From Thermodesulfobacteriota bacterium (GTDB lineage Bacteria > Desulfobacterota_D > UBA1144 > Nemesobacterales > UBA2774): DNA of 64,000 nucleotides. Both the position numbers and the translations under genes were made by a program. The notes beneath the pieces are model-generated. The model was given only the letters and a program-made list of their open reading frames with translations. It had not been told where the DNA came from and did no database searches. Below, piece by piece: positions 1-64,000 of the stretch. Location of the stretch: NCBI GenBank assembly GCA_965216785.1, contig OZ244197.1, forward strand, positions 1,856,001 through 1,920,000, in the 5' to 3' direction. Within the stretch, counting starts at the first letter, position 1. Each line of letters opens with the position of its first letter.

Positions 1-344
1 TATAAAAATCGTCATTTCCGTACATGCCCCTTAATTTATACGGTTCTGGTTGTGGAACTACGTCCTTTTGATCATTCGCGTCCCGCGTTTACGGAGGTGC
101 TGTGCAAGGGCGGATTGCCGCTCTTTTCTTACCGCAGCCCAGCCTCGCGCGAATCCTGGTCATTATGAGCGTGGTTCAGTATCTCATTTTTTATCTTTTA
201 ACCTTTTCCTTAACGTAGTAAGATAGTATTTCGCATGTTGCTCATATACATGAGGGATAAGTATGGAGCTACATCCCGGCTCTTCCGGAAAAACAGATAC
301 GGGTATGCTAGTAACATTGATATAACTAAGAAAGGAGACTTAAT

Positions 345-899
345 ATGGAATTTATAAAGAAGGAAGATACATCGTTTGTAGTCGTAGACGTGCAGGAAAG
401 ACTGATGGGCGCTATGCCGGAGGGCATTACCGAGACGAACCTTAAAAATATGAAAATCCTGTTGGAAGCCGCTAATGTTCTCGGTATTCCCGTAACAGTG
501 ACCGAGCAGTACCCAAAGGGACTTGGGCCTACTATTGAAGATATCAAGGAATCGGTGGGTGAGGGGTTTGAGCCTATAGAAAAAGTGGTGTTCAGCTGCG
601 CCCGCGAGCCCGAGTTTGAGTCAGCGCTTAAGGATATAGACCGAGGCTCTGTGCTCCTTTGCGGGGTTGAGACCCACGTATGCGTGCTCCAGACGGCGAT
701 TGATCTTATTAATCGCGGATATAACGTTTACGTCCCCGCGGATGCAGTGATCTCGCGCCGTGAGCTGGACTGGGAAAAGGGTATGGAGCTCATCGAAAAG
801 GCGGGGGCCACAGTCGGCACCACAGAAGCCTTTCTTTTCCAGCTCCTTGAGCGCGCCGGAACGGATGAATTCAAGCAGATCTCCAAACTCGTCCGCTAG
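345..899 (+). CDS. Isochorismatase-family cysteine hydrolase
   Basis: VVVDVQERL, TEQYPKGLGPT, EKVVFSC and GVETHVCVLQTA motifs; AAGGAG RBS upstream. Confidence 0.9.
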   Translation: MEFIKKEDTSFVVVDVQERLMGAMPEGITETNLKNMKILLEAANVLGIPVTVTEQYPKGLGPTIEDIKESVGEGFEPIEKVVFSCAREPEFESALKDIDRGSVLLCGVETHVCVLQTAIDLINRGYNVYVPADAVISRRELDWEKGMELIEKAGATVGTTEAFLFQLLERAGTDEFKQISKLVR

Positions 900-984
900 C
901 TTACAAGTATTGGTCTCGAACATTTCTAAATTTAGAAAGGGAATAAGCTCTATTTTTCCGTCACGTTCTCCGTGCCGGGTTTAG

Positions 985-1062
985 TGGCGTCCCCAAGGGG
1001 ATTTGAACCCCTGTTTTCGGCGTGAAAGGCCGATGTCCTGGGCCAGGCTAGACGATGGGGAC
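985..1062 (-). tRNA. tRNA-Glu (anticodon TTC)
   Basis: Reverse complement reads GTCCCCATCGTCTAGCC...GGCCTTTCACGCCG...GGTTCAAATCCCCTTGGGGACGCCA; cloverleaf with encoded CCA. Confidence 0.95.
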
Positions 1063-1073
1063 ATGTAATGGAT

Positions 1074-1146
1074 TGAGCCGTGCAGGATTCGAACCTGCGG
1101 CCCACTGCTTAAAAGGCAGTTGCTCTACCAACTGAGCTAACGGCTC
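1074..1146 (-). tRNA. tRNA-Lys (anticodon TTT)
   Basis: Reverse complement GAGCCGTTAGCTCAGTTGGTAGAGCAACTGCCTTTTAAGCAGTGGGCCGCAGGTTCGAATCCTGCACGGCTCA; CCA not encoded. Confidence 0.95.
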
Positions 1147-1161
1147 AATGATAAGGGGTAC

Positions 1162-1189
1162 AATATATCATGACAATATACATTGTCAA
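1162..1189 (-). promoter_or_regulatory. Sigma70-type promoter for the tRNA-Lys/tRNA-Glu pair
   Basis: Minus strand TTGACA-N16-TATATT with a TG extension, just upstream of tRNA-Lys. Confidence 0.55.
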
Positions 1190-1273
1190 AAATTCTGTGT
1201 ACTATTTTTTCGGCCTGCTAATTACCCTGCTTTCTTAGTTTAAGGCCGTGTAATAATAATTCAAGACCAAGCT

Positions 1274-2431
1274 ATGAGTTCCCGAGTAAAATCCAACGAG
1301 ATTCGCAACGTAGCCCTGGCAACGGCGGCGAATTTTTTCTTTTTCTGTAATTTTTCCGCGTTCTTTTTACTCCCTATTCACATCCAAGAGCTCGGGGGCA
1401 CAGAGGCCGACGTCGGGTTTATTATGGGCTCTTTCGGAATTACTTCACTCGGCACAATACCATTTGTCGCCTACCTCGTAGACCGCTACGGAAGGAGAAA
1501 GTTCATGCTCCTTGGTTACAGCGTAATGTTTGCGGCCTCGCTTCTATACCTCACGGTAAGCGATCTCTCGGCGTACATATATCTGATACGCTTTATACAG
1601 GGGGTGTCGTTCGCATTCTCGTTCACGGCTGCGGGCACTTTTGTGGCAGACTACCTGCCGCCCGCGAAAAGGGCTCAGTGGCTTGGGATATTCAGCGCGT
1701 TTACAATCGCGGCCTATGCCATAGGCCCCTCGCTCGGAGAGTTCGTGATCGGCAGATTCGGTTTCGATACGTTCTTTATTTACGCTTCTGTATTCAGCTT
1801 ATTAGCATTCGTATTGGCTCTTTTTATGCGCGACGGTCATTACATTACCGCCAGAGACCCTTACGGGTTCGGCTTCTTCCGTCTTATAGCCTCAAAGAGG
1901 TTCTCGCTCATACTTGTTTCGAACCTGATACTCGCGGGAGGGCTGGGAGCGATACTGAATTTCGTTGCCGTATACCTTCGCTCAAAAGAGCTCCACGCGT
2001 TCTATTTTTTCCTGACATATACCGTGACGGTCACTGCGGTGCGGATATTCGGCGGCAGGTTCTCAGACGCCTGGGGCAGAAAGGCTGTGGCCTCACCGGG
2101 GCTGCTCGTGGTCTCTATCTCGCTTGCGGCTATGTATTTGATTGACTCTCCCGTGAGCGCTGTGCTGGTGGCGTTTGTATTCAGCTTTGGCTACGGGTTC
2201 CTGTACCCCACGCTGAGCGCGCTGGTGATAGATAAGGCCGGAGAGGATGAAAGGGGTAAGGCCATGGGCGCGTTTAACGCCTCTTACAGTATGGGGATTA
2301 ACTTTCTGGCCTTCCCGTTTGGCATAATCGCAAGGGACTGGGGATATGAAACCATGTACGTCGTCACGGGCGCCACGGTATTCATCGGTTTTTTAATCTT
2401 CACCATATTCGAGAAGGGCCGAGACTCTTGA
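1274..2431 (+). CDS. MFS transporter
   Basis: About 12 hydrophobic segments; motif A-like LVDRYGRRK and FSDAWGRK. Confidence 0.9.
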   Translation: MSSRVKSNEIRNVALATAANFFFFCNFSAFFLLPIHIQELGGTEADVGFIMGSFGITSLGTIPFVAYLVDRYGRRKFMLLGYSVMFAASLLYLTVSDLSAYIYLIRFIQGVSFAFSFTAAGTFVADYLPPAKRAQWLGIFSAFTIAAYAIGPSLGEFVIGRFGFDTFFIYASVFSLLAFVLALFMRDGHYITARDPYGFGFFRLIASKRFSLILVSNLILAGGLGAILNFVAVYLRSKELHAFYFFLTYTVTVTAVRIFGGRFSDAWGRKAVASPGLLVVSISLAAMYLIDSPVSAVLVAFVFSFGYGFLYPTLSALVIDKAGEDERGKAMGAFNASYSMGINFLAFPFGIIARDWGYETMYVVTGATVFIGFLIFTIFEKGRDS

Positions 2432-2471
2432 ATGAGACCAAGATTCTTGAATCAAACTGAGATTCTTGAAT
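2421..2471 (+). repeat. Three imperfect 19-bp-period repeats with core AGA(C/T)TCTTGAAT
   Basis: gagactcttgaat at 2421, aagattcttgaat at 2440, gagattcttgaat at 2459. Confidence 0.7.
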
Positions 2472-2526
2472 ATTTTTCAGTTATTAATTAGTCTAGCGGA
2501 ATAACAAATCAGAGGATAAAAAATAT

Positions 2527-3327
2527 ATGAAAGTTAAAGAAGGAGACCACGTGCTCATCGTGTCTCCAGACGAGAAAACCTACTTGGTAAAGGTGCATAG
2601 CGGCAAGGGCATGGGCACTCATCTTGGAGAGGTAAGTCTGGGTGACGCCATAGGGATTGAGTACGGAGAGAGGATATATTCTAACCTCAAGCACGCCTTC
2701 CTAGTGCTCGAGCCAACGCTTGAGGACAGGATGATGAAGATCAGAAGGCGCACTCAGATCATATACCCCAAGGACGCGGGGTTGATACTCCTTAAATGCG
2801 GCGTAAAAACCGGTATGAGGGTAGTCGAGTGCGGGACGGGCTCGGGGGCGCTCACTATGGCGCTTGCTAACGCGGTTGCGCCTACAGGGAAGGTATATAC
2901 GTATGACCGCAGAGAAGAGTTCTCGGAAAACGCGCGCCAGAACATCGAGAACGCGGGGTATGCGGAATATGTGGAGTTTAAGCACGGGGAGGCCCAGGCG
3001 GGTTTTGACGAGGAGGATGTGGATGTAGCTATTATTGATCTGCCCTCACCTTGGGACGGTATACCGGCAGCCGTGAAGGCGCTAAGGGGAGGGGGGAGGA
3101 TAGCGAGCCTGTCTCCGACATACAACCAGGTTGAGAGGTGCGTTGAGAGGCTCGAGCAGGAAGGATTCGTGCTCATAGAAACTCTCGAAGTGCTTGTTAG
3201 ATCTATCAGGGTTGCCAGAGGCAAAACGAGGCCCGTTGACCGGATGGTGGGCCACACGGGGTTTCTTACTTTCGGCACGAAAGCCCTTCCCGAAGACCCG
3301 GCCCGTGAGCCCGAGCCCGAAAACTGA
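2527..3327 (+). CDS. trmI: tRNA (adenine-N1)-methyltransferase, TrmI/GCD14 family (m1A58)
   Basis: RRTQIIYPKD, VVECGTGSGALT, DLPSPW, SPTYNQV and MVGHTGFL motifs. Confidence 0.9.
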   Translation: MKVKEGDHVLIVSPDEKTYLVKVHSGKGMGTHLGEVSLGDAIGIEYGERIYSNLKHAFLVLEPTLEDRMMKIRRRTQIIYPKDAGLILLKCGVKTGMRVVECGTGSGALTMALANAVAPTGKVYTYDRREEFSENARQNIENAGYAEYVEFKHGEAQAGFDEEDVDVAIIDLPSPWDGIPAAVKALRGGGRIASLSPTYNQVERCVERLEQEGFVLIETLEVLVRSIRVARGKTRPVDRMVGHTGFLTFGTKALPEDPAREPEPEN

Positions 3328-3376
3328 TTATGCTAAACTTTTTTACTACACAAGTACGATTTAGAGGCCTCATAAT

Positions 3377-4186
3377 ATGAAGGGCAGGAAAGACCCCCGA
3401 TTAGTCCTTATTTTCATCTTAATAGCGGCCGCTCTGTATTTTTTCTATTCTGAAGATAGAAAAAGCCCTGAAACCAGGGAGTACCGGGTAGTAGAGGTAC
3501 TCGACGGCGACACGGTCGTGATTGACGACGCGCGCGGGTCTTCTGTCAGATACCTGGGCATAGATACGCCCGAGGTGCCGCATGAGGACGCTCCCGGCGA
3601 GCCTATGGCCGAGGTGGCCAGGGAATACAATGAGGAGCTCGTCGGAGATAAGTATATTAAGCTTGAATTCGATGAGGAGAAGTACGACGTGTACGGCAGG
3701 ATGCTCGCGCACGTCTACGTAGACGGGGTGTTCGTTAACCTTGAGCTCCTAAGAAAAGGTCTGGCAACGGACATGATCATCGAGCCCAATACCAAGCACT
3801 CGGACTCCATACACGAGGCCCTAAACGAAGCCAAAAAGCACCGGCGCGGCATCTGGGGCGATCTGCGCGCCATGAAAGAGCCTTCGGGAAACGGGAAGTA
3901 TGTGATTGATATATCAAAGGCATCTCTTTACGCCGGCAAGAGAGTTGTTGTCGAAGGAGAAATTACAAATACTCGAAAAACGGGCAAATTGATAGCCCTT
4001 AAAATGGGTGAGGAGCTGGATGTAAAGATATACGAGTCCGACTGGCCTAATTTCTCATATTTCGGGATCGCGCCTGAGTCTTATTACAAAGGCAAACACC
4101 TCAGAGTGACCGGGCGTTTAAGGGTTTACCATGGTACGCCGGGGATAGTCGTCGGGCATCCTATAGCTATAAGGGAGCTTGAATGA
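3377..4186 (+). CDS. Thermonuclease (SNase) family protein with N-terminal membrane anchor and probable C-terminal OB-like domain
   Basis: VLDGDT, VRYLGIDTPE, DVYGRMLAHVY, AKKHRRGIW. Confidence 0.85.
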   Translation: MKGRKDPRLVLIFILIAAALYFFYSEDRKSPETREYRVVEVLDGDTVVIDDARGSSVRYLGIDTPEVPHEDAPGEPMAEVAREYNEELVGDKYIKLEFDEEKYDVYGRMLAHVYVDGVFVNLELLRKGLATDMIIEPNTKHSDSIHEALNEAKKHRRGIWGDLRAMKEPSGNGKYVIDISKASLYAGKRVVVEGEITNTRKTGKLIALKMGEELDVKIYESDWPNFSYFGIAPESYYKGKHLRVTGRLRVYHGTPGIVVGHPIAIRELE

Positions 4187-4830
4187 GCGTGCGGGATATA
4201 CTTGCAGAGGGCGCGCGGGAGCTTGGAATTGATTTAACCGATACAGAGCTCTCGCTATTTATGCTATATCTTGATCAGCTTAAGCTCTGGAGCGCTAAAA
4301 TTAATCTCACTGCGGTTAAAACCGATAGGGATATTGTTATAAAACACTTCATAGATTCGATTGTCCCTGCTGAGTATATTGAAGAGAACGCGGCTCTCTT
4401 GGACATAGGCTCGGGCGGGGGCTTTCCAGGAGTGCCACTAAAGATAGTTCGTCCCGATCTACAAGTGACTCTGCTTGAGTCCTCGGGTAAAAAGGTTTCA
4501 TTTTTAAAGGACCTCATCAGAAAGCTCGGACTGTCCGGACTGAACGCTTTAGCCGCCAGAGCTGAGGATGCTCAGAATGCAGTCCCCAGACACAGCTTTG
4601 ACTGCGTGATCACAAGGGCCGTGGGCAGCGTTCCGTACGTGCTCGAGCTAAGCCTCCCTTATGTAAAGAAAGAGGGAATGATTGTACTGATGAGGGGGAG
4701 AACGGGGGCGGAAGACTTTGAGGGGTCTGAACTTGAGGGAAAACTGGAATTAATGGAAGATAGAAGGATGACACTTCCTTACGACAGCATGGAGCGAAGA
4801 CTTCTTATATTTAAACCGGAAGTTAGTTAG
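4183..4830 (+). CDS. rsmG: 16S rRNA m7G527 methyltransferase
   Basis: INLTA, KHFIDS, LDIGSGGGFPGVPL, ESSGKK, TRAV; ATGA overlap with the upstream gene. Confidence 0.95.
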   Translation: MSVRDILAEGARELGIDLTDTELSLFMLYLDQLKLWSAKINLTAVKTDRDIVIKHFIDSIVPAEYIEENAALLDIGSGGGFPGVPLKIVRPDLQVTLLESSGKKVSFLKDLIRKLGLSGLNALAARAEDAQNAVPRHSFDCVITRAVGSVPYVLELSLPYVKKEGMIVLMRGRTGAEDFEGSELEGKLELMEDRRMTLPYDSMERRLLIFKPEVS

Positions 4831-4865
4831 TATAGTCCCGAGAGCGTGAATAATCTGGAGGAACG

Positions 4866-5825
4866 ATGGTTTTATTTCTTAACGAAGAAGATGTGAAGAG
4901 CATCCTTACCATGGCGGATGCCGTGAAAGTGCTGGAAGAGATGTTCAGGCAGCAGGGTCTGGGCAATATTATAAATAACCCCCGCCAAAGAGTAAGAACA
5001 AAAGACAGCATGCTCCACTACCTTGCCGGCGCGCTGCCGCACCTTGGGGTTATGGGCTATAAGGCCTATACGACTCACAAGGGCGGAATGAAGTTCAGAG
5101 TGTTTTTGCATGACATCGAGAGCGGCGAGCTTATGTCGATTATGGAAGGAAATTACATGGGTATGATACGCACCGGGGCTGTGAGCGGTGTGGCGACGAA
5201 GTACATGGCCAGGGAGGATACGCACCGCGTGGGCATATACGGGGCCGGATGGCAGGCTAGGGGTCAGCTGGCCGCAATGTGCGCTGTAAGGGATATTAAG
5301 GGAATAAAGGTTTTTAGCCGAAATAAAGAAAAGCGCCAGGAGTTCGCTAAATTTATGGAAGAGCTGCTGGAAGTAGAGGTTACTCCCGCCGTTACACCCG
5401 AGGACACCGCCGAAGACGCGGACTGCGTGATTACGGCTACGAGCGCGTTTGAGCCCGTGTTTACAAGCGACTGGTTAACGCCGGGAATGCACGTAAACGC
5501 CATAGGCGGTAATTTTCTCTTTAAAAGGGAGATAAGTGAAAATACGGTTAGGAGCGCGGGTAAAAAGGTCGTGGAATCGATTGAGCAGTGCATGATAGAG
5601 GCGGGTGAGTTTCTTCCTCTGATCGAAAAGGGCCGGATGAAGTGGAGCGATCTCATAGAGTTAGGCGACGTTGTAACGGGAAAAGTAAGCGGAAGAGATA
5701 CGGAAGAAGAGATAACCCTCTTTAAATCCGTAGGCGTTGCTGTTGAGGATATAGCGGTCGCCGCGCATATATATAATATCGCGAAAAAGGCCGGTATCGG
5801 CACATCGCTGGACATACCGTCTTGA
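4866..5825 (+). CDS. Ornithine cyclodeaminase/mu-crystallin family protein
   Basis: RTGAVSGVATKYMA, GAGWQA, GMHVNAIG, FKSVGVAVED. Confidence 0.9.
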   Translation: MVLFLNEEDVKSILTMADAVKVLEEMFRQQGLGNIINNPRQRVRTKDSMLHYLAGALPHLGVMGYKAYTTHKGGMKFRVFLHDIESGELMSIMEGNYMGMIRTGAVSGVATKYMAREDTHRVGIYGAGWQARGQLAAMCAVRDIKGIKVFSRNKEKRQEFAKFMEELLEVEVTPAVTPEDTAEDADCVITATSAFEPVFTSDWLTPGMHVNAIGGNFLFKREISENTVRSAGKKVVESIEQCMIEAGEFLPLIEKGRMKWSDLIELGDVVTGKVSGRDTEEEITLFKSVGVAVEDIAVAAHIYNIAKKAGIGTSLDIPS

Positions 5826-5918
5826 CCGCAAATAGTTTGAATGTTAGTGTACGTCTGCTCATTTGAATATGCCGTATGCTTCATAACCTGAATTGCTAAT
5901 AATAAAAGTGAGGACTAA

Positions 5919-6776
5919 ATGAAAACAGTCGGAATTATCGGTGGGAGCGGGCTCTACGAAATAGAGGGTTTGACAGATGTGGAGTCAGTCTCCGTCGAGA
6001 CGCCTTGGGGGAGTCCGTCGGACGAGCTTATTACAGGTACCCTGGGTGATGTGAAGATGGTTTTCCTGCCGCGTCACGGCAGGGGCCATGTGCTGATACC
6101 TTCTGAGATTAATTACCGGGCGAACATATTCGCCATGAAAAAGCTCGGAGTGCAGTGGATAATCGCGGTAAGCGCCGTCGGGAGCATGAAAGAGGAGATC
6201 TTCCCCGGCCATGTTGTGGTGCCATCTCAATATTTTGATCATACCAAGGGAAGAAAATCCACTTTCTTCGGCGAAGGGATCGCGGCGCACGTCTCGATTG
6301 CGGACCCCGTGTGCCCGGTGCTTTCCAAAGTGCTGGCGCAGGCTGCGCGCGACTCGGGGGCCACGGTGCACGAGGGGGGTACATACATATGTATGGAAGG
6401 TCCCCAGTTTTCCTCCCGCGCGGAGAGCAACATCTACCGCTCCTGGGGGGTGGACGTGATCGGTATGACCAATATGCCCGAGGCCAAGCTTGCGCGTGAA
6501 GCTGAGATTTGCTATGCTAGTCTAGCGCTTTCGACAGATTATGACTGCTGGCACGAGGGTCATGACGATGTCACGGTGGATGATTTGATCGAAACTCTTA
6601 CTCAAAATGTCGCGCTTTCGAAAACGGTCATTGAAAAGGCCGCGCCTAAGATTAATGCGTCCAGAGAATGCGTTTGCTCAAACGCCCTCCAGAACGCCAT
6701 TATCACATCAAGCGGCTCAATTACGGAAGATGTGAAACAGAGACTCGGAATACTGATAGAGAGGTATGTAAAATGA
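5919..6776 (+). CDS. mtnP: S-methyl-5'-thioadenosine phosphorylase
   Basis: GIIGGSG, RHGRGH, EGPQFSSRAES, IGMTNMPEAKLAREAE, TDYDCW. Confidence 0.93.
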   Translation: MKTVGIIGGSGLYEIEGLTDVESVSVETPWGSPSDELITGTLGDVKMVFLPRHGRGHVLIPSEINYRANIFAMKKLGVQWIIAVSAVGSMKEEIFPGHVVVPSQYFDHTKGRKSTFFGEGIAAHVSIADPVCPVLSKVLAQAARDSGATVHEGGTYICMEGPQFSSRAESNIYRSWGVDVIGMTNMPEAKLAREAEICYASLALSTDYDCWHEGHDDVTVDDLIETLTQNVALSKTVIEKAAPKINASRECVCSNALQNAIITSSGSITEDVKQRLGILIERYVK

Positions 6777-7675
6777 AGCTTTTAGTTGTCGGTTCAATGG
6801 CGCTCGATACCATAGAGACGCCTTTTGGCAAAGAAGAAGGAATTCTAGGAGGCTCGGCGTCTTTTTTCTCGCTGGCCGCTAATCTATTTACTGATGTGGG
6901 TATTGTTGCCGTGGTAGGGAACGATTTTCCGGAAGCGCACCTTAACCTGTTCCGCTCAAAGAATATAGAGCTTGAGGGCGTAAATAAAGTAGAAGGGGAG
7001 ACGTTTAAGTGGGAAGGCCGTTACGGCTATGACCTGGGTGATCCGGATACGCTGGGCACCTACCTTAACGTTTTTGAGAACTTTAACCCTGTAATCCCCG
7101 AAAGCTACCGTGACACTGACTATGTGTTCCTGGCCAACATAGACCCCGAGCTTCAGCTAAGCGTTCTGAAACAGGTTCGTGAGCCCAAGCTCGTCGCGTG
7201 CGATACGATGAACTACTGGATAGACAATAAGCCTGAAGAGCTTAAGGAAGTACTTAAGCACGTGGACATTCTGCTCATTAACGATTCAGAGACCAGAGCG
7301 CTTGCCGAAGAGCCCAGGATTACCAGGGCAGCGAGGGCCGTGCTGGATATGGGACCCAAGGTGCTGATTGTGAAGAGGGGCGAGTACGGAGCGCTGATGT
7401 TTTCCGATGAGGGAATATTCTGGGCCCCGAGCTACCCGCTTGAAGAAGTGATCGACCCGACAGGCGCGGGTGATACTTTTGCCGGTGGGTTTATGGGGTA
7501 CATCGCCGGGCACGGTATTACAGAGCCGACAGGGTTTAAAACCGCAGTGGTATACGGTAGTGTTATAGCATCATTTACTGTTGAGAATTTCAGCGTCAGG
7601 AGGCTTTCGTCACTTAGAGATGAAGAGATTGAGACCAGGTTCTCGGAGTTCCTGCGGCTTTCAAAGCTTGACTGA
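6773..7675 (+). CDS. PfkB-family carbohydrate/nucleoside kinase
   Basis: VVGSMALD start, DPTGAGDTFAGG signature; true start is ATG 6773 (ATGA overlap with mtnP), not 6668. Confidence 0.9.
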   Translation: MKLLVVGSMALDTIETPFGKEEGILGGSASFFSLAANLFTDVGIVAVVGNDFPEAHLNLFRSKNIELEGVNKVEGETFKWEGRYGYDLGDPDTLGTYLNVFENFNPVIPESYRDTDYVFLANIDPELQLSVLKQVREPKLVACDTMNYWIDNKPEELKEVLKHVDILLINDSETRALAEEPRITRAARAVLDMGPKVLIVKRGEYGALMFSDEGIFWAPSYPLEEVIDPTGAGDTFAGGFMGYIAGHGITEPTGFKTAVVYGSVIASFTVENFSVRRLSSLRDEEIETRFSEFLRLSKLD

Positions 7676-7676
7676 T

Positions 7677-8441
7677 ATGAAACATTTAATTGTATCGATA
7701 TTCTTAGTATCCGCGCTCATGATATCCTGCGGTGCTAAAAATTCAGAGCCCGATGTGGATAAGGAGAAGCTCTACCAAGACCAGAAGTCGCTTGCGGTGG
7801 CTTCGCTGCGCCGCGGCAATTTTCAGCAGGCAATGAAGGAGATAGATGAGGCCCAAGCGCTCCATGAAAAAGAAGACCCTGAGATTTATCTCATAAGAGG
7901 GGCGATATATTTCGGTCTCAAGGATTATCCGGTCGCCGAATCCAACTATAAGAGGGCTCTTGAAATTAATCCTGGGTATTCGCAGGCGAGATTTAACCTA
8001 TGCGGGCTCTATTTAAAGGAAAGCAAATTCGACGCCGCAATCGCCGAGTGTAACAGAGTTGTTTCGGACCCTGTTTTTAATGCCAGAGAGAACGCGTATA
8101 CGACCATAGGACTTGCGTATTTCAATAAGGGCGACATAGCAAGCGCGCGGGATAACTATGAAAAGGCGCTTCAGATTAATCCCGCTTTCGTTTATGCGCA
8201 TAACGAGCTCGGTAAGCTCTACATGGCAACAGGCAGGGAAGGGGAGGCTATCGATGAGTTCAAGCTTGCGATTTCGGGTCTGCCCACTTATGAAGAGGCA
8301 TATTACAACCTAGGACTTGCTTACCTCAAAGTTGACGATAAGGAAAACGCGTGCCAATCGTTTGCCGAAGTTGTAAGGCTGTCTCCGAACTCTGAGTTCG
8401 GAATGAACTCCAACCGTTATCTGTCCTCAGTTTGTAAGTGA
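7677..8441 (+). CDS. TPR-repeat lipoprotein (PilF/PilW-like)
   Basis: Lipobox-like MKHLIVSIFLVSALMISC from ATG 7677; several TPR repeats. Confidence 0.8.
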   Translation: MKHLIVSIFLVSALMISCGAKNSEPDVDKEKLYQDQKSLAVASLRRGNFQQAMKEIDEAQALHEKEDPEIYLIRGAIYFGLKDYPVAESNYKRALEINPGYSQARFNLCGLYLKESKFDAAIAECNRVVSDPVFNARENAYTTIGLAYFNKGDIASARDNYEKALQINPAFVYAHNELGKLYMATGREGEAIDEFKLAISGLPTYEEAYYNLGLAYLKVDDKENACQSFAEVVRLSPNSEFGMNSNRYLSSVCK

Positions 8442-8474
8442 TTTTCGGCCCCGCGGGAGCCAAAGACATTCCTG

Positions 8475-9932
8475 CTAATAACCCTTTTTAATTTTCCCGG
8501 CAAGTGAAGTAGTGGAGATTCCTTTTACGAGGGGAATAATTTTTACCGTACCGCCCGCTTTTTCTACGAACGTGCTTCCGACAACGTCGCCTGCTTTATA
8601 ATCGCCGCCTTTTACCAATATGTCAGGTCTTAGTTTCTTTATCAGATTAAGAGGGGTTTGTTCATTAAAAACCGTAAGATACGAAACACAGTCAAGAGCC
8701 GTGAGCAGCTGTGCGCGCTCTTCCTCTGAGACAAACGGACGTCCACGACCCTTGAGCTTTTTCACAGAGCTGTCGCTGTTTATTGCCACTACTAGCACGT
8801 CGCCCAGGCCCGCTGCCTCGGTCAGGAGCTTTAAATGCCCGGTGTGAAAGAGATCGAAGCATCCGTTTGTAAATACCACTCTATCTCCCCTGGTTCTGTG
8901 CGAGGCAAGCTTCTTGGCGAGCGCCTCAGGAGATTGTATCTTCGATTCCGATTTTCCCGGGTTTAATAAGTGCTCTGTTAATTCTCTGCTCTCCACCTGT
9001 GAAGCGCCCAGGTGCCCAACTGTAATACCGGCTGCGGCGTTGGCTATTTGTACGGATTCGCCGAGCGCTCCCGATGCGGCGTAAGCAAGAGTAAACGCGC
9101 TTACGACCGTGTCTCCCGCTCCGGTTACGTCGTATACCTCTTTGGCGTTAGAGTTAATCGTGACCGCTTTCCCGCCTTTCTTGCAGTAGGTAATACCATC
9201 ACGGCCCCGGGTAATCAGTACGCACCCTGCGCCTGTTTGTTTCAGGATGCTCTTAACCGCGGCGCTTAAAGTCCTTGCATCTGTTATTTTAGTGCCGCTT
9301 GCGGCCTCTGTCTCAGATTTATTGGGCGTAATAACGTCAGCACCCCGGTACTTCGTAAAGTCCTCTCCCTTTGGGTCTACAACGGTTAGTATTCCCTTTT
9401 TACGCGCGAGCTTTATAGTGTGTGAAATCACTTTTTGTGTAAGCGCCCCCTTGGCGTAGTCTGAGATTATAATAGCGTCCGGGGTATTGCCTGCTAAATA
9501 CTTGTCTATCTTGCCGATCATGGCGCTCTCGGTCTTGGAAGATATAGGCTCCTCGGCATCGTAGTCTACTCTAGCAATCTGTTGGTTAGAGGCCATGAGG
9601 CGGGTTTTCACGGTTGTTTTCACATAAGGGTCGCGAGTAACCCCGCTTGGGCTAATACCGGAGAGCTTGATCTCTTCTCTGAGCAGATCCCCCTGCGCGT
9701 CATTACCACAGACGCCGATCAAGCTTACTTTTGAGCCGAGTGCTTTTAAATTCAAAGATACGTTTGCGGCCCCTCCCGGAGATTGAAACTCCTCAGCTAC
9801 CTTTAGCACGGGTACGGGCGCTTCCGGAGATACCCGTTGTACGTCCCCCGTTACGTAGCGGTCCAGCATCAAATCCCCCACTACTAGTACTCGCAGTAAC
9901 TTGAATTTCTTTATTATGTCTGTAGTTTTCAT
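8475..9932 (-). CDS. hldE: Bifunctional heptose-7-phosphate kinase / heptose-1-phosphate adenylyltransferase
   Basis: GDLMLDRY, RVSPEAPVP, DVTGAGDT, FTNGCFDLFHTGH, LVKGGDY; likely start MKTTDII at 9932. Confidence 0.93.
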   Translation of the reverse strand: MKTTDIIKKFKLLRVLVVGDLMLDRYVTGDVQRVSPEAPVPVLKVAEEFQSPGGAANVSLNLKALGSKVSLIGVCGNDAQGDLLREEIKLSGISPSGVTRDPYVKTTVKTRLMASNQQIARVDYDAEEPISSKTESAMIGKIDKYLAGNTPDAIIISDYAKGALTQKVISHTIKLARKKGILTVVDPKGEDFTKYRGADVITPNKSETEAASGTKITDARTLSAAVKSILKQTGAGCVLITRGRDGITYCKKGGKAVTINSNAKEVYDVTGAGDTVVSAFTLAYAASGALGESVQIANAAAGITVGHLGASQVESRELTEHLLNPGKSESKIQSPEALAKKLASHRTRGDRVVFTNGCFDLFHTGHLKLLTEAAGLGDVLVVAINSDSSVKKLKGRGRPFVSEEERAQLLTALDCVSYLTVFNEQTPLNLIKKLRPDILVKGGDYKAGDVVGSTFVEKAGGTVKIIPLVKGISTTSLAGKIKKGY

Positions 9933-10055
9933 ATTCTGAAGAGTATGTAAGTATTCGTCTATTCTCGGAAATTTATTTCTAATTATAATAGTGTTCCGTG
10001 GTTCTGTAAATCTTACTCTGTGCCCGGCGCTTAAAAGTGCGCTATAATTGTAGCT

Positions 10056-10775
10056 ATGATTGATCTCCATTGCCACTTACTACCTAATATAGACGACGGC
10101 TCCTGCAGCTGGGAAGAGAGTCTCGACATGGTGCGTATGGCCCATGATGACGGGATTAAAGGGATAGTTACCACTCCTCACTGGATCGAGGGTACTAACT
10201 GGCAACCCGAAACAGGGGTGGTCAGAGATATGGTCGCTCAGATGAACCAAAGGATCGAGGATGCGGGGATGGATTTTAAGGTTTACTCCGGGATGGAGGT
10301 CGGGATTACGGCTAATTTAACAGGGCTTATTGAAAAAGACCGTATATTGACATTGGCTGAGGGAGATTACCTTCTCTTAGAGGTTCCGTTTCATTCGCTG
10401 CCGCTCGGGATAACCGAAATAATCTCTCAGCTCCGCTCGATAGATAAATGGGCGGTGCTCGCTCACCCGGAAAGAAACAGGGAGCTTCAGCAAAAACCCA
10501 AGAAGATTAAGGAATTTGTGGACGCGGGGGCTCTGGTACAAGTAACCGCGGGCAGTCTTGCCGGGGAGTTCGGGCAGAATGCCAGAAGGTGCGCGATTGA
10601 CTTTGCCAAGATGGACGCGCTGGACTTTGTTTCAACCGACGCTCATTCCGTTAGGTATAGAAAGCCGATAATTTCCGAAGGCCTGAAAGCGCTTGAGAAA
10701 GCGGTCGGTAAAGATAAGGTGGACTCGGTAACAGACGCGAGCTATAAGGTTGTGAATCTCGCCAGGCAGTCCTGA
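10056..10775 (+). CDS. CpsB/CapC-type PHP-family tyrosine phosphatase
   Basis: MIDLHCHLLPNIDDG, TTPH, LAHPERN, STDAH. Confidence 0.9.
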   Translation: MIDLHCHLLPNIDDGSCSWEESLDMVRMAHDDGIKGIVTTPHWIEGTNWQPETGVVRDMVAQMNQRIEDAGMDFKVYSGMEVGITANLTGLIEKDRILTLAEGDYLLLEVPFHSLPLGITEIISQLRSIDKWAVLAHPERNRELQQKPKKIKEFVDAGALVQVTAGSLAGEFGQNARRCAIDFAKMDALDFVSTDAHSVRYRKPIISEGLKALEKAVGKDKVDSVTDASYKVVNLARQS

Positions 10776-10785
10776 AAACAGCCGG

Positions 10786-11079
10786 CTAGCCATCTTTCTG
10801 CGAGTTCTGCATAAACTTCATTCTGAGATTATACAGGATATCCTCAAGAAGCTTCTTTTCAGTATCGTCCAGGTTGCCTTGAGTTTTGTCCTCGATTATT
10901 TCGAGTATCTCAATCGTGTGCTTGGCCGCCGGGAGGTTGACGCTTCTTTCCATGCTGTGAGGGTCCGGAATCTCTCCCATGTGGATCATCGAGGAGGCGT
11001 TAAGGGATAAGATAAATGCGGAAAAGTCCATTTGTAACTCTCCGGACTGTTTTGCGCTCTCTTTTTGTTCTTCACTCAT
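10786..11079 (-). CDS. DUF1844-like protein
   Basis: FSAFILSL...MGEIPDP...AKHTIEILEIIEDKTQGNL...LRMKF pattern; GGAGG RBS. Confidence 0.8.
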   Translation of the reverse strand: MSEEQKESAKQSGELQMDFSAFILSLNASSMIHMGEIPDPHSMERSVNLPAAKHTIEILEIIEDKTQGNLDDTEKKLLEDILYNLRMKFMQNSQKDG

Positions 11080-11194
11080 ATTGGTACTGACCTCCTGTTA
11101 AATCTTGCGTCTGATTTGTGAATTGCCGCATAATCTGCCGGGCTTTTCAATTATAGATTTGAACCCGGCTTACTGCAAGTCCGCGGCGGGAAAA

Positions 11195-12184
11195 TCACTT
11201 CATATATTTATTTAAGTCCGATCTCGGGTTATAGGGGCTTGAGTCCGCCAGCTCTTCAAATTTCTTGCGTTCTTTTTCCTCTATCTTGTCCGGCATAACT
11301 ATTTTTATCTCGACGTACTGATCGCCTCTGCGCCTGGTCTTTAGATTCGGCACACCCTTGCCTTTAAGTCTTAGCTTGGTGCCGCTCTGCACAGCCTTGG
11401 GTATAGAGACTTTAGCGGTGCCGTCTATTGTTGGTACGTCTATATTCTCCCCGAGCGCCGCTTCGTAGATTGTCACCGGGACTTCAACGTAAATATCGTC
11501 GTTATCTCTCTTAAACAGGGAATGGGGTTTTACCTTGATTCTAAGATACAGGTCTCCTTTCGAGCGCCCCGAGCTCTCGCCCTTACCCTGTACCCTGATC
11601 TTAGATCCGTTATCCACTCCGGCGGGTATCTTAACAGACAGTTTTTCGGTTGTTACCTTCCCGTTTCGCTGACGGCTGATCGATATATCCCGCACGCCGC
11701 CTCTTATGGCAGTCTCGAAATCGATTTCGATCTGATATTCGAGATCACGGCCCTTCCTCGGAGCGTCTCTGCCTGTGCTGCTGAATATGTCTCTGAATGA
11801 TTCTCCGCGGCTCCTGCCGTGTCTTGCGCGGCCGCCGAAACCAAAGATATCTTTGAATATGTCTTCAAAACCCGGGAAGTCCTGTGAGTTATAGCTGTAT
11901 TCGTAGCTGCCTTGCTGCTCGCCGGCCCGTCTCCACGTGGTCCTGCCTCCCGGCCTGAACTCAGCGCTTCCGAACATGTCGTAGGCCTTTCTCTTTTCGT
12001 CGTCCGAGAGTACCTCGTGGGCTTCCTGGATCTCTTTAAACTTTTCCTCTGCCGACTTGTCGTCGGGGTTATGGTCGGGGTGGTACTTCCTCGCAAGGCT
12101 CCTGTAGGCCTTTTTAATCTCGTCCTTTGTCGAGGTCTTCGATACACCGAGTATCTTGTAATAATCTTTTGTCGTAGTCGCCAT
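11195..12184 (-). CDS. DnaJ-class co-chaperone lacking the Zn finger (CbpA-like)
   Basis: J domain DYYKILGV...KYHPD, G/F-rich linker, C-terminal DnaJ_C; no CxxCxGxG repeats. Confidence 0.9.
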
Positions 12185-12292
12185 TATTTTCTTTTACTTG
12201 GAATCTCTTTTACGTGATTATATTTCTTAGTACCTATAATTATAAGATAATAATCCCTAGTACGGGAACAAGAAAATTATAACCGGATTTGT

Positions 12293-13363
12293 CTATTTAG
12301 CTGAATCGATGTTGCTTAATATACTATCTGCTATTTCCATAAACGCCTTGGCCGCTGTACTCTCCGGGTGTGATTCTACGATGGGAACGCCCTGGTCCCC
12401 GCCTATTCTGATCTGCGGGTCAATGGGGATTTCCCCCAAAAACGGTACTTCGAACTTCTCCGCCATGCGTCTGCCGCCGCCCCTGCCGAAAATGTCCAGC
12501 GGCTCTGCTCCCTCTGGCTGCTCCAGGTAGCTCATGTTTTCTACAATCCCGAATATGGGGACGTTGAGCTTGCGGAACATCTGCACGCCGCGGCGTACGT
12601 CTATGAGCGCCACGTCCTGGGGGGTGGTTACGATTACGCCTCCGGACAGCGGAGCTGTCTGAACGAGTGATAGCTGAGCGTCTCCGGTGCCCGGCGGGAG
12701 GTCGATTACCAGATAGTCGGTCTCCTTCCACTCCACGTCTTCGATGAACTGTTTTATCGCTCCGTGCACCATGGGGCCCCGCCATATGACAGTTTCGTCC
12801 TCGTTTACTAAAAACCCTATGGACATAAGCTCCATTCCATGTTTTTTAAGCGGGATAATCTTGTTCTCTTCAGTCGCGTGAGGCCTTTCCTTTGTGCCAA
12901 GCATAGTGGGCAGGCTCGGCCCCCAGATGTCAGCGTCCATCAGGCCTACTTTGTCCCTTTTCTTAGCCATGGCTATGGCCAGGTTTACTGCCACGGTGGA
13001 CTTGCCTACGCCGCCTTTTCCGCTTGCTACCGCGATGTAGTGCTTTATATCGGGAAGTTTCGCCTTTTCCTGTGCCTTAGCTTGCGCGCTGCCTTGCGCC
13101 GGCGGGGTTTTCGGGGGACGCGCGCTAATTTGCACGTCTACTCCGTTTACGCCCGCGGTCTCGAGCACCGCTTTTGTGGCCGATTCCCGTATCTGCGCTT
13201 CAAGCTCGGGGTCCGGCTTTGGCAGGACCAAAGATAAAGCGACCTTTGCGTCCTCACTGATATTTATGTCTTTTACTATTCCGAAAGATACTATATCTCT
13301 TGTAAACCCGGGGTACTTTACGCCTTTTAGCGCGGCCCGGATATTCTCTTCTTTAAGCTCCAT
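12293..13363 (-). CDS. Mrp/ApbC iron-sulfur cluster carrier ATPase
   Basis: ASGKGGVGKST, IWRGPM, DLPPGTGD, VTTPQ, GIVENMS. Confidence 0.93.
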   Translation of the reverse strand: MELKEENIRAALKGVKYPGFTRDIVSFGIVKDINISEDAKVALSLVLPKPDPELEAQIRESATKAVLETAGVNGVDVQISARPPKTPPAQGSAQAKAQEKAKLPDIKHYIAVASGKGGVGKSTVAVNLAIAMAKKRDKVGLMDADIWGPSLPTMLGTKERPHATEENKIIPLKKHGMELMSIGFLVNEDETVIWRGPMVHGAIKQFIEDVEWKETDYLVIDLPPGTGDAQLSLVQTAPLSGGVIVTTPQDVALIDVRRGVQMFRKLNVPIFGIVENMSYLEQPEGAEPLDIFGRGGGRRMAEKFEVPFLGEIPIDPQIRIGGDQGVPIVESHPESTAAKAFMEIADSILSNIDSAK

Positions 13364-13407
13364 GTTGAGTTAGAATTCTCCCTTAGGTTATTTCAAGTTT
13401 GTGCTTT

Positions 13408-13821
13408 TTAAGAAATACCAAGCTTCTCTCTTGCTTCATCGGACATCATGTCCGGGTTCCATGGCGGGTCCCAGACTACTTCCACAAGGACGTTGTCGGC
13501 CCCAGCTCCTCTGACCGCATCCTCCGCCTGCTGGGCTATCATGGCGCCCATTCCGCAGCCCGGAGTGGTGAGCGTCATCTTTATGTTGACGTTTGAGCCA
13601 GAAGAAATGATTACGTCGTAAATGAGCCCCAGGTCAACGATGCTGACCGGGATTTCGGGGTCGTAGACCTCTTTTAACGAGGCATAGACTATATCCTGGG
13701 TAAGCTCAACGCCAGAGGGCTCTTTTTTCTCCGTTTTCTCGATTTTCTTGAAAGATACGCCCTGGCCCGCTGTATTCTCAGGCTCGTCTTTTTTAATGCT
13801 GATGATTTTTTTCATTCCCAT
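13408..13821 (-). CDS. DUF59 / SufT-like Fe-S assembly protein
   Basis: VYDPEIPVSIVDLGLIY, MTLTTPGCGM, VWDPPW. Confidence 0.9.
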   Translation of the reverse strand: MGMKKIISIKKDEPENTAGQGVSFKKIEKTEKKEPSGVELTQDIVYASLKEVYDPEIPVSIVDLGLIYDVIISSGSNVNIKMTLTTPGCGMGAMIAQQAEDAVRGAGADNVLVEVVWDPPWNPDMMSDEAREKLGIS

Positions 13822-13985
13822 TACTCTTTCTCCTGTGAATCTCCCTCTTTGATAACACGGGTTTTTTCAATATTTTCGATATGTAGTATACCGGACAATT
13901 TAAATAGTTAGGAGTCTTAAAGAGTTATTTTGAGCGGGGAATTTAATTTAAACGGGGGGAGGTGTCAAGGAGGGGGACATAGATT

Positions 13986-14270
13986 CCTTCCCCCTTGACG
14001 GGGGAAGGTAAGGATGGGGTGATTTTATCCCCCTCACCTTTAATCCTCTCCCACCCTGGTGGAAGTGCCGCCACCACTTCGGCGCGTTTCTTCACCTACA
14101 CCTTCAAAATATGAAGGGGTAGGTGTTCAATTTTTGAAGGAGGGGCTTCAAAATTTGAACCCTAAGGAATACAGAGATAAGGAAAACACAGCCAAGGAAG
14201 ACACAGAAAAGAAAGTAACTCGCAAAAAACGCGTGGAAGAAGCTTGCCCGGGGCGAGGCCCGGAATGACT
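13986..14270. repeat. Intergenic cluster of REP-like palindromes and short repeats
   Basis: ccttccccc-ttgac-gggggaagg (13986-14008); ggggtga...cccctcacc-tttaatcctctccc; cacctacaccttca-aaata-tgaaggggtaggtg (14093-14125); AAGGAA..CA(C)AG repeats near 14165-14206. Confidence 0.6.
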
Positions 14271-15015
14271 ATAACAAATCTTCTGAGCGGTTCCACAGCC
14301 ACAGTGTGGTTGCAACGGTTGGAATAAACATGAACCACGTTCCATATAGACCGATCGCGAACCCTGCAAACGGGGCGGGCAGCAGTGCTCCCACGGCCAT
14401 TGTCAGAACCAACACCCCGAGGGGCGACACAATGATGTACCAGCGCGGGTACAATGTCCGCCCGCTCAGGATTCCAACGCCATGCCAAACTGAGCCTATG
14501 TAAAAAGCCAATTCCGCCGTTAAATCTCCCATGAAAAAATGATTGACAATTAAACGGTTGGCCGTTTCATAAAATAAAGCGTCAGTAGAGCCTACCAGGG
14601 CTTTTGCCTGCGCCAGCACGCTCAGGAACGCAAACCCGGCGTGTTGTATGCCTCCGATCATAAGAAGTGCATAAGCAAGTATTACGCAAGGCACGGCGGC
14701 GAGCCAAAACCCGGCGCGTCTCATGCCGATCCACCAGTGGTAATACGACAAGGTGTAAATGGGGTAGAGCCAGCCTGCTGTTTGCGCCATCATTATCATC
14801 CAGTGAGGGCGGTTGCCAGCGGTGCTAATCAGGTCCCATGCCGCGGGAGAAAAGTAATCAAGACCGCTGAGCGTGGGAGAAAAGTAATCAAGACCGCTGA
14901 GCGTGGGAGAATAGGCATAAATAAAGTCACACACGCCGTTCCAGAGTATGAGTATGGAAATGATAACGCCTATGAGCCGGAGACGATCTCTGAGAGCATT
15001 ACTTTGTGCCGTCAT
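14269..15015 (-). CDS. Multi-pass membrane protein of unknown function with an internal 10-aa duplication
   Basis: About 6 hydrophobic segments; GGAG RBS; SPTLSGLDYF occurs twice. Confidence 0.7.
   Translation of the reverse strand: MTAQSNALRDRLRLIGVIISILILWNGVCDFIYAYSPTLSGLDYFSPTLSGLDYFSPAAWDLISTAGNRPHWMIMMAQTAGWLYPIYTLSYYHWWIGMRRAGFWLAAVPCVILAYALLMIGGIQHAGFAFLSVLAQAKALVGSTDALFYETANRLIVNHFFMGDLTAELAFYIGSVWHGVGILSGRTLYPRWYIIVSPLGVLVLTMAVGALLPAPFAGFAIGLYGTWFMFIPTVATTLWLWNRSEDLL
14845..14911. repeat. Perfect 30-bp tandem duplication (2.2 copies), in frame
   Basis: gggagaaaagtaatcaagaccgctgagcgt at 14845 and 14875, followed by gggagaa. Confidence 0.95.
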
Positions 15016-15200
15016 TTATTTACAGCTCCATGTTTTTTATATCTAGTTAGTACTTGAATTATAACACCCAAACTCTCAAGGAGGATCGAAGGTTTAAACA
15101 CACCTTGAAACATCCGCCGGCTATTGTATATTTACAGCCCAATAATCCAGGTCATAAATATTCAGATTTTCAGCATCTATAACACAGGTAAAACAGCCAC

Positions 15201-16784
15201 ATGGAATCGCTCTTAAGCGGAAATCTCTCACTCGTAATCTTCTTCCCGCTCATCGGGATACCACTCATCGTACTTTTTTCATACATTTTCGAGGACTCTG
15301 TCGAGGAAATGAAGTGGCTCGCTTTGGGTGTGACACTGATAGAGTTCATAATTTCCCTCCCGCTATTCATAAGCTTTGAGACCGGCAGCGCGGCGATGCA
15401 GTTCGTAACCAAAATCCCCTGGATCGAGAGCCTCGGCATCAGCTATCACGTGGGGATTGACGGCATAAGCCTATTTTTAGTGCTCCTAACGACGTTTATT
15501 ATGCCCATCACCGTGCTCAGCGCTTGGAACGCTGTAGAAAAGGGTATGCGCGAATTCCTCATGCTGATGCTGCTTCTCGAATCTGCCCTAATAGGTACGT
15601 TCCTTGCCTTAGATATGGTCCTCTTTTTCATCTTCTGGGAGGCGGTGCTGATACCGATGTACTTTATAATCGGCATATGGGGTACGGAGAGAAGGATTTA
15701 CGCCGCGGTGAAGTTCTTTATATACACTGCGTTTGGAAGCGCGCTCATGTTTATAGCTATTCTATATCTATTTTTCGCGCACCTTCAGCAGTTCGGCGTG
15801 CCATCGATGGACGTACTGGATTTCTATAAAGTTTCACTTCCGTTTGACGGCATACTCAGCCCTCAGGGGCTGGCGTTCCTTGCGTTTTTCCTTGCGTTTG
15901 CGATTAAAGTGCCCATGTTCCCGTTCCACACATGGCTGCCCGACGCTCACGTAGAGGCGCCTACGGCCGGCAGCGTGATACTTGCGGCGGTGCTCCTGAA
16001 GATGGGCACATACGGGTTCGTCAGGTTCCTTATGCCGTTTTTCCCTGAAGCAACGGTTGAGTATCTGCCGATACTCATTGCAATAGCCATAATTGGAATA
16101 ATCTACGGCGCGTTTGTCGCGTTCGCTCAAAAAGACCTGAAGAAACTAGTTGCGTACTCAAGCGTTAGCCACCTTGGGATGGTGATGCTCGGCATTTTCG
16201 TCCTTAACATTCAGGGCGTTCAGGGCGGGATTTATCAGATGATTAACCACGGGCTTTCTACAGGCGCATTATTCCTGATAGTCGGAATGATTTACGAGAG
16301 GCGGCACACGAAAAAGATCGCCGAGTTCGGCGGTATAGCCGCGGTGATGCCGATTTTCGCCGCGTTTTTCCTACTGGCGACTTTGTCATCAATAGGGCTT
16401 CCGCTCTTAAATGGTTTTGTAGGTGAGTTTCTGATTCTGCTTGGAGCTTTTGAATTTAACTACATATATGCCGTATTGGGAGCAACGGGAATAATACTAG
16501 GCGCGGTCTACATGCTCTGGGCATACCAGAAAGTTATGTTCGGGCCGCTTGATAAAGCCGCGAATAAACTGCTCTCGGACATTAACCTCAGAGAAATCTT
16601 GGTTCTCCTACCGCTCGCTATAATGATGTTTGTTATGGGTATCTATCCAAAGCCGTTCCTTGAGAGAATGGAGCCTTCTGTCCAGGCGCTGTTGGACAAT
16701 AAGTTCAGCAGTGAGGCTGTAGTTATCAAGCCTCAAGACGAGCGTCGATCTCAGGATCTATCTTATCTAATATCTCACGAATAA
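15201..16784 (+). CDS. nuoM: NADH-quinone oxidoreductase subunit M (orphan)
   Basis: GIDGISL, FWEAVLIPMY, KVPMFPFHTWLPDAHVEAPT, LLKMGTYG, AYSSVSH. Confidence 0.93.
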   Translation: MESLLSGNLSLVIFFPLIGIPLIVLFSYIFEDSVEEMKWLALGVTLIEFIISLPLFISFETGSAAMQFVTKIPWIESLGISYHVGIDGISLFLVLLTTFIMPITVLSAWNAVEKGMREFLMLMLLLESALIGTFLALDMVLFFIFWEAVLIPMYFIIGIWGTERRIYAAVKFFIYTAFGSALMFIAILYLFFAHLQQFGVPSMDVLDFYKVSLPFDGILSPQGLAFLAFFLAFAIKVPMFPFHTWLPDAHVEAPTAGSVILAAVLLKMGTYGFVRFLMPFFPEATVEYLPILIAIAIIGIIYGAFVAFAQKDLKKLVAYSSVSHLGMVMLGIFVLNIQGVQGGIYQMINHGLSTGALFLIVGMIYERRHTKKIAEFGGIAAVMPIFAAFFLLATLSSIGLPLLNGFVGEFLILLGAFEFNYIYAVLGATGIILGAVYMLWAYQKVMFGPLDKAANKLLSDINLREILVLLPLAIMMFVMGIYPKPFLERMEPSVQALLDNKFSSEAVVIKPQDERRSQDLSYLISHE

Positions 16785-17766
16785 CGTCGTCCTGTTTTAT
16801 CCCCTCGGCCTCGGCCCTGAAATTGAGCACCACTCTGTGCTTGAGCACAGCGGGGGCAATGGCTTTTACATCCTCTGTGGACGGAGTGTAACGGCCATCC
16901 AGCACCGCCCGCGCTTTCGCGCCCAGTATGAGATATTGAGAAGCCCTCGGGCCCACGCCGAAGTAAACACCCTGGCGGACAGATTCGGGTGTGTTAGGGT
17001 CGTCGGGTCTTGTGGCTCTCGCGACCTTCACGGCGTAAGAGGCCACGTGGTCTGACACAGGGACCCTGTGTACCAGCTCCTGGTAGGCGAGAATCTTTGT
17101 AGAGTCCAGGATTTTTTTAAGATCGGGTACATATGTCCCAGTCGTATTTTTAACTATCTCGACCTCTTCCTGATACGAAGGGTAGGAGACGTCTATCTGG
17201 AACATAAATCTGTCGAGCTCGGCCTCGGGCAGAGGGTAGGTGCCCTCCTGCTCGATAGGGTTTTGAGTGGCGAATACCAGAAACGGAGGGGCAATTGGAT
17301 AGGTCTCGCCCCCTACAGTGACTTTCTTTTCCTGCATGGCTTGAAGCAGAGCCGCCTGCGTCTTAGGTGAAGCCCTGTTTATCTCGTCGGCAAGCAGGAT
17401 ATTGCAGAAAATGGGGCCGTGTATGAACCTGAAGAATCTCGTATCCGATGAAGAGTCCTTCTCGAGCACCTCTGAACCTGTAATGTCAGAGGGCATGAGG
17501 TCAGGGGTGAACTGCACACGGTTGAATTTAAGACTCAATACGTCTGAAAGCGTGCTTACGAGTAGGGTCTTCGCGAGCCCCGGCACGCCTACGAATAGCG
17601 AGTGCCCTGAGGACATGAGCGATATCAATAGAAGCTCGATTACTTTGTCCTGACCCACTATGACTTTTCCTATTTCTGTCAGAACTTCCCCTTTAATCTC
17701 GGCAAGCTCCTTAACCAGCGCTACATCTTCATTGTTTACATTTTCACTCTGAATTTGGCTGCTCAT
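16726..17766 (-). CDS. MoxR-family AAA+ ATPase
   Basis: GVPGLAKT, RVQFTPDLMPSDITG, LADEINRA, ATQNPIEQEGTYPLPEAELDRF. Confidence 0.95.
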   Translation of the reverse strand: MSSQIQSENVNNEDVALVKELAEIKGEVLTEIGKVIVGQDKVIELLLISLMSSGHSLFVGVPGLAKTLLVSTLSDVLSLKFNRVQFTPDLMPSDITGSEVLEKDSSSDTRFFRFIHGPIFCNILLADEINRASPKTQAALLQAMQEKKVTVGGETYPIAPPFLVFATQNPIEQEGTYPLPEAELDRFMFQIDVSYPSYQEEVEIVKNTTGTYVPDLKKILDSTKILAYQELVHRVPVSDHVASYAVKVARATRPDDPNTPESVRQGVYFGVGPRASQYLILGAKARAVLDGRYTPSTEDVKAIAPAVLKHRVVLNFRAEAEGIKQDDVIREILDKIDPEIDARLEA

Positions 17767-19393
17767 TAACTGTCTCCCTCATTAGTAGTATATTCAATAT
17801 TTCCCTTTCACGCTCGGCGGATTGCTTCTTGCCCTGCTCTTCATATATGTAAATCAGCGAGTCGTGAATGACGGGGTCAAACGGGTTTATCGCGATTGCT
17901 GTTTGAAACGCTTCCTCGGCTTTTGAGAGGTTACCTTTTTCCATAAAAATTTTCCCGAGGATCATGTGAAGTCCAATATAGTCAGGATAAATCTCTAATA
18001 CCGGGTCGATTACTTCCCGGGCTTTATCCGCTTTCCCGGAAGATGTGAGACTGGAGGCGAGTCTTGTGGTGATGATAGGCGAAGAAGGGTCGTACTGAAG
18101 GGCTTTTTCATATTCGTAAGCAGACGAGCTTACCCTGCCTCTCATCCGCAGCAGGTCTCCGAGCCTTGTATGGTCGCGGGCCCTTTTATCGTCAATATCC
18201 ACGAGGTCCTCTGAGTCATCATCCGACTCATCCTGGTTATTGGAAATCCTGACCCCTTTTACCTTAAGGTCTGTAATCTTCTCCTCAAGCTCTTTTGAAT
18301 GAAGGTCGTCTTTCCAGGACTGATAGAAAGTGTCAAAGTCCATCCCTGTGACATTACTTATGGCGGCTTTATAATCGTTCGTTTCTTTAATTTGAAGAAT
18401 TAGCTCTACAAGAGCGTCCCCGCCCCAATTATCTACCAGGTAGCTTATGGTTGTGCCTGCCTGGGCAAACGCGAGCTGGGCCTCAGCGGCGCTGTCAAGC
18501 AAAGCAAGAGAAGGGTGCATTTTTTCAATCGGCACTAGCTCGTCTTTTTCGAGCGCCCCCGCAAGCATCGTCTCATAGAACGGGCTCAGAACGTCGGCTT
18601 TCTTTTCCTTCCACCTCTTTTCCTGAAATTTAGCTATACCCTCGTGAAGCCACACAGGCACCGTGTTGCCGCTCTTTAAAAATACTAAATAATGAACGTA
18701 CTCGTGAGCCAGAGTATCGGCCCACGTGTAGCCCCGGGGCAGGAGCCTTGGCGAGAGGATCATGATGCGGTTGAATTTACATATGCCCACCACGCCTGTC
18801 GTCTCGACGCTGCTGGAAGAAAGTGTGGAGGCGAGTGTGAAGCTCTCCATGTCGGGGTATATCTCCACTATTACGGGCTCTTCGGGATAGGTCTTGAGGT
18901 CAAGGCCTATTTCATAGCGCGATTTTTCGAGCACGTCTTTTCCGTACTCGGCCAGTACGCGGTCTCTGGGGTCGGCGTAGCGGATAATAAAATTATCTGT
19001 CCTATATTCTTCGAACTCAGGCGCCGTCTCGCCTGCTTTGGATATAAATGTAATGAATCCCTTATCGAGGTTAAAAGCGTCTGAGGAGAGGGCTTGGTCT
19101 GCATACTCGCCAGCCTCTTTGTAATTTCCCTTATGGAATTCTACGATAGCGCTGTAATAGTCGGCGTGCGCTCTGTCGGCTTGGGACTCGGCAATATCAC
19201 GGGCTTTCTCTACCGCGCTAGATGCGCCTTTAATGTCCCAGAGCTTTATCCCTTGCTCTACGGAATTGAACAGCTTTGCTATCTCGCTCGGCTCCTTCGC
19301 GCCCGGCTCTTTTTCTTGAGCCTCCGCGTTAAGAGCCGTGAGGAGTAACAGCGCTACAAATAGTATTCCAGTAGGGTTAATAAAAGATCTCAT
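17744..19393 (-). CDS. Secreted gluzincin-type (peptidase MA-like) metallopeptidase with TPR repeats
   Basis: Signal peptide; LAHEYVH and PVWLHEGIA; TPR-like helices at both ends. Confidence 0.8.
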   Translation of the reverse strand: MRSFINPTGILFVALLLLTALNAEAQEKEPGAKEPSEIAKLFNSVEQGIKLWDIKGASSAVEKARDIAESQADRAHADYYSAIVEFHKGNYKEAGEYADQALSSDAFNLDKGFITFISKAGETAPEFEEYRTDNFIIRYADPRDRVLAEYGKDVLEKSRYEIGLDLKTYPEEPVIVEIYPDMESFTLASTLSSSSVETTGVVGICKFNRIMILSPRLLPRGYTWADTLAHEYVHYLVFLKSGNTVPVWLHEGIAKFQEKRWKEKKADVLSPFYETMLAGALEKDELVPIEKMHPSLALLDSAAEAQLAFAQAGTTISYLVDNWGGDALVELILQIKETNDYKAAISNVTGMDFDTFYQSWKDDLHSKELEEKITDLKVKGVRISNNQDESDDDSEDLVDIDDKRARDHTRLGDLLRMRGRVSSSAYEYEKALQYDPSSPIITTRLASSLTSSGKADKAREVIDPVLEIYPDYIGLHMILGKIFMEKGNLSKAEEAFQTAIAINPFDPVIHDSLIYIYEEQGKKQSAEREREILNILLMRETVNEQPNSE

Positions 19394-22300
19394 TTAATAA
19401 TCCTGTCGTAATATTTTCTGTTTAGCTCGCCGTAGCCCTCCGGTGAGCCGCCCTTCATGGCTTCCATGATTCTTTCCTTGAGGTCTTTGCCGACCTGGGA
19501 CTCATCGGTCTTGGGTATCTCGACGTAGCGGGTATCAACGCCTTGTCTGCCGCCACTCATCTGCTGCTGCCCAAGGGCCATCGGAGTGGGCATACCCTGC
19601 CCGCGTGAGCTCAGGCTGAACTGCTGCATCATCTGCTGGGCTTTTGCCTTTGCCTGCTGGAGTGATTTAATTGCCTCTTCCTCGTTTGATATGGCTTTTG
19701 ATATCTCCTGCTCCCTAATTCTCTCAGACGCCTTTCCCATGAGACCCTCGGCTTCTCCGAGGAGCTCGCTGATCTCAGGGCTTATCGGAAGCTGTTTGCT
19801 GAGCTCGGTGGCCTCTTGTGAAAGCTCGTCCGTTTCTTTTTGAATCTCGTCCTGACGTTCAGCTATCCCGCTTGAAGGGGCTTGGCCTTCTCCCTCGGGG
19901 CTGAATTGGTCGAGGTTTTTTCTTATCTCTTCGGCAATCTGGTGGGAGCGTGTGATCTCTGGGTCTGCTTTCCTTAAACTGCCTACGCCCGCGTCGCTCA
20001 GCTGCTCGAGCCCTTTTGTGTTCTCCTCAAGGTTCCTGGCGTTTCTTTGCGCCTGTTTGAAGTCCATTGCGTCCAGCCAGTTCTTTAGCTCGTCTGATTT
20101 CTGGAGCATTCTATCTATTAAATAAGAGCCCTCAGGAGTTTTGCCCTTTGGAGTGTTTTTTGAAATCTTGGACTGGGCTTGATTGAGGTTGTCCTTTAGC
20201 TCTCTAAGTTTTTCCTTCTGTTTTTCGACGAATTCCCTGAGATTGCTCTCCGAGGAGCCGGGGTCGCCGAGCATGGAGTCTTTTAGCTTCTCTGTATTCT
20301 CCTTGAGGGCTGTTTCTTCTTTTTCTATGCCTTCAATTCTGGCTATCAGCTCGGAGAGCTTGGCCATATCCTGACCCATTGTGGAGGAGCCAAAAGACTG
20401 CATGCCCCCTTCGAGGGATGCAATCATCCCCTGTAGACCGCTCATCATCGACGCTAACATTTCAAGGGCGGAATCGATGTTCCCGTCCTTTGCCATCTGC
20501 ATCATTTTCTCCATCATTTCCTGCATGCTCTGGGACTGAAAAGCGTCGGGGTTTAAGAAGCCCTCCTGCATCTCGGTGCTCATGGCGCTCATTTTTTCTG
20601 CCAGCTCCTGCATGAGCTTGCTGATTTCATCGAGCTTTTTCTGAATCTCTTCCATGAGCGCTTCGTTATCCCCACTCTCGCTTAACTGCTTTAGCATTTC
20701 CTGAAGCTGGGCGTATTCGCTCATTAGCTCTTTTCCGGAAAAAAGAGAATCCTTCAGTCTTTCAGCCTTGATCATGTTGTCCAGGAACAGAATGTCTCCC
20801 TCAAACTCTACGATTTCCTTTCTCATTAGTCTTCCAAGCCTTGGGAGGTCTACTATGGCGAAGCTGTCCAAGAGCTCCTGTCTTTCTGTTAATAGAGACC
20901 CGATCCTGATCTCCATATTCGAGAGTCCTACAAAAATGGTGTAGTCGGACATACTGTCCTCGGACATACCTCCGATAGTAGCTCTAAGCGTCGACTGCGC
21001 GCTGTCTATCTTAAGAGTCAGCGGATTCTGGGCGGCGGCTATCTTGTTTAAGTCGATATTTACTTGTGGGCTCTTAGCGCCGGCGGTCTCTTTTAAACTC
21101 TGTTTTAATTCAATTTCATCCCCGAGGATATCTATCAGCTCTTCCATCAGCTGCTCTGCCAGATTCAAGACTTGCTCGTGCTTTCTCTGTGCGTCCATCA
21201 GCTTTAAGGTGATCGCGTTAGATACGCCCGCCTTGGGGCCTGTAATCGTGTCGTTGTCATAAGCTTCCACGCGGAGCTTAATTGTGCCCCCCCGTACTCT
21301 GTCTAAAGAGCCCACGTCCCATGTTATCCGATCTCCGTATGTCTTGGGGCCGTCTTCGGGGTCTGCAATTAATTTCTCGCTCTTGCCGTCCTCACCTTCC
21401 ACGGTGAGCTTGAATTTCCCGAGTCCGAAGTCGTCAGTAGCCCGGTAGGAAATCTCTATCCTCTCCTCGCCGTCTACCTCTATCATATCTCCCGCGGGAC
21501 TCTCTATGGAAATTTCTGGAGCGCTGTCTTGTAGCGCCGTGATAGTTCTCTTCTCTGTTTTATCTTTCCCGTTTTGCTCGGTTATGTGATAGGCGCCATC
21601 TCCTGTCACTGTGAATTCAGCCTCGATCCTCCCGTGGTTCATCTCTACAGGAAGTGAAGGACCGTTCTCAATGACGAGCCTGCCGCCTTGAAACTTTCCG
21701 AGCGCGCGCGCGCGGAAACTGACCTCTGTGCCAATAAGGGCTTTTACGTCGCCTGTGCCGCCTTTGACAGTTTCCGTCGCGATCCCCGAGTAGTCAGGGT
21801 AGTTGAGCGTAAGCTCAACATCCGCAAGCTGCAGCACACCGTCCGAGCTTCCGGGAAAGAGACCGGGGCTAAATAAGAAGCTTCTGAACTGCCCGGGAAC
21901 GAATATTAATAATAAAATTGCCGCAATCAGCGCTCCGGACACCGGGGTTAGCAGTCTCTTTAGTCTTTGCTTTGGGAAAAAAGATCCCGGGTCGGCTGAC
22001 TCGAGTCTTCCGGTTACTTCTTCAATGTGGGCGTCTGAAAGATATGCCGAAGTGCCCAAGATGCTGTGCCTGTCTGCGTCTTTTTTGAGTAATATAGCGT
22101 TTAACGTATCTTCACCCAGGCCGGGTGAGGCCGCTTCAAGCTCATCTACTATATCGCTCACGCCTCTTTCTCTTAAAAGCGGAAGGGCTATGAATTTAAC
22201 CGCAGCCGCCGCAGAGGCGAGTATTGCCAGGATCTTTAGGACAGAATAATAGGTAGGGCTGTAGGATATGAATGAAAATAGAGATGCGAGGGCAAGCGAA

Positions 22301-22416
22301 GCGAATATGGCAAAGGCGGTGTAGAGAAGACCCTTTACGAGGGTGAATTCACTCCTCTTTCGCCGTATCTTGCTTACAGCTTCTTCTAGCCTCTTTGCAT
22401 CAGTTGCGCTTATCAT
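19390..22416 (-). CDS. DUF4175-like membrane-anchored coiled-coil protein
   Basis: N-terminal TM helices, YPDY and ATDDFGL Ig-like region, long M/Q/E-rich coiled coil, C-terminal KYYDRI; in an operon with MoxR. Confidence 0.7.
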   Translation of the reverse strand: MISATDAKRLEEAVSKIRRKRSEFTLVKGLLYTAFAIFASLALASLFSFISYSPTYYSVLKILAILASAAAAVKFIALPLLRERGVSDIVDELEAASPGLGEDTLNAILLKKDADRHSILGTSAYLSDAHIEEVTGRLESADPGSFFPKQRLKRLLTPVSGALIAAILLLIFVPGQFRSFLFSPGLFPGSSDGVLQLADVELTLNYPDYSGIATETVKGGTGDVKALIGTEVSFRARALGKFQGGRLVIENGPSLPVEMNHGRIEAEFTVTGDGAYHITEQNGKDKTEKRTITALQDSAPEISIESPAGDMIEVDGEERIEISYRATDDFGLGKFKLTVEGEDGKSEKLIADPEDGPKTYGDRITWDVGSLDRVRGGTIKLRVEAYDNDTITGPKAGVSNAITLKLMDAQRKHEQVLNLAEQLMEELIDILGDEIELKQSLKETAGAKSPQVNIDLNKIAAAQNPLTLKIDSAQSTLRATIGGMSEDSMSDYTIFVGLSNMEIRIGSLLTERQELLDSFAIVDLPRLGRLMRKEIVEFEGDILFLDNMIKAERLKDSLFSGKELMSEYAQLQEMLKQLSESGDNEALMEEIQKKLDEISKLMQELAEKMSAMSTEMQEGFLNPDAFQSQSMQEMMEKMMQMAKDGNIDSALEMLASMMSGLQGMIASLEGGMQSFGSSTMGQDMAKLSELIARIEGIEKEETALKENTEKLKDSMLGDPGSSESNLREFVEKQKEKLRELKDNLNQAQSKISKNTPKGKTPEGSYLIDRMLQKSDELKNWLDAMDFKQAQRNARNLEENTKGLEQLSDAGVGSLRKADPEITRSHQIAEEIRKNLDQFSPEGEGQAPSSGIAERQDEIQKETDELSQEATELSKQLPISPEISELLGEAEGLMGKASERIREQEISKAISNEEEAIKSLQQAKAKAQQMMQQFSLSSRGQGMPTPMALGQQQMSGGRQGVDTRYVEIPKTDESQVGKDLKERIMEAMKGGSPEGYGELNRKYYDRIIK

Positions 22417-22536
22417 GCATCTAAAAGGGTACCTTAGACACTCCCAAGTTGGTAGCCTGAGTTAACTATGCTATCCTATTCGGCTTTGAAGCGCGGTCTT
22501 TGTAAATATCGCTTAGAAGGACAGAGTGGAATACTG

Positions 22537-22965
22537 ATGGCGTTTAAACAGCTACTGACAAAAAAGATGGAGTTCTCCGCCTCCCACCGGTACTGGAACC
22601 CCGGGTGGAGCGAGGAGAAAAATGTAGAGGTTTTCGGTAAGTCGGCCAGCCCTCACGGACACGGGCATAATTATATGCTCGAGATTACTGTTGCGGGTGA
22701 GGTGGACGAAGATACAGGCATGATAATTAACCTCTATGATCTTAAAGAGGTAATGAAAGAAGTACTGAATGATTTTGACCATAAGAACTTGAACGAAGAC
22801 AACCCATACTTTAAAGAGCTTATTCCCACTACTGAGAATATAGCAAAAGTAATGTGGGAGATTTTTAGTGATAGGTTAGCTGCTAATCCGAGCTGCAAAC
22901 TCCACAGGGTCAGGCTTTATGAGACAGATGACCTTTACGTTGATTACAGGGTGGTAGAGCAATGA
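22537..22965 (+). CDS. 6-pyruvoyl-tetrahydropterin synthase family protein, copy 1
   Basis: FSASHR, GHGHNY, TGMIINL, DHKNLN, PTTEN, LYET; likely start MAFKQ at 22537. Confidence 0.88.
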   Translation: MAFKQLLTKKMEFSASHRYWNPGWSEEKNVEVFGKSASPHGHGHNYMLEITVAGEVDEDTGMIINLYDLKEVMKEVLNDFDHKNLNEDNPYFKELIPTTENIAKVMWEIFSDRLAANPSCKLHRVRLYETDDLYVDYRVVEQ

Positions 22966-23393
22966 CAGAATTGGTAACTCTCACAAGGGCTTATAAATTT
23001 TCGGCGGCTCACAGACTGTATATCAAAGCTCTTTCTGATGAGGAGAATGAGAGGATATTCAATAGCTGTTCCAACGTGCACGGACACGGACACGACTACA
23101 GTGTGCAAATTAAAGTCTCCGGAGAAATAGACCCGGAAACCGGTATGGTGATAAACCTTGAGGAGCTGGACAGCCTTTCAGGGGATGTGCTCGAGGGGCT
23201 CGACCACAAGAGGCTCGACATCGAAGTGCCGTACTTCACTGAGAAACAGCCTACGAGTGAGAATATTGCCAAATATGTATGGAACGAATTGAGAGAGGGA
23301 CTCGGAGAAAGTCTTGTATACGTTCGCGTAAGCGAGACTAAAAACAGTTATTTTGAATATTTCGAGGAGGCAAGTTACCTAGATGAGTATTGA
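22962..23393 (+). CDS. 6-pyruvoyl-tetrahydropterin synthase family protein, copy 2
   Basis: [33 protein letters not shown]. Confidence 0.9.
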
Positions 23394-23937
23394 GAAAGCA
23401 GTCAAGGAGATACTTGTACAGATAGGCGAAGACCCCAAGCGTCAGGGTCTTAGAGACACGCCCAAGAGGATGGCCAGGATGTTTGATGAGCTGACGGCGG
23501 GCTATCATGTATCACCCGAGGAGATCATAAACGGCGCGCTGTTCGATATAAACTTTGATGAAATGGTAGTAGTGAAAGATATAGAGTTCTACAGTCTTTG
23601 CGAGCACCATATGCTGCCTTTTTTCGGTATGTGCAGCGTCGCCTATATACCAAACGGCAAGATAGTGGGGCTTAGCAAGATCCCCCGTATCGTTGAGGTA
23701 TTTTCAAGGAGGCTTCAGGTGCAGGAAAGAATGACGGGGCAGATTGCGGACTTTCTGGAAGAAGTGCTAAAGCCCCAGGGCGTTGCCGTAGTGGCGGAAG
23801 CTCAACACCTGTGCATGGCGATGAGAGGGATTATGAAAGCCGACGCCAGCATGCTGACAAGCTCGATGCGCGGCGTATTTAAGAAGGACAAGAGGACCAG
23901 GAATGAGTTTTTAAGCTTTATCAGTAAGAAGGCTTAA
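23383..23937 (+). CDS. folE: GTP cyclohydrolase I
   Basis: [41 protein letters not shown]. Confidence 0.96.
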
Positions 23938-23995
23938 TATTATTGCTAATTGGTATATAATAGTCAGTGATTCGATGTGAGGAAGTGTAAATAGA

Positions 23996-25318
23996 ATGCT
24001 TCGAGTAGTTGTTGTGGGGATAAGCCATAATACCGCGCCCGTGGAAATAAGGGAGCGTTTCACGTTCACCGAGGACGAAGCGGGAGCCGCTGTAGCCGAG
24101 CTTAGCGAAATGCAAGGCGTTGAAGAGTGCATGGTTCTTTCTACGTGCAACAGGACGGAGATCTACGCGGCCTCTGATAACGCGGACAGTTGTATAGAGA
24201 GTATTAAGCAGTATCTTTCAGACTCAAGTGGAACAGGCCCTAATGAATTGTCCGCCTATATCTATATATCGATCGGGCATATAGCGGTGCGCCACCTCTA
24301 CAGAGTGGCTTGCGGAATCGACTCGATGGTTGTGGGCGAGCCCCAAATACTTGGCCAGGTGAAAAACGCCTACAGAAACGCGGTTCTTAAAAAGACTGCC
24401 GGGCTAATACTAAACCGGCTATGCCACTCGGCGTTCTTTGCGGCGAAGAGAGTCAGGACCGAGACCGGAATAGGGTCGCGCGCTGTATCTGTAAGCTACG
24501 TAGCCGTGGAGCTGGCAAAGAGGATCTTCGATGACCTCTCTTCGAGGAAGGTTATGCTGATAGGCTCCGGGGAAATGGCGGAGCTCGCTGCGAGAAACCT
24601 GGTGAACGCGGGCATCGGCGACCTGATGATCGCAAGCCGCCGGTTTGATAACGCGGCTAAGCTCGCGGAGCGTCTGAGCGGGAGTCCCGTAAGATTCGAA
24701 GAGGTTTACTATCATTTAAAGGAAATGGACATCGTAATAACAGCCACCGGGTCTTCAGATTTTATAATCAAGACCACTCACGCCAAAGAGTCGCTTAAGC
24801 TCAGGAATAACGAGCCGGTATTTATGATTGATATTGCAGTGCCTCGCGACATTGACCCCAGAGTGGAAGAGCTTCCTGACATATATCTATACGACATAGA
24901 CGACTTAAAAGGCGTGCTTGATGAGAATATCAAGACCAGAAAAGAAAGCGCCGTACAGGCAGACGATATAGTTCACGAGGTGGAGAGAGCCTTTGAGGCA
25001 TGGATTTCCGGGCTTAAAGCAGTGCCCGCGATCATAGACCTCAAGAAGCGTTTTGAATTGATAAAGAACCTAGAAGTGGATAGAGCTCTATCAAAGCTCG
25101 ACAGCTATACCGACAAAGATAGAGATGTGATTGAGGCAATGGCCTCCAGGATAGTAGGCAAGATACTCCACGGACCTCTGACCAAGCTCAAAGAAGAGGC
25201 TTCAACCTCAATGGGTGCGCTGTACGTGGATTCGGTAAAAAAACTTTTTGAGCTTGATAACGACCTCCTGATAGTCGAAGAAGAGGAAGATGAGGCCTAC
25301 TCTCAGGATTGGAACTAG
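23996..25318 (+). CDS. hemA: Glutamyl-tRNA reductase
   Basis: GISHNTAP, LSTCNRTE, DSMVVGEPQILGQVK, IDIAVPRD. Confidence 0.96.
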   Translation: MLRVVVVGISHNTAPVEIRERFTFTEDEAGAAVAELSEMQGVEECMVLSTCNRTEIYAASDNADSCIESIKQYLSDSSGTGPNELSAYIYISIGHIAVRHLYRVACGIDSMVVGEPQILGQVKNAYRNAVLKKTAGLILNRLCHSAFFAAKRVRTETGIGSRAVSVSYVAVELAKRIFDDLSSRKVMLIGSGEMAELAARNLVNAGIGDLMIASRRFDNAAKLAERLSGSPVRFEEVYYHLKEMDIVITATGSSDFIIKTTHAKESLKLRNNEPVFMIDIAVPRDIDPRVEELPDIYLYDIDDLKGVLDENIKTRKESAVQADDIVHEVERAFEAWISGLKAVPAIIDLKKRFELIKNLEVDRALSKLDSYTDKDRDVIEAMASRIVGKILHGPLTKLKEEASTSMGALYVDSVKKLFELDNDLLIVEEEEDEAYSQDWN

Positions 25319-26219
25319 GGGGAGCGGACTCGCCCTCTGGCAAGCCCGCCATGTGGAAAGTCTGGTAAGTCAAACCCATCCGGATATAAACTCCGAAATA
25401 ATAGTAATAAAAACCACAGGGGATAAGAACCTCGAGTCTCCGCTGTCCGAGATCGGCGGCAAAGGGGTGTTTGTAAAAGAGATTGAAGAGGCTCTTCTGG
25501 GCGAGAGGATAGATATAGCCGTCCATAGCTTAAAGGACGTACCGGCTGTGCTTCCGAAGGGGCTTACGCTGGGGGCGTTTATAGAGCGCCACGATCCGAG
25601 GGACGCGCTGATAACACGCTCAGGGCTTAAGCTCGCAGAGCTTCCCGATGGCTCTAGGGTAGGTACGGGGAGTCTGAGGAGGGCATCACAAATCCTGCAC
25701 ATTCATCCTGTCCTTACAATATCCCCGATCAGGGGCAATGTGGATACGAGGCTTAGAAAGCTAACTGAGGGAGATGAGTACGACGCGATAGTGCTTGCGC
25801 TCGCCGGAATCGAGCGTATGGGATTTAAAGATGAGGTGACCGAGGTTATTTCCGAGAAGACTATGGTGCCAGCCCCGGGTCAGGGGATTGTGGCTATCGA
25901 ATCCAGGGAGTCCGATACAGGTACAAATGAAGTTCTCAGATCGATCAATCACACTGAAACCGCATTGCAGGCTCTGGCCGAGAGGGCTTTTTTGAAGAGG
26001 CTCTCTGGGGACTGCAACGTTCCTATGGGGTGCCGCGCGGTCATTTCCGGAAATGAAATTCACATAACCGGGGTGTTGGCAAAACCTGACGGAAGCGCTC
26101 TGTTGAAGGAATCGGTGTCCGGTGAGACGGACAGCGCAGAGATACTCGGCGAGCGCTTAGCTGAGAGCATACTTCAAAGCGGCGGACAGGACATACTAAA
26201 CGAAATCCAGAGTTACTAA
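25290..26219 (+). CDS. hemC: Hydroxymethylbilane synthase
   Basis: IGTRGSGLALWQA, GGKGVFVKE, AVHSLKD, IRGNVDTRL, PAPGQG. Confidence 0.96.
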   Translation: MRPTLRIGTRGSGLALWQARHVESLVSQTHPDINSEIIVIKTTGDKNLESPLSEIGGKGVFVKEIEEALLGERIDIAVHSLKDVPAVLPKGLTLGAFIERHDPRDALITRSGLKLAELPDGSRVGTGSLRRASQILHIHPVLTISPIRGNVDTRLRKLTEGDEYDAIVLALAGIERMGFKDEVTEVISEKTMVPAPGQGIVAIESRESDTGTNEVLRSINHTETALQALAERAFLKRLSGDCNVPMGCRAVISGNEIHITGVLAKPDGSALLKESVSGETDSAEILGERLAESILQSGGQDILNEIQSY

Positions 26220-26314
26220 GATATCCACTTGTACTAAGAAATTTGTTAATAGCACCTTTCCATTTAATTGTTTATCCATACATGATAGTATAGATTTTCT
26301 ATAAGGAGTGAGCG

Positions 26315-27145
26315 GTGAATTTATTAAATCCCTCTGAAGTTAGGTTTTCATTCCTCGATGTGGAGACCACGGGGCTTGATCCGGCAGGCGGCGACAAAAT
26401 CTGCGAGATAGCCATCGTTAAAACACTAAACGGTGATATTGTCGAGCAGTTTGTAACGCTGGTTAACCCGGGTATGGCTATCCCCCCGAGAGCAGTATCA
26501 ATTCACGGAATAACGGATTTTATGGTTAGTAAGTCCCCTTTTTTCAGGCATATCGCGGGGGACGTTTTGGATTTTCTGAAAGATTCGGTGATTGTAGCTC
26601 ATAACGCTGCGTTTGACCTCGGGTTTCTGGAAGCTGAGCTCAGAAATCTCATGCTTACACTACCCGCATACAACGTGATAGATACGCTAGGTATAGCCAG
26701 GAGATATTACAATTTCCCAAGCAACAGCCTTGGGGAAATTGCTAAAAGCATCGGGATAATTACAGAAAGTGAGCATAGGGCGCTTGCGGACGTGATGACC
26801 ACAAAAGGAGTGCTGGAATATTTTCTGGCCGACCTCGACAGAAGGGGAATCAGACTGAAAAGACTAAAGGATATTTTAAAGCTCCAGGGAAAAGCCGTCG
26901 AGTTAAAATCCTCAAAAGAGCTCGTACTTCCGGGAGAGATTGAAGAGGCTCTCAGGGTAAAAGGCAAGCTTCGTATAAAATATCTCTCTGCTTATAAAGA
27001 TGAGACTTCAACTAGGGTTATTGAGCCTTTCGATATAAGTGTAAGTAAGGAGAGCACCTATATACACGCATTCTGCCACCTAAGAAAAGAAAGGTGCACC
27101 TTCAGGCTGGACAGAATATTGGATATTAAAGCTGTCAGGGAGTAA
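26315..27145 (+). CDS. DEDDh (DnaQ-like) 3'-5' exonuclease fused to a C-terminal WYL domain
   Basis: ExoI LDVETTG, ExoII AHNAAFD, ExoIII HRALAD; C-terminal RVIEP...YIHAFCHLRKERCTFRLDRI; GTG start with GGAG RBS. Confidence 0.85.
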   Translation: MNLLNPSEVRFSFLDVETTGLDPAGGDKICEIAIVKTLNGDIVEQFVTLVNPGMAIPPRAVSIHGITDFMVSKSPFFRHIAGDVLDFLKDSVIVAHNAAFDLGFLEAELRNLMLTLPAYNVIDTLGIARRYYNFPSNSLGEIAKSIGIITESEHRALADVMTTKGVLEYFLADLDRRGIRLKRLKDILKLQGKAVELKSSKELVLPGEIEEALRVKGKLRIKYLSAYKDETSTRVIEPFDISVSKESTYIHAFCHLRKERCTFRLDRILDIKAVRE

Positions 27146-27150
27146 GAAGC

Positions 27151-27585
27151 TTAGACTTCCTGCTCGCCGGTATCTGTACTTTCCCCGTTGGTTGAGTCAG
27201 TGTCGGAGCCTTTATCTTCAGTGCTGCTCTTGTCCTCAGCTGGTGCGGATTCGCTATCTGAAGACTTATCAACCGGGCTGTCGACGTTGGGGATTTCCCC
27301 GAGCTCGAGCTTTAAGTCAATGATTTCAGCTTGAAGCCTTTTGTTCGCTGCAATCATCTTCTGGTTTTCAATCTGAAGATCTGTGATTTGCTTTTTCATG
27401 TTGGCTATGTAAGCGTCGAGTTTGGAAGAGTCCTGCTTTAGCTGGTCTAGCTCTTGCTTTGTCATCTCGAGAGTTGACTTTGTGGCTTCGTGCTCTTCTT
27501 TCTTGGTCTTGTTCTCGCAACCCGCCATGAGTGAAGCCGAGGTTAGTAATAATGCCGTTAGCATTAGTGCGCTTAACTTTTTCAT
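27151..27585 (-). CDS. Coiled-coil lipoprotein with acidic/Ser-rich tail
   Basis: Lipobox MAGC, heptad region, low-complexity C-terminus; GGAGG RBS. Confidence 0.75.
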   Translation of the reverse strand: MKKLSALMLTALLLTSASLMAGCENKTKKEEHEATKSTLEMTKQELDQLKQDSSKLDAYIANMKKQITDLQIENQKMIAANKRLQAEIIDLKLELGEIPNVDSPVDKSSDSESAPAEDKSSTEDKGSDTDSTNGESTDTGEQEV

Positions 27586-27707
27586 CTTTAAATAGCCTCC
27601 TATGATAAGCCTTTTAAGGCCTAATTCTATTTCGTACTGTTAATCTATATTTTTAAACCCCTCTTGTCAACAGAAGATTTCATGCTTTTGAGCGTATAGA
27701 TAGGCAC

Positions 27708-27736
27708 TTGACAGCTACGTTAATATCCCATACCCT
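27708..27736 (+). promoter_or_regulatory. Sigma70-type promoter for tRNA-Met
   Basis: TTGACA-N17-TACCCT ending 18 nt before the tRNA. Confidence 0.55.
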
Positions 27737-27754
27737 ATTCAACCTTACTTCAGA

Positions 27755-27831
<77 letters not shown>

Positions 27832-28040
27832 ATTATTTCAGTTGCTTGCGCCGATTACACTTTATTGAATTCCAACCGTAAAAAATGATGTTCATATATA
27901 ACAGCTATATAGTTCTTGACTTTGGTATACCCCTATATTAGAATCGGATATAAAATGTTTGCTCCTTCTGACGGCTGAAATTCATAGTTTTCTTGGATCT
28001 ACTTCTACATCTGCTTACAACATAAATGGGAGGCGGTCCT

Positions 28041-28730
28041 ATGCGTTACTTATTAATCTTTGCTTTGGTTTTTTTATTCATCGGCTGCTCGAAAAACACC
28101 CATACTGAGCACACTCCCAGTGAGACTTCAGGATTATCCCAAACAATAGATGTCGGACCAGATGAACCGATTGAGTTGTCTTTTCAACACAAACTTCCTA
28201 TGGAGGGAGAAGTAACTTTCAGGGCCCCTTTCGCAGTGGCTAATGTGCCCAATAACAAAGGTGTTTTGACTCCTATCATGATTGGGTTTTCGATTGACGG
28301 CGATAAAGCATCTGAATATTATGCTGAAATTCAAGCAAAGGTATCAGAAGGCACAAGGCCTATTTCGGTAGGTTTTGAGGTCACATCTAAAACAACATAT
28401 GGTGAAGCCCTTGAAAAGGTGCAAACTGAAAGTGTGGAAGTCCCCGGACAATGCATTGTAGGATTTGATTTTTTAACCGGGGGCACTATATCTTCCGGCG
28501 AGCTTGAATGTATGCTTCGTATTGTTAATATCTCATCATATCTAACGCGGGATTCAGGCGGAACACCGCTTCACGGCCCTCTTGACCCTGACTGTCATTC
28601 ACACTGGGGTATCGGAACAACAAGTTGCCACTGTGAAACTGATGATTGTTGTGATGAGGGTGAAAAATGTGTGTGTAATGTATCTAAAGAAACTCGTTGT
28701 AGCGGTACTAAATTCTGTTGGTGTGATTGA
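28041..28730 (+). CDS. Lipoprotein of unknown function with Cys-rich C-terminal domain
   Basis: GGAGG RBS before ATG 28041; MRYLLIFALVFLFIGC lipobox; 10 Cys in the last ~46 aa. Confidence 0.75.
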   Translation: MRYLLIFALVFLFIGCSKNTHTEHTPSETSGLSQTIDVGPDEPIELSFQHKLPMEGEVTFRAPFAVANVPNNKGVLTPIMIGFSIDGDKASEYYAEIQAKVSEGTRPISVGFEVTSKTTYGEALEKVQTESVEVPGQCIVGFDFLTGGTISSGELECMLRIVNISSYLTRDSGGTPLHGPLDPDCHSHWGIGTTSCHCETDDCCDEGEKCVCNVSKETRCSGTKFCWCD

Positions 28731-28740
28731 TAAATTAGCT

Positions 28741-28803
28741 CTCATAACCCCAAGGCCCAGGGTTCAAATCCTGCCCCCGCTACTAATAATTTCAGTAACT
28801 TAC
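28741..28803 (+). repeat. Degenerate direct repeat of the tRNA-Met 3' half plus flank (att-like site)
   Basis: ctcataaccccaaggcccagggttcaaatcctgcccccgctactaataatttcagt aligns without gaps to 27787 onward. Confidence 0.85.
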
Positions 28804-29097
28804 CCCTCGGCTGCTTCAATCCTTAGTTAACATGTCAGTGTATTCGTCATTCACTTGCAAATTTAGAATAATTACTTCCTTATAACCCAAGGAATCTTAT
28901 TGCCCGTTATCTTGTTTTGCGCCTCTTCTCACATAGTGGCTTTCGGCTCGAATCTAAACTACCTTAAGACCAGATGCTGTAATTTAGGTGACACGGAACT
29001 CTAATTCGGAATTAGAAGTTGTATTTCAGCTTTAATTATGATAATTGTCCTGATACGTATTACAATTGATTTAAAATGATAAGGATAAGGTAATTGA

Positions 29098-30390
29098 ATG
29101 CTATCTGATAAGACAACAGGAACGAAGTATAAAATAATAGTTATATGTCTGCTTGTTATTTCGATCTACATTACGGGCTGCGCAAAGACCCGCGTTCGTA
29201 ATGCTCTGCCCGCAAATCTCGAGGATCAAGTCAAAGTAATAGGATTTGAAGATGTGAAGGGCCTCAGGGCCTGGGCGGATAAATCAAATGAGGAGTTTAA
29301 TCAAGCAGCTGTACTTTCTATGAAAAGAGAAGTACAAGCATCTGCCGAGATAGGAGATGAAGTTTATTACTTAGCTATAAGCGGAGGGGGGGCCGATGGC
29401 GCGTATGGAGTCGGTCTTTTAAACGGATGGAGTGAGGCGGGTACACGGCCGGAATTTAAATTAGTTACAGGGATTAGCACAGGCGCTCTACTAGCTACTT
29501 TTGCTTTCCTTGGGTCTGATTATGATAACCAATTAAAAGAATCCTATACTAACTCCTCAGATGAAGATATCTACACAAAAAAGAGCATACTTACAGCTTA
29601 TTGGAGAGATGCGTTATTTGGTGTGGAACCACTTAAGAAGCTGATTGCCGAGAACATCAATCAGGATGTGCTGGAAGCAGTTGCAGCCGAGTATTTAAAG
29701 GGCCGTATTCTTTTAGTGGGAACCACTCAATTAGATGCTCAAAGATTAGTAATTTGGAATATGGGAGCTATCGCCGCAAGCGGGAAGCCCGGAGCGCTGG
29801 AGCTCTTTAGGTCCGTTCTTTTGGCTTCAGCAAGCATGCCTTCAATATTCCCGCCTGTTTTTATACCTGTAGAGGCAAATGGCAGTACCTATGAAGAAAT
29901 GCATGTTGACGGCGGAACTTTTACCGAGGTAATGCTTTATAATGAAGCTCTCTCTCCTATTCTTTCGCATGTAGAGGATGTAAAAAAAATAGTAGGAGAT
30001 GATGAGGAATTCGAGGAACTTCTTAATAGAAAAAGAGTGCTTTACGTGATTAAGAATGATCAAAAAGAACCGGAGTGGAGTGATGTTGAAGACAGAATTG
30101 TTCCTATAGCCGGAAGAGCAATTGGAACTCTAATCAAGTCTCATTATGACGGAGATATCTACAGGATCTATGTTCTTACTGAGAGGGATGAGATTTCATT
30201 TAACCTAGCTTCAATTCCGGGGGGAACCAATATAAAAGCAACCAACGGAATGTTTGATACGGTTTATATGCAGAAGCTTTATAACTTAGCCTATGAGAAA
30301 GCAAAAAACGGTTATCCCTGGGAGAAGTATCCTCCTGGCTATAAGCCTCAAAAAGAAGATGAGGGAGAGCCGCCAGCAGGTGCAAAATAG
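29098..30390 (+). CDS. Patatin-like phospholipase lipoprotein
   Basis: Lipobox ITGC; SGGGADG oxyanion loop, GISTG nucleophile, HVDGG catalytic Asp. Confidence 0.9.
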   Translation: MLSDKTTGTKYKIIVICLLVISIYITGCAKTRVRNALPANLEDQVKVIGFEDVKGLRAWADKSNEEFNQAAVLSMKREVQASAEIGDEVYYLAISGGGADGAYGVGLLNGWSEAGTRPEFKLVTGISTGALLATFAFLGSDYDNQLKESYTNSSDEDIYTKKSILTAYWRDALFGVEPLKKLIAENINQDVLEAVAAEYLKGRILLVGTTQLDAQRLVIWNMGAIAASGKPGALELFRSVLLASASMPSIFPPVFIPVEANGSTYEEMHVDGGTFTEVMLYNEALSPILSHVEDVKKIVGDDEEFEELLNRKRVLYVIKNDQKEPEWSDVEDRIVPIAGRAIGTLIKSHYDGDIYRIYVLTERDEISFNLASIPGGTNIKATNGMFDTVYMQKLYNLAYEKAKNGYPWEKYPPGYKPQKEDEGEPPAGAK

Positions 30391-30392
30391 TT

Positions 30393-31451
30393 ATGGGCAA
30401 GCTCTTATCCAGAGTCTTAGCTGTATGTCTAATATTATTATTCCTCACCCCTTACACGCTATCTGATCAGGGGTTTGATCTCGGATCTCCCGATCCAGAA
30501 GGCACGGTTAAGGTTCAGGCGTATTTTGAGCTCCAGGATATAAATGAAATTAATGATGAAGTTGACACATTTGAATTCACTGGCGTGTTAACACTTAAGT
30601 GGCTTGATCCTCGAGAAGCTTTTGATCCTGCTCAAGTAGGAGTGAATGAGAAGGTCTTTCAGGGAGCCTATCAATTCAATGAGATTGCTACCGGCTGGTA
30701 TCCTCAATTCGTCCTTGTAAATGAATCAGGTCTGTTTGAGATAAGCGGAGTTACTCTGCGAATAGGGCCGGATGGGTCATCTACTCTAATGCAGACAATT
30801 AATGCTACCGCGGAGGTTAATCTGGACTTAAGAAAATTCCCATTTGATACACAGCGCCTGGAAGCAGTATTTCAAACTATTGGTTTTAATAAAGAGGAAG
30901 TATTACTGCAGGTTGAATCGGATATTAGCCCAAGAGATATGATATTACCTGTACCGCAATGGGATGTTTTGGAAGTAGATTCATTTGTAATAGAGCGCAC
31001 TACACCGTATTTAGGTAAAGGAGCAGTTTCTTCAGCTTTTGTGGTTGGAATAGATGTAGAGCGAAGGCCCTTTTATGTAATAAGGCTTGTTGTTATACCT
31101 CTTATTGTTATTGTGCTGCTATCGTTCTCAGTATTTTGGATGGATAGATCCTCTCTCGGCGACAGGCTCAATGTCTCATTTATTGGAATTCTAACAGGCG
31201 TTGCTTACCTACTTGTTACAAGTGATCATTTGCCTAACATTTCTTATTTCACACTGATTCACGGGTTCCTGAACCTTAGTTACCTGACAATGTGCGCAAC
31301 AGTGGTGATTAATCTCGTAGTGGGCGCACTGGATAAGAGAGGAAATACTGAACCCGGAGATCGCGTAGACCGTATTTGTCGCTGGGCGTTCCCGCTCGTT
31401 TATTTTGTACTGCTAATTGTAATGTTTGTTGCGGCAAATCTTTTCTATTAG
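30393..31451 (+). CDS. Prokaryotic pentameric ligand-gated ion channel (GLIC/ELIC-like)
   Basis: Signal peptide; LKWLDPR, WYP, Pro-loop DLRKFPFDTQ; four C-terminal TM helices with M1 VIPL...FSVFW, M2-M3 LP motif and RWAFP before M4. Confidence 0.85.
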   Translation: MGKLLSRVLAVCLILLFLTPYTLSDQGFDLGSPDPEGTVKVQAYFELQDINEINDEVDTFEFTGVLTLKWLDPREAFDPAQVGVNEKVFQGAYQFNEIATGWYPQFVLVNESGLFEISGVTLRIGPDGSSTLMQTINATAEVNLDLRKFPFDTQRLEAVFQTIGFNKEEVLLQVESDISPRDMILPVPQWDVLEVDSFVIERTTPYLGKGAVSSAFVVGIDVERRPFYVIRLVVIPLIVIVLLSFSVFWMDRSSLGDRLNVSFIGILTGVAYLLVTSDHLPNISYFTLIHGFLNLSYLTMCATVVINLVVGALDKRGNTEPGDRVDRICRWAFPLVYFVLLIVMFVAANLFY

Positions 31452-31682
31452 CTATATGTATCATTATCCTTGCCAAAATAATTAACGATTAATGCCAGTT
31501 AAACCAGAACCTATCACACCTACATTGAAGACACAATAACCGAATTAATTAAGCGTCGCGCTATCCTGCGGCAATATTGTCAGGCCTCACTGTCTAAGCG
31601 CCTATAATTTCAGTAAATCACCCCCGAGCTAATTACCTTCCAAAAACGGGTATTGAGATTATCACCCTATGCGGTAAATTTT

Positions 31683-32138
31683 ATGATGATGAGAAATTTT
31701 GTATCAGCGCTATTAGTATTAGCGCTTTTCCTGCCTACGTTTTTACCAATCGCGCCTCATGAGGCCGTACATGCGATGTACGACGCCAACATCATGCACC
31801 AGTCGGGTACGTCCCATAAAGAGGCCCATCACGAAAAGTTCCATTTGAAAGGACAATGCTTCTATATAGACCACGAGCATAACGATCATCACATACCGAC
31901 TGATCTGGCTTCATACTACAGCGATTTTCTGCATATTGACCTTAAAAACGCCGACCGGCACGATTTGTTGTCGAAAGTAGATACAAGTCAGGACTTTGAT
32001 TACGGTCCGGGCGCTTTAACGGTCTGGAACAACCCCTTAGAGTTAAAATCAATTCAAAAACGGGGCCCTCCTGACGGCTATGTTTTCAAGCCGGTATTCA
32101 CTCCTATTTATCTCACCACCCAAAGCTTTCTAATCTAA
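31683..32138 (+). CDS. His-rich exported small protein upstream of the heavy-metal RND operon
   Basis: Hydrophobic N-terminus, His clusters, RGPP...P.YLTT C-terminal motif typical of small genes preceding metal transport operons. Confidence 0.6.
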   Translation: MMMRNFVSALLVLALFLPTFLPIAPHEAVHAMYDANIMHQSGTSHKEAHHEKFHLKGQCFYIDHEHNDHHIPTDLASYYSDFLHIDLKNADRHDLLSKVDTSQDFDYGPGALTVWNNPLELKSIQKRGPPDGYVFKPVFTPIYLTTQSFLI

Positions 32139-32269
32139 TAGTACGATCCTGAGCGTTACTACCCTCCCGGTGGAGTTGCCGGGCCCGGTACACCTGCGTC
32201 CTGCGGGATCATTGCGCTCAATTTTGATCTGTTTTTCACATTAACCCATAAGTTCAAAAGGATATTACT

Positions 32270-33548
32270 ATGATAAAGAAGATAGTTTTTAGTACAGCAT
32301 TGGTTTTTCTTTCAATCGGGCCGTCTCTCTTGTTTGCCGAAACGTTGGATAAGCAGACGGCGCTTAAAAGGGCACTGGAGAATAACCCCTCGTATAAGGA
32401 AAAGCTGTCCGAGATTAATGCCGCCGAGGGCGAGCGTGTTCAGGCCTCACTCCTGCCGAATCCGGGCGCGTTTTTCGAGCTCGAGAACTTTGCCGGGACT
32501 AATGACAGGGAGGGCTTCGAGAGAACGGAGCTTACTGTCGGCCTTAAGCAAAAGATAGAGCTTGCCGGAAAGCGCCGCTACAGGACGGATATCGCCGAAG
32601 CGGGCTTAAAGATAGCGCGTGAAAAAGCTCTGGCGGGGGCCCTGGGCCTTCTTTCTGAAACCGAATACGCCTTCATGCGCACGGCGGTGGCTAACGAGCG
32701 CCTGGAGCTTGCCGAAAGACGCGTACAGCTCGCCGGGGAAACCATTGAGATCGTAGAAAGACGCGTTAACGCCGCCGCTTCGCCCGACGTCGAGCTTCTG
32801 AAAGCCAAAATTGAAAAAGACGAAGCGGAAATAGAAGAGCACCACGTGGAAGAGGAATATAATATTGCCCGCAACGACCTTGCGCGCCTGATGGGTCTGA
32901 AAGGCGGTGATGATCTCACTGTCGATGCGGATTTATCACTTCTTCCAGAGCTAATTGAGCTTGAGACCGTGACCCAGCTTCTGGAATCCACACCCGATGC
33001 GCGCGTTCGGCAGCTCGAAAAAACAAAGGCGCGCTCTTCACTCGATCTGGCAAAAGCAAGCGGCGTGCCCGACCCCACGGTGGGCCTGGGTGTGAGGCAG
33101 TTCTTCGATAACGACGATACGGCGCTCGTTGCCGAGTTTTCAATCCCCATCCCGGTGTTCGACAGAAACCAGGGAGGAGTAGGCAGCGCCCGAGCAGGTG
33201 TTAAACGCTCGGAAGAAAGGGCCCGCGTGACGGAGCTTGCTCTGTATCAGAGCGCAATACAGGCCTGGGAGTCATTCTGCGCCTCACTGGACGTAGCGCA
33301 GCGCTATCAAAACAGCATATTGCCCAATGCGAATAAGGCTTTCGGCGAGGCCGAGAGGGGATACAACCTCGGGGCGTTCAGCTATTTAGACCTCCTGGAC
33401 GCGCAAAGAACGCTAAATAAGGTGCAGTCAGAGTATTTAGACAACCTGCTCGAGCTTTACAAGGCCAAGGCGGAGATCGATTTTCTGATGGGCACCAATA
33501 AACCGCTCGTACAGGAAATTTCAGTAAACAATGAGGGGGGACAAAACA

Positions 33549-33556
<8 letters not shown>
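32270..33556 (+). CDS. TolC-family outer-membrane factor (CzcC-like)
   Basis: QASLLPNP, QKIELAGKR, IPIPVFDRNQG, YLDLLDAQRTL. Confidence 0.9.
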
Positions 33557-38007
<4,451 letters not shown>

Positions 38008-38049
38008 TTAAAACAGGCAATTTGTTACAATTATTTAGAATAACCGGGC

Positions 38050-38103
38050 AACTACAGCATCCCTGTGGTCTTAAAGCATTTCGGGGATGCTGTAGTTTTC
38101 TTC
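38050..38103 (+). terminator. Hairpin terminator after czcA
   Basis: aactacagcatccc / gggatgctgtagtt 14-bp stem followed by ttcttc. Confidence 0.7.
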
Positions 38104-38225
38104 AATTGAGCTTTCATCACCGCTTAGGTTGGATTAACGGAGCTTGATTTAATGCTCATCTTAGCCGAGAATAATTGTTAGACAGTTTTATTGATTCGAT
38201 TGTAGTATGATGGAGTTCCATATCC

Positions 38226-39374
38226 TTGAGCGGTCGTCTTAGAAAACTATTTCTCGGCATAATTACGGTGATATTTATACTGCTGGCTGCAGAGGGGGTA
38301 GCCAGGATATTCTTTAACCCGACGGATTATTTATGGCGGAGACTGGTTCCGGACGACATGTTAAGACACAGAGTGGAGCCCAATACCAGGGGCCACGATG
38401 CTTGGGGTTTTAGAAACAGATTGGTGCCTGCCCACGCTGACATTGTAGCGCTCGGCGATTCGCAGACATACGGTACAAGCTCACTGGCAAAGCACTCCTG
38501 GCCTTCTATCCTGGGTGAGTTAAAAGGTCAGGAAGTATATAATATGTCCCTGGGCGGCTACAGTCCTGCCGAATATCTATACTTGATGGAAGATAAGGCC
38601 CTTGGTTTAGGACCAAACCTCATAATTGCCGGATTCTACTTGGGAAACGATCTTACCGATACTTATACTGCAGTATACAGTGTTCCGTACTGGAAGGATT
38701 TAAGAAACCCGGACATTGCTTCCATGCACGCACAAGTATCGCCCAATCAGAATAAAGCGTCACTCAAAAAGAACCCTCGGGCATCATTTATGAAGCAAAT
38801 CTATTTAATTGCTGATTGGTTTGCAGGAAACAGCGTCCTATACAGGATAGTGAATACATCATCTCTCGGAGATTATATAAGACAGAAAAAAATGATAGGG
38901 GCAGGGTTAGAAGTAGTGATGTTCGAGGATAAAGAGAATGATATCTACACCGGATTCACGCCTGGAAGATGGTTAGATAATCTTGATTTAAAAAACCCTG
39001 AGGTACAGGAAGGACTCGGGCTTACGCTTAATTTCTTTAATCAGATGAATGAACTAGCAGAGAGAAACAATGTCCGGTTTTTGGTTGTCTTAATTCCTAC
39101 AAAGGAGAGCGTGTTCGCAGATTTTATAGAAGGGAATAGTCGTTTGGAAAGCTCAGAAAAAATTGACCGTTTAATTGAGGCCGAAAGACAGATAAACAAT
39201 ATTGCAAAATCGTATTTTAAAGAGCATGATATTTCTTATCTGGATGTATTGAATCCGCTTAAAGAGGCTGTACATAACGAACAGTTATACCCCAATAACT
39301 ATAGTAGCCATCCAAATAAAAACGGAAACAGGATAATGGCCGGGTCTATTGCGCAGTGGATGGATAGTAGATAG
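38226..39374 (+). CDS. Membrane-anchored SGNH/GDSL-fold protein (AlgX/AlgJ-like)
   Basis: N-terminal TM ending AEGVAR; ALGDSQTYG, NMSLGGYS, YLGND, C-terminal HPN. Confidence 0.8.
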   Translation: MSGRLRKLFLGIITVIFILLAAEGVARIFFNPTDYLWRRLVPDDMLRHRVEPNTRGHDAWGFRNRLVPAHADIVALGDSQTYGTSSLAKHSWPSILGELKGQEVYNMSLGGYSPAEYLYLMEDKALGLGPNLIIAGFYLGNDLTDTYTAVYSVPYWKDLRNPDIASMHAQVSPNQNKASLKKNPRASFMKQIYLIADWFAGNSVLYRIVNTSSLGDYIRQKKMIGAGLEVVMFEDKENDIYTGFTPGRWLDNLDLKNPEVQEGLGLTLNFFNQMNELAERNNVRFLVVLIPTKESVFADFIEGNSRLESSEKIDRLIEAERQINNIAKSYFKEHDISYLDVLNPLKEAVHNEQLYPNNYSSHPNKNGNRIMAGSIAQWMDSR

Positions 39375-39634
39375 TAAAACCTACATTTACCCGGCATTTC
39401 GAATATACATATTACTATTTACTCATAACCCCTCCTTGGCCCTAATTGTCAATAACACCCAAATGTTTTTTCCCCAATTAATAGTACTTTTGGAATCAAT
39501 ATCTGATCATAAAATCCATCTAAAGCACTGAATCCAAACGATTTTAACAATAAATATGGCAATTAATAGGGGGCAGTATGTAGTAGCATTACTTAGTAAT
39601 AATTAGTAAATATTTGCGATGATCAAAAAAGTAC

Positions 39635-39663
39635 TTGACTGAAATCGTAAACGTTTATATATT
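39635..39663 (+). promoter_or_regulatory. Sigma70-type promoter for the collagen-like gene and probably the downstream cluster
   Basis: TTGACT-N17-TATATT. Confidence 0.55.
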
Positions 39664-39689
39664 TGAGTGAATTTAAACGGAGGATGGAG

Positions 39690-40763
39690 ATGATTAGATC
39701 AATTACTCGTGGAACTCTAGTTCTACTGCTGGCTATATCTGTAAACACATTTGCAGCTCAACCGGAAGTAACTGTAACAGAAGTATTCGTTGATTTTGAT
39801 ACCGAGACAATCACAATCATGGGTGATAACTTTGATCTTGGCCCTAATCCGCTCAATGTTACATTAGGTGCCTATGGCAGCCTAAATATAGTTTCTGCCG
39901 AACCAAATTTAATAATTGTCGACTTTCCAGCAGGCGGCCTGCTGGCTGGTGATTTTCTTTTAACGGTATCCAGCGGGCCAGGCCAAAGAAAAAATGACGA
40001 ACATGTCGTAACTGTTGGAGCAACCGGGCCTGAAGGACCGGAAGGCACGCCCGGAGAGCAAGGCCCCCAGGGTGCGCAAGGCCCACAAGGAGAGCCGGGT
40101 CCTGAAGGTCCTCAGGGAGAGCCTGGGCCAGAGGGCCCGCAAGGAGAGCCCGGACCACCAGGGCCTCAGGGTGATGCCGGACCCCCGGGACCGCAAGGTG
40201 ATCCTGGTATGAATGGTGTAGAAGGGCATCCGGGACAGCCTGGTCCACAAGGCGAACAAGGACCTCAGGGTGATACTGGACCACCAGGACCGCAGGGTGA
40301 TGCCGGACCTCCGGGACCACAAGGTGATCCGGGTCCCCAGGGTATTCAAGGACCCCCGGGACCACAAGGTGACACAGGACCCCAGGGGATTCAAGGGCTT
40401 CCCGGACCGCCAGGGCTGCAGGGCAATCCCGGACCCCCGGGCCCAAAGGGAGATCCAGGACTACAAGGAGAGACCGGACCAGAGGGCCCGCAAGGAATCC
40501 CCGGACCGTCGGGAACATGGAGTTTCTTTACAGGCAACTGTCCAACCGGTGGTAATGCATGTCAATTTACGGCATCCTGTGGAGCTGGCGAAACAGCGGT
40601 ATCCGGAGCTTGCGGGCTTTTAACCGGGAGTCAAAATAGCAGGGATATTATGTATACCGGTCCTAATCCGTTAGACACAACTCAATGGATTTGCAGATTT
40701 GACAGGGGTGGAGGTGCAGCTTTTACAGTAGACTACGGGGTATTTTGTGTTCCAAATTCTTAA
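39690..40763 (+). CDS. Secreted collagen-like protein
   Basis: GGAGG RBS before ATG 39690; signal peptide; beta-rich N-domain; ~55 uninterrupted Gly-X-Y triplets (40017-40511); Cys-containing C-domain. Confidence 0.9.
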
Positions 40764-40867
40764 CCATCGGCTCTGCTGGATAAAATATATACCAAAATAA
40801 TATGCAATATTGTAATCGTGTATGCTCATACGGTATATTTACGCAATAAATACGGAGCTCGGTGATA

Positions 40868-41125
40868 ATGAACGAAAAACCTACTATAGCTGAAGATATT
40901 GATATTAATGAGGTAGAGGACGGCTACGTTATTTACCAAAAGGAAAATGACAAGGTTCACTACCTGAACAAGACTGCCGTGCTTGTACTCGAATCCTGCA
41001 CCGGGAAAAACACTGCTGCTGATATAGAGGTGATTGTAAAGGAGGCGTATAAGCTTCCTGAAGCACCACAAAAGGAAGTCGCCGACTGCCTCGATACACT
41101 CTTTCAAGAAGGTCTGATTAAATAA
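40868..41125 (+). CDS. PqqD-family RiPP recognition element (RRE)
   Basis: EVEDGYVIY...VHYLNKTAVLVLESCTG...VADCLDTLFQEGLI; about 85 aa, typical three-strand, three-helix pattern; alternative GTG start at 40862. Confidence 0.88.
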   Translation: MNEKPTIAEDIDINEVEDGYVIYQKENDKVHYLNKTAVLVLESCTGKNTAADIEVIVKEAYKLPEAPQKEVADCLDTLFQEGLIK

Positions 41126-41958
41126 ATTACGAACGTAAGTACACGCTGCTCGACACGGTAATCACAATACGTACTGAAAGCGAGGTACTGGCGCGCCGTC
41201 TTGATTTTATAGTACAAGAGGCGGAGCACACGCTTCACCCCCTAAAAGACGCTACATACGAATTCATACTCAGGGACGGCGCTTACGAGATAAGGAAGGA
41301 TGGAAGTCTTTGTTTCTCCTCTTCCGACCTCTCAGACGCAGTCTTTAATCTGCAGTGGCTTATTCATAAGGAAGTATTGAAGAACGTTACAGAGTCTATA
41401 CGTATTCATGCGGGATGCGGGGAGCTCGACGGAAGGAGGTTTCTCGTCGCGGGCGACAAGGGGGCGGGCAAGACGACGCTCATGGTACGTCTATTGTTCG
41501 AGGGATTCCGCGTCATCGGTGATGAGCTGGTACTGGTCAGGGACAGGAGAGCAATCCCATTTCCCAGAAGGTTTCACATCAAACAAGAAAGTATGAACCT
41601 GCTGCCCGAGCTTAACAGCCTGTTTGCTTCCCTGCCATACAATATGACAAGCTACGGCCATAAGATGTTTTCATTCACTCCTCAGGATGCCGGATATGAG
41701 TGGAAGATCGACGAGGGTGACATTCATTCTATTTTTTATCTGGAACCCAACCACGGAGGGCAGACGCGCATAGAGGAATGCCCGAAATATATGATGGTCA
41801 ATAGGGTTATGCCTATGAGTTTTCTGTCTGAGACCGAGGATCATATGAAGATAAACCAGCTCTGTAATATGATTGATCGAGCAAACTGTTATATTTTGCA
41901 TGTTGGAGACCTTGAAGGGGCGGTTTCCACTATACAGGAAAAAATGTCTGTGCTATAA
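41122..41958 (+). CDS. HPr-kinase-related P-loop kinase
   Basis: IHAG, Walker A GDKGAGKTT, IGDELVLV, PFPRRF; the frame is open from ATA 41122 (overlapping the PqqD TAA), while the ORF track starts at TTG 41377. Confidence 0.8.
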   Translation: MNYERKYTLLDTVITIRTESEVLARRLDFIVQEAEHTLHPLKDATYEFILRDGAYEIRKDGSLCFSSSDLSDAVFNLQWLIHKEVLKNVTESIRIHAGCGELDGRRFLVAGDKGAGKTTLMVRLLFEGFRVIGDELVLVRDRRAIPFPRRFHIKQESMNLLPELNSLFASLPYNMTSYGHKMFSFTPQDAGYEWKIDEGDIHSIFYLEPNHGGQTRIEECPKYMMVNRVMPMSFLSETEDHMKINQLCNMIDRANCYILHVGDLEGAVSTIQEKMSVL

Positions 41959-42003
41959 TGCGTAATTAGTATTATTAGACCTGCTATAAAGGAGGAACGT
42001 TAC

Positions 42004-42591
42004 ATGAGCGAGAAAAAATTTATAGATGAAGTTAATCCCGAAAGGCGCGAGTTTTTAGAGAAAGTGACCAAGGGAGCTTTTATCATCCCTACTGTAATAT
42101 CGGTGATGATGCTGAATCAGAAGCTTAACCTAACGACGGCCAACGCACAGAGCAACCTACCACCGTGCCTGTCTTGTGAGACTTTAATCTCCACCCCGGA
42201 CGGGAACGTCACAATAGTTGATTTAAAACCTGGGATGAAGGTCTATACCCTCGATACTAAAGGAAACAAGGTTGTAGAAGAGCTTGAGCTCGTATCAAAA
42301 GTAACGGTCCCTGAGACTCATACGCTCTTCAGTCTATGTTTTGGCGGCGGTACAGAGCTATTAGTTTCCGGTGCTCATCCGACAGCGGACGGCAGATATA
42401 TATATGATCTCAAACCGGGCGATATGATCGACGGCGCTGAGCTCTTATCCATCGAAAAGGTTAGCTACACAGCCGGATATACATATGACCTGCTACCGGC
42501 GGGAGATACTGGATGTTACTGGGCTGACGGGGTTCTTTTAGGCAGCACGCTAGCCGCAGAGTCAGAGAGCAGAATACGGAAGGCCTCTTAA
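42004..42591 (+). CDS. Precursor-like peptide 1 fused to a C-terminal Hint domain
   Basis: GGAGG RBS; 48-aa leader with ERREFL; core QSNLPP; Hint starts at Cys55 (42166): CLSCETLISTPDG, LVSGAHP, TYDL, YWADGVLLGS. Confidence 0.85.
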   Translation: MSEKKFIDEVNPERREFLEKVTKGAFIIPTVISVMMLNQKLNLTTANAQSNLPPCLSCETLISTPDGNVTIVDLKPGMKVYTLDTKGNKVVEELELVSKVTVPETHTLFSLCFGGGTELLVSGAHPTADGRYIYDLKPGDMIDGAELLSIEKVSYTAGYTYDLLPAGDTGCYWADGVLLGSTLAAESESRIRKAS

Positions 42592-42642
42592 CAAGGCTCT
42601 AAGAGCTATAAAAACAGCACTTAAAAGAAGGAGGGTTCTTAC

Positions 42643-43227
42643 ATGAGCGAAAAAAAATTTATAGATGAAGTTAACCCCGAGAGACGCGAATTTCTGGAAA
42701 AAGTAACTAAAGGCGCATTTATTATCCCAACTGTCGTTTCTGTAATGATGTTGAATCAAAAACTTAACCTTACGACAGCCAACGCGGCGAGCAACATGAT
42801 TTGTCTTTCTTGCGAGACTTTAATATCTACGCCCGAAGGTGAAATTCGGGTAGTTGATTTGAAACCGGGAATGCTTGTCTTTACCCTGGACATGAACGGA
42901 AACAAGGTCATAGAGCGGTTAGAGCTAGTATCGAAAGTAACGGTCCCTGAAACTCATGTACTCTGCCATCTGGTTTTTAGTGATGGGAGAGAGCTCTTTG
43001 TGTCGGGTGGGCATCCGACAGCGGACGGTAGAGATGTTAACGAGCTTGCGCCGGGTGACATGCTCGACGGAGCGGAGGTGGTCTCTGTAGTGAATATTCG
43101 CTACATAGCCGGTCATACCTATGACTTGCTCCCTGCCGGAGAGACGGGAAATTACTGGGCAAACGGTGTTCTGTTGGGCAGCACGCTCGCACCTGAGTCC
43201 GTGAGCAGAATACGGAAGGCCTCTTAA
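42643..43227 (+). CDS. Precursor-like peptide 2 fused to a C-terminal Hint domain
   Basis: Same leader with one substitution; core ASNMI; Hint starts at Cys54 (42802): CLSCETLISTPEG, FVSGGHP, TYDL, YWANGVLLGS. Confidence 0.85.
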   Translation: MSEKKFIDEVNPERREFLEKVTKGAFIIPTVVSVMMLNQKLNLTTANAASNMICLSCETLISTPEGEIRVVDLKPGMLVFTLDMNGNKVIERLELVSKVTVPETHVLCHLVFSDGRELFVSGGHPTADGRDVNELAPGDMLDGAEVVSVVNIRYIAGHTYDLLPAGETGNYWANGVLLGSTLAPESVSRIRKAS

Positions 43228-43337
43228 CTGTAAGGCAAGTTAAGCTAAGGTTTCAGCCTGTTACATTAAGTGCATAATTCATCTTTATGCTATGTAGAGC
43301 TTTCATCCTGTATTAAAATTTTTCCAATGGGTAAAAA

Positions 43338-44444
43338 TTGAGCGATATCCTGTTTTCCGCCTCTATGATCGTCCGAAACGAGGAAAAATTCCTTGAGGGA
43401 TGCCTTGAGTCCATTAGAAACGTCGTGGACGAAATAGTAATAGTCGATACAGGCTCAGTAGACGGCACAAAGGAGATTGCCTTAGAGTACGGTGCGAGGG
43501 TATTTGATTTCCCGTGGAACGGAGATTTCGCGGCAGCGCGTAACGAAGCCCTTCGTCACTGCAGGGGCGAATGGATACTGTATATAGACGCTGACGAACG
43601 GGTGAGGCCCGCCGAAAAGTCCTACGTCACTGAAATTCTCTCGGACGTATCTAAAGTCGCATATACACTTTTGTTTTACCCGATAGTGGGCTATACGGGA
43701 TACCGTGAGCACCGCATCTTCCGAAGCGATCCCCGCATACGTTTTCAGGGGGTTATACACGAAGGTATGCTTTCCGCGATCCAGGACGTTGCGCGCGAGG
43801 ACGGGCTCGAAATCGGTTATTGCGATCTTGTAATAGACCACCTGGGATACGAGGGTGACCTTACGCATAAGCACGAAAGGAACCTGCCCCTACTGAGAGA
43901 TCAGATTGAAAACGACCCAGAAAGAATTTACCTCAGATGGCAGCTCGGCGCGGCGCTTAAGGGACTTGGGGACTTGGATGGTGCGGAGAGGGCGTGGATG
44001 GACGCGATCGACATTATACGCGGAAAGGAAACGGTAGGCCCGGAAGACAGCCATCCGTACTACGACATGATCCGCCTCCTGAATGAGAGTGAGCGTGACT
44101 ACACAGAGCTTCTGGCCGAGTCTTCAAAGCTGTTTCCGGACAACTATTTAATAACCTGGACCAAGGCCATGACGCTGATGCACGATCAAAGATTTGAGGA
44201 TGCTGCGCGGGTGTTTGAATCTCTCGCCGCGATAGATCCGGCAAGCCTTGACGGGGAGATACTTGCCTATAACGCGCGCATATTCGATGAGCTTTCCTAT
44301 GAACCCCTCGCCACGTGTTATTTTAAGCTCGGCAAGCTAGAAGAGAGCGAGAAATATTACGCGCTCGCGCTCAGGTGTGATCCTGAAAATCAGCAATACC
44401 GTACGAAGCTCAAGTTCGTTTCAGCGTTGGTAAATAAATCGTGA
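43338..44444 (+). CDS. GT2 glycosyltransferase with C-terminal TPR repeats
   Basis: SMIVRNEE...CLESI...DEIVIVDTGS.DGT, FAAARN, IDADE, F.GVIHE, HLGY; TPR-like tail. Confidence 0.9.
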   Translation: MSDILFSASMIVRNEEKFLEGCLESIRNVVDEIVIVDTGSVDGTKEIALEYGARVFDFPWNGDFAAARNEALRHCRGEWILYIDADERVRPAEKSYVTEILSDVSKVAYTLLFYPIVGYTGYREHRIFRSDPRIRFQGVIHEGMLSAIQDVAREDGLEIGYCDLVIDHLGYEGDLTHKHERNLPLLRDQIENDPERIYLRWQLGAALKGLGDLDGAERAWMDAIDIIRGKETVGPEDSHPYYDMIRLLNESERDYTELLAESSKLFPDNYLITWTKAMTLMHDQRFEDAARVFESLAAIDPASLDGEILAYNARIFDELSYEPLATCYFKLGKLEESEKYYALALRCDPENQQYRTKLKFVSALVNKS

Positions 44445-44450
44445 TTGATT

Positions 44451-45182
44451 ATGAAAGATGAACCGCTTGTATCATGCCTTTGCGTTACAAGAGACAGAGT
44501 GCCTATGCTCAAAAGAGCGATAAGGTCGTTCAGGGACCAGGATTACGGGCACAAGGAGCTGGTGATCGTGTATGAGAGCGACGACGGTGAAACAGAGGAA
44601 TTTTTAAGAGAAGTTTCAGACGGTAACATTCTCAAAATAAAAGTTCCGGCAGAGCCCAGACTCACGCTCGGAGAGCTCAGGAACCTGGCTCTTAAAGAGA
44701 GTACGGGAGAGTATTTTTGCCAGTGGGACGACGACGATTTCTATCATAATCAGAGGGTTTCATTCCAGATGGAAGTACTGCGCGAGTCTGCTATGCCCGC
44801 CTGCGTAATGGTCCACTGGCTCATATACGATTTGGCGCATGCTCAGGCCTACGTGTCTAATATGAGGCCTTGGGAAGGCAGTCTGCTCTGTAAAAAATCA
44901 CTCATAGATGAAGAGCTTAAGTACGAGGATAAAGGCAGGGGGGAGGACACGGCTTTAATAAGTGAGCTGTTTACGAGAAACCTCGCATTTCCCGTAATTA
45001 TGCCAAAGCTATATATATACGTATACCATGGGGGTAATGTGTGGACAGATGAGCATTGGGGCAGAATATTCAGCGCGAGCACGAAGCTCTCTGAGGAGTC
45101 GAGCAGGGTGATAAGGGACATATTGGACGGGAAATACACAGGTGATGAAGCCTCCGGGCTGCTGGATGATATAACTGAATGA
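44451..45182 (+). CDS. GT2 glycosyltransferase
   Basis: PLVSCLCVT, LGELRN, QWDDDD, GED. Confidence 0.85.
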   Translation: MKDEPLVSCLCVTRDRVPMLKRAIRSFRDQDYGHKELVIVYESDDGETEEFLREVSDGNILKIKVPAEPRLTLGELRNLALKESTGEYFCQWDDDDFYHNQRVSFQMEVLRESAMPACVMVHWLIYDLAHAQAYVSNMRPWEGSLLCKKSLIDEELKYEDKGRGEDTALISELFTRNLAFPVIMPKLYIYVYHGGNVWTDEHWGRIFSASTKLSEESSRVIRDILDGKYTGDEASGLLDDITE

Positions 45183-45209
45183 AATCACCCGCATAACGAA
45201 CTAAGAATT

Positions 45210-46958
45210 ATGGCGATACCCAAAATATTGTATCAGACCTATAAGACCAAAGAGATCCCGGAGCGGCTCGAAGAGTATCGCCGTAAGCTGCTAGAGCTTC
45301 ACCCCGGCTGGGAATACCGGTTTTACGGAGACGACGAGTGCAGGGATTTAGTGAAGAGGTTTTTACCCTCGTTTCTCCCGGTATATGATAGCTGCTCGAT
45401 ACCGGCTCAGAAAGCCGATATATTCCGCATCATAGCGGTCTGGGCGCTAGGCGGGTTTTACCTGGATATCGACGTCGAATGTATACGGAGCGTCGATCAG
45501 CTCTGTGAATTCCACTTAGTATTTGCCGAGGAGCTCACACTTACTCAAGAGCAGGCGAAGGAACTGGGTCACAGGGACCGCCTAAGGGTGGGGAACTTTA
45601 TGTTCGGCAGTGAGCAGGGCCATCCTTTTCTTCTGCGTATTCTAAGGAAAATGGCGGAGGAAAGCAGGCGTGAGATTCGCTCTGAGAACGATGTGCTGGA
45701 ATCCACAGGGCCGGGCCTTGTCACTACCGTATACCATGATGCGTGTGAGGAGCTAAGGGACATCGTACTGCTGCGGAACATCGACCGTGAATGCCCTGTC
45801 ACTGGCGGTGTAGCCTGCCACTTCGGAAATTATGCCATACACCACCATGAAGGCTCCTGGAGGTGGGGGCATGTTAAATCTCCCAAGCTGAAAAACTTTG
45901 CCCGAAGTCAAAAGATCACACCGACTGAGATAAACAAAATCTGCAGCGAGATCGATTCTGAATTAGAAAGGACAAGTAGACCCGAGGATATTTATATATT
46001 AAGAGCATACAAGGAGAAACCATACGATGGCTTAACCTACGTGTTTGACCGAACTTCGGGGCTCGGCATCATTTCTGACAATACGAGCAGTCTTGAAGAT
46101 AAAAAAGTCCTCGTGAGCGGGATGCCCATTATGTTTACCGACAAAGTGTCTAAGCAAAATACCAATGTTATATACACGACATTTGAAAGTACGTCGCTTC
46201 CCCCAGATTGGGTGAGTGCGATAAACGGCTTATTTAACTACTGTATAGTTCCGCACCAGCACGTAAAGAAAGTGTTTGAGGATTCGGGGGTGAGCATACC
46301 AGTCAGCGTCATACACCAGGGATTTACTAGGTATAGGAGGAAAGATAGGAAAGCTCTTGACGATAAGACATACAAGATCGGATTTCTCGGGGTCCCTGTA
46401 GAGAGGAAGAATCTATTCAAGCTATATCAGGCTTGCGCACATCTTCTGGCGGATATACCTGAACTGAGGCTTAGTGTTCATATCCCGGATTATTACGGTG
46501 GGATGAATGTGGAATATCTGGGGATGGTCAAAATGTCACCCTTCGTAGATTGGACCGAAGGTCATCTGGGCGAGAATGAGATCGCAGAGTGGTACAGCGG
46601 GCTTTCGTGTTATGTATTTCCGTCGAGCGGGGAAGGGTGGTCCTTTACTCCGCGGGAAAGTCTTTATCTCGGAGTACCGACTATTTTGTCGGATATCCCT
46701 GTTCACAGGGAGCTTATTGAATCCGGTTACTGCAAAGCGATACCCGTAAGTGGTAGGGAAGAGGCGGTATTTAACTCAAAGGTGTCCGGACAATGGGACA
46801 GGGTTGCGGTTGAGGACATAGAAAACACGATACGAGACCTGTATCTGAATTACGGGAGTTATTATATTAAGGCTATTCAGGGAAGCCGCTGGATAGAGAA
46901 TAAATGGACCAATGAAAGCACTCAGCAGTTACTGCTCGATTATTTGACAAAGGTGTAA
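45210..46958 (+). CDS. Two-domain glycosyltransferase: GT32/OCH1-like DXD domain plus GT4 (GT-B) domain
   Basis: IPKILYQT, KADIFR...GGFYLDID, TGPG; then YTTFES, RKN, FPSSGEGWSFTPRE. Confidence 0.85.
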   Translation: MAIPKILYQTYKTKEIPERLEEYRRKLLELHPGWEYRFYGDDECRDLVKRFLPSFLPVYDSCSIPAQKADIFRIIAVWALGGFYLDIDVECIRSVDQLCEFHLVFAEELTLTQEQAKELGHRDRLRVGNFMFGSEQGHPFLLRILRKMAEESRREIRSENDVLESTGPGLVTTVYHDACEELRDIVLLRNIDRECPVTGGVACHFGNYAIHHHEGSWRWGHVKSPKLKNFARSQKITPTEINKICSEIDSELERTSRPEDIYILRAYKEKPYDGLTYVFDRTSGLGIISDNTSSLEDKKVLVSGMPIMFTDKVSKQNTNVIYTTFESTSLPPDWVSAINGLFNYCIVPHQHVKKVFEDSGVSIPVSVIHQGFTRYRRKDRKALDDKTYKIGFLGVPVERKNLFKLYQACAHLLADIPELRLSVHIPDYYGGMNVEYLGMVKMSPFVDWTEGHLGENEIAEWYSGLSCYVFPSSGEGWSFTPRESLYLGVPTILSDIPVHRELIESGYCKAIPVSGREEAVFNSKVSGQWDRVAVEDIENTIRDLYLNYGSYYIKAIQGSRWIENKWTNESTQQLLLDYLTKV

Positions 46959-47077
46959 GAATTTTAGATTATTGACTAATATTGATAACCGTCTTGTTTT
47001 ATCTGAAGCAATGTGTTAACTTAGAATCACTCTTTAAATGTTTACGCATTTGAAAATTGATAAAGGAGACTGGGAAT

Positions 47078-47248
47078 ATGAGCGACAAGAAATTTCCGGA
47101 GGACGTGAACTCCGAAAGACGCGAGTTTATAGAGAAAGTGACCAAGGGCGCTTTTATTATCCCCACTGTAATATCGGTGATGATGTTGAATCAGAAGCTG
47201 CACCTTACGACAGCAAACGCGAATAGTAACATCCCACCGCCACCTTAA
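47078..47248 (+). CDS. Stand-alone precursor-like peptide 3 (56 aa)
   Basis: AAAGGAG RBS; MSDKKFPEDVNSERREFIEKVTKGAFIIPTVISVMMLNQKLHLTTANANSNIPPPP. Confidence 0.85.
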   Translation: MSDKKFPEDVNSERREFIEKVTKGAFIIPTVISVMMLNQKLHLTTANANSNIPPPP

Positions 47249-47322
47249 ATTGTGGTTTCGGTGATCTGAGCAGCTGGGTTCTGATATAACTTTTGAATAG
47301 TTTTAAAGGAGAACGGATATAA

Positions 47323-47502
47323 ATGAGTGACAAGAAATTTCCGGAGGACGTGAACTCCGAAAGGCGCGAGTTTTTAGAGAAAGTGACCAAGGGCGCTTTT
47401 ATCATCCCCACGGTAATATCAGTAATGATGCTGAATCAGAAGCTAAATCTGACGACAGCCAACGCACAGAGTAATATGACTATCATTAATGAACAGCCGT
47501 AA
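47323..47502 (+). CDS. Stand-alone precursor-like peptide 4 (59 aa, not in the ORF track)
   Basis: AAAGGAG RBS; hand translation MSDKKFPEDVNSERREFLEKVTKGAFIIPTVISVMMLNQKLNLTTANAQSNMTIINEQP. Confidence 0.85.
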   Translation: MSDKKFPEDVNSERREFLEKVTKGAFIIPTVISVMMLNQKLNLTTANAQSNMTIINEQP

Positions 47503-47821
47503 GCTTTAGCATGGAGCAGTATAAATTTATGGCTGTCGTTGATATCTATTAAAAAGTAAGTCCGGCTAGAACGGGGTTGGCGAATGGAGCTCGCCCTTCG
47601 TTTCCGGTAAATGTTTTATATCATTTCAATTTTAAGCTTATTTTGCTGAATTTTGCCAGAATAAGCTTATTCCATCCAAGCTCAAATTAATCTCAACTTA
47701 TCAGATACAATAGAGGTTTTAATAATAAGCCGTAATGAGAATTCTTCGGTCCCTTATATAAATCCTCATTATGTTTATAGTATTATGCTGAGGGTTGGCG
47801 CTCAGAGCGGGATAAAGGAAA

Positions 47822-49099
47822 ATGGTTCAGTACAAAAATCCGGAATGTAAACGCGGCGGTTATAACGGAGGATATCTACCCGACCGCACGCAGGAGCTTT
47901 TGCTCAGGGCATGTCTTCTTAAGGGAGACGAGGCCATTGATGCGTATCGTGAATGGAAGAGCTTAGTCGATCTTGATAACGTCGATCCCGGCTCATACCG
48001 TCTTTTCCCTCTCCTTTACATAAACTTGAAATCACAGGGCTTGGAAGAGCCGATGATGAATATCTTTAAGTGGGTCTACACAAAAACCCGTGAGAATAAC
48101 GAAATACTGCTGCGTAATCTCGGCCCCCTGCTGAAAGAATTCAACAACTGCGGGATCGAGGTCATATTGCTTAAAGGCGCCGGGCTGATTCTCACTTGCT
48201 TCCGGGATTATGGACTTCGCCCCATGGTGGATGCGGACCTTCTCGTTCCTACCGCGAAAACCGGGGACGCGATCGAGCTCATAACAGGACTTGGATGGGA
48301 TTCGTCCATAACACCGCTTAAGGGTTTTAAGGACATGAAGCTGCTGTCCCGGCTCGGATGGACCCCGGGGGACAGAAAGCTCGAGGACTTCACTGAAGAG
48401 TATTTTTGCGTGAGGCACGGGCAGGACTTTACAAACCCTGAGAAGTTCACGATAGACCTTCACTGGCACATGCTCCACGGGTATAACGAGCCTGACGCCG
48501 ACGCGGATTTCTGGCAAGGTGCTGGTACTGTAAACGTGGAAGGCGCGCAAGCGAGGGTACTCGATCCGGCTGATCTGCTTCTTCACGTCTGTTCACACGG
48601 AGTAAGATGGGACCCTCTTCCCGCTATTCGCTGGGTGGCGGATGCGGCATGGATAGTCGACGGCTCAGAAGGTGGTATTGATTGGGAGAGGTTTGTAGAT
48701 GTAACCGCTCGCCACGGTAAGGTGCTTTATGCAAGGGAAGCTATACGCTATTTGAACCGTTATTTGGTACACAAAGTTCCGCAGTCCGTACTAGATCGGC
48801 TAAACACCCTGCCGGTCACGAAAGCTCAATATTTGGAGTATCATATTAGGACGCGTCCGCCTGGAATACTCGACGGTTTTTATGAGCTGGGGTTTCTTTA
48901 CGATAATTATTCGAAGGTCAGTCAGGGTCAAAACCTTTATCGCAGACTCACCGGATACCCCCGGTTCCTTCAGCATGTGTTCGGTATGGAAAAGCTGCGG
49001 CATTTGGTATTGTACGCCGCGTTCGAGTTCGTACGCCGGGGCGCGCATCTGCCGGGCTTGGTGGTCAGGGGACTAAAGAACAAGCTCGTAAAGGGGTGA
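47822..49099 (+). CDS. Nucleotidyltransferase family protein (NTP_transf_5-like)
   Basis: ILLKGAGL, LRPMVDADLLV, IDLHW, LLHVCSHG, RWVAD, IDW motifs. Confidence 0.85.
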   Translation: MVQYKNPECKRGGYNGGYLPDRTQELLLRACLLKGDEAIDAYREWKSLVDLDNVDPGSYRLFPLLYINLKSQGLEEPMMNIFKWVYTKTRENNEILLRNLGPLLKEFNNCGIEVILLKGAGLILTCFRDYGLRPMVDADLLVPTAKTGDAIELITGLGWDSSITPLKGFKDMKLLSRLGWTPGDRKLEDFTEEYFCVRHGQDFTNPEKFTIDLHWHMLHGYNEPDADADFWQGAGTVNVEGAQARVLDPADLLLHVCSHGVRWDPLPAIRWVADAAWIVDGSEGGIDWERFVDVTARHGKVLYAREAIRYLNRYLVHKVPQSVLDRLNTLPVTKAQYLEYHIRTRPPGILDGFYELGFLYDNYSKVSQGQNLYRRLTGYPRFLQHVFGMEKLRHLVLYAAFEFVRRGAHLPGLVVRGLKNKLVKG

Positions 49100-49151
49100 G
49101 GTGGGAGGGGCGGATTGTTTTATTCCGCAAACGTGTGTAGTTCCGATGCAA

Positions 49152-50159
49152 TTATCTTGTCAGGCGCCAGTAAAGCCTTCTAAACTTTCTTAGTATCTTA
49201 CTTTCGATTACCGTCAATGTTACACCTTTTAAAGTTCTAAGCGGGGATCCCTTAATAACGTCTTTCTCTAGATCACTGATTTTATAACGCTTCTGCTCAC
49301 CTGCAGCAGGGCTTGTATTTTCGAGTATGGTTTTCATTCTTTCTTGGAAGAGTTTGTCATCTGCATCCGTACCGCTCGTGTCCGATACCAATATGTGACC
49401 CCTGGGGGTTCTTAGGTACTTTCTCGCGCCCCCTCCGGGGGCGCAAAGGTGCCAGGCATTGGCCTCTGTAGTGACCATGAGTGTGTAATTTTTTTCAACG
49501 AGCCTCGCGCATAAATCGCTCTCTTCCCGGTGCGCCTGGTCCGAGTACCCGTCAACGGCCCATCCCCCTGCTTCCTCTACCGCTTTGCGGCGGTAGCATA
49601 TCGCCCCACCGAGGAGACTATCGACTTCTATGACTTCCGGATCATTATAATAGTGGTGGCCCTGCAGTTTCCAGGTCAGCTCATCAAGAGTAGATGTGAA
49701 TGACCTTTCCGCCAGATTCAAATCCAAGCTCGCCTTTTTCGCTTGAGGTACTGGAAAGCACCCGCCCACTGCAGCAAGCGGCCTGTCGGCGAAAAAATGA
49801 AACGGCTTTAGTATGTTTTCAATGAAACTTGCGTCCGGAAGCATATCGTCATCTATCCTCAGTATGAACTCGATCGATTGCGGCACGGCCTCCATTGCCT
49901 GCTGGTGTCTCTTCCAGCCATCTTTAGTACGAATGATTATGATCTCGTGACCTATGTTTCTGGCAACCGTAAGAAGGTCGGTAATCGCATCGTCTCTCTC
50001 GACAGGTGAATCGCTCTGGTCGTTGATTACAATCATAAAATTCGTAAAAGTTTGATTGAGCAGAGAGTTCAGCAGCACTGCAAGGTAGGAAGGACGGTTC
50101 TTCGTTGGTATGGCTACAGCTATTTTTTCGTCCTTTTTGATTTGCCTTAGTCTATCCAT
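49152..50159 (-). CDS. GT2 glycosyltransferase
   Basis: VAIPTKNR, ILRIDDD, REESDL. Confidence 0.85.
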   Translation of the reverse strand: MDRLRQIKKDEKIAVAIPTKNRPSYLAVLLNSLLNQTFTNFMIVINDQSDSPVERDDAITDLLTVARNIGHEIIIIRTKDGWKRHQQAMEAVPQSIEFILRIDDDMLPDASFIENILKPFHFFADRPLAAVGGCFPVPQAKKASLDLNLAERSFTSTLDELTWKLQGHHYYNDPEVIEVDSLLGGAICYRRKAVEEAGGWAVDGYSDQAHREESDLCARLVEKNYTLMVTTEANAWHLCAPGGGARKYLRTPRGHILVSDTSGTDADDKLFQERMKTILENTSPAAGEQKRYKISDLEKDVIKGSPLRTLKGVTLTVIESKILRKFRRLYWRLTR

Positions 50160-50288
50160 CTTCGTTCGTTTTAAAGCTTAGTGTTTAAATCACAATCGCT
50201 AAGCCAGGAGCTTCCTCTTTCAAAATTTCAGCTACCACCTTAGCTTAATCTTAACTATTAATAAACCAAGAGGCCTAACGTAATGATT

Positions 50289-51662
50289 TTACTTATTCAA
50301 AGCCACAAACCTCTTTACTTTCCCTGTTTCAGGATTGCGGGGCAGGGAGTCTATGATTTCCACTATAACTTCCGGGTCTTTGAGGCCGTCTTTTTCAAGC
50401 TGCTGTTTGATAGATGAAATAATTTCTTCCATATTCGGCTCGCCATTGCAAACGAGCTTTACAATACCGCCGCGCTCGGTCTGAACGACTTGATATTCCT
50501 CTACTTCTTTTACTAGGTCTAGGATATCGCTGAAAGCCATCGGATGTACCCTGACGTTACCGTACTGAAACCAGTTGGTGGCTCTGCCGAGGATATTTGT
50601 AACTCTACTATATGCCGGGTATTCACCAAAGTCCCGGCCGATCTCGACAACATCGTCTACTTCATACCGTATCATGGGGCATGATTTATTAACTAAACTG
50701 GTTGCCAGAACCCTGGCCGCGTCTCTTGCATCCTCGACCGGGTTGTCTTTCTCATCCACCAGCTCGAGTATTACAGCGTCCTCGCATATCACCATGCCGG
50801 GGCTATCGGCCAGCTCGACCGCGATTTGACCGATCTCTACGCATCCCCAGCTGTTGCATGTTTTCACCCCCCACGCTTTTTTAATGCGGGCGCGCATAAT
50901 GTCGTCAAGGGGGCCGGAATTGGTGCTTACCCAGCGGGGTGATATATCCAGCTCTCCCTTCAATTGGGCTGAAGCAAGCTCAGCGGTTGAGGATGCGAAC
51001 GCCATAATGTAAGTGGGCTGGAAACTGTTTAACTTTTCGCATTGCTCCGTCATGGGGTCAGTGGAACCCAGGCTTAAGAGCTCGAATTCCGCAAGCGGCT
51101 TGCTTGGGAAAAGAATTCTGCTTCCGTGAAGTAAGGTGGGGGCCTCTACGGTGGCAAGTTTCATAGGCCCCTTGTAACCTGCTTTTTGCTCCAGATCTAT
51201 AAAGTTACGGTACGTAAGACAGATTGATTCACTAACAAAATCCGTGTCCCAAAGAAAGAGACCTCTCTTGCCCGTTGAGCCTCCGGTTGCTATAAAGAGG
51301 TACTTGTCATTGTAGAAGGGGTTTTCAATCTCCCCTTTTCTTAACTTGTCCAGGTGATTCTCGGCAATGTCGTAAGATAATTCCGGGACTGCGAGAAAAT
51401 CTTCCCAACGGTCCATGTGCTCTGTTTTGCTGGTCGGCGGGATGCTATGAAGGTCCTCAAGGTTAAACACAGTAGTGTCTACAGATTTAAGGACATCACC
51501 GTAAAACACAGTACGCTCCTTGGCTAAAGTCAATATGTCCCTTAACGCCATTGTCTGATGATTAACGAGCTCGTCTTTACTCCAGGATAGATGCTTTAGG
51601 TGCTCCGGCATTCTACTCTGGGCGTCTGTCCAAACAGACTGAATTATTTCCTCGTATGTGAT
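50289..51662 (-). CDS. PaaK/CapK-like adenylate-forming (acyl-CoA ligase family) enzyme
   Basis: ATGGSTGKRG, WGCVE, PMIRYEVDD, ILGR, TGKVK; start uncertain (ATC 51662 sits 7 nt after GGAGG). Confidence 0.8.
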   Translation of the reverse strand: MTYEEIIQSVWTDAQSRMPEHLKHLSWSKDELVNHQTMALRDILTLAKERTVFYGDVLKSVDTTVFNLEDLHSIPPTSKTEHMDRWEDFLAVPELSYDIAENHLDKLRKGEIENPFYNDKYLFIATGGSTGKRGLFLWDTDFVSESICLTYRNFIDLEQKAGYKGPMKLATVEAPTLLHGSRILFPSKPLAEFELLSLGSTDPMTEQCEKLNSFQPTYIMAFASSTAELASAQLKGELDISPRWVSTNSGPLDDIMRARIKKAWGVKTCNSWGCVEIGQIAVELADSPGMVICEDAVILELVDEKDNPVEDARDAARVLATSLVNKSCPMIRYEVDDVVEIGRDFGEYPAYSRVTNILGRATNWFQYGNVRVHPMAFSDILDLVKEVEEYQVVQTERGGIVKLVCNGEPNMEEIISSIKQQLEKDGLKDPEVIVEIIDSLPRNPETGKVKRFVALNK

Positions 51663-51814
51663 ATAGACACCTCCGCCAATAAGTCTAATTCTCACATTAC
51701 CGTGTATGCGCAGTAATAGCAATAAATTATAGAATAACGCATCTGTTTATATGAAGCGCTCTTCGGCCAATAAAATTATAACTATATTATTAATATCGGC
51801 ATTATAATTACTGC

Positions 51815-52555
51815 ATGACGAACTTACTTGTAAAGCACTGGTGGATTTGGCTTGTCCTTGCGGCTCTATCATTGTTTGGATCATATATTTACGCAAACGT
51901 ACTCACTGACTTTTTGGCGCCTACAATAGCGAATTACTTTCGATATCTTGCTATTGCATTCGTGTTCATCTCCATCTATTTCTATTACCTTTCGTATGAG
52001 AGAAGAAAACTGCTTACATCTCAAACGGGACTTGATTCTATAAGACAACTTAGCTGGAGGAAGTTTGAGGATTTAATTACTGAGGCGTACAAGCAAAACG
52101 GCTACAAATTCCTAAGAGAGCCCCTCTCCGGGAGTGATAAGGGTATTGACATTATTGTACAGAAAGAAGGAGTGCAGACCATTATTCAGTGTAAACAGTG
52201 GCGGTCACGGAAACTCGGAGTCAAAGTAGTCCGCGAGATGTACGGGATTTTAAGCGGCAGCAATGCGGATGAGGTGCACATTGTAAGCACCGGAAGGGTG
52301 ACAAATGATGCGCTCAGCTTTGCAAGAGGAAAGCCAATAAAGCTGATATATGGTCGAGATTTATTAAATCTAATTTCAGACGCTCAGAAAAACACTCCTG
52401 AAAAGAGTAATATTTCTGAAACTGAAGTAACATGTCCTGAATGCGGCTCGGAAATGGTGCTCAGGAAAGCGCGTAAAGGAAAAAATGCCGGAAATGAATT
52501 TTGGGGCTGCATACAGTTTCCAAAGTGCCGGGGTACTGTGAGCATTACTTCTTGA
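51815..52555 (+). CDS. Membrane-anchored Mrr-like restriction endonuclease domain protein with topoisomerase-type C4 Zn ribbon
   Basis: Two TM helices; WRKFEDLI...DKGID...IQCKQW; CPECGSEMVLR...FWGCIQFPKC. Confidence 0.85.
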   Translation: MTNLLVKHWWIWLVLAALSLFGSYIYANVLTDFLAPTIANYFRYLAIAFVFISIYFYYLSYERRKLLTSQTGLDSIRQLSWRKFEDLITEAYKQNGYKFLREPLSGSDKGIDIIVQKEGVQTIIQCKQWRSRKLGVKVVREMYGILSGSNADEVHIVSTGRVTNDALSFARGKPIKLIYGRDLLNLISDAQKNTPEKSNISETEVTCPECGSEMVLRKARKGKNAGNEFWGCIQFPKCRGTVSITS

Positions 52556-52652
52556 AATCCAATATTACGTTTCTTAGTATTATTATATCCCGTATAATTT
52601 CAGACTATATTCATTACTCGAATTCGTAGAATAGTTGCCCCAGAGGATATAT

Positions 52653-53744
52653 ATGAAAAAAACATGGCCGGATCAGGTTAGAAGACTATGCGACAGCTTG
52701 GGCATCGCTCACCCGATCGTGCAGGCTCCGATGGCCGGGGGGCCGTCTACTCCAGAGTTGGTAGCGGCTGTTTCAAACGCGGGCGGGCTTGGTTCTCTCG
52801 GTGCAGGCTACCTCATGCCCGAGGCTCTGGACAAGGATATCAAAAAAGTAAAGTCGCTTACGGGCAGAGCGTTTGCGGTCAACCTTTTCATCCCTGGTGA
52901 TACTGAGGCCGGCCCTGTGCCGGATGAAGTTCTTGATAAGTTAAAGACATATTCAAGTGAGCTTGGCGTCGAGATGCCTGATCTGTCTGAGAAATCTTCA
53001 GCAAGCTCATTTGATGATCAGCTTCAGGTAGTGTTGGACAACAAGGTCCCTGTATTCAGCTTTACTTTTGGAGTCCTCAAAAGCCGCGATATTGAAGAGC
53101 TTCAGAGACGTAATGTGGCGATTATCGGTACCGCTACTTCTGTCGAAGAAGGGGTTATGCTCGAAAACGCGGGATGTTCTGTGGTTACAGCGCAAGGGAT
53201 TGAAGCGGGGGGCCACAGGGGGAGCTTCTCCGAAGAAGACATTCCTATGGTGGGGGGCATTTCTCTTATCCCCCAGCTTGCCGATAAACTGAGTGTCCCG
53301 GTGCTGGCCTCCGGAGGAATAATGGACGGGAGGGGTATAGCGGCGGCGCTTGCGCTGGGCGCATCGGGAGTGCAAATGGGAACGGTGTTCCTGGGCTGCG
53401 AGGAATCCGGAGTGCCGGGAGTATGGCTCGACGCCCTCACTAATTCTTCTGATACAAGCACTGTTCTGACCAAGGTGTTTACGGGGAAATACGCAAGAGG
53501 AATAAAAAATAGATTTATAGAAGAGATGTCTGTATGTGAGGACAAAGTGCCCAGGTATCCCGCGCAGCACAACCTTACAAAATCGCTCCGCGCGGCCGCG
53601 AAATCTAAGTCCAATCCCGAATTCATGTCCCTGTGGGCCGGGCAAAGCTCTGCTTTAATTAAACGCACTACCGCAAAAGAGCTTGTCGATGATCTGCTCA
53701 GAGAGACCGGAGAAGTTATTCTGAAGCTCACAGAAGAGTTTTAA
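52653..53744 (+). CDS. Nitronate monooxygenase family flavoprotein
   Basis: PIVQAPMAGG, AVSNAGGLGS, QGIEAGGHRG, SGGIMDG, SLWAGQ. Confidence 0.92.
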   Translation: MKKTWPDQVRRLCDSLGIAHPIVQAPMAGGPSTPELVAAVSNAGGLGSLGAGYLMPEALDKDIKKVKSLTGRAFAVNLFIPGDTEAGPVPDEVLDKLKTYSSELGVEMPDLSEKSSASSFDDQLQVVLDNKVPVFSFTFGVLKSRDIEELQRRNVAIIGTATSVEEGVMLENAGCSVVTAQGIEAGGHRGSFSEEDIPMVGGISLIPQLADKLSVPVLASGGIMDGRGIAAALALGASGVQMGTVFLGCEESGVPGVWLDALTNSSDTSTVLTKVFTGKYARGIKNRFIEEMSVCEDKVPRYPAQHNLTKSLRAAAKSKSNPEFMSLWAGQSSALIKRTTAKELVDDLLRETGEVILKLTEEF

Positions 53745-53953
53745 TCCGAATATAGAGTTGCACGAAAAAATGCTCTCAGAGACTTGCTAGACCCTACTAG
53801 ATACCTTTAAAATAGAAAACAAACGCTCGTTCGAATGGGTGAAAATACACAATCGTTGCGCCTATTTACACATTTTTTCACATAATTAAAAAAGTGCTTG
53901 GTTCTCTGTGGATTTGCGTTAGTATCGTAAAAGAGAAGTGGAGGTTTTCCGTG

Positions 53954-54082
53954 ATGCACGGAATATATTTCATATTATTTTAGCTAGTTAGCTTTATTGT
54001 TTCATTGCCGTTTATTTCAGGCGGGGTCTACGCGAATGGCATGGGTCTGGCCTGGGCCGATGCTTGGATAAAGGTTAATTAG
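53954..54082 (+). pseudogene. Possible remnant of a secreted-protein gene
   Basis: GGAGG RBS, then MHGIYFILF*LVSFIVSLPFISGGVYANG...; signal-peptide-like sequence broken by TAG at 53981. Confidence 0.3.
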
Positions 54083-54104
54083 GAAGGCTTTGATGGGGCA
54101 CATT

Positions 54105-54137
54105 AAGCCGGCCCTCCGGGAGGTGGCCGGCTTTTTT
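54105..54137. terminator. Intrinsic terminator between convergent units
   Basis: aagccggcc / ggccggctt stem followed by a T run. Confidence 0.8.
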
Positions 54138-56112
54138 ATATAAGCTGCACAGTTTTCTTCTTAATACCGAGCTTACTCATTCTGGTTCTTAAAGTATTAG
54201 GATTTATACCCAGCACCTTTGCGGCGCCTTTTTCACCGTGCACCTGCCACGAGGTCTGGTTAAGTATTCTGATAATATGGTCCCGCTCTATATCCTCCAG
54301 TCTTAGAGCACCGATTCTCCCGGTCTCGCTTTCAACAGGCGCGCTGATCAAGTTCTCGCTTACTTCAAGTGTATCTTCGGGGGAAAGAATTGCGGCTCTC
54401 TCAACAATATTCTCAAGCTCTCTGATATTACCTGGCCACGAATACCCCAGCAGTTTCTTAAGTGTTTTCTCTCCAATGTCTTTTAAGTTCTTGCCGATTT
54501 GGCTTGAGTACTTGTTCATAAAATATTTAGCCAGAAGCTCGATATCTTCTTTCCGCTCTCTTAGCGCGGGTACGGAAATAGGAAACACATTCAGCCTGTA
54601 ATAAAGGTCCGCGCGGAATTTCCCTTCTTCGACGGCTTTCTCAAGGTCTCTATTTGTTGCCGCAATAACCCTTACGTTCACGCTCAGAGTCTTTGTTCCC
54701 CCGACTCTTTCAAACTCCTTTTCCTGAAGCACTCTCAGAAGCTTTGCCTGAGAGTCGAGCGGAAGGTCTCCAAGCTCGTCGAGCATTATAGTGCCGCCGT
54801 CAGCAAGCTCGAATTTCCCTATTTTTTTTGTGAGCGCCCCTGTAAACGCTCCCTTTTCATGGCCGAACAGCTCGCTTTCGATAAGTCCCGCGGGTATGGC
54901 AGGGCAATTGACTTTAACGAGCGGGCGGCCGCTTCGCTTGCTCAGGCTGTGTATGGAGCGAGCGATGAGCTCTTTGCCCGTACCGGTCTCTCCCCTTATC
55001 AGAACTGTCGCGTCTGTCCCTGCTACCTTTTCCACCTTGTCCAGCACCTCCACGAGCGAAGTGCTCGCGCCTATGATCTCGTCAAAATTATGCTCGGTCT
55101 TTATTTCTTCTTTTAGATACACGCTTTCAGTTTCAAACCTTTTCTTGAGCTTACTTACTTCATCGAGCGCCTGCTCAAGCTCTGAGGCCTGTTTGGCGTT
55201 ACTGGTCGCGACCTCGATCTGGCGGGTGATAATCTCGAGCAAATCTATCTCGTCCTTATCGAAGGCCTCTTTTTCCATCGAGTAGATGTTGATGCACCCG
55301 ATGGTTTTATCCTTGTAATTTACCGGCATTGATAGTGAGCTCATTACACCGAGCCTCTTCGTCACGGGACTCATACGCGTATCGATATCCGAGTCCCGAA
55401 TGTACAAAGGCTCGCCGAAATTGAGCACGACCCACGTGTGGCACTCAGGTCCTTCGAGCACCCGCACTTGCCGTAAATAATTGTCAGGAATCCCCGCGTG
55501 GGACTTCAAAACAGCGTGCTCATTTTCAAGGATGTAGATCTCTATCGCATATACCTTATTTAAATTATTAGAAAGCGTATGGACAGCGTTGTCCAGAACG
55601 TCCTGGAGCTTAAGTGAGCCGTGTACGCTCTTTAGAACAGAAGTGACAATCTCTTCATAACTGTTTTTTTTGATCAGTTTCTCATTGCTTTCCTTAAGAG
55701 CTCGCTCCGCTTGCTTGCGCGCCGTGATGTCGAGCCACGTTCCCACTATCTCGCGTGGTCCGTCCTTGCCGTTTATCAGCACCGCTCGGTCAAGGAACCA
55801 GTGGTAAGTGCCGTCAGAGCATTTCCAGCGGTACTCTATCTCAAAACTGCCGTTTGCGATTACCTGCTCTACGTCGTCTATAATTCTATCTTTATCCTCA
55901 GGGTGGACACGAGAGTGCCAAAACTTTGTATCCTCGAGGAATATGGATGGCCCGAACCCTGTGACTTTCTTTATGTTCTCGCTAAGATAAACAGCTCCCA
56001 TGTCGCCGTGCGCTCTGGTTGCGTAAACGGCCATTGGGACCGAGCTCAGGATTAAGGACTGCCTTAGCTCTATCTCAGCTAAAGCCTTCTCCGATGTGTG
56101 ATTGGCTGCCAT
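54136..56112 (-). CDS. Sigma54-dependent activator with PAS, GAF, AAA+ and HTH domains (FhlA-like architecture)
   Basis: PAS VHPED...EYR, GAF, GETGTGKE, ELFGHEKGAFTGA, WPGNIREL, Fis-type HTH. Confidence 0.92.
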   Translation of the reverse strand: MAANHTSEKALAEIELRQSLILSSVPMAVYATRAHGDMGAVYLSENIKKVTGFGPSIFLEDTKFWHSRVHPEDKDRIIDDVEQVIANGSFEIEYRWKCSDGTYHWFLDRAVLINGKDGPREIVGTWLDITARKQAERALKESNEKLIKKNSYEEIVTSVLKSVHGSLKLQDVLDNAVHTLSNNLNKVYAIEIYILENEHAVLKSHAGIPDNYLRQVRVLEGPECHTWVVLNFGEPLYIRDSDIDTRMSPVTKRLGVMSSLSMPVNYKDKTIGCINIYSMEKEAFDKDEIDLLEIITRQIEVATSNAKQASELEQALDEVSKLKKRFETESVYLKEEIKTEHNFDEIIGASTSLVEVLDKVEKVAGTDATVLIRGETGTGKELIARSIHSLSKRSGRPLVKVNCPAIPAGLIESELFGHEKGAFTGALTKKIGKFELADGGTIMLDELGDLPLDSQAKLLRVLQEKEFERVGGTKTLSVNVRVIAATNRDLEKAVEEGKFRADLYYRLNVFPISVPALRERKEDIELLAKYFMNKYSSQIGKNLKDIGEKTLKKLLGYSWPGNIRELENIVERAAILSPEDTLEVSENLISAPVESETGRIGALRLEDIERDHIIRILNQTSWQVHGEKGAAKVLGINPNTLRTRMSKLGIKKKTVQLI

Positions 56113-56259
56113 AATACCCACCTTTATAGGAACTGCCCGAAATTTTAGTTTCTAGATATTCCTATTAGATGTAATTGGCAGAGAAATGTATGCAGAATAA
56201 TTCCGTTTAAATTATTTATAAAGACGGAGTGTGGTGATTTATGTGCCGGGGACTACTGC

Positions 56260-56838
56260 CTATTGAATGGCCTTTAGTTTTTCTCTGGCGGTTTTTGCTG
56301 CTTTTGAGTTTGGATACTTATCGATAAGCGTATTGAAGAAGTACTTGGCTTCTTCTTTTCTTCCGAGGTTCATAAGCGACAGGCCCTGTCCCAGGTACGC
56401 GTTCGGGAGCCTGCTGTCCTTGGGGCTTGTGTCTATGAATTTTTGGTATTCCAGTATGGCGTCTTCGTAGTTACCTTTGCTGTAGCTTTCTGTAGCCAGA
56501 ATATAATCGTCTTTAGGAGGGTTGGGCGCTTTAGAGTCAGGGTTTTTCCCGTTTGCCGGGTCTGTATCCTCTGCTACTTTATCTATCTTACGTTTGAGCG
56601 TTATGTTCTTTTTCTGTATGGTTTCTATTTCTTCGGCGAGTAGGAGCTGGTTATTCTCGATCCTTTCGACATCCCGCGAGAGCGTACTCTGATCGGACTC
56701 GAGGCTCTCTATTAGACTATCCATCTTTTGCTCAAGCGCACTCTGTCTTTCCTGGAGCTCCGCAATCTGATCCGTATTGGTATAGCAGCCTGCTACAAAT
56801 AGGGTAAGTAATATTAGTATGGAGAGAAGTTTTTTCAT
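56260..56838 (-). CDS. CpoB/YbgF-like TPR lipoprotein
   Basis: Lipobox VAGC, coiled coil, TPRs ending KYPNSKAA. Confidence 0.75.
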   Translation of the reverse strand: MKKLLSILILLTLFVAGCYTNTDQIAELQERQSALEQKMDSLIESLESDQSTLSRDVERIENNQLLLAEEIETIQKKNITLKRKIDKVAEDTDPANGKNPDSKAPNPPKDDYILATESYSKGNYEDAILEYQKFIDTSPKDSRLPNAYLGQGLSLMNLGRKEEAKYFFNTLIDKYPNSKAAKTAREKLKAIQ

Positions 56839-57230
56839 ATCTGCAAATATAATACCTTATTCATGAGCGCTTATTACCTTTCATAAATACTTTACCCTAA
56901 TAATTTCGGGCTGCATACAAGTAGTGGTATATGAAACATAATACAGTGAATAGCTAAATTGGAAACTACCCCCATTCCTGCTTGTAGCGGAGTCTCGCTT
57001 ATACATGGCGAGAGGGGTATTTATTGTGTGATAGTACACAGTGATCTAATGTAAGTGCCTGAAGTTACTGGAGAGCCTAAACTTCGGATCAGCCTATTTC
57101 TCGGGGGCTGAGACGTCCTAAAACGACTGTAAAATTATTTATCATTAACCGAAAATATTGATATGAGTTGAGAAGAATAACAGGTAGAATTGGTATATCT
57201 GACATATATTGGCGTGAAGGTGCATAAGAA

Positions 57231-58511
57231 TTGAATCTAAGTAAACAGATTACACTCGGATACGCTTTGATGTTCCTTCTTATGCTGCTTATAAGCGGGC
57301 TCTCGATTTATAGTATCTACAATCTGGACAGGGCGGCATCGAATATCAAGGGACGGTACGCGACCTTGTCTAACCTATTGTCTGACAAAGGTGAGGGGGA
57401 GCAGGAACAGGGCTTTTTCGCGAACGAGATGCTTCTTGAGGCTGTTCAGATTTCGGACGAGCAGCTTAAGTATTCCTATATCCTCATTTTTACGGTCGTA
57501 GGCATTACACTGCTCTTCGGCATAGTGCTAACGGTATTTATCCCAAGAGTAATAACAAAACCCATTATGAACCTGTTTAATGCGGCGGAGTCTGTGGCGG
57601 GTGGTGATTACTCGGTCAGAGTAAAGAGCGCTCATTCCTCAAGCGAGATAAACACGCTGGTGAAGGCGTTTAACAACATGATAGACAACATCGACCGCAG
57701 CAGCAGCGAGCTTCAGAAGAAGAACGAGGAGATTCTCAAGCTGCTCGAGACCACAAAGAAGTTTAACGAAGTTCTTGAGTCAGAGATCGAGCAGGCTACG
57801 AGGGAGATAAAGGAGAAGCACAAGGAGCTTATAAAAAGTGAGAAGCTGGCTACCATAGGCGAGCTTGCCTCGGGTGTCGCGCACGAGGTCAGAAACCCGC
57901 TCTCGGGTATAGCGCTTGCTCTGGAGCTAATGCGAGACGAGACTAAGATCGAAGAGCACCGCCATACTATATCCGACATTCTTCAGGAAATAGTCAGGCT
58001 CGAGCGCATAGTAAAAGGGCTTTTCCAGCTCGGGCACCCAAAGAGCCTGAGCCTGATCGAGTGTGAGCCAAACGATATCGTCGAGAGGGCTCTAAGCCTC
58101 GTGAACATGAAAGCAAAAGCAAAAGGGGTGCTCATAGAAAAAGAGCTTACGTGTAATAAACAGTTTTGTGTGGACCATGAGCAGATTGAGCAGGTAGTTC
58201 TAAACCTCCTTATAAACGGAATTGAGGCAACGGACAGTTTTGGGAAAATAACGGTTATGACAAAGAGCGTAAACGGCTCGGTTGAAATCTCGGTATCTGA
58301 CACGGGATGCGGTTTCTCGGACGATGAGATAGAAAAGATACTCCAGCCGTTCTACTCTACAAAAGAGTCCGGTACAGGGCTCGGGCTGGCTATATCGAAC
58401 AGGATAATTGAGGCTCACAAGGGAAACTTCAATATCACAAGCAAACGGGGGGTCGGTTCGAAGTTCGTTGTGGAGATACCGCACGATCTACATGACAAAA
58501 TAAGCGGTTAA
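57231..58511 (+). CDS. HAMP-domain sensor histidine kinase
   Basis: Two TMs, HAMP, H-box AHEVRNPL, N-box NLLINGIEA, G boxes DTGCG and GTGLGL. Confidence 0.93.
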   Translation: MNLSKQITLGYALMFLLMLLISGLSIYSIYNLDRAASNIKGRYATLSNLLSDKGEGEQEQGFFANEMLLEAVQISDEQLKYSYILIFTVVGITLLFGIVLTVFIPRVITKPIMNLFNAAESVAGGDYSVRVKSAHSSSEINTLVKAFNNMIDNIDRSSSELQKKNEEILKLLETTKKFNEVLESEIEQATREIKEKHKELIKSEKLATIGELASGVAHEVRNPLSGIALALELMRDETKIEEHRHTISDILQEIVRLERIVKGLFQLGHPKSLSLIECEPNDIVERALSLVNMKAKAKGVLIEKELTCNKQFCVDHEQIEQVVLNLLINGIEATDSFGKITVMTKSVNGSVEISVSDTGCGFSDDEIEKILQPFYSTKESGTGLGLAISNRIIEAHKGNFNITSKRGVGSKFVVEIPHDLHDKISG

Positions 58512-58595
58512 TTTACGCGGCCGGCGAAAACATAGGGTATTTTTATATGGTGTGTAATTTGGCACACATAATAATTTAAAAGGGACTAATGAGAA

Positions 58596-59969
58596 ATGAG
58601 TTCACTAATACTAATAATTGAAGACGAGAGGTTACTTTGTAAGCAGCTGCATAAGGCGCTTACTCAGGAAGGCTACTCTGTGATAACCTCTTTTGAGGGC
58701 AGCGAGGGGCTTGAGATCGCAAAAAAAGAAAACCCCGATCTGGTGCTGCTAGACCTAAAGCTTCCCGACCGCAATGGTCTCGAGGTGCTAAAAACATTTA
58801 CGAGCTTCGAGCAGTCTCCAACAACTATTATGATGACCGCTCACGGGAGCGTCGAAGTGGCGGTCTCCGCCATCAGGGACGGGGCGTACGATTTTATAGA
58901 AAAGCCATTCCCTCTGGATAAGCTGAAAGTCATGGTCAGAAACGCTCTCAGGACAACTGAGCTTAGGGACAGTTTGTCTGCTGTTGCGCACAGGGCTCAG
59001 GAAAAATACGGTTTTGACTCGCTAATAGGAACTAGCGAGCCGATTCAGGAAATTATTTACTTATTCAAAAGGCTCACTGAAACTGACCCGAAGACTATCC
59101 TGATATCCGGAGAGAGTGGAACAGGAAAGGGGCTTGCCGCAAAGATACTTCATTTTAACGGTATAAGGGGTGAAAAGCCCTTTATAGAGCTTAACTGCGC
59201 CGCCATACCCGAGACTCTTTTAGAGAGCGAGCTGTTCGGGCACGAGGCGGGAGCGTTTACCGACGCTAAGAAGCTCAAAAAAGGAATACTGGAGCAGGCG
59301 GACGGCGGTACCGTTTTCCTGGATGAAATAGGCGACATGAGTCTTTCGCTCCAGGCAAAGCTTGTAAAGGCGGTTGAGGAGCGCTCCTTCAGACGTTTGG
59401 GCGGCAATAGAGATATAAAAGTCGATCTCTGTGTTGTGGCGGCCACGAACCAGGACCTTAAAACGCTCGTTAAAAACGGAGACTTCAGAGAAGACCTCTA
59501 TCACCGTTTGAATGTAATAACTTTCGAGATGCCCGCGCTTAGGAACAGAATGGACGATATTATGGATCTCACCAAGCATTTCATAAGCTATTTCAACATC
59601 GATTTGAATAAGAACATAAAAGAGATACCCGAGGAAATAAGCACGACTTTCTACCAGTACAATTGGCCCGGCAATGTAAGAGAGCTCCGGAGCACTCTGG
59701 AAAGAGCGATACTGCTGAGTGAGGACTCGGTGCTCAACCCCAAGTACGTTAAGCTTGAGTATGACGAAAGTCTGAACGTTGAGAACTCGGATGAAAAGAT
59801 GGTAATCGACGTCCCGCTCGACGATGCCTCGCTTTACAAAATTGAAAAGAAGGTTATAACTAAAGCTCTTGAGTTAAACGACTGGAACCAGACAAGGACT
59901 GCCGATATGCTTGGTATTACACGCGAAGTATTGCGTTACAGGATGAAGAAATGGGGTCTCTTGAGCTGA
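58596..59969 (+). CDS. NtrC-family sigma54-dependent response regulator
   Basis: Receiver domain (EDE, LLD, FIEKP), GESGTGK, GAFTDA, WPGNVREL, HTH. Confidence 0.93.
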   Translation: MSSLILIIEDERLLCKQLHKALTQEGYSVITSFEGSEGLEIAKKENPDLVLLDLKLPDRNGLEVLKTFTSFEQSPTTIMMTAHGSVEVAVSAIRDGAYDFIEKPFPLDKLKVMVRNALRTTELRDSLSAVAHRAQEKYGFDSLIGTSEPIQEIIYLFKRLTETDPKTILISGESGTGKGLAAKILHFNGIRGEKPFIELNCAAIPETLLESELFGHEAGAFTDAKKLKKGILEQADGGTVFLDEIGDMSLSLQAKLVKAVEERSFRRLGGNRDIKVDLCVVAATNQDLKTLVKNGDFREDLYHRLNVITFEMPALRNRMDDIMDLTKHFISYFNIDLNKNIKEIPEEISTTFYQYNWPGNVRELRSTLERAILLSEDSVLNPKYVKLEYDESLNVENSDEKMVIDVPLDDASLYKIEKKVITKALELNDWNQTRTADMLGITREVLRYRMKKWGLLS

Positions 59970-59981
59970 TGGAGGTCCTCT

Positions 59982-61664
59982 TTGAACGCAGCCCTTCTGG
60001 CGGTAATTGTACTTGTACTCTACATACTGGGATACAGGTTCTACTCTAAATTCCTTGCCGATAAGATATTCCGCCTCTCTGACGACGAAGTAACTCCGGC
60101 GCATGAAAAAGAGGACGGTATTGACTTCGTCCCGACAAATAAACACGTACTTTTCGGCCATCATTTTGCGTCAATCGCGGGCGCGGCGCCGATAATCGGC
60201 CCGGCGATCGCTATCTTCTGGGGATGGGTCCCTGCGATACTGTGGGTAGTATTCGGCACTATTTTCATGGGGGCGGTGCATGATTTCAGCGCCTTGGTTA
60301 TCTCGGCCAGGGAAAAAGGGCGCTCCATCGGAGACCTGGCTGATAAGTTCATAAACGGGCGCGCCAGGACCCTTTTTTTACTCATTGTTTATTTCCTCAT
60401 ATTCTTCGTAATAGCTGTTTTCGCCTACGCAATAGCGGCTCTTTTCGTGGCATTTCCCTCTAGCGTGCTGCCTGTGAACTTTCAAATTATCGTTGCTGTG
60501 GCAATAGGCTTTTTATTCTATAAAAAAGGAGTGCCGATCCTCTGGCCCTCGATTATCGCCCTAATTACTCTTTACTTTATGATATGGCTCGGTACGAAAG
60601 TGCCGATCGAGCTCCCCGCGGTGATGGGCTCGCAGATCGTAACATGGATTATTCTTCTCCTGATTTATTCCTTTATCGCCTCAGTGCTTCCCGTGTGGAC
60701 GCTTCTTCAGCCGCGGGACTATATAAACGGCCATCAATTATTCCTCGGCCTCGGGCTGTTGTTCGCCGGGCTGTTAGTCGCGCGCCCAGAGATGCAGGCG
60801 CCCGCTTATAATGAGAACGCCCATGGGGGAGTGCCGATCTTCCCGTTTATCTTTGTAACTGTCGCCTGCGGGGCAATAAGCGGATTTCACGGGCTGGTGT
60901 CCAGCGGTACTACGTCTAAGCAGCTCGCGCGGATGAGGGACTCGCGAATGATCGGCTACGGAGGGATGCTGGGGGAAGGGCTTTTAGCGATGATAGCCAC
61001 TCTTGCAGTGGCAGCCGGGATACAAAGAACCGAGTGGCTTCAGCACTACCACACCTGGGAGGCCGCGGCGCAGGGGGGGATTAGCAACTTCGTGATCGGG
61101 GCATCCAGCTTTTTAAACGCCCTCGGCTTGCCCGAAGCGTTCAGCCAGACGTTAATTAGCGTTATCGTAATAAGCTTTGCGGCAACATCGCTCGATACCG
61201 CGACCAGGATACAGAGGCTTCTCATAGGAGAGCTTGGGAACTCTTATAAGATTGAGCCCCTCAAAAACCGATACGTCGGCGCTACATTGGCCGTAGTGCC
61301 CCCGCTCTTATTGGCGCTATTGGTAGATGCGCCCGGAAAGGGTGCGGGCTCTGGAGGTTTTTTACTCTGGCCGCTTTTCGGAGCCACAAACCAGCTCGTG
61401 GCCGGGCTTACGCTTCTTGTCGCCACTATATATCTTTGGAGACTCAAAAGACCCATTATTTATACCCTTATACCGATGGTTTTTTTGATTATAATGACGA
61501 TCGCCTCTATGGTTTGGAATTTTAAGGTGTTTGCGAATAACCCGCTTTTGCTTTTCCTTTCGGCCACTGTGCTCGCTCTGGCTGTGTGGCTCCTGCTCGA
61601 GGCCTATTTCGTATATTCGAGCCAGAAAAAGAGCGGGGAAGGGTTTATACAAGAGCCTGAGTAA
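59982..61664 (+). CDS. cstA: Carbon starvation protein A family transporter
   Basis: TPAH...DGIDFVPT, FGHHFASIAGAAP, LLQPRDYIN, ACGAISGFH, WPLFGATNQL. Confidence 0.93.
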   Translation: MNAALLAVIVLVLYILGYRFYSKFLADKIFRLSDDEVTPAHEKEDGIDFVPTNKHVLFGHHFASIAGAAPIIGPAIAIFWGWVPAILWVVFGTIFMGAVHDFSALVISAREKGRSIGDLADKFINGRARTLFLLIVYFLIFFVIAVFAYAIAALFVAFPSSVLPVNFQIIVAVAIGFLFYKKGVPILWPSIIALITLYFMIWLGTKVPIELPAVMGSQIVTWIILLLIYSFIASVLPVWTLLQPRDYINGHQLFLGLGLLFAGLLVARPEMQAPAYNENAHGGVPIFPFIFVTVACGAISGFHGLVSSGTTSKQLARMRDSRMIGYGGMLGEGLLAMIATLAVAAGIQRTEWLQHYHTWEAAAQGGISNFVIGASSFLNALGLPEAFSQTLISVIVISFAATSLDTATRIQRLLIGELGNSYKIEPLKNRYVGATLAVVPPLLLALLVDAPGKGAGSGGFLLWPLFGATNQLVAGLTLLVATIYLWRLKRPIIYTLIPMVFLIIMTIASMVWNFKVFANNPLLLFLSATVLALAVWLLLEAYFVYSSQKKSGEGFIQEPE

Positions 61665-61801
61665 AGCTGGCCAAAGCGCTTGCGTAAAATAATCTTGGCA
61701 CGAAAATAGAACCGATTCTGTCATAAGCCCGTATATACTTAACAAAGAGCAAAAATAGCTCCATTTTAAAGGCAGAGCGTCCTTACGAATAGGAGATTTA
61801 A

Positions 61802-62458
61802 ATGAGAAAATTACTTATAGTCCTGGCAGCGTTATTAGTTTTCGGGCAGGTGTACGAGCTTTTCGCGGGCTCGATTGACGAGACCGCCGAGATTGCAAAG
61901 AGGAAAGTAGCCAGGGAGAACGAGCACTATGAAAGGGCAATCTTCGCGGGCGGGTGTTTTTGGTGCGTGCAGCCACCCTACGATTACCAGGAAGGGGTGA
62001 TTACGACGACCGTAGGCTTTACAGGGGGCACTGAGGTAGACCCCACGTATAAAGAGGTTGCCTACGGTAAGACCTCGCACACCGAAGCAATTGAGGTGAT
62101 TTATAACCCTGATGTTGTGAGCTACGAAAAGCTTCTGGATATATTCTGGAGGAATATTAATCCTACCGACTCAGACGGGCAATTTGTAGACAGGGGCTCG
62201 CAGTACAGGCCCGGGATTTTCTACTTGAACGAAGAGCAGAAAAAGACCGCTCTCGAATCTAAAAAACACCTGGAGGAGTCCGGTCGCTTCGATATGCCCA
62301 TAGTGGTAGAGATTACTGAGGTCACACCGTTTTATGACGCCGAGGAGTATCATCAAAAATACTATCTGAAAAAGCCCGTGCATTATAAGACTTACAGGAT
62401 GGGTTCGGGAAGGGACAAGTTCATTAAAAAATATTGGGACGTGAGCGCTAAGAAGTGA
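61802..62458 (+). CDS. msrA: Peptide-methionine (S)-S-oxide reductase, exported
   Basis: FAGGCFWC, GQFVDRGSQYR, AEEYHQKY; N-terminal signal peptide. Confidence 0.93.
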   Translation: MRKLLIVLAALLVFGQVYELFAGSIDETAEIAKRKVARENEHYERAIFAGGCFWCVQPPYDYQEGVITTTVGFTGGTEVDPTYKEVAYGKTSHTEAIEVIYNPDVVSYEKLLDIFWRNINPTDSDGQFVDRGSQYRPGIFYLNEEQKKTALESKKHLEESGRFDMPIVVEITEVTPFYDAEEYHQKYYLKKPVHYKTYRMGSGRDKFIKKYWDVSAKK

Positions 62459-62547
62459 GTGTTTTTAAAGGAAGTTACTTCGCTCGTAATGACAGACTGA
62501 TAAGCAGTATGAAAATAATGATATTTTAGGACTGACACCGTATAATA

Positions 62548-63087
62548 TTGTTGTTGCGAAAGATACTTCTCATACCTTTATTGCTAGCATCTCTTTACGG
62601 CTGCGGGGGGTCGAGCGAGCTTGGTTATGTGCTTGCAAACGACTCGTACCGCTGCGAGGAATTCGACGTCACCAAAGAGGAGATGCTTAATCTCCTGAAC
62701 CGGGCCCGGGCTTCGAGCCGGAACTGCGGTTATAAGATATTCACCCCGGCGGGGCGAGTAGCTTGGAATCCCACACTTGCCAGGGCGGCGCTGGCCCACT
62801 CTACCGAGATGGCTACAAAGGATTTTGTGAGCCATAAAGACCCCGACGGAAAAGATGTCTCGGACAGGGTTTCAGTCGTAGAGTACCAGTGGTCAACAGT
62901 GGGCGAGAATATATCTGCCGGGAGAGAAAACTCGGCCGAAGTCGTTTCAGCCTGGCTAAACAGTCCCGTTCACTGTGAGAACATTATGAACCGCACATTT
63001 ACAGAGATAGGGGCCGCGTGTTTTCATAATAAAGACACCAAGTACAAGACTTTCTGGACTGTGGTATTCGCCTCTCCCAAAAAATAG
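62548..63087 (+). CDS. CAP/SCP-domain lipoprotein
   Basis: Lipobox LYGC; LNRARA, AHSTEMA, GENI, WLNSPVHCENIM. Confidence 0.88.
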   Translation: MLLRKILLIPLLLASLYGCGGSSELGYVLANDSYRCEEFDVTKEEMLNLLNRARASSRNCGYKIFTPAGRVAWNPTLARAALAHSTEMATKDFVSHKDPDGKDVSDRVSVVEYQWSTVGENISAGRENSAEVVSAWLNSPVHCENIMNRTFTEIGAACFHNKDTKYKTFWTVVFASPKK

Positions 63088-63095
63088 CCCGTTTA

Positions 63096-63866
63096 CTATT
63101 CTTCAACAATAGCCACAGGCCTAACCCAGCCCGCGCTCGCGCCTATGATCTTTATGGGAGGGCACACTACCTTAAACCCGTAGGGCGGCAGTTTGTCCAG
63201 GTTTGTGAGCTTTTCTATCTGGCAGTACTCTTTTTCTATGCCAGCGAAATGCGCGCCCCAGATTACGCTTGCGTCCCGGGTTTTTTTAAACTCCTGCACC
63301 ATAGTCCAAAAAGGCCTGTCCCAGCCCGCGGAGTCTGTGCCCATGACCTTGACTCCCCGCTCACAAAGCCAAAGGGTCGACTGCTTGCCGAGGCCTGGAA
63401 AACGAGACCAGTAAGCCTCTGTGCCCCACAGTTTATCCGCTCCCGTCATCACGAGCACTATATCGAAGGGTTTAATTTCGTAGTCTATTTCCTCAAGGGC
63501 ATGCTCCAGGTCAGAGACGTCTATCAGCTCTCCCGCTTCTTTGTGCCTCATATCTATGACCACACCGTCTGAGTAGAACCACTCAATTGGAAGCTCGTCC
63601 ACAGTCTTGGCTTTCCTGCCCTCGGATTCGGGGTGATAGTGCCACGGCGCGTCCATGTGAGTGCCGACGTGAGTGCCCAGAGTGACGTACTCGTTCGCCC
63701 AGCCTAGTCCTTTGGGCAGATCATCCCTCTCGCACTCAAAGCGCATAGTCATATACTCCGCCGTGTCCTCGTGCGCTTCATAATCTATTTCCAGCTTCTG
63801 ATGCTCGGGGCCTGGGGCGGGCTCAATGGTTATGCTGAGATCAATTATTCGTTTGTTTTTGGGCAT
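63096..63866 (-). CDS. Cyclase family (kynurenine formamidase-like) metal-dependent hydrolase
   Basis: IIDLS, HVGTHMDAPWH, QIEKLTNL, WVRPVA; likely start MPKNK. Confidence 0.88.
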   Translation of the reverse strand: MPKNKRIIDLSITIEPAPGPEHQKLEIDYEAHEDTAEYMTMRFECERDDLPKGLGWANEYVTLGTHVGTHMDAPWHYHPESEGRKAKTVDELPIEWFYSDGVVIDMRHKEAGELIDVSDLEHALEEIDYEIKPFDIVLVMTGADKLWGTEAYWSRFPGLGKQSTLWLCERGVKVMGTDSAGWDRPFWTMVQEFKKTRDASVIWGAHFAGIEKEYCQIEKLTNLDKLPPYGFKVVCPPIKIIGASAGWVRPVAIVEE

Positions 63867-64000
63867 AGGCCTATTATATTTCAATTAATATAGTTTTAAA
63901 AGATTGTGTGGTTACGCCATATCCGTAATACAGGCACAGGTATATGAGCGCTGGTAAAAAAATTAACCTAAGGCAATTGGGGCAATCGGACTTACTGCTT

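What the first reader, a model, noticed from the sequence alone, without database searches (positions are those of the whole stretch)
40868..51662. Candidate new RiPP-like system: RRE, HPr-like kinase, nucleotidyltransferase and glycosyltransferases with Hint-fused precursor peptides
Seen: a co-oriented run of PqqD/RRE, HPr-kinase-like kinase, two leader-core-Hint genes, three glycosyltransferase genes, two stand-alone leader-core peptides and an NTP_transf_5-like nucleotidyltransferase. A GT2 and a PaaK-like adenylating enzyme face them on the other strand. All four peptides share a 48-aa leader ending TTANA, followed by x-Ser-Asn and a short variable tail (QSNLPP, ASNMI, NSNIPPPP, QSNMTIINEQP). 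Established: a conserved leader with variable core beside an RRE is the hallmark of RiPP clusters, and HPr-like kinases and this nucleotidyltransferase type occur in phosphorylated lasso-peptide clusters such as paeninodin. Seen: no asparagine-synthetase-like cyclase, transglutaminase-like B2 protease, radical SAM, YcaO or lanthionine enzyme in the window. Inference: the invariant Ser is phosphorylated and then nucleotidylated or glycosylated, while the Hint self-cleaves or ligates the core C-terminus. I do not recall a described RiPP class whose precursors carry their own autoprocessing domain of this type.
Basis: partly seen in the sequence, partly recalled or inferred. Interest (0 to 1): 0.92.

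Follow-up and report, generated by a model that had tools for sequence, protein, structure and literature searches.

The report
Sugar-phosphate peptide precursors with self-cleaving tails
This gene cassette, found in several bacterial phyla, encodes short peptides that are likely phosphorylated, sugar-coated and exported, and in two lineages the peptides have separately acquired two unrelated tail domains predicted to cut themselves off, a feature I found in no paper on ribosomally made peptide products.

Summary
The core cassette is RRE, HprK-like kinase, precursors, GT2-TPR, further glycosyltransferases and a PF14907 nucleotidyltransferase. All 38 clade kinases fetched without using the peptide lie near a leader homologue; 0 of 86 other kinases do. 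The cassette spans Dadabacteria, Alpha-/Gammaproteobacteria, Actinobacteria, Acidobacteria and Deltaproteobacteria. The opposite-strand GT2 and PaaK-like genes are not core.

The leader is Tat-like (RRxF, hydrophobic run, AxA) and embeds a lasso-type FxxPxV motif. Its A-Q-S-N matches the site phosphorylated in LPP peptides (PMC13381572), the closest known family. LPP's peptidase and ABC exporter were not found, so this is not an LPP.

The Hint is optional, under purifying selection, and keeps the N-terminal cleavage residues but not His-Asn. In Alphaproteobacteria an unrelated self-cleaving domain (Peptidase S74) sits at the same place; one locus has the window's layout of two fused plus free precursors. 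Best reading: an exported linear phospho-glycopeptide whose C-terminus is released by autoproteolysis. All chemistry is inferred.

The scan earlier noted similar Tat-leader cassettes and a Hint-tailed precursor on other DNA; its notes returned no S74 fusion. New variant of a known kind.

The parts
40868..41125 (+). Discrete RRE (PqqD family), 85 aa; the only PqqD match in the genome
   Evidence: PF05402 over cut-off; profile hits lasso B1 TfuB1 (E 6e-4) and 9x8z, the LppB entry (E 0.016); present in 32 of 32 full loci
41122..41958 (+). HprK-like kinase, 278 aa from an ATA start that overlaps the RRE stop (ATAA); GDKGAGKT and GDE motifs
   Evidence: TIGR04352 E 3e-19, below cut-off; motifs invariant in the cross-phylum alignment; ATAA junction in 16 of 16 intact loci
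42004..42591 (+). Precursor 1: leader 42004-42147, core QSNLPP 42148-42165, Hint 42166-42588
   Evidence: Hint model pLDDT 92, Z 17.9-18.3 to inteins, BIL and Hedgehog
42643..43227 (+). Precursor 2: leader 42643-42786, core ASNMI 42787-42801, Hint 42802-43224
43338..44444 (+). GT2-TPR protein/peptide glycosyltransferase (core gene, usually right behind the precursor)
   Evidence: PF00535 + TPR; closest solved structures GmaR (E 6e-30) and SunS (E 2e-16); 31 of 32 full loci
44445..45182 (+). Second GT2 (conserved in Dadabacteria cassettes)
   Evidence: PF00535
45210..46958 (+). GT32(DxD)+GT4 fusion glycosyltransferase
   Evidence: PF04488 + PF00534; the two halves occur as separate genes in distant cassettes
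47078..47248 (+). Free precursor 3, core NSNIPPPP
47323..47502 (+). Free precursor 4, core QSNMTIINEQP
47822..49099 (+). NTP_transf_5 (PF14907) nucleotidyltransferase-fold enzyme, PsmN/LppN-like; the only one in the genome
   Evidence: 32 of 32 full loci
49152..50159 (-). Accessory GT2, not core
   Evidence: PF00535; 2 of 32 full loci
50289..51722 (-). PaaK/F390-like adenylating enzyme, most likely an unrelated neighbour
   Evidence: NCBIfam hits below cut-off; 1 of 32 full loci, the window only

Best explanation
This is a conserved multi-phylum gene cassette that likely makes short, linear, phosphorylated and glycosylated peptides, likely exported by Tat, and whose Hint-fused precursors are predicted to cut off their own C-terminal tail. 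Inferred steps: (1) the RRE binds the FxxPxV motif (F26-P29-V31) inside the leader; (2) the HprK-like kinase phosphorylates Ser50 of A-x-S-N, as LppK does in LPPs; (3) the PF14907 enzyme caps the phosphate with a hexose, as PsmN is needed for in pseudomycoidin, and/or GT2-TPR glycosylates a Ser/Thr directly, after which the GT2/GT32/GT4 enzymes extend a glycan; (4) in fused precursors the Hint makes a Cys thioester right behind the 4-13-residue core and is released, giving the same kind of product as the free genes; Peptidase S74 does the same job in Alphaproteobacteria; (5) no peptidase or exporter was found in the cassette, so the leader doubles as a Tat signal and housekeeping signal peptidase I cuts after A-N-A. 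Shown: anatomy, co-occurrence, selection, Hint fold and catalytic residues, parallel S74 fusion. Not shown: any binding, modification, cleavage, export or biological role.
For: Co-occurrence: of loci fetched through the kinase alone, 38 of 38 clade kinases with at least 400 bp downstream have a leader (34 within 300 nt), against 0 of 86 other HprK-like kinases. Of 32 full-length loci: RRE 32, NTase 32, GT2-TPR 31, another GT 32 (some of these were fetched through the leader). In the family, leader and kinase agree in 31 of 33 genomes, and both exceptions lie at contig ends. RRE motif: aromatic-x-x-P-x-[VILM] anchors 389 unique leaders (F 374, Y 9, W 5, L 1; 6 of 470 hits had no anchor and were dropped); lasso/LPP RREs bind [Y/W]xxPx[V/L] (PMC13381572). 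Phospho-site precedent: S3 of AQSNWK; Ser two residues after A-x-A in 277 of 290 Dadabacteria-type precursors. Hexose capping precedent: PMC6993621. Tat build: RR or KR in 388 of 389; uncharged run of 13 or more in 362 of 362 long enough to score; A-x-A/G in 380 of 389; TatC and one S26 signal peptidase in the genome; a PEP-CTERM tail over cut-off, a DUF11 domain and Thr/Pro-rich tails on distant leaders. No ABC exporter or S26 peptidase among 81 flanking ORFs at E<=1e-15. Hint: Cys1, block-B His, block-F Asp, Ser181 and Thr182 in 100 of 100, no His-Asn, dN/dS 0.19. Three cores are identical in fused and free form. S74: 7 fusions over Pfam cut-off plus one truncated, with S-D-x-x-x-K right behind a short core; L228 has two fused plus one free precursor.
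Against: No experiment. In the 99 distant leaders the Ser is not invariant: Asn found in 79, Ser directly before it in 35, Ser at -1 or -2 in 53, so the acceptor may differ or vary. F instead of Y/W in the RRE motif, and F-to-Ser spacing of 24 against 18 in LPP. 26 of 99 distant leaders have KR rather than RR. The window peptide has no hit to the TIGR01409 Tat model at E<=0.1, and only 1 of the 22 distant precursors scanned passes its cut-off. Leader conservation far exceeds what a plain signal peptide needs, so RRxF could be an enzyme-docking motif. lppN deletion had no effect in the LPP heterologous system, so the NTase step is uncertain. Only 73 of 123 candidate flanking ORFs were scanned for exporters and peptidases; an M64 and a C93 peptidase flank single lineages.
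Confidence: 0.6

Rival explanations
1. The tails are ligases or anchors, not just scissors: the Hint thioester (possibly passed to Ser181/Thr182) and the S74 ester transfer the glycopeptide's C-terminus to a lipid, sugar or amine, as Hedgehog does to cholesterol and as PEP-CTERM sorting is thought to do.
For: Three different C-terminal devices sit at the same position behind the core: Hint, S74 and PEP-CTERM. Ser181/Thr182 are invariant; structural alignment ends put them at the intein terminal-Asn and +1 positions, with Hedgehog C143 falling on Ser181 (inferred from range ends). C143 forms a branched intermediate (PMC12054796). The nearest non-precursor Hints end signal-peptide or membrane-anchored proteins.
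Against: Free precursors with the same cores outnumber fused ones (113 of 290 fused), and many cassettes have no fusion. Only 12-30 variable residues follow the Hint, with no sterol-recognition-type domain. S74 domains are known for hydrolytic release (recalled).
Confidence: 0.2
2. The primary target is the Asn or the Ser/Thr two residues after it: the system is a cytoplasmic N- or O-glycosylation pathway led by GT2-TPR, with kinase and NTase making an activated sugar or a phospho-sugar cap rather than modifying the peptide Ser.
For: N-x-S/T in 51 of 79 distant and 99 of 276 Dadabacteria-type cores, against 19% and 12% Ser/Thr at neighbouring positions (sequences are related, so not independent). 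GT2-TPR is nearly universal and closest to protein glycosyltransferases GmaR and SunS. Mannosyltransferase-type families (PF11051, PF03452, PF04488) accompany distant cassettes.
Against: Only 1 of the window's 4 cores has the sequon. HprK-type kinases in lasso and LPP systems act on peptide Ser. The kinase is translationally coupled to the RRE.
Confidence: 0.15
3. The product stays in the cytoplasm or leaves by another route; RRxF plus the hydrophobic run is only a docking helix for the enzymes, and an unlinked protease removes the leader.
For: Extreme leader conservation (dN/dS 0.05); weak scores to curated Tat models; KR variants.
Against: The tripartite signal build is kept across phyla; the leader is fused to extracellular-type tails; no exporter or peptidase was found in the cassettes.
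Confidence: 0.15
4. The Hint and S74 tails are tolerated passengers that remove themselves and add nothing to the pathway.
For: Optional (Hint 9 and S74 4 of 32 full loci); three free genes end in CL/CM and look like truncated fusions.
Against: Purifying selection on the Hint (dN/dS median 0.19, max 0.32), retention across three genera, duplication within cassettes, and independent recruitment of an unrelated autoprotease at the same junction.
Confidence: 0.1

Closest known systems
Linear polyphosphorylated peptides (LPP) of Bacillota, LppA/K/B/S/D/N (Nat Commun 2026, PMC13381572)
   Same: Cyclase-free cassette with discrete RRE, HprK-like kinase and uncharacterised NTP transferase; aromatic-x-x-P-x-V leader motif; conserved Ser in A-Q-S-N; variable C-termini; glycosyltransferase-rich context.
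   Different: No SipW-type peptidase LppS or MsbA-type exporter found; Tat-like 48-aa leader with FxxP instead of a 27-aa YxxP leader; GT2-TPR and other GTs are core; Gram-negative and actinobacterial hosts; precursors fused to Hint, S74 or PEP-CTERM. The paper's main text has no occurrence of twin, Tat, Hint or intein.
Phosphorylated and phospho-hexosylated lasso peptides: paeninodin (PadeK), pseudomycoidin PsmK/PsmN (Chem Sci 2019, PMC6993621)
   Same: HprK-type kinase on a peptide Ser, a nucleotidyltransferase-fold enzyme needed for hexose on the phosphate, discrete RRE.
   Different: No macrolactam cyclase or B2 protease; cores are short and linear; the Ser is near the core's N-terminus, not at the C-terminus.
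Glycocin S/O-glycosyltransferase SunS and the protein glycosyltransferase GmaR
   Same: GT2+TPR architecture; closest solved relatives of the core GT.
   Different: Far below the SunS family cut-off (69 of 350 bits); no double-glycine leader, C39 transporter or disulfide core; an RRE and a kinase are present.
Hedgehog Hint and type B bacterial intein-like domains (PMC4031507, PMC12054796)
   Same: HINT fold (Z about 18, rmsd 1.4-1.8 A, 121-124 residues), Cys1, block-B His, block-F Asp, no terminal Asn.
   Different: Fused behind a 4-13-residue peptide core in a tailoring cassette; ends G-S-T; no sterol-recognition region; acceptor unknown.
HPr-rel-A system (TIGR04352/TIGR04353, NCBIfam)
   Same: Best family hit for the kinase and a hit for the RRE.
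   Different: Both are below cut-off (69 of 200; 24.5 of 35 bits); no paper in the library names it.

Membership tests
LPP | Discrete RRE | tested here: met
   PF05402 over cut-off; 32 of 32 full loci
LPP | HprK-like kinase | tested here: met
LPP | Uncharacterised NTP transferase | tested here: met
   PF14907; 32 of 32 full loci
LPP | Archaeal-type SpI (SipW-like) leader peptidase LppS in the cluster | tested here: not met
   No TIGR02228 match in G000, 92% complete; the only S26 peptidase lies about 1 Mb away; none among 81 flanking ORFs
LPP | MsbA-like ABC exporter | tested here: not met
   None in the window's cassette or among 73 of 123 candidate flanking ORFs from 17 loci plus 8 window ORFs, at E<=1e-15
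LPP | Leader consensus YxxPxVLxHQxIxFETxxS | tested here: not met
   Only the aromatic-x-x-P-x-V part and the downstream Ser correspond; F in 374 of 389, longer spacing, Tat-like N-region
LPP | Kinase-dependent (poly)phosphorylation of the Ser in A-Q-S-N | not testable with these tools
   Sequence context matches; needs mass spectrometry
Lasso peptides | Macrolactam synthetase in the cluster | tested here: not met
   None in window ORFs; genome Asn_synthase hits are remote
Lasso peptides | B2 transglutaminase-like protease | tested here: not met
   No PF13471 match over cut-off in G000
Glycocins | SunS-family glycosyltransferase, double-glycine leader, disulfide core | tested here: not met
   TIGR04195 69 of 350 bits; leaders end A-x-A and the free window cores have no Cys
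HPr-rel-A system | TIGR04352 and TIGR04353 above cut-off | tested here: not met
Class 1 intein / type A BIL | C-terminal His-Asn | tested here: not met
   G/A-S-T in 100 of 100
Hedgehog-like / type B BIL Hint | HINT fold with Cys1, block-B His, block-F Asp and no block-G Asn | tested here: met
   Pfam Hint_2 scores 26.1 and 28.3, just under the 28.4 cut-off
Hedgehog-like / type B BIL Hint | N-terminal autocleavage, with or without transfer to an acceptor | not testable with these tools
   needs in vitro assay
Tat substrate | RRxF motif, uncharged hydrophobic run, A-x-A site, TatC in the genome | tested here: met
   (the rule of 13 uncharged residues is recalled)
Tat substrate | Score over the curated TIGR01409 cut-off | tested here: inconclusive
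   Window peptide has no hit; 1 distant member over cut-off, 4 below
Tat substrate | Tat-dependent export | not testable with these tools
   needs reporter assay

The most novel reading that the evidence does not exclude
A RiPP-like class in which one leader is both RRE handle and Tat signal, a few residues are phospho-glycosylated in the cytoplasm, and the precursor's own autoprocessing tail (Hint, or independently S74 or PEP-CTERM) activates the C-terminus as a (thio)ester and ligates the glycopeptide to a lipid, glycan or amine: a bacterial, Hedgehog-style way of making anchored or capped glycopeptides.
Probability: 0.2. Interest if true: 0.92.

Novelty: new variant of a known kind. Interest (0 to 1): 0.72.

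Why it matters
It extends the 2026 LPP chemistry far beyond Bacillota, in a form that appears to use a Tat signal and housekeeping processing in place of a dedicated peptidase and exporter. It supplies natural substrates and partner glycosyltransferases for the PF14907 enzymes, whose reaction stayed unresolved for both PsmN and LppN. Precursors that carry their own autoprocessing domain, recruited twice from unrelated folds at the same junction, are not mentioned in the RiPP protease review I searched. If the tails ligate, this would be a new C-terminal modification route and a compact tool for making site-specifically glycosylated, C-terminally activated peptides. Cassettes exist in Alphaproteobacteria (Bradyrhizobium, Devosia records), so heterologous tests are feasible.

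Tried and rejected
RRE-leader complex prediction: no verdict (scores 0.31, 0.18, 0.02; mark 0.32; controls not folded), so no evidence either way. Expression: no RNA holder listed. Promoter and terminator scan: 20 against 16.1 +/- 3.9 and 15 against 9.8 +/- 3.1 in shuffles; not used. The first Hint model (12 sequences, pLDDT 66) was replaced by a 78-sequence model. Plasmid search with a distant kinase: no match. Lasso, glycocin and HPr-rel-A membership rejected (see tests). PaaK-like and opposite-strand GT2 genes rejected as core. RRE-kinase frameshift fusion rejected as less likely than an ATA start: a stop precedes the ATA in the kinase frame in 14 of 16 junctions. The 'prefix' count of 84 shared cores is an artefact of an empty string and is not used; only the 3 identical cores are. 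Literature searches with no relevant paper in the listing: 0 papers; 0; two lasso papers; 0; only the LPP paper. Earlier-findings look-ups by sequence and for S74 fusions returned nothing.

Full report
Observation. The region holds, co-oriented: a PqqD-family RRE (40868-41125), an HprK-like kinase, two leader-core-Hint genes, a GT2-TPR, a GT2, a GT32+GT4 fusion, two free precursors and a PF14907 enzyme. A GT2 and a PaaK-like gene face them. The four leaders share 40-47 of 48 residues while their DNA differs at 17-38 of 153 bases; median dN/dS over 79 usable of 136 leader pairs is 0.05. The kinase has no standard start for its first 85 residues. Its frame opens at ATA overlapping the RRE stop, and this ATAA junction is in 16 of 16 intact loci (one frameshifted fragment row dropped). 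Sources name close homologues as Dadabacteria/Thermodesulfobacteriota. The genome has one PqqD and one PF14907 gene, both here, no B2 protease over cut-off, no YcaO and no SipW-type peptidase (92% complete).

Distribution and core. The leader occurs in 19 of 33 genomes of the family and 20 of 120 of the phylum; the kinase in 19 of 33, agreeing in 31. A profile search and a second homologue search extended the leader to a broad family, RRxF...FxxPxVxS..M...AxA..N. Searching genomes and metagenomes with the kinase alone gave 49 non-redundant clade kinases. All 38 with at least 400 bp downstream have a leader, 34 of them within 300 nt; 0 of 86 other HprK-like kinases do, including one short clade-like fragment, L059 (the leader profile was partly built from these loci's peptides after a first, independent profile had found them). 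Record titles include Bradyrhizobium, Devosia, Congregibacter, Microthrixaceae, Acidobacteria and Deltaproteobacteria. Among 32 loci with long flanks: leader 32, RRE 32, NTase 32, GT2-TPR 31, another GT 32, Hint 9, S74 4, the opposite-strand GT2 2, PaaK-like 1. Distant cassettes carry PF04488, PF11051, PF03452, GT4, GT10 or GT90 enzymes. No ABC exporter or S26 peptidase appeared among 81 flanking ORFs (73 of 123 candidates plus 8 from the window). In the family of the Bradyrhizobium genome the leader is in 8 of 401 genomes, so the cassette is patchy outside Dadabacteria.

The leader. 389 unique leaders (470 hits, 6 without anchor dropped) have RR or KR (388), then aromatic-x-x-P-x-[VILM]. All 362 long enough to score have an uncharged run of 13 or more, and 380 of 389 an A-x-A/G site. 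TatC and a housekeeping S26 peptidase are in the genome. Curated Tat models score these leaders weakly. The aromatic-x-x-P-x-V element corresponds to the [Y/W]xxPx[V/L] motif that lasso and LPP RREs bind (PMC13381572), and the RRE profile hits TfuB1 and the LppB entry 9x8z. The Ser two residues after A-x-A is present in 277 of 290 Dadabacteria-type precursors. In 99 distant leaders the Asn (79) is better kept than the Ser before it (35), and N-x-S/T is frequent (51 of 79; 99 of 276 in the near group; background 19% and 12%). This is the main result against 'invariant Ser' and the basis of a rival reading.

The tails. In 100 leader-Hint proteins Cys1, the block-B His, the block-F Asp, Ser181 and Thr182 are invariant and His-Asn is absent; dN/dS is 0.19 over 107 usable of 136 pairs; cores are 4-13 residues with a variable last residue. 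The model (pLDDT 92) matches inteins, BILs and Hedgehog equally (Z 17.9-18.3, rmsd 1.4-1.8 A, 121-124 residues). By the roles given in PMC4031507 and PMC12054796, this set supports N-terminal thioester formation but not splicing. 113 of 290 near-group precursors are fused; three cores occur identically in fused and free form, and three free genes end in CL/CM like truncated fusions. The nearest other Hints end secreted or membrane proteins. Distant leaders are fused instead to Peptidase S74: seven over the Pfam cut-off (L054, L224, L226, two in L228, P0325, P0351) and one truncated (L225), with S-D-x-x-x-K directly behind a short core. That S74 cuts in front of this Ser by a Ser-Lys dyad is recalled, not from a call. 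L228 reads RRE, kinase, two leader-core-S74 genes, one free precursor, GT2-TPR, NTase: the window's parts with a different autoprotease. Other leaders carry PEP-CTERM (over cut-off), an IPTL-like tail (below cut-off), DUF11 or Thr/Pro-rich tails.

Mechanism. The best reading is RRE-guided phosphorylation of Ser50, then hexose capping by the PF14907 enzyme and/or direct glycosylation by GT2-TPR (closest solved relatives GmaR and SunS), glycan extension, tail self-release, Tat export and a cut after A-N-A. Every step is inferred. Rivals are ligation by the tail (0.2), Asn- or Thr-directed glycosylation (0.15), no Tat export (0.15) and passenger tails (0.1); they overlap in part with the best reading.

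Comparison. Earlier scan notes pointed me to the LPP paper, which I then read (PMC13381572: outline and abstract, sections 6, 7, 8, 11, 12 and a term search; supplements not read, and they may list further precursors). LPP clusters have SpI, RRE, HprK, NTase and an MsbA-like pump; LppK phosphorylates S3 of AQSNWK; LPPs are described as restricted to Bacillota. The present system works like an LPP, but two defining genes were not found and the leader consensus is not met, so I do not file it as one. PMC6993621 (passages) shows that PsmN is needed for hexose on phosphorylated pseudomycoidin. PMC10885120, a review of RiPP leader proteases (term search and passages), has no occurrence of intein, Hint, signal peptidase or twin-arginine. 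PMC4031507 and PMC12054796 were read as passages. Searches for Hint with RiPP, for RRE with twin-arginine, kinase, GT and NTase, for HPr-rel-A and for S74 with RiPP gave no relevant paper; the library lacks most subscription papers. The scan itself has noted Tat-leader RRE/HprK/NTase cassettes and one Hint-tailed precursor on other DNA; these are unchecked notes, not support.

Verdict. A real, widespread, uncharacterised system: a new variant of the LPP/phospho-lasso tailoring kind. Its distinctive features are a leader that looks like both RRE handle and Tat signal, core glycosyltransferases, and the independent recruitment of two unrelated self-cleaving domains behind the core. Interest 0.72; the ligation/anchoring reading has about 0.2 probability and would merit 0.92.

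Noticed in passing
window 41119-41127; L021-L040: The kinase gene starts at a non-canonical ATA overlapping the RRE stop (ATAA) in 16 of 16 intact Dadabacteria-type loci, so it is often mis-annotated as shorter; possibly a conserved way to keep kinase levels low.
   Followed up: partly
L037:7767-8840, L038:7108-7839, L039:7120-7794, L237:6715-7329: Stand-alone leader-core-Hint genes lie far from the cassette in related genomes, suggesting substrates modified in trans.
   Followed up: partly
window 38226-40763: An SGNH-hydrolase-like gene and a collagen-repeat protein with a TIG-like domain lie just upstream of the RRE; neither was seen beside related cassettes.
   Followed up: partly
window 30393-31448: Neurotransmitter-gated ion-channel ligand-binding domain (PF02931, E 3e-15): a bacterial pentameric ligand-gated channel homologue.
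   Followed up: no
L030 (G026): The cassette is broken by several frameshifts in the RRE, GT32-GT4, NTase and precursor genes: decay or assembly error.
   Followed up: no
L050:10895-13699; L135:4733-8992: Deltaproteobacteria-type cassettes: a 935-aa secreted-looking BNR-repeat protein sits between kinase and precursor in L050; L135 has two kinase-precursor pairs; their cores lack Ser-Asn and are Gly/Pro-rich.
   Followed up: partly
L057:10858-13153, 14146-16157: GT2-TPR is interrupted by a 368-aa ORF that looks like a transposase (by eye), and GT10 fucosyltransferase and GT90 genes lie beside the cassette.
   Followed up: no
L022:360-1238: An MbnB/TglH/ChrH-family (PF05114) gene lies about 3.4 kb from the NTase in one relative; probably a separate system.
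   Followed up: no
P0332, P0337-P0349: Leaders fused to 130-150-residue domains with no Pfam match in the two scanned (P0337, P0340), several with repeated S/T-N-x-P cores and paired Cys: possible protein substrates of the same pathway.
   Followed up: no

What the first reader, a model, noticed from the sequence alone, without database searches (positions are those of the whole stretch)
47078..47502. Two Hint-less paralogues end near the Hint cleavage point; one is missed by the ORF track
Seen: genes of 56 and 59 aa, each with its own AAAGGAG RBS. They match the leader-core part of the fusions, whose predicted cleavage products are 54 and 53 aa. The 59-aa gene falls below the ORF-track cutoff. 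Inference: the functional unit is the ~55-aa peptide and the Hint is an optional module, so the cluster would make cores with both free and Hint-processed C-termini.
Basis: partly seen in the sequence, partly recalled or inferred. Interest (0 to 1): 0.7.

Follow-up and report, generated by a model that had tools for sequence, protein, structure and literature searches.

The report
Peptide precursors with optional self-cleaving tail
Two tiny genes here are intact, strongly conserved copies of a peptide precursor that the same gene cluster also encodes fused to an intein-like domain, so the bacterium likely makes small phosphate- and sugar-decorated peptides with two kinds of tail end, a pairing I found in none of the papers I searched.

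Summary
Confirmed. 47078-47248 (56 aa) and 47323-47502 (59 aa) are intact paralogues of the N-terminal part of two Hint fusions (42004, 42643), with no Hint remnant after their stops. They are not pseudogenes: 60 of 82 intact copies across 18 genomes are Hint-less, with pN/pS 0.12, an RBS in 58 of 59 and a conserved upstream promoter-like site. Several complete operons and three outside genomes have only Hint-less copies, so the Hint is an optional, probably later, addition. Correction: about 48 aa look like a leader (Tat-like RRxFL, RRE-type FxxPxV, ANA), so the product is likely a 5-11-residue core around an invariant Ser, not 55 aa. The operon (RRE, HprK-like kinase, three glycosyltransferase genes, PF14907) works like the Bacillota LPP clusters (PMC13381572) but lacks their peptidase and exporter. 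Export, modification and Hint cleavage are inferred, not shown; expression is untested. The scan noted a Hint-fused precursor of this kind before on other DNA (e1-7873733). New variant of a known kind.

The parts
47078..47248 (+). Hint-less precursor 1, 56 aa: 48-aa leader (RR at 14-15, FxxPxV at 26-31, ANA at 46-48) plus predicted core NSNIPPPP
   Evidence: positional orthologue ending SNLPPPP* in same-genus G002
47323..47502 (+). Hint-less precursor 2, 59 aa: same leader plus predicted core QSNMTIINEQP
   Evidence: orthologue ending SNITMMNEQP* in G002; 11 synonymous vs 4 non-synonymous differences to precursor 1
47063..47068 (+). AAGGAG ribosome-binding site of precursor 1
47306..47311 (+). 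AAGGAG ribosome-binding site of precursor 2
46993..47022 (+). Conserved promoter-like element (CTTG-N16/18-TGnTA..T) ahead of the short-precursor array; function inferred
   Evidence: 17 of 17 first-in-array copies, 0 of 47 other short copies, 0.4% of shuffles; pattern fitted by eye on the same sequences
42004..42591 (+). Precursor-Hint fusion A, 195 aa: leader, predicted core QSNLPP, Hint from Cys55 (Ser122, His125, Asp162; ends GVLLGSTL plus 12 aa, no His-Asn)
42643..43227 (+). Precursor-Hint fusion B, 194 aa: leader, predicted core ASNMI, Hint from Cys54
   Evidence: sister of fusion A in the Hint tree, support 98/84
41931..41959 (+). Sigma-70-like site at the kinase 3' end, ahead of the Hint fusions; function inferred
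   Evidence: at least 9 of 12 consensus matches in 12 of 12 loci, but it overlaps coding sequence and the stop codon
40862..41125 (+). Stand-alone RRE (PqqD family), the only one found in the genome
   Evidence: PF05402 30.3 bits, cut-off 23.4
41122..41958 (+). HprK-like kinase, 278-codon frame, probably starting at an ATA that overlaps the RRE stop
   Evidence: TIGR04352 E 3.5e-19, 69 bits, under the cut-off of 200; junction conserved in 13 of 13 loci
43338..44444 (+). GT2-TPR glycosyltransferase, protein/peptide O- or S-glycosyltransferase-like
   Evidence: best solved relatives GmaR E 5.9e-30 and SunS E 2.4e-16
44445..45182 (+). GT2 glycosyltransferase
   Evidence: PF00535; found in 12 genomes' loci
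45210..46958 (+). Two-domain glycosyltransferase (PF04488 DXD-type plus PF00534 group 1)
   Evidence: found in 17 genomes' loci
47822..49099 (+). PF14907 nucleotidyltransferase-like protein (same Pfam family as LppN)
   Evidence: 119.5 bits, cut-off 31.2; found in 15 genomes' loci; lppN is PF14907

Best explanation
The two short genes are intact members of a multi-copy precursor family with a near-invariant 48-residue leader and a short variable tail, and the operon likely phosphorylates and then glycosylates the invariant serine of that tail, with the Hint domain as an optional add-on that is predicted to cut itself off and change the peptide's C-terminus. Shown: gene anatomy, conserved operon, purifying selection, Hint-free operons, Hint fold with Cys1/His/Asp kept and His-Asn absent. 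Inferred, in order: (1) the RRE binds FxxPxV and presents the precursor to the kinase, which phosphorylates the Ser two residues after ANA, as LppK does on Ser3 of an AQSN-starting core (about 0.75); (2) the PF14907 protein and the glycosyltransferases add sugars to that phosphate and to Ser/Thr of the tail (about 0.7); (3) the RRxFL/hydrophobic/ANA leader doubles as a Tat signal and is removed by the housekeeping signal peptidase, which replaces the dedicated peptidase and exporter of LPP clusters and releases a core of 8 or 11 residues from the short genes (about 0.6); (4) fused copies form a thioester at Cys1 and release a 5- or 6-residue core (about 0.75), most likely onto an acceptor such as an envelope alcohol or amine, Hedgehog-fashion, rather than onto water (about 0.35-0.4).
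For: Short copies are the majority and under selection: 60 of 82 intact copies in 18 genomes; pN/pS 0.12 between genomes; RBS 58 of 59 against 13% background; Ser at ANA+2 in 82 of 82; 58 distinct tails among 60. Dedicated promoter-like element in 17 of 17 arrays. Operon order RRE-kinase-[0-2 Hint fusions]-GT2/TPR-GT2-GT32/GT4-[short copies]-PF14907 is conserved; four operons contiguous from RRE to PF14907 carry no Hint fusion (L037, L038, L039, L045); three outside genomes have one Hint-less copy each and no Hint match. The same tail QSNMTVP occurs free (G004) and fused (G032). On the leader DNA tree genus needs 4 changes (the minimum) and Hint status 10. LPP precedent: RRE, HprK-like kinase and NTP transferase; conserved N-terminus, variable C-terminus; Ser3 of AQSNWK phosphorylated (PMC13381572). 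PsmK/PsmN precedent for hexose on phosphoserine (PMC6993621). GT2-TPR nearest GmaR and SunS; a GT-TPR enzyme glycosylates Thr/Ser of GPT repeats (PMC7157674) and three tails in genus g5 are GPT repeats. RR and F invariant, 13-residue hydrophobic stretch in all 82; the leader profile also picks up an ordinary 481-aa twin-arginine protein (L085); TatC and bacterial signal peptidase I are in the genome, the archaeal type is not found. Hint: Cys1, His and Asp invariant in 110 of 110, Hint fold, pN/pS 0.36; 111 of its 120 closest outside relatives have an N-terminal hydrophobic stretch and carry it at the C-end.
Against: No expression, binding, modification, export or cleavage was observed; no RNA holder was listed. 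The leader is far more conserved than signal peptides usually are (own knowledge), has Glu where the recalled Tat consensus has Ser/Thr before RR and Lys after FL, and is long. The spacing of FxxPxV to the Ser is 6 residues longer than in the LPP motif, and the likeness was judged by eye only. Kinase and GT2-TPR score far below their family cut-offs. LppN showed no activity in the LPP paper. One outside operon (L084) has no kinase or PF14907 gene within the 14.4 kb held, and its precursor has Ser before, not after, the last Ala-x-Ala-like stretch. Block B has Ser in place of Thr, and the residue before Cys1 is Pro, Ile or Val in 78 of 123 fusions, which I recall slows N-terminal cleavage in engineered inteins. 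No acceptor for the thioester was identified. Three of the 60 short ORFs are broken Hint fusions and at least two further short copies in relatives are decayed. A single gain of the Hint is only weakly supported (78/31), and the leader tree has few resolved branches.
Confidence: 0.5

Rival explanations
1. Same precursors and modifications, but the Hint does no ligation: it hydrolyses to a free acid, or serves as a folded export passenger or delayed-release cap, so fused and short genes give chemically alike peptides.
For: The same tail occurs in both classes and many fused tails are prefixes of free tails. Hint-free operons exist, the Hint was lost outright in 3 copies, and no acceptor or sterol-recognition-like domain is evident: only 12-30 residues follow the fold.
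Against: If the product were the same, a 140-residue domain would be hard to keep, yet 13 genomes keep intact fusions with invariant catalytic residues and pN/pS 0.36. Fused tails are narrower in length (5-9) than free tails (5-30).
Confidence: 0.2
2. The leader is purely an enzyme-docking leader as in LPP and lasso peptides; the twin arginine is part of an RRE- or enzyme-binding helix, and cleavage (perhaps before A-x-S, as in LPP) and export use unlinked proteins, or the product stays in the cytoplasm.
For: Near-invariance along the whole leader; A-x-S junction shared with LPP, which is cut after Thr, three residues before Ser; Glu at two positions where the recalled Tat consensus differs.
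Against: No peptidase or ABC exporter among the 14 proteins scanned from 38226-51722; archaeal-type signal peptidase not found in the genome; RRxF, a hydrophobic stretch and ANA are all kept; the Hint's outside relatives are mostly signal-bearing proteins.
Confidence: 0.15
3. The peptide is a primer or scaffold for a surface glycan rather than a diffusible product: the leader stays on as a membrane anchor or the C-terminal module anchors it, and the sugar chain is the functional part.
For: Tails are low-complexity Pro/Gly/Asn/Thr/Asp spacers with no Lys, His, Trp or Tyr after the Ser; four or more glycosyltransferase domains, with extra GT10-sulfotransferase or Stealth genes in outside operons; outside precursors carry other C-terminal pieces: a hydrophobic tail (P0131, L084) or a Cys-rich domain (P0129).
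Against: ANA is invariant in the 82 intact copies, as expected of a cleavage site; several divergent cores per genome with their own promoter-like site fit a peptide library. This reading partly overlaps the best explanation.
Confidence: 0.12
4. The two short genes are truncated pseudogenes of the Hint fusions.
For: This happens in relatives: TGA exactly at Cys1 followed by a decayed half Hint in G022 and G030, and an insertion just after Cys1 in a second G022 copy.
Against: No Hint remnant here; 11 synonymous vs 4 non-synonymous differences between the two genes and pN/pS 0.12 over the short class; orthologues with matching C-terminal ends in G002; conserved upstream element; operons and genomes with only short copies.
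Confidence: 0.03

Closest known systems
Linear polyphosphorylated peptide (LPP) clusters of Bacillota, LppA/K/B/S/D/N (Popov et al., Nat Commun 2026, PMC13381572)
   Same: Discrete RRE, HprK-like kinase and PF14907 protein with no macrolactam cyclase; one to several precursors with conserved N-terminus, an aromatic-x-x-P-x-V motif and variable C-terminus; an A-x-S junction, with AQSN in both LppA and two of the four window copies; glycosyltransferase-rich setting.
   Different: No archaeal-type signal peptidase and no MsbA-like exporter in the cluster; leader 48 aa against 27, with a twin-arginine helix, a hydrophobic insert and ANA; cores 5-30 aa; three fixed glycosyltransferase genes inside the operon; Gram-negative host group; Hint fusions (no 'intein' in the paper's main text, no 'Hint' or 'intein' in 6 searchable supplements).
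Paeninodin/pseudomycoidin-type lasso peptide tailoring, PsmK and PsmN (PMC6993621)
   Same: HprK-family kinase phosphorylates a Ser and an uncharacterised nucleotidyltransferase is needed for hexose addition to it.
   Different: No lasso cyclase or B2 peptidase in the cluster; the Ser lies at the start of the predicted core, not at the C-terminus.
Hint-fold autoprocessing domains: bacterial intein-like domains (Pfam Hint_2 PF13403), Tetrahymena BUBL1 BIL2, Hedgehog C-terminal domain
   Same: Hint fold; Cys1, block B His and block F Asp kept; placed C-terminal to the cargo; no C-terminal His-Asn, as expected for N-terminal cleavage without splicing.
   Different: Cargo is a short peptide precursor; Ser replaces block B Thr; only 12-30 residues follow the fold; no C-extein; nearest relatives are C-terminal modules of uncharacterised signal-bearing proteins named from Chloroflexi-group and candidate phyla.
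GT2-TPR protein/peptide glycosyltransferases: SunS of glycocins, GmaR, SgtA acting on BclA3 (PMC7157674)
   Same: GT2 plus TPR architecture, encoded beside a short or GPT-repeat substrate.
   Different: Below the SunS family cut-off; cores lack the cysteines of glycocins; combined here with an RRE, kinase and PF14907.

Membership tests
LPP (PMC13381572) | Discrete RRE | tested here: met
   PF05402 above cut-off at 40862-41125
LPP (PMC13381572) | HprK-like kinase | tested here: met
   Only family hit is TIGR04352, E 3.5e-19, though under its equivalog cut-off
LPP (PMC13381572) | PF14907 NTP transferase | tested here: met
LPP (PMC13381572) | Archaeal-type signal peptidase I (LppS) in the cluster | tested here: not met
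   None among 14 cluster proteins; TIGR02228 not found in the 92%-complete genome
LPP (PMC13381572) | MsbA-like ABC exporter in the cluster | tested here: not met
   None among the 14 proteins scanned from 38226-51722; flanking families of relatives were not all annotated
LPP (PMC13381572) | Precursor motif YxxPxVLxHQxIxFETxxS | tested here: not met
   By eye: FxxPxV, a Q-x-L-x-L-T-T stretch and A-x-S are alike, but Pro-to-Ser spacing is 6 residues longer; no profile comparison was run
LPP (PMC13381572) | Kinase-dependent phosphorylation of the core Ser | not testable with these tools
   Ser invariant in 82 of 82 copies is only consistent with it
Lasso peptides | Macrolactam cyclase and B2 peptidase | tested here: not met
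   None among 14 cluster proteins; PF13471 gives one under-cut-off hit elsewhere in the genome
Glycocins | SunS-family glycosyltransferase | tested here: inconclusive
   TIGR04195 69 bits against cut-off 350; SunS is among the best solved relatives
Glycocins | Cys-containing, disulfide-bonded core (feature recalled) | tested here: not met
   One Cys in all 60 short tails, and that one is Cys1 of a broken fusion
Inteins (splicing) | Hint fold with Cys1, block B His, block F Asp | tested here: met
   roles from PMC4031507; Ser instead of Thr at B7
Inteins (splicing) | C-terminal His-Asn and a +1 nucleophile with C-extein | tested here: not met
   Fold ends G[VI][LP][LMI][GA]STL in 21 of 21
Hedgehog-type autoprocessing | Transfer of the N-terminal part to a small-molecule acceptor via a C-terminal recognition region | not testable with these tools
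   Only 12-30 residues follow the fold; no acceptor identified
Tat substrates | RRxFL motif, hydrophobic stretch and A-x-A site (consensus recalled) | tested here: met
   RR, F and ANA in all 82 (ANA-spaced RR was also the filter for the set), best 13-residue hydropathy 2.2-2.7; R, R, F invariant in 10 of 10 including distant members
Tat substrates | Tat-dependent export | not testable with these tools
   TatC and signal peptidase I are present, which is necessary, not sufficient

The most novel reading that the evidence does not exclude
A ribosomal peptide system that uses a fused Hint domain as a built-in C-terminal ligase: Tat-exported, phosphoglycosylated 5-9-residue cores are coupled through a thioester to a cell-envelope acceptor (a bacterial counterpart of Hedgehog cholesterolysis) or closed into rings (a natural counterpart of intein-based peptide cyclisation), while Hint-less paralogues release the same kind of core free.
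Probability: 0.3. Interest if true: 0.85.

Novelty: new variant of a known kind. Interest (0 to 1): 0.62.

Why it matters
It extends the newly described LPP logic (RRE, HprK-like kinase, PF14907) to a Gram-negative lineage with a different export and cleavage solution, and it supplies natural matched pairs of the same core with and without a Hint domain. That makes two open questions directly testable in one small operon: what the final LPP-type product is when the partner glycosyltransferases are present (LppN was inactive without them in the published work), and what a widespread class of C-terminal, non-splicing bacterial Hint domains does with its thioester. I found no paper joining a Hint or intein-like domain to a natural ribosomal peptide precursor in the searches, which cover only the open library.

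Tried and rejected
Selenocysteine read-through at the TGA found at Cys1 in G022 and G030: rejected, because the Hint after it is decayed and stops half way (22 non-synonymous vs 16 synonymous differences in the remnant, 6.5 vs 22.5 in the leader). G017's three frameshifted short genes as evidence of decay: set aside, because its RRE, two-domain glycosyltransferase and PF14907 genes are broken into 2-5 frames as well. Pfam and NCBIfam name no family for the short peptides (weak TIGR04117, E 0.085); the Atlas gave 30 unnamed clusters, leads only. Single-sequence fold of the Hint failed (pLDDT 43); the alignment-based model was used instead. PDB sequence searches with the RRE and with the precursor profile found no significant match, so no link to LppB/LppA structures. 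The consensus promoter scan over 39300-49300 was not above chance (17 vs 14.2, sd 4.1), and its TTGACA site at 46944 was not reproduced upstream of relatives' arrays (3 of 17 at 9 or more matches vs 18% in shuffles). No RNA holder listed, which says nothing on expression. P0134 and P0135 were judged chance hits and P0125 a frameshifted Hint fusion. L085 is an ordinary secreted protein, not a family member. The collagen-like gene at 39663-40763 has no counterpart in the relatives' loci and was left out of the system. One search failed on a miscounted pattern and was rerun.

Full report
Observation. They match the first 54 and 53 residues of two Hint fusions at 42004-42591 and 42643-43227; 42 of 59 columns are invariant among the four. 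The genome holds these four copies and two Hint domains and no further match. Nothing Hint-like follows either stop. Contigs from runs of other studies cover the stops without change there (X5 both, X8 the second; the one change shared by all X5 contigs inside a gene, at 47424, is a synonymous third position by my reading).

Setting. The genes lie in an operon-like run: RRE (PF05402), HprK-like kinase (TIGR04352, under cut-off), the two fusions, a GT2-TPR, a GT2, a two-domain glycosyltransferase, the two short genes and a PF14907 protein. Among the 14 proteins scanned from 38226 to 51722 there is no peptidase, lasso cyclase or ABC exporter. Named relatives are Candidatus Dadabacteria / Thermodesulfobacteriota.

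Relatives. The precursor is found in 19 of 61 genomes searched, 18 of 32 in the same family, and 20 of 120 across the phylum. From 29 fetched stretches plus the window I extracted 94 leader hits, 23 with a Hint. I dropped 12: four hits from three frameshifted genes in G017, two from one gapped gene in G002, three at contig ends, one frameshifted duplicate fusion and two decayed copies. Of the 82 left, 60 are short (18 genomes) and 22 fused (13 genomes). The gene order is conserved, with 0-2 fusions after the kinase and one to several short copies before PF14907. Four operons contiguous from RRE to PF14907 have no fusion (L037, L038, L039, L045). Three outside genomes, named as Syntrophobacteraceae (L082), another Dadabacteria (L083) and a deltaproteobacterium (L084), have the related operon, one Hint-less precursor each and no Hint match; in L083 the short gene sits in the slot the fusions occupy here. 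Among 130 stored proteins of 100 aa or more that a permissive leader profile hit, 126 carry the Hint; the others are one frameshifted fusion, one Cys-rich extension and two chance hits.

The short genes are functional. Between genomes pN/pS over the leader is 0.12 for short and 0.08 for fused copies (uncorrected, pairs not independent; the short set includes the three broken fusions below); the two window genes differ by 11 synonymous and 4 non-synonymous changes. An RBS precedes 58 of 59 short copies against 13% of random positions. Same-genus G002 has both short genes with matching ends, PPPP* and NEQP*. A promoter-like element at 46993-47022 precedes the first short copy in 17 of 17 arrays and none of 47 other short copies; I fitted the pattern by eye on those sequences, so the count is partly circular. 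True truncations exist and look different: TGA at Cys1 with a decayed half Hint in G022 and G030, and an insertion just after Cys1 in a second G022 copy, all outside the operon. Expression itself is untested.

Anatomy. Conservation is near total from the RR to ANA-x-S and collapses after it: Ser in 82 of 82, 58 distinct tails among 60 short copies, tails 5-30 aa (median 8) against 5-9 (median 6) in fusions, rich in Pro, Asn, Gly, Thr, Asp. QSNMTVP occurs both free and fused. This is a leader-plus-core pattern, so the product is likely 8 and 11 residues for the two genes here, not 55. The leader carries FxxPxV, close to the [Y/W]xxPx[L/V/I/F/A] RRE motif quoted in PMC13381572, and also RRxFL, a hydrophobic stretch and ANA, as in Tat signals (consensus recalled); its profile picks up an unrelated twin-arginine protein (L085). 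TatC and signal peptidase I are in the genome; the archaeal-type peptidase was not found.

The Hint. The alignment-based model is confident over the domain (pLDDT about 90-97) and matches inteins, BIL domains and the Hedgehog domain. Cys1, block B His and block F Asp are invariant in 110 of 110, the residues that PMC4031507 ties to the first acyl shift; His-Asn is absent and Ser replaces Thr at B7. That predicts N-terminal cleavage without splicing. Against easy cleavage, the residue before Cys1 is Pro, Ile or Val in 78 of 123 fusions (effect recalled). The 120 best outside relatives listed (of 337 found) all have Cys1, none has this leader, 111 have an N-terminal hydrophobic stretch by a crude hydropathy rule, and 91 of 105 measurable end within 6 residues of the last motif: a portable C-terminal module of probably exported proteins. 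In a tree of 21 fused and 48 outside Hints the fused ones form one side, with weak support (78/31); the two window Hints are sisters. On a 138-column leader tree genus needs 4 changes and Hint status 10, of which well-supported branches force only 2. I read this as one gain of the Hint in this family followed by duplication, exchange and loss; the direction rests mainly on the outside genomes and is likely, not proven.

Mechanism. Most likely the RRE docks the leader, the kinase phosphorylates the invariant Ser, PF14907 and the glycosyltransferases add sugars, Tat exports the product and signal peptidase I cuts after ANA. Precedents: LppK phosphorylates Ser3 of AQSNWK; PsmN is needed for hexose on phosphoserine; the GT2-TPR is nearest to GmaR and SunS, and SgtA, a GT-TPR enzyme, glycosylates GPT repeats like those in three g5 tails. 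Fused copies would release a 5-6-residue thioester. Since free copies already give a free acid, I favour capture by an acceptor over plain hydrolysis, but only modestly and with no acceptor in sight. All of these steps are inference.

Comparison and novelty. It works like an LPP cluster but is not a member: the dedicated peptidase, the exporter and the precursor motif as written are not met. It is not a lasso, glycocin or splicing-intein system. Papers seen: PMC13381572 (abstract, passages, sections 6, 7, 11, 12; term searches in 6 supplements, a seventh too large to read and the supplement store silent, so a mention there cannot be excluded); PMC4031507 (passages, section 4); PMC6993621, PMC7157674, PMC12710340, PMC7470986 (passages only). 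Searches for Hint or intein with RiPP terms returned no paper describing this pairing (none; 18, 60, 93, 96: listings only, none on topic by title and abstract start); two searches for the enzyme set and one for the host group gave no description of this cluster. Subscription journals are largely outside the library. Earlier notes of this scan on other genomes report a Hint-fused precursor with free copies (e1-7873733) and a Tat-leader glycosylation island (e1-6755456); I saw them after reaching my reading, and they are unchecked AI notes, not support.

Verdict. Observation confirmed, interpretation partly supported, new variant of a known kind, interest 0.62.

Noticed in passing
window 41122-41958 and 12 related loci: The kinase frame has no ATG, GTG or TTG until 41377, but opens at an ATA overlapping the RRE stop (A-TAA; A-TAG in L082) in 13 of 13 loci checked, suggesting a conserved non-standard start with translational coupling.
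   Followed up: partly
P0142-P0261 (Hint relatives outside the family): A large uncharacterised family of signal- or lipobox-bearing proteins, named from Chloroflexi-group and candidate phyla, ends in the same non-splicing Hint, mostly preceded by C-P-I so that a CxxC includes Cys1.
   Followed up: partly
L040:10029-10196 (G022) and L054:2795-2962 (G030): Orthologous stand-alone copies with TGA exactly at Cys1 and a decayed half Hint behind it, while the leader part stays under selection: a possible route from fused to short form.
   Followed up: yes
L040:8676-8846 (G022): A Hint fusion cut just after Cys1 by an element of about 1.3 kb with imperfect inverted ends; a short Hint remnant lies beyond it.
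   Followed up: partly
L026, L028, L029, L035, L036, L041, L043 (genus g3): A second GT2-TPR paralogue sits inside the short-gene array, followed by a precursor that mostly has a longer Lys-rich N-terminus, hinting at dedicated enzyme-precursor pairs.
   Followed up: no
L030, L031, L033 (genus g5) and window 39663-40763: Three tails are collagen-like GPT repeats of 18-30 residues; the window has a separate collagen-like gene just upstream of the RRE that is not found in relatives' loci.
   Followed up: partly
L084:7968-8201 (P0131) and P0129: Distant precursors carry other C-terminal pieces: GPN repeats plus a hydrophobic PAINLLLL tail, or a Cys-rich domain; L084 shows no kinase but has a Stealth-family gene, L082 a GT10-sulfotransferase fusion.
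   Followed up: partly
L046-L049, L052 (G013, G032, G004, G028): Hint fusions also occur as stand-alone genes away from the operon.
   Followed up: no
window 49152-51722 (- strand): A GT2 and a PaaK/F390-synthetase-like acyl-CoA ligase gene face the operon; not conserved beside it in relatives apart from a GT2 match in L038.
   Followed up: no
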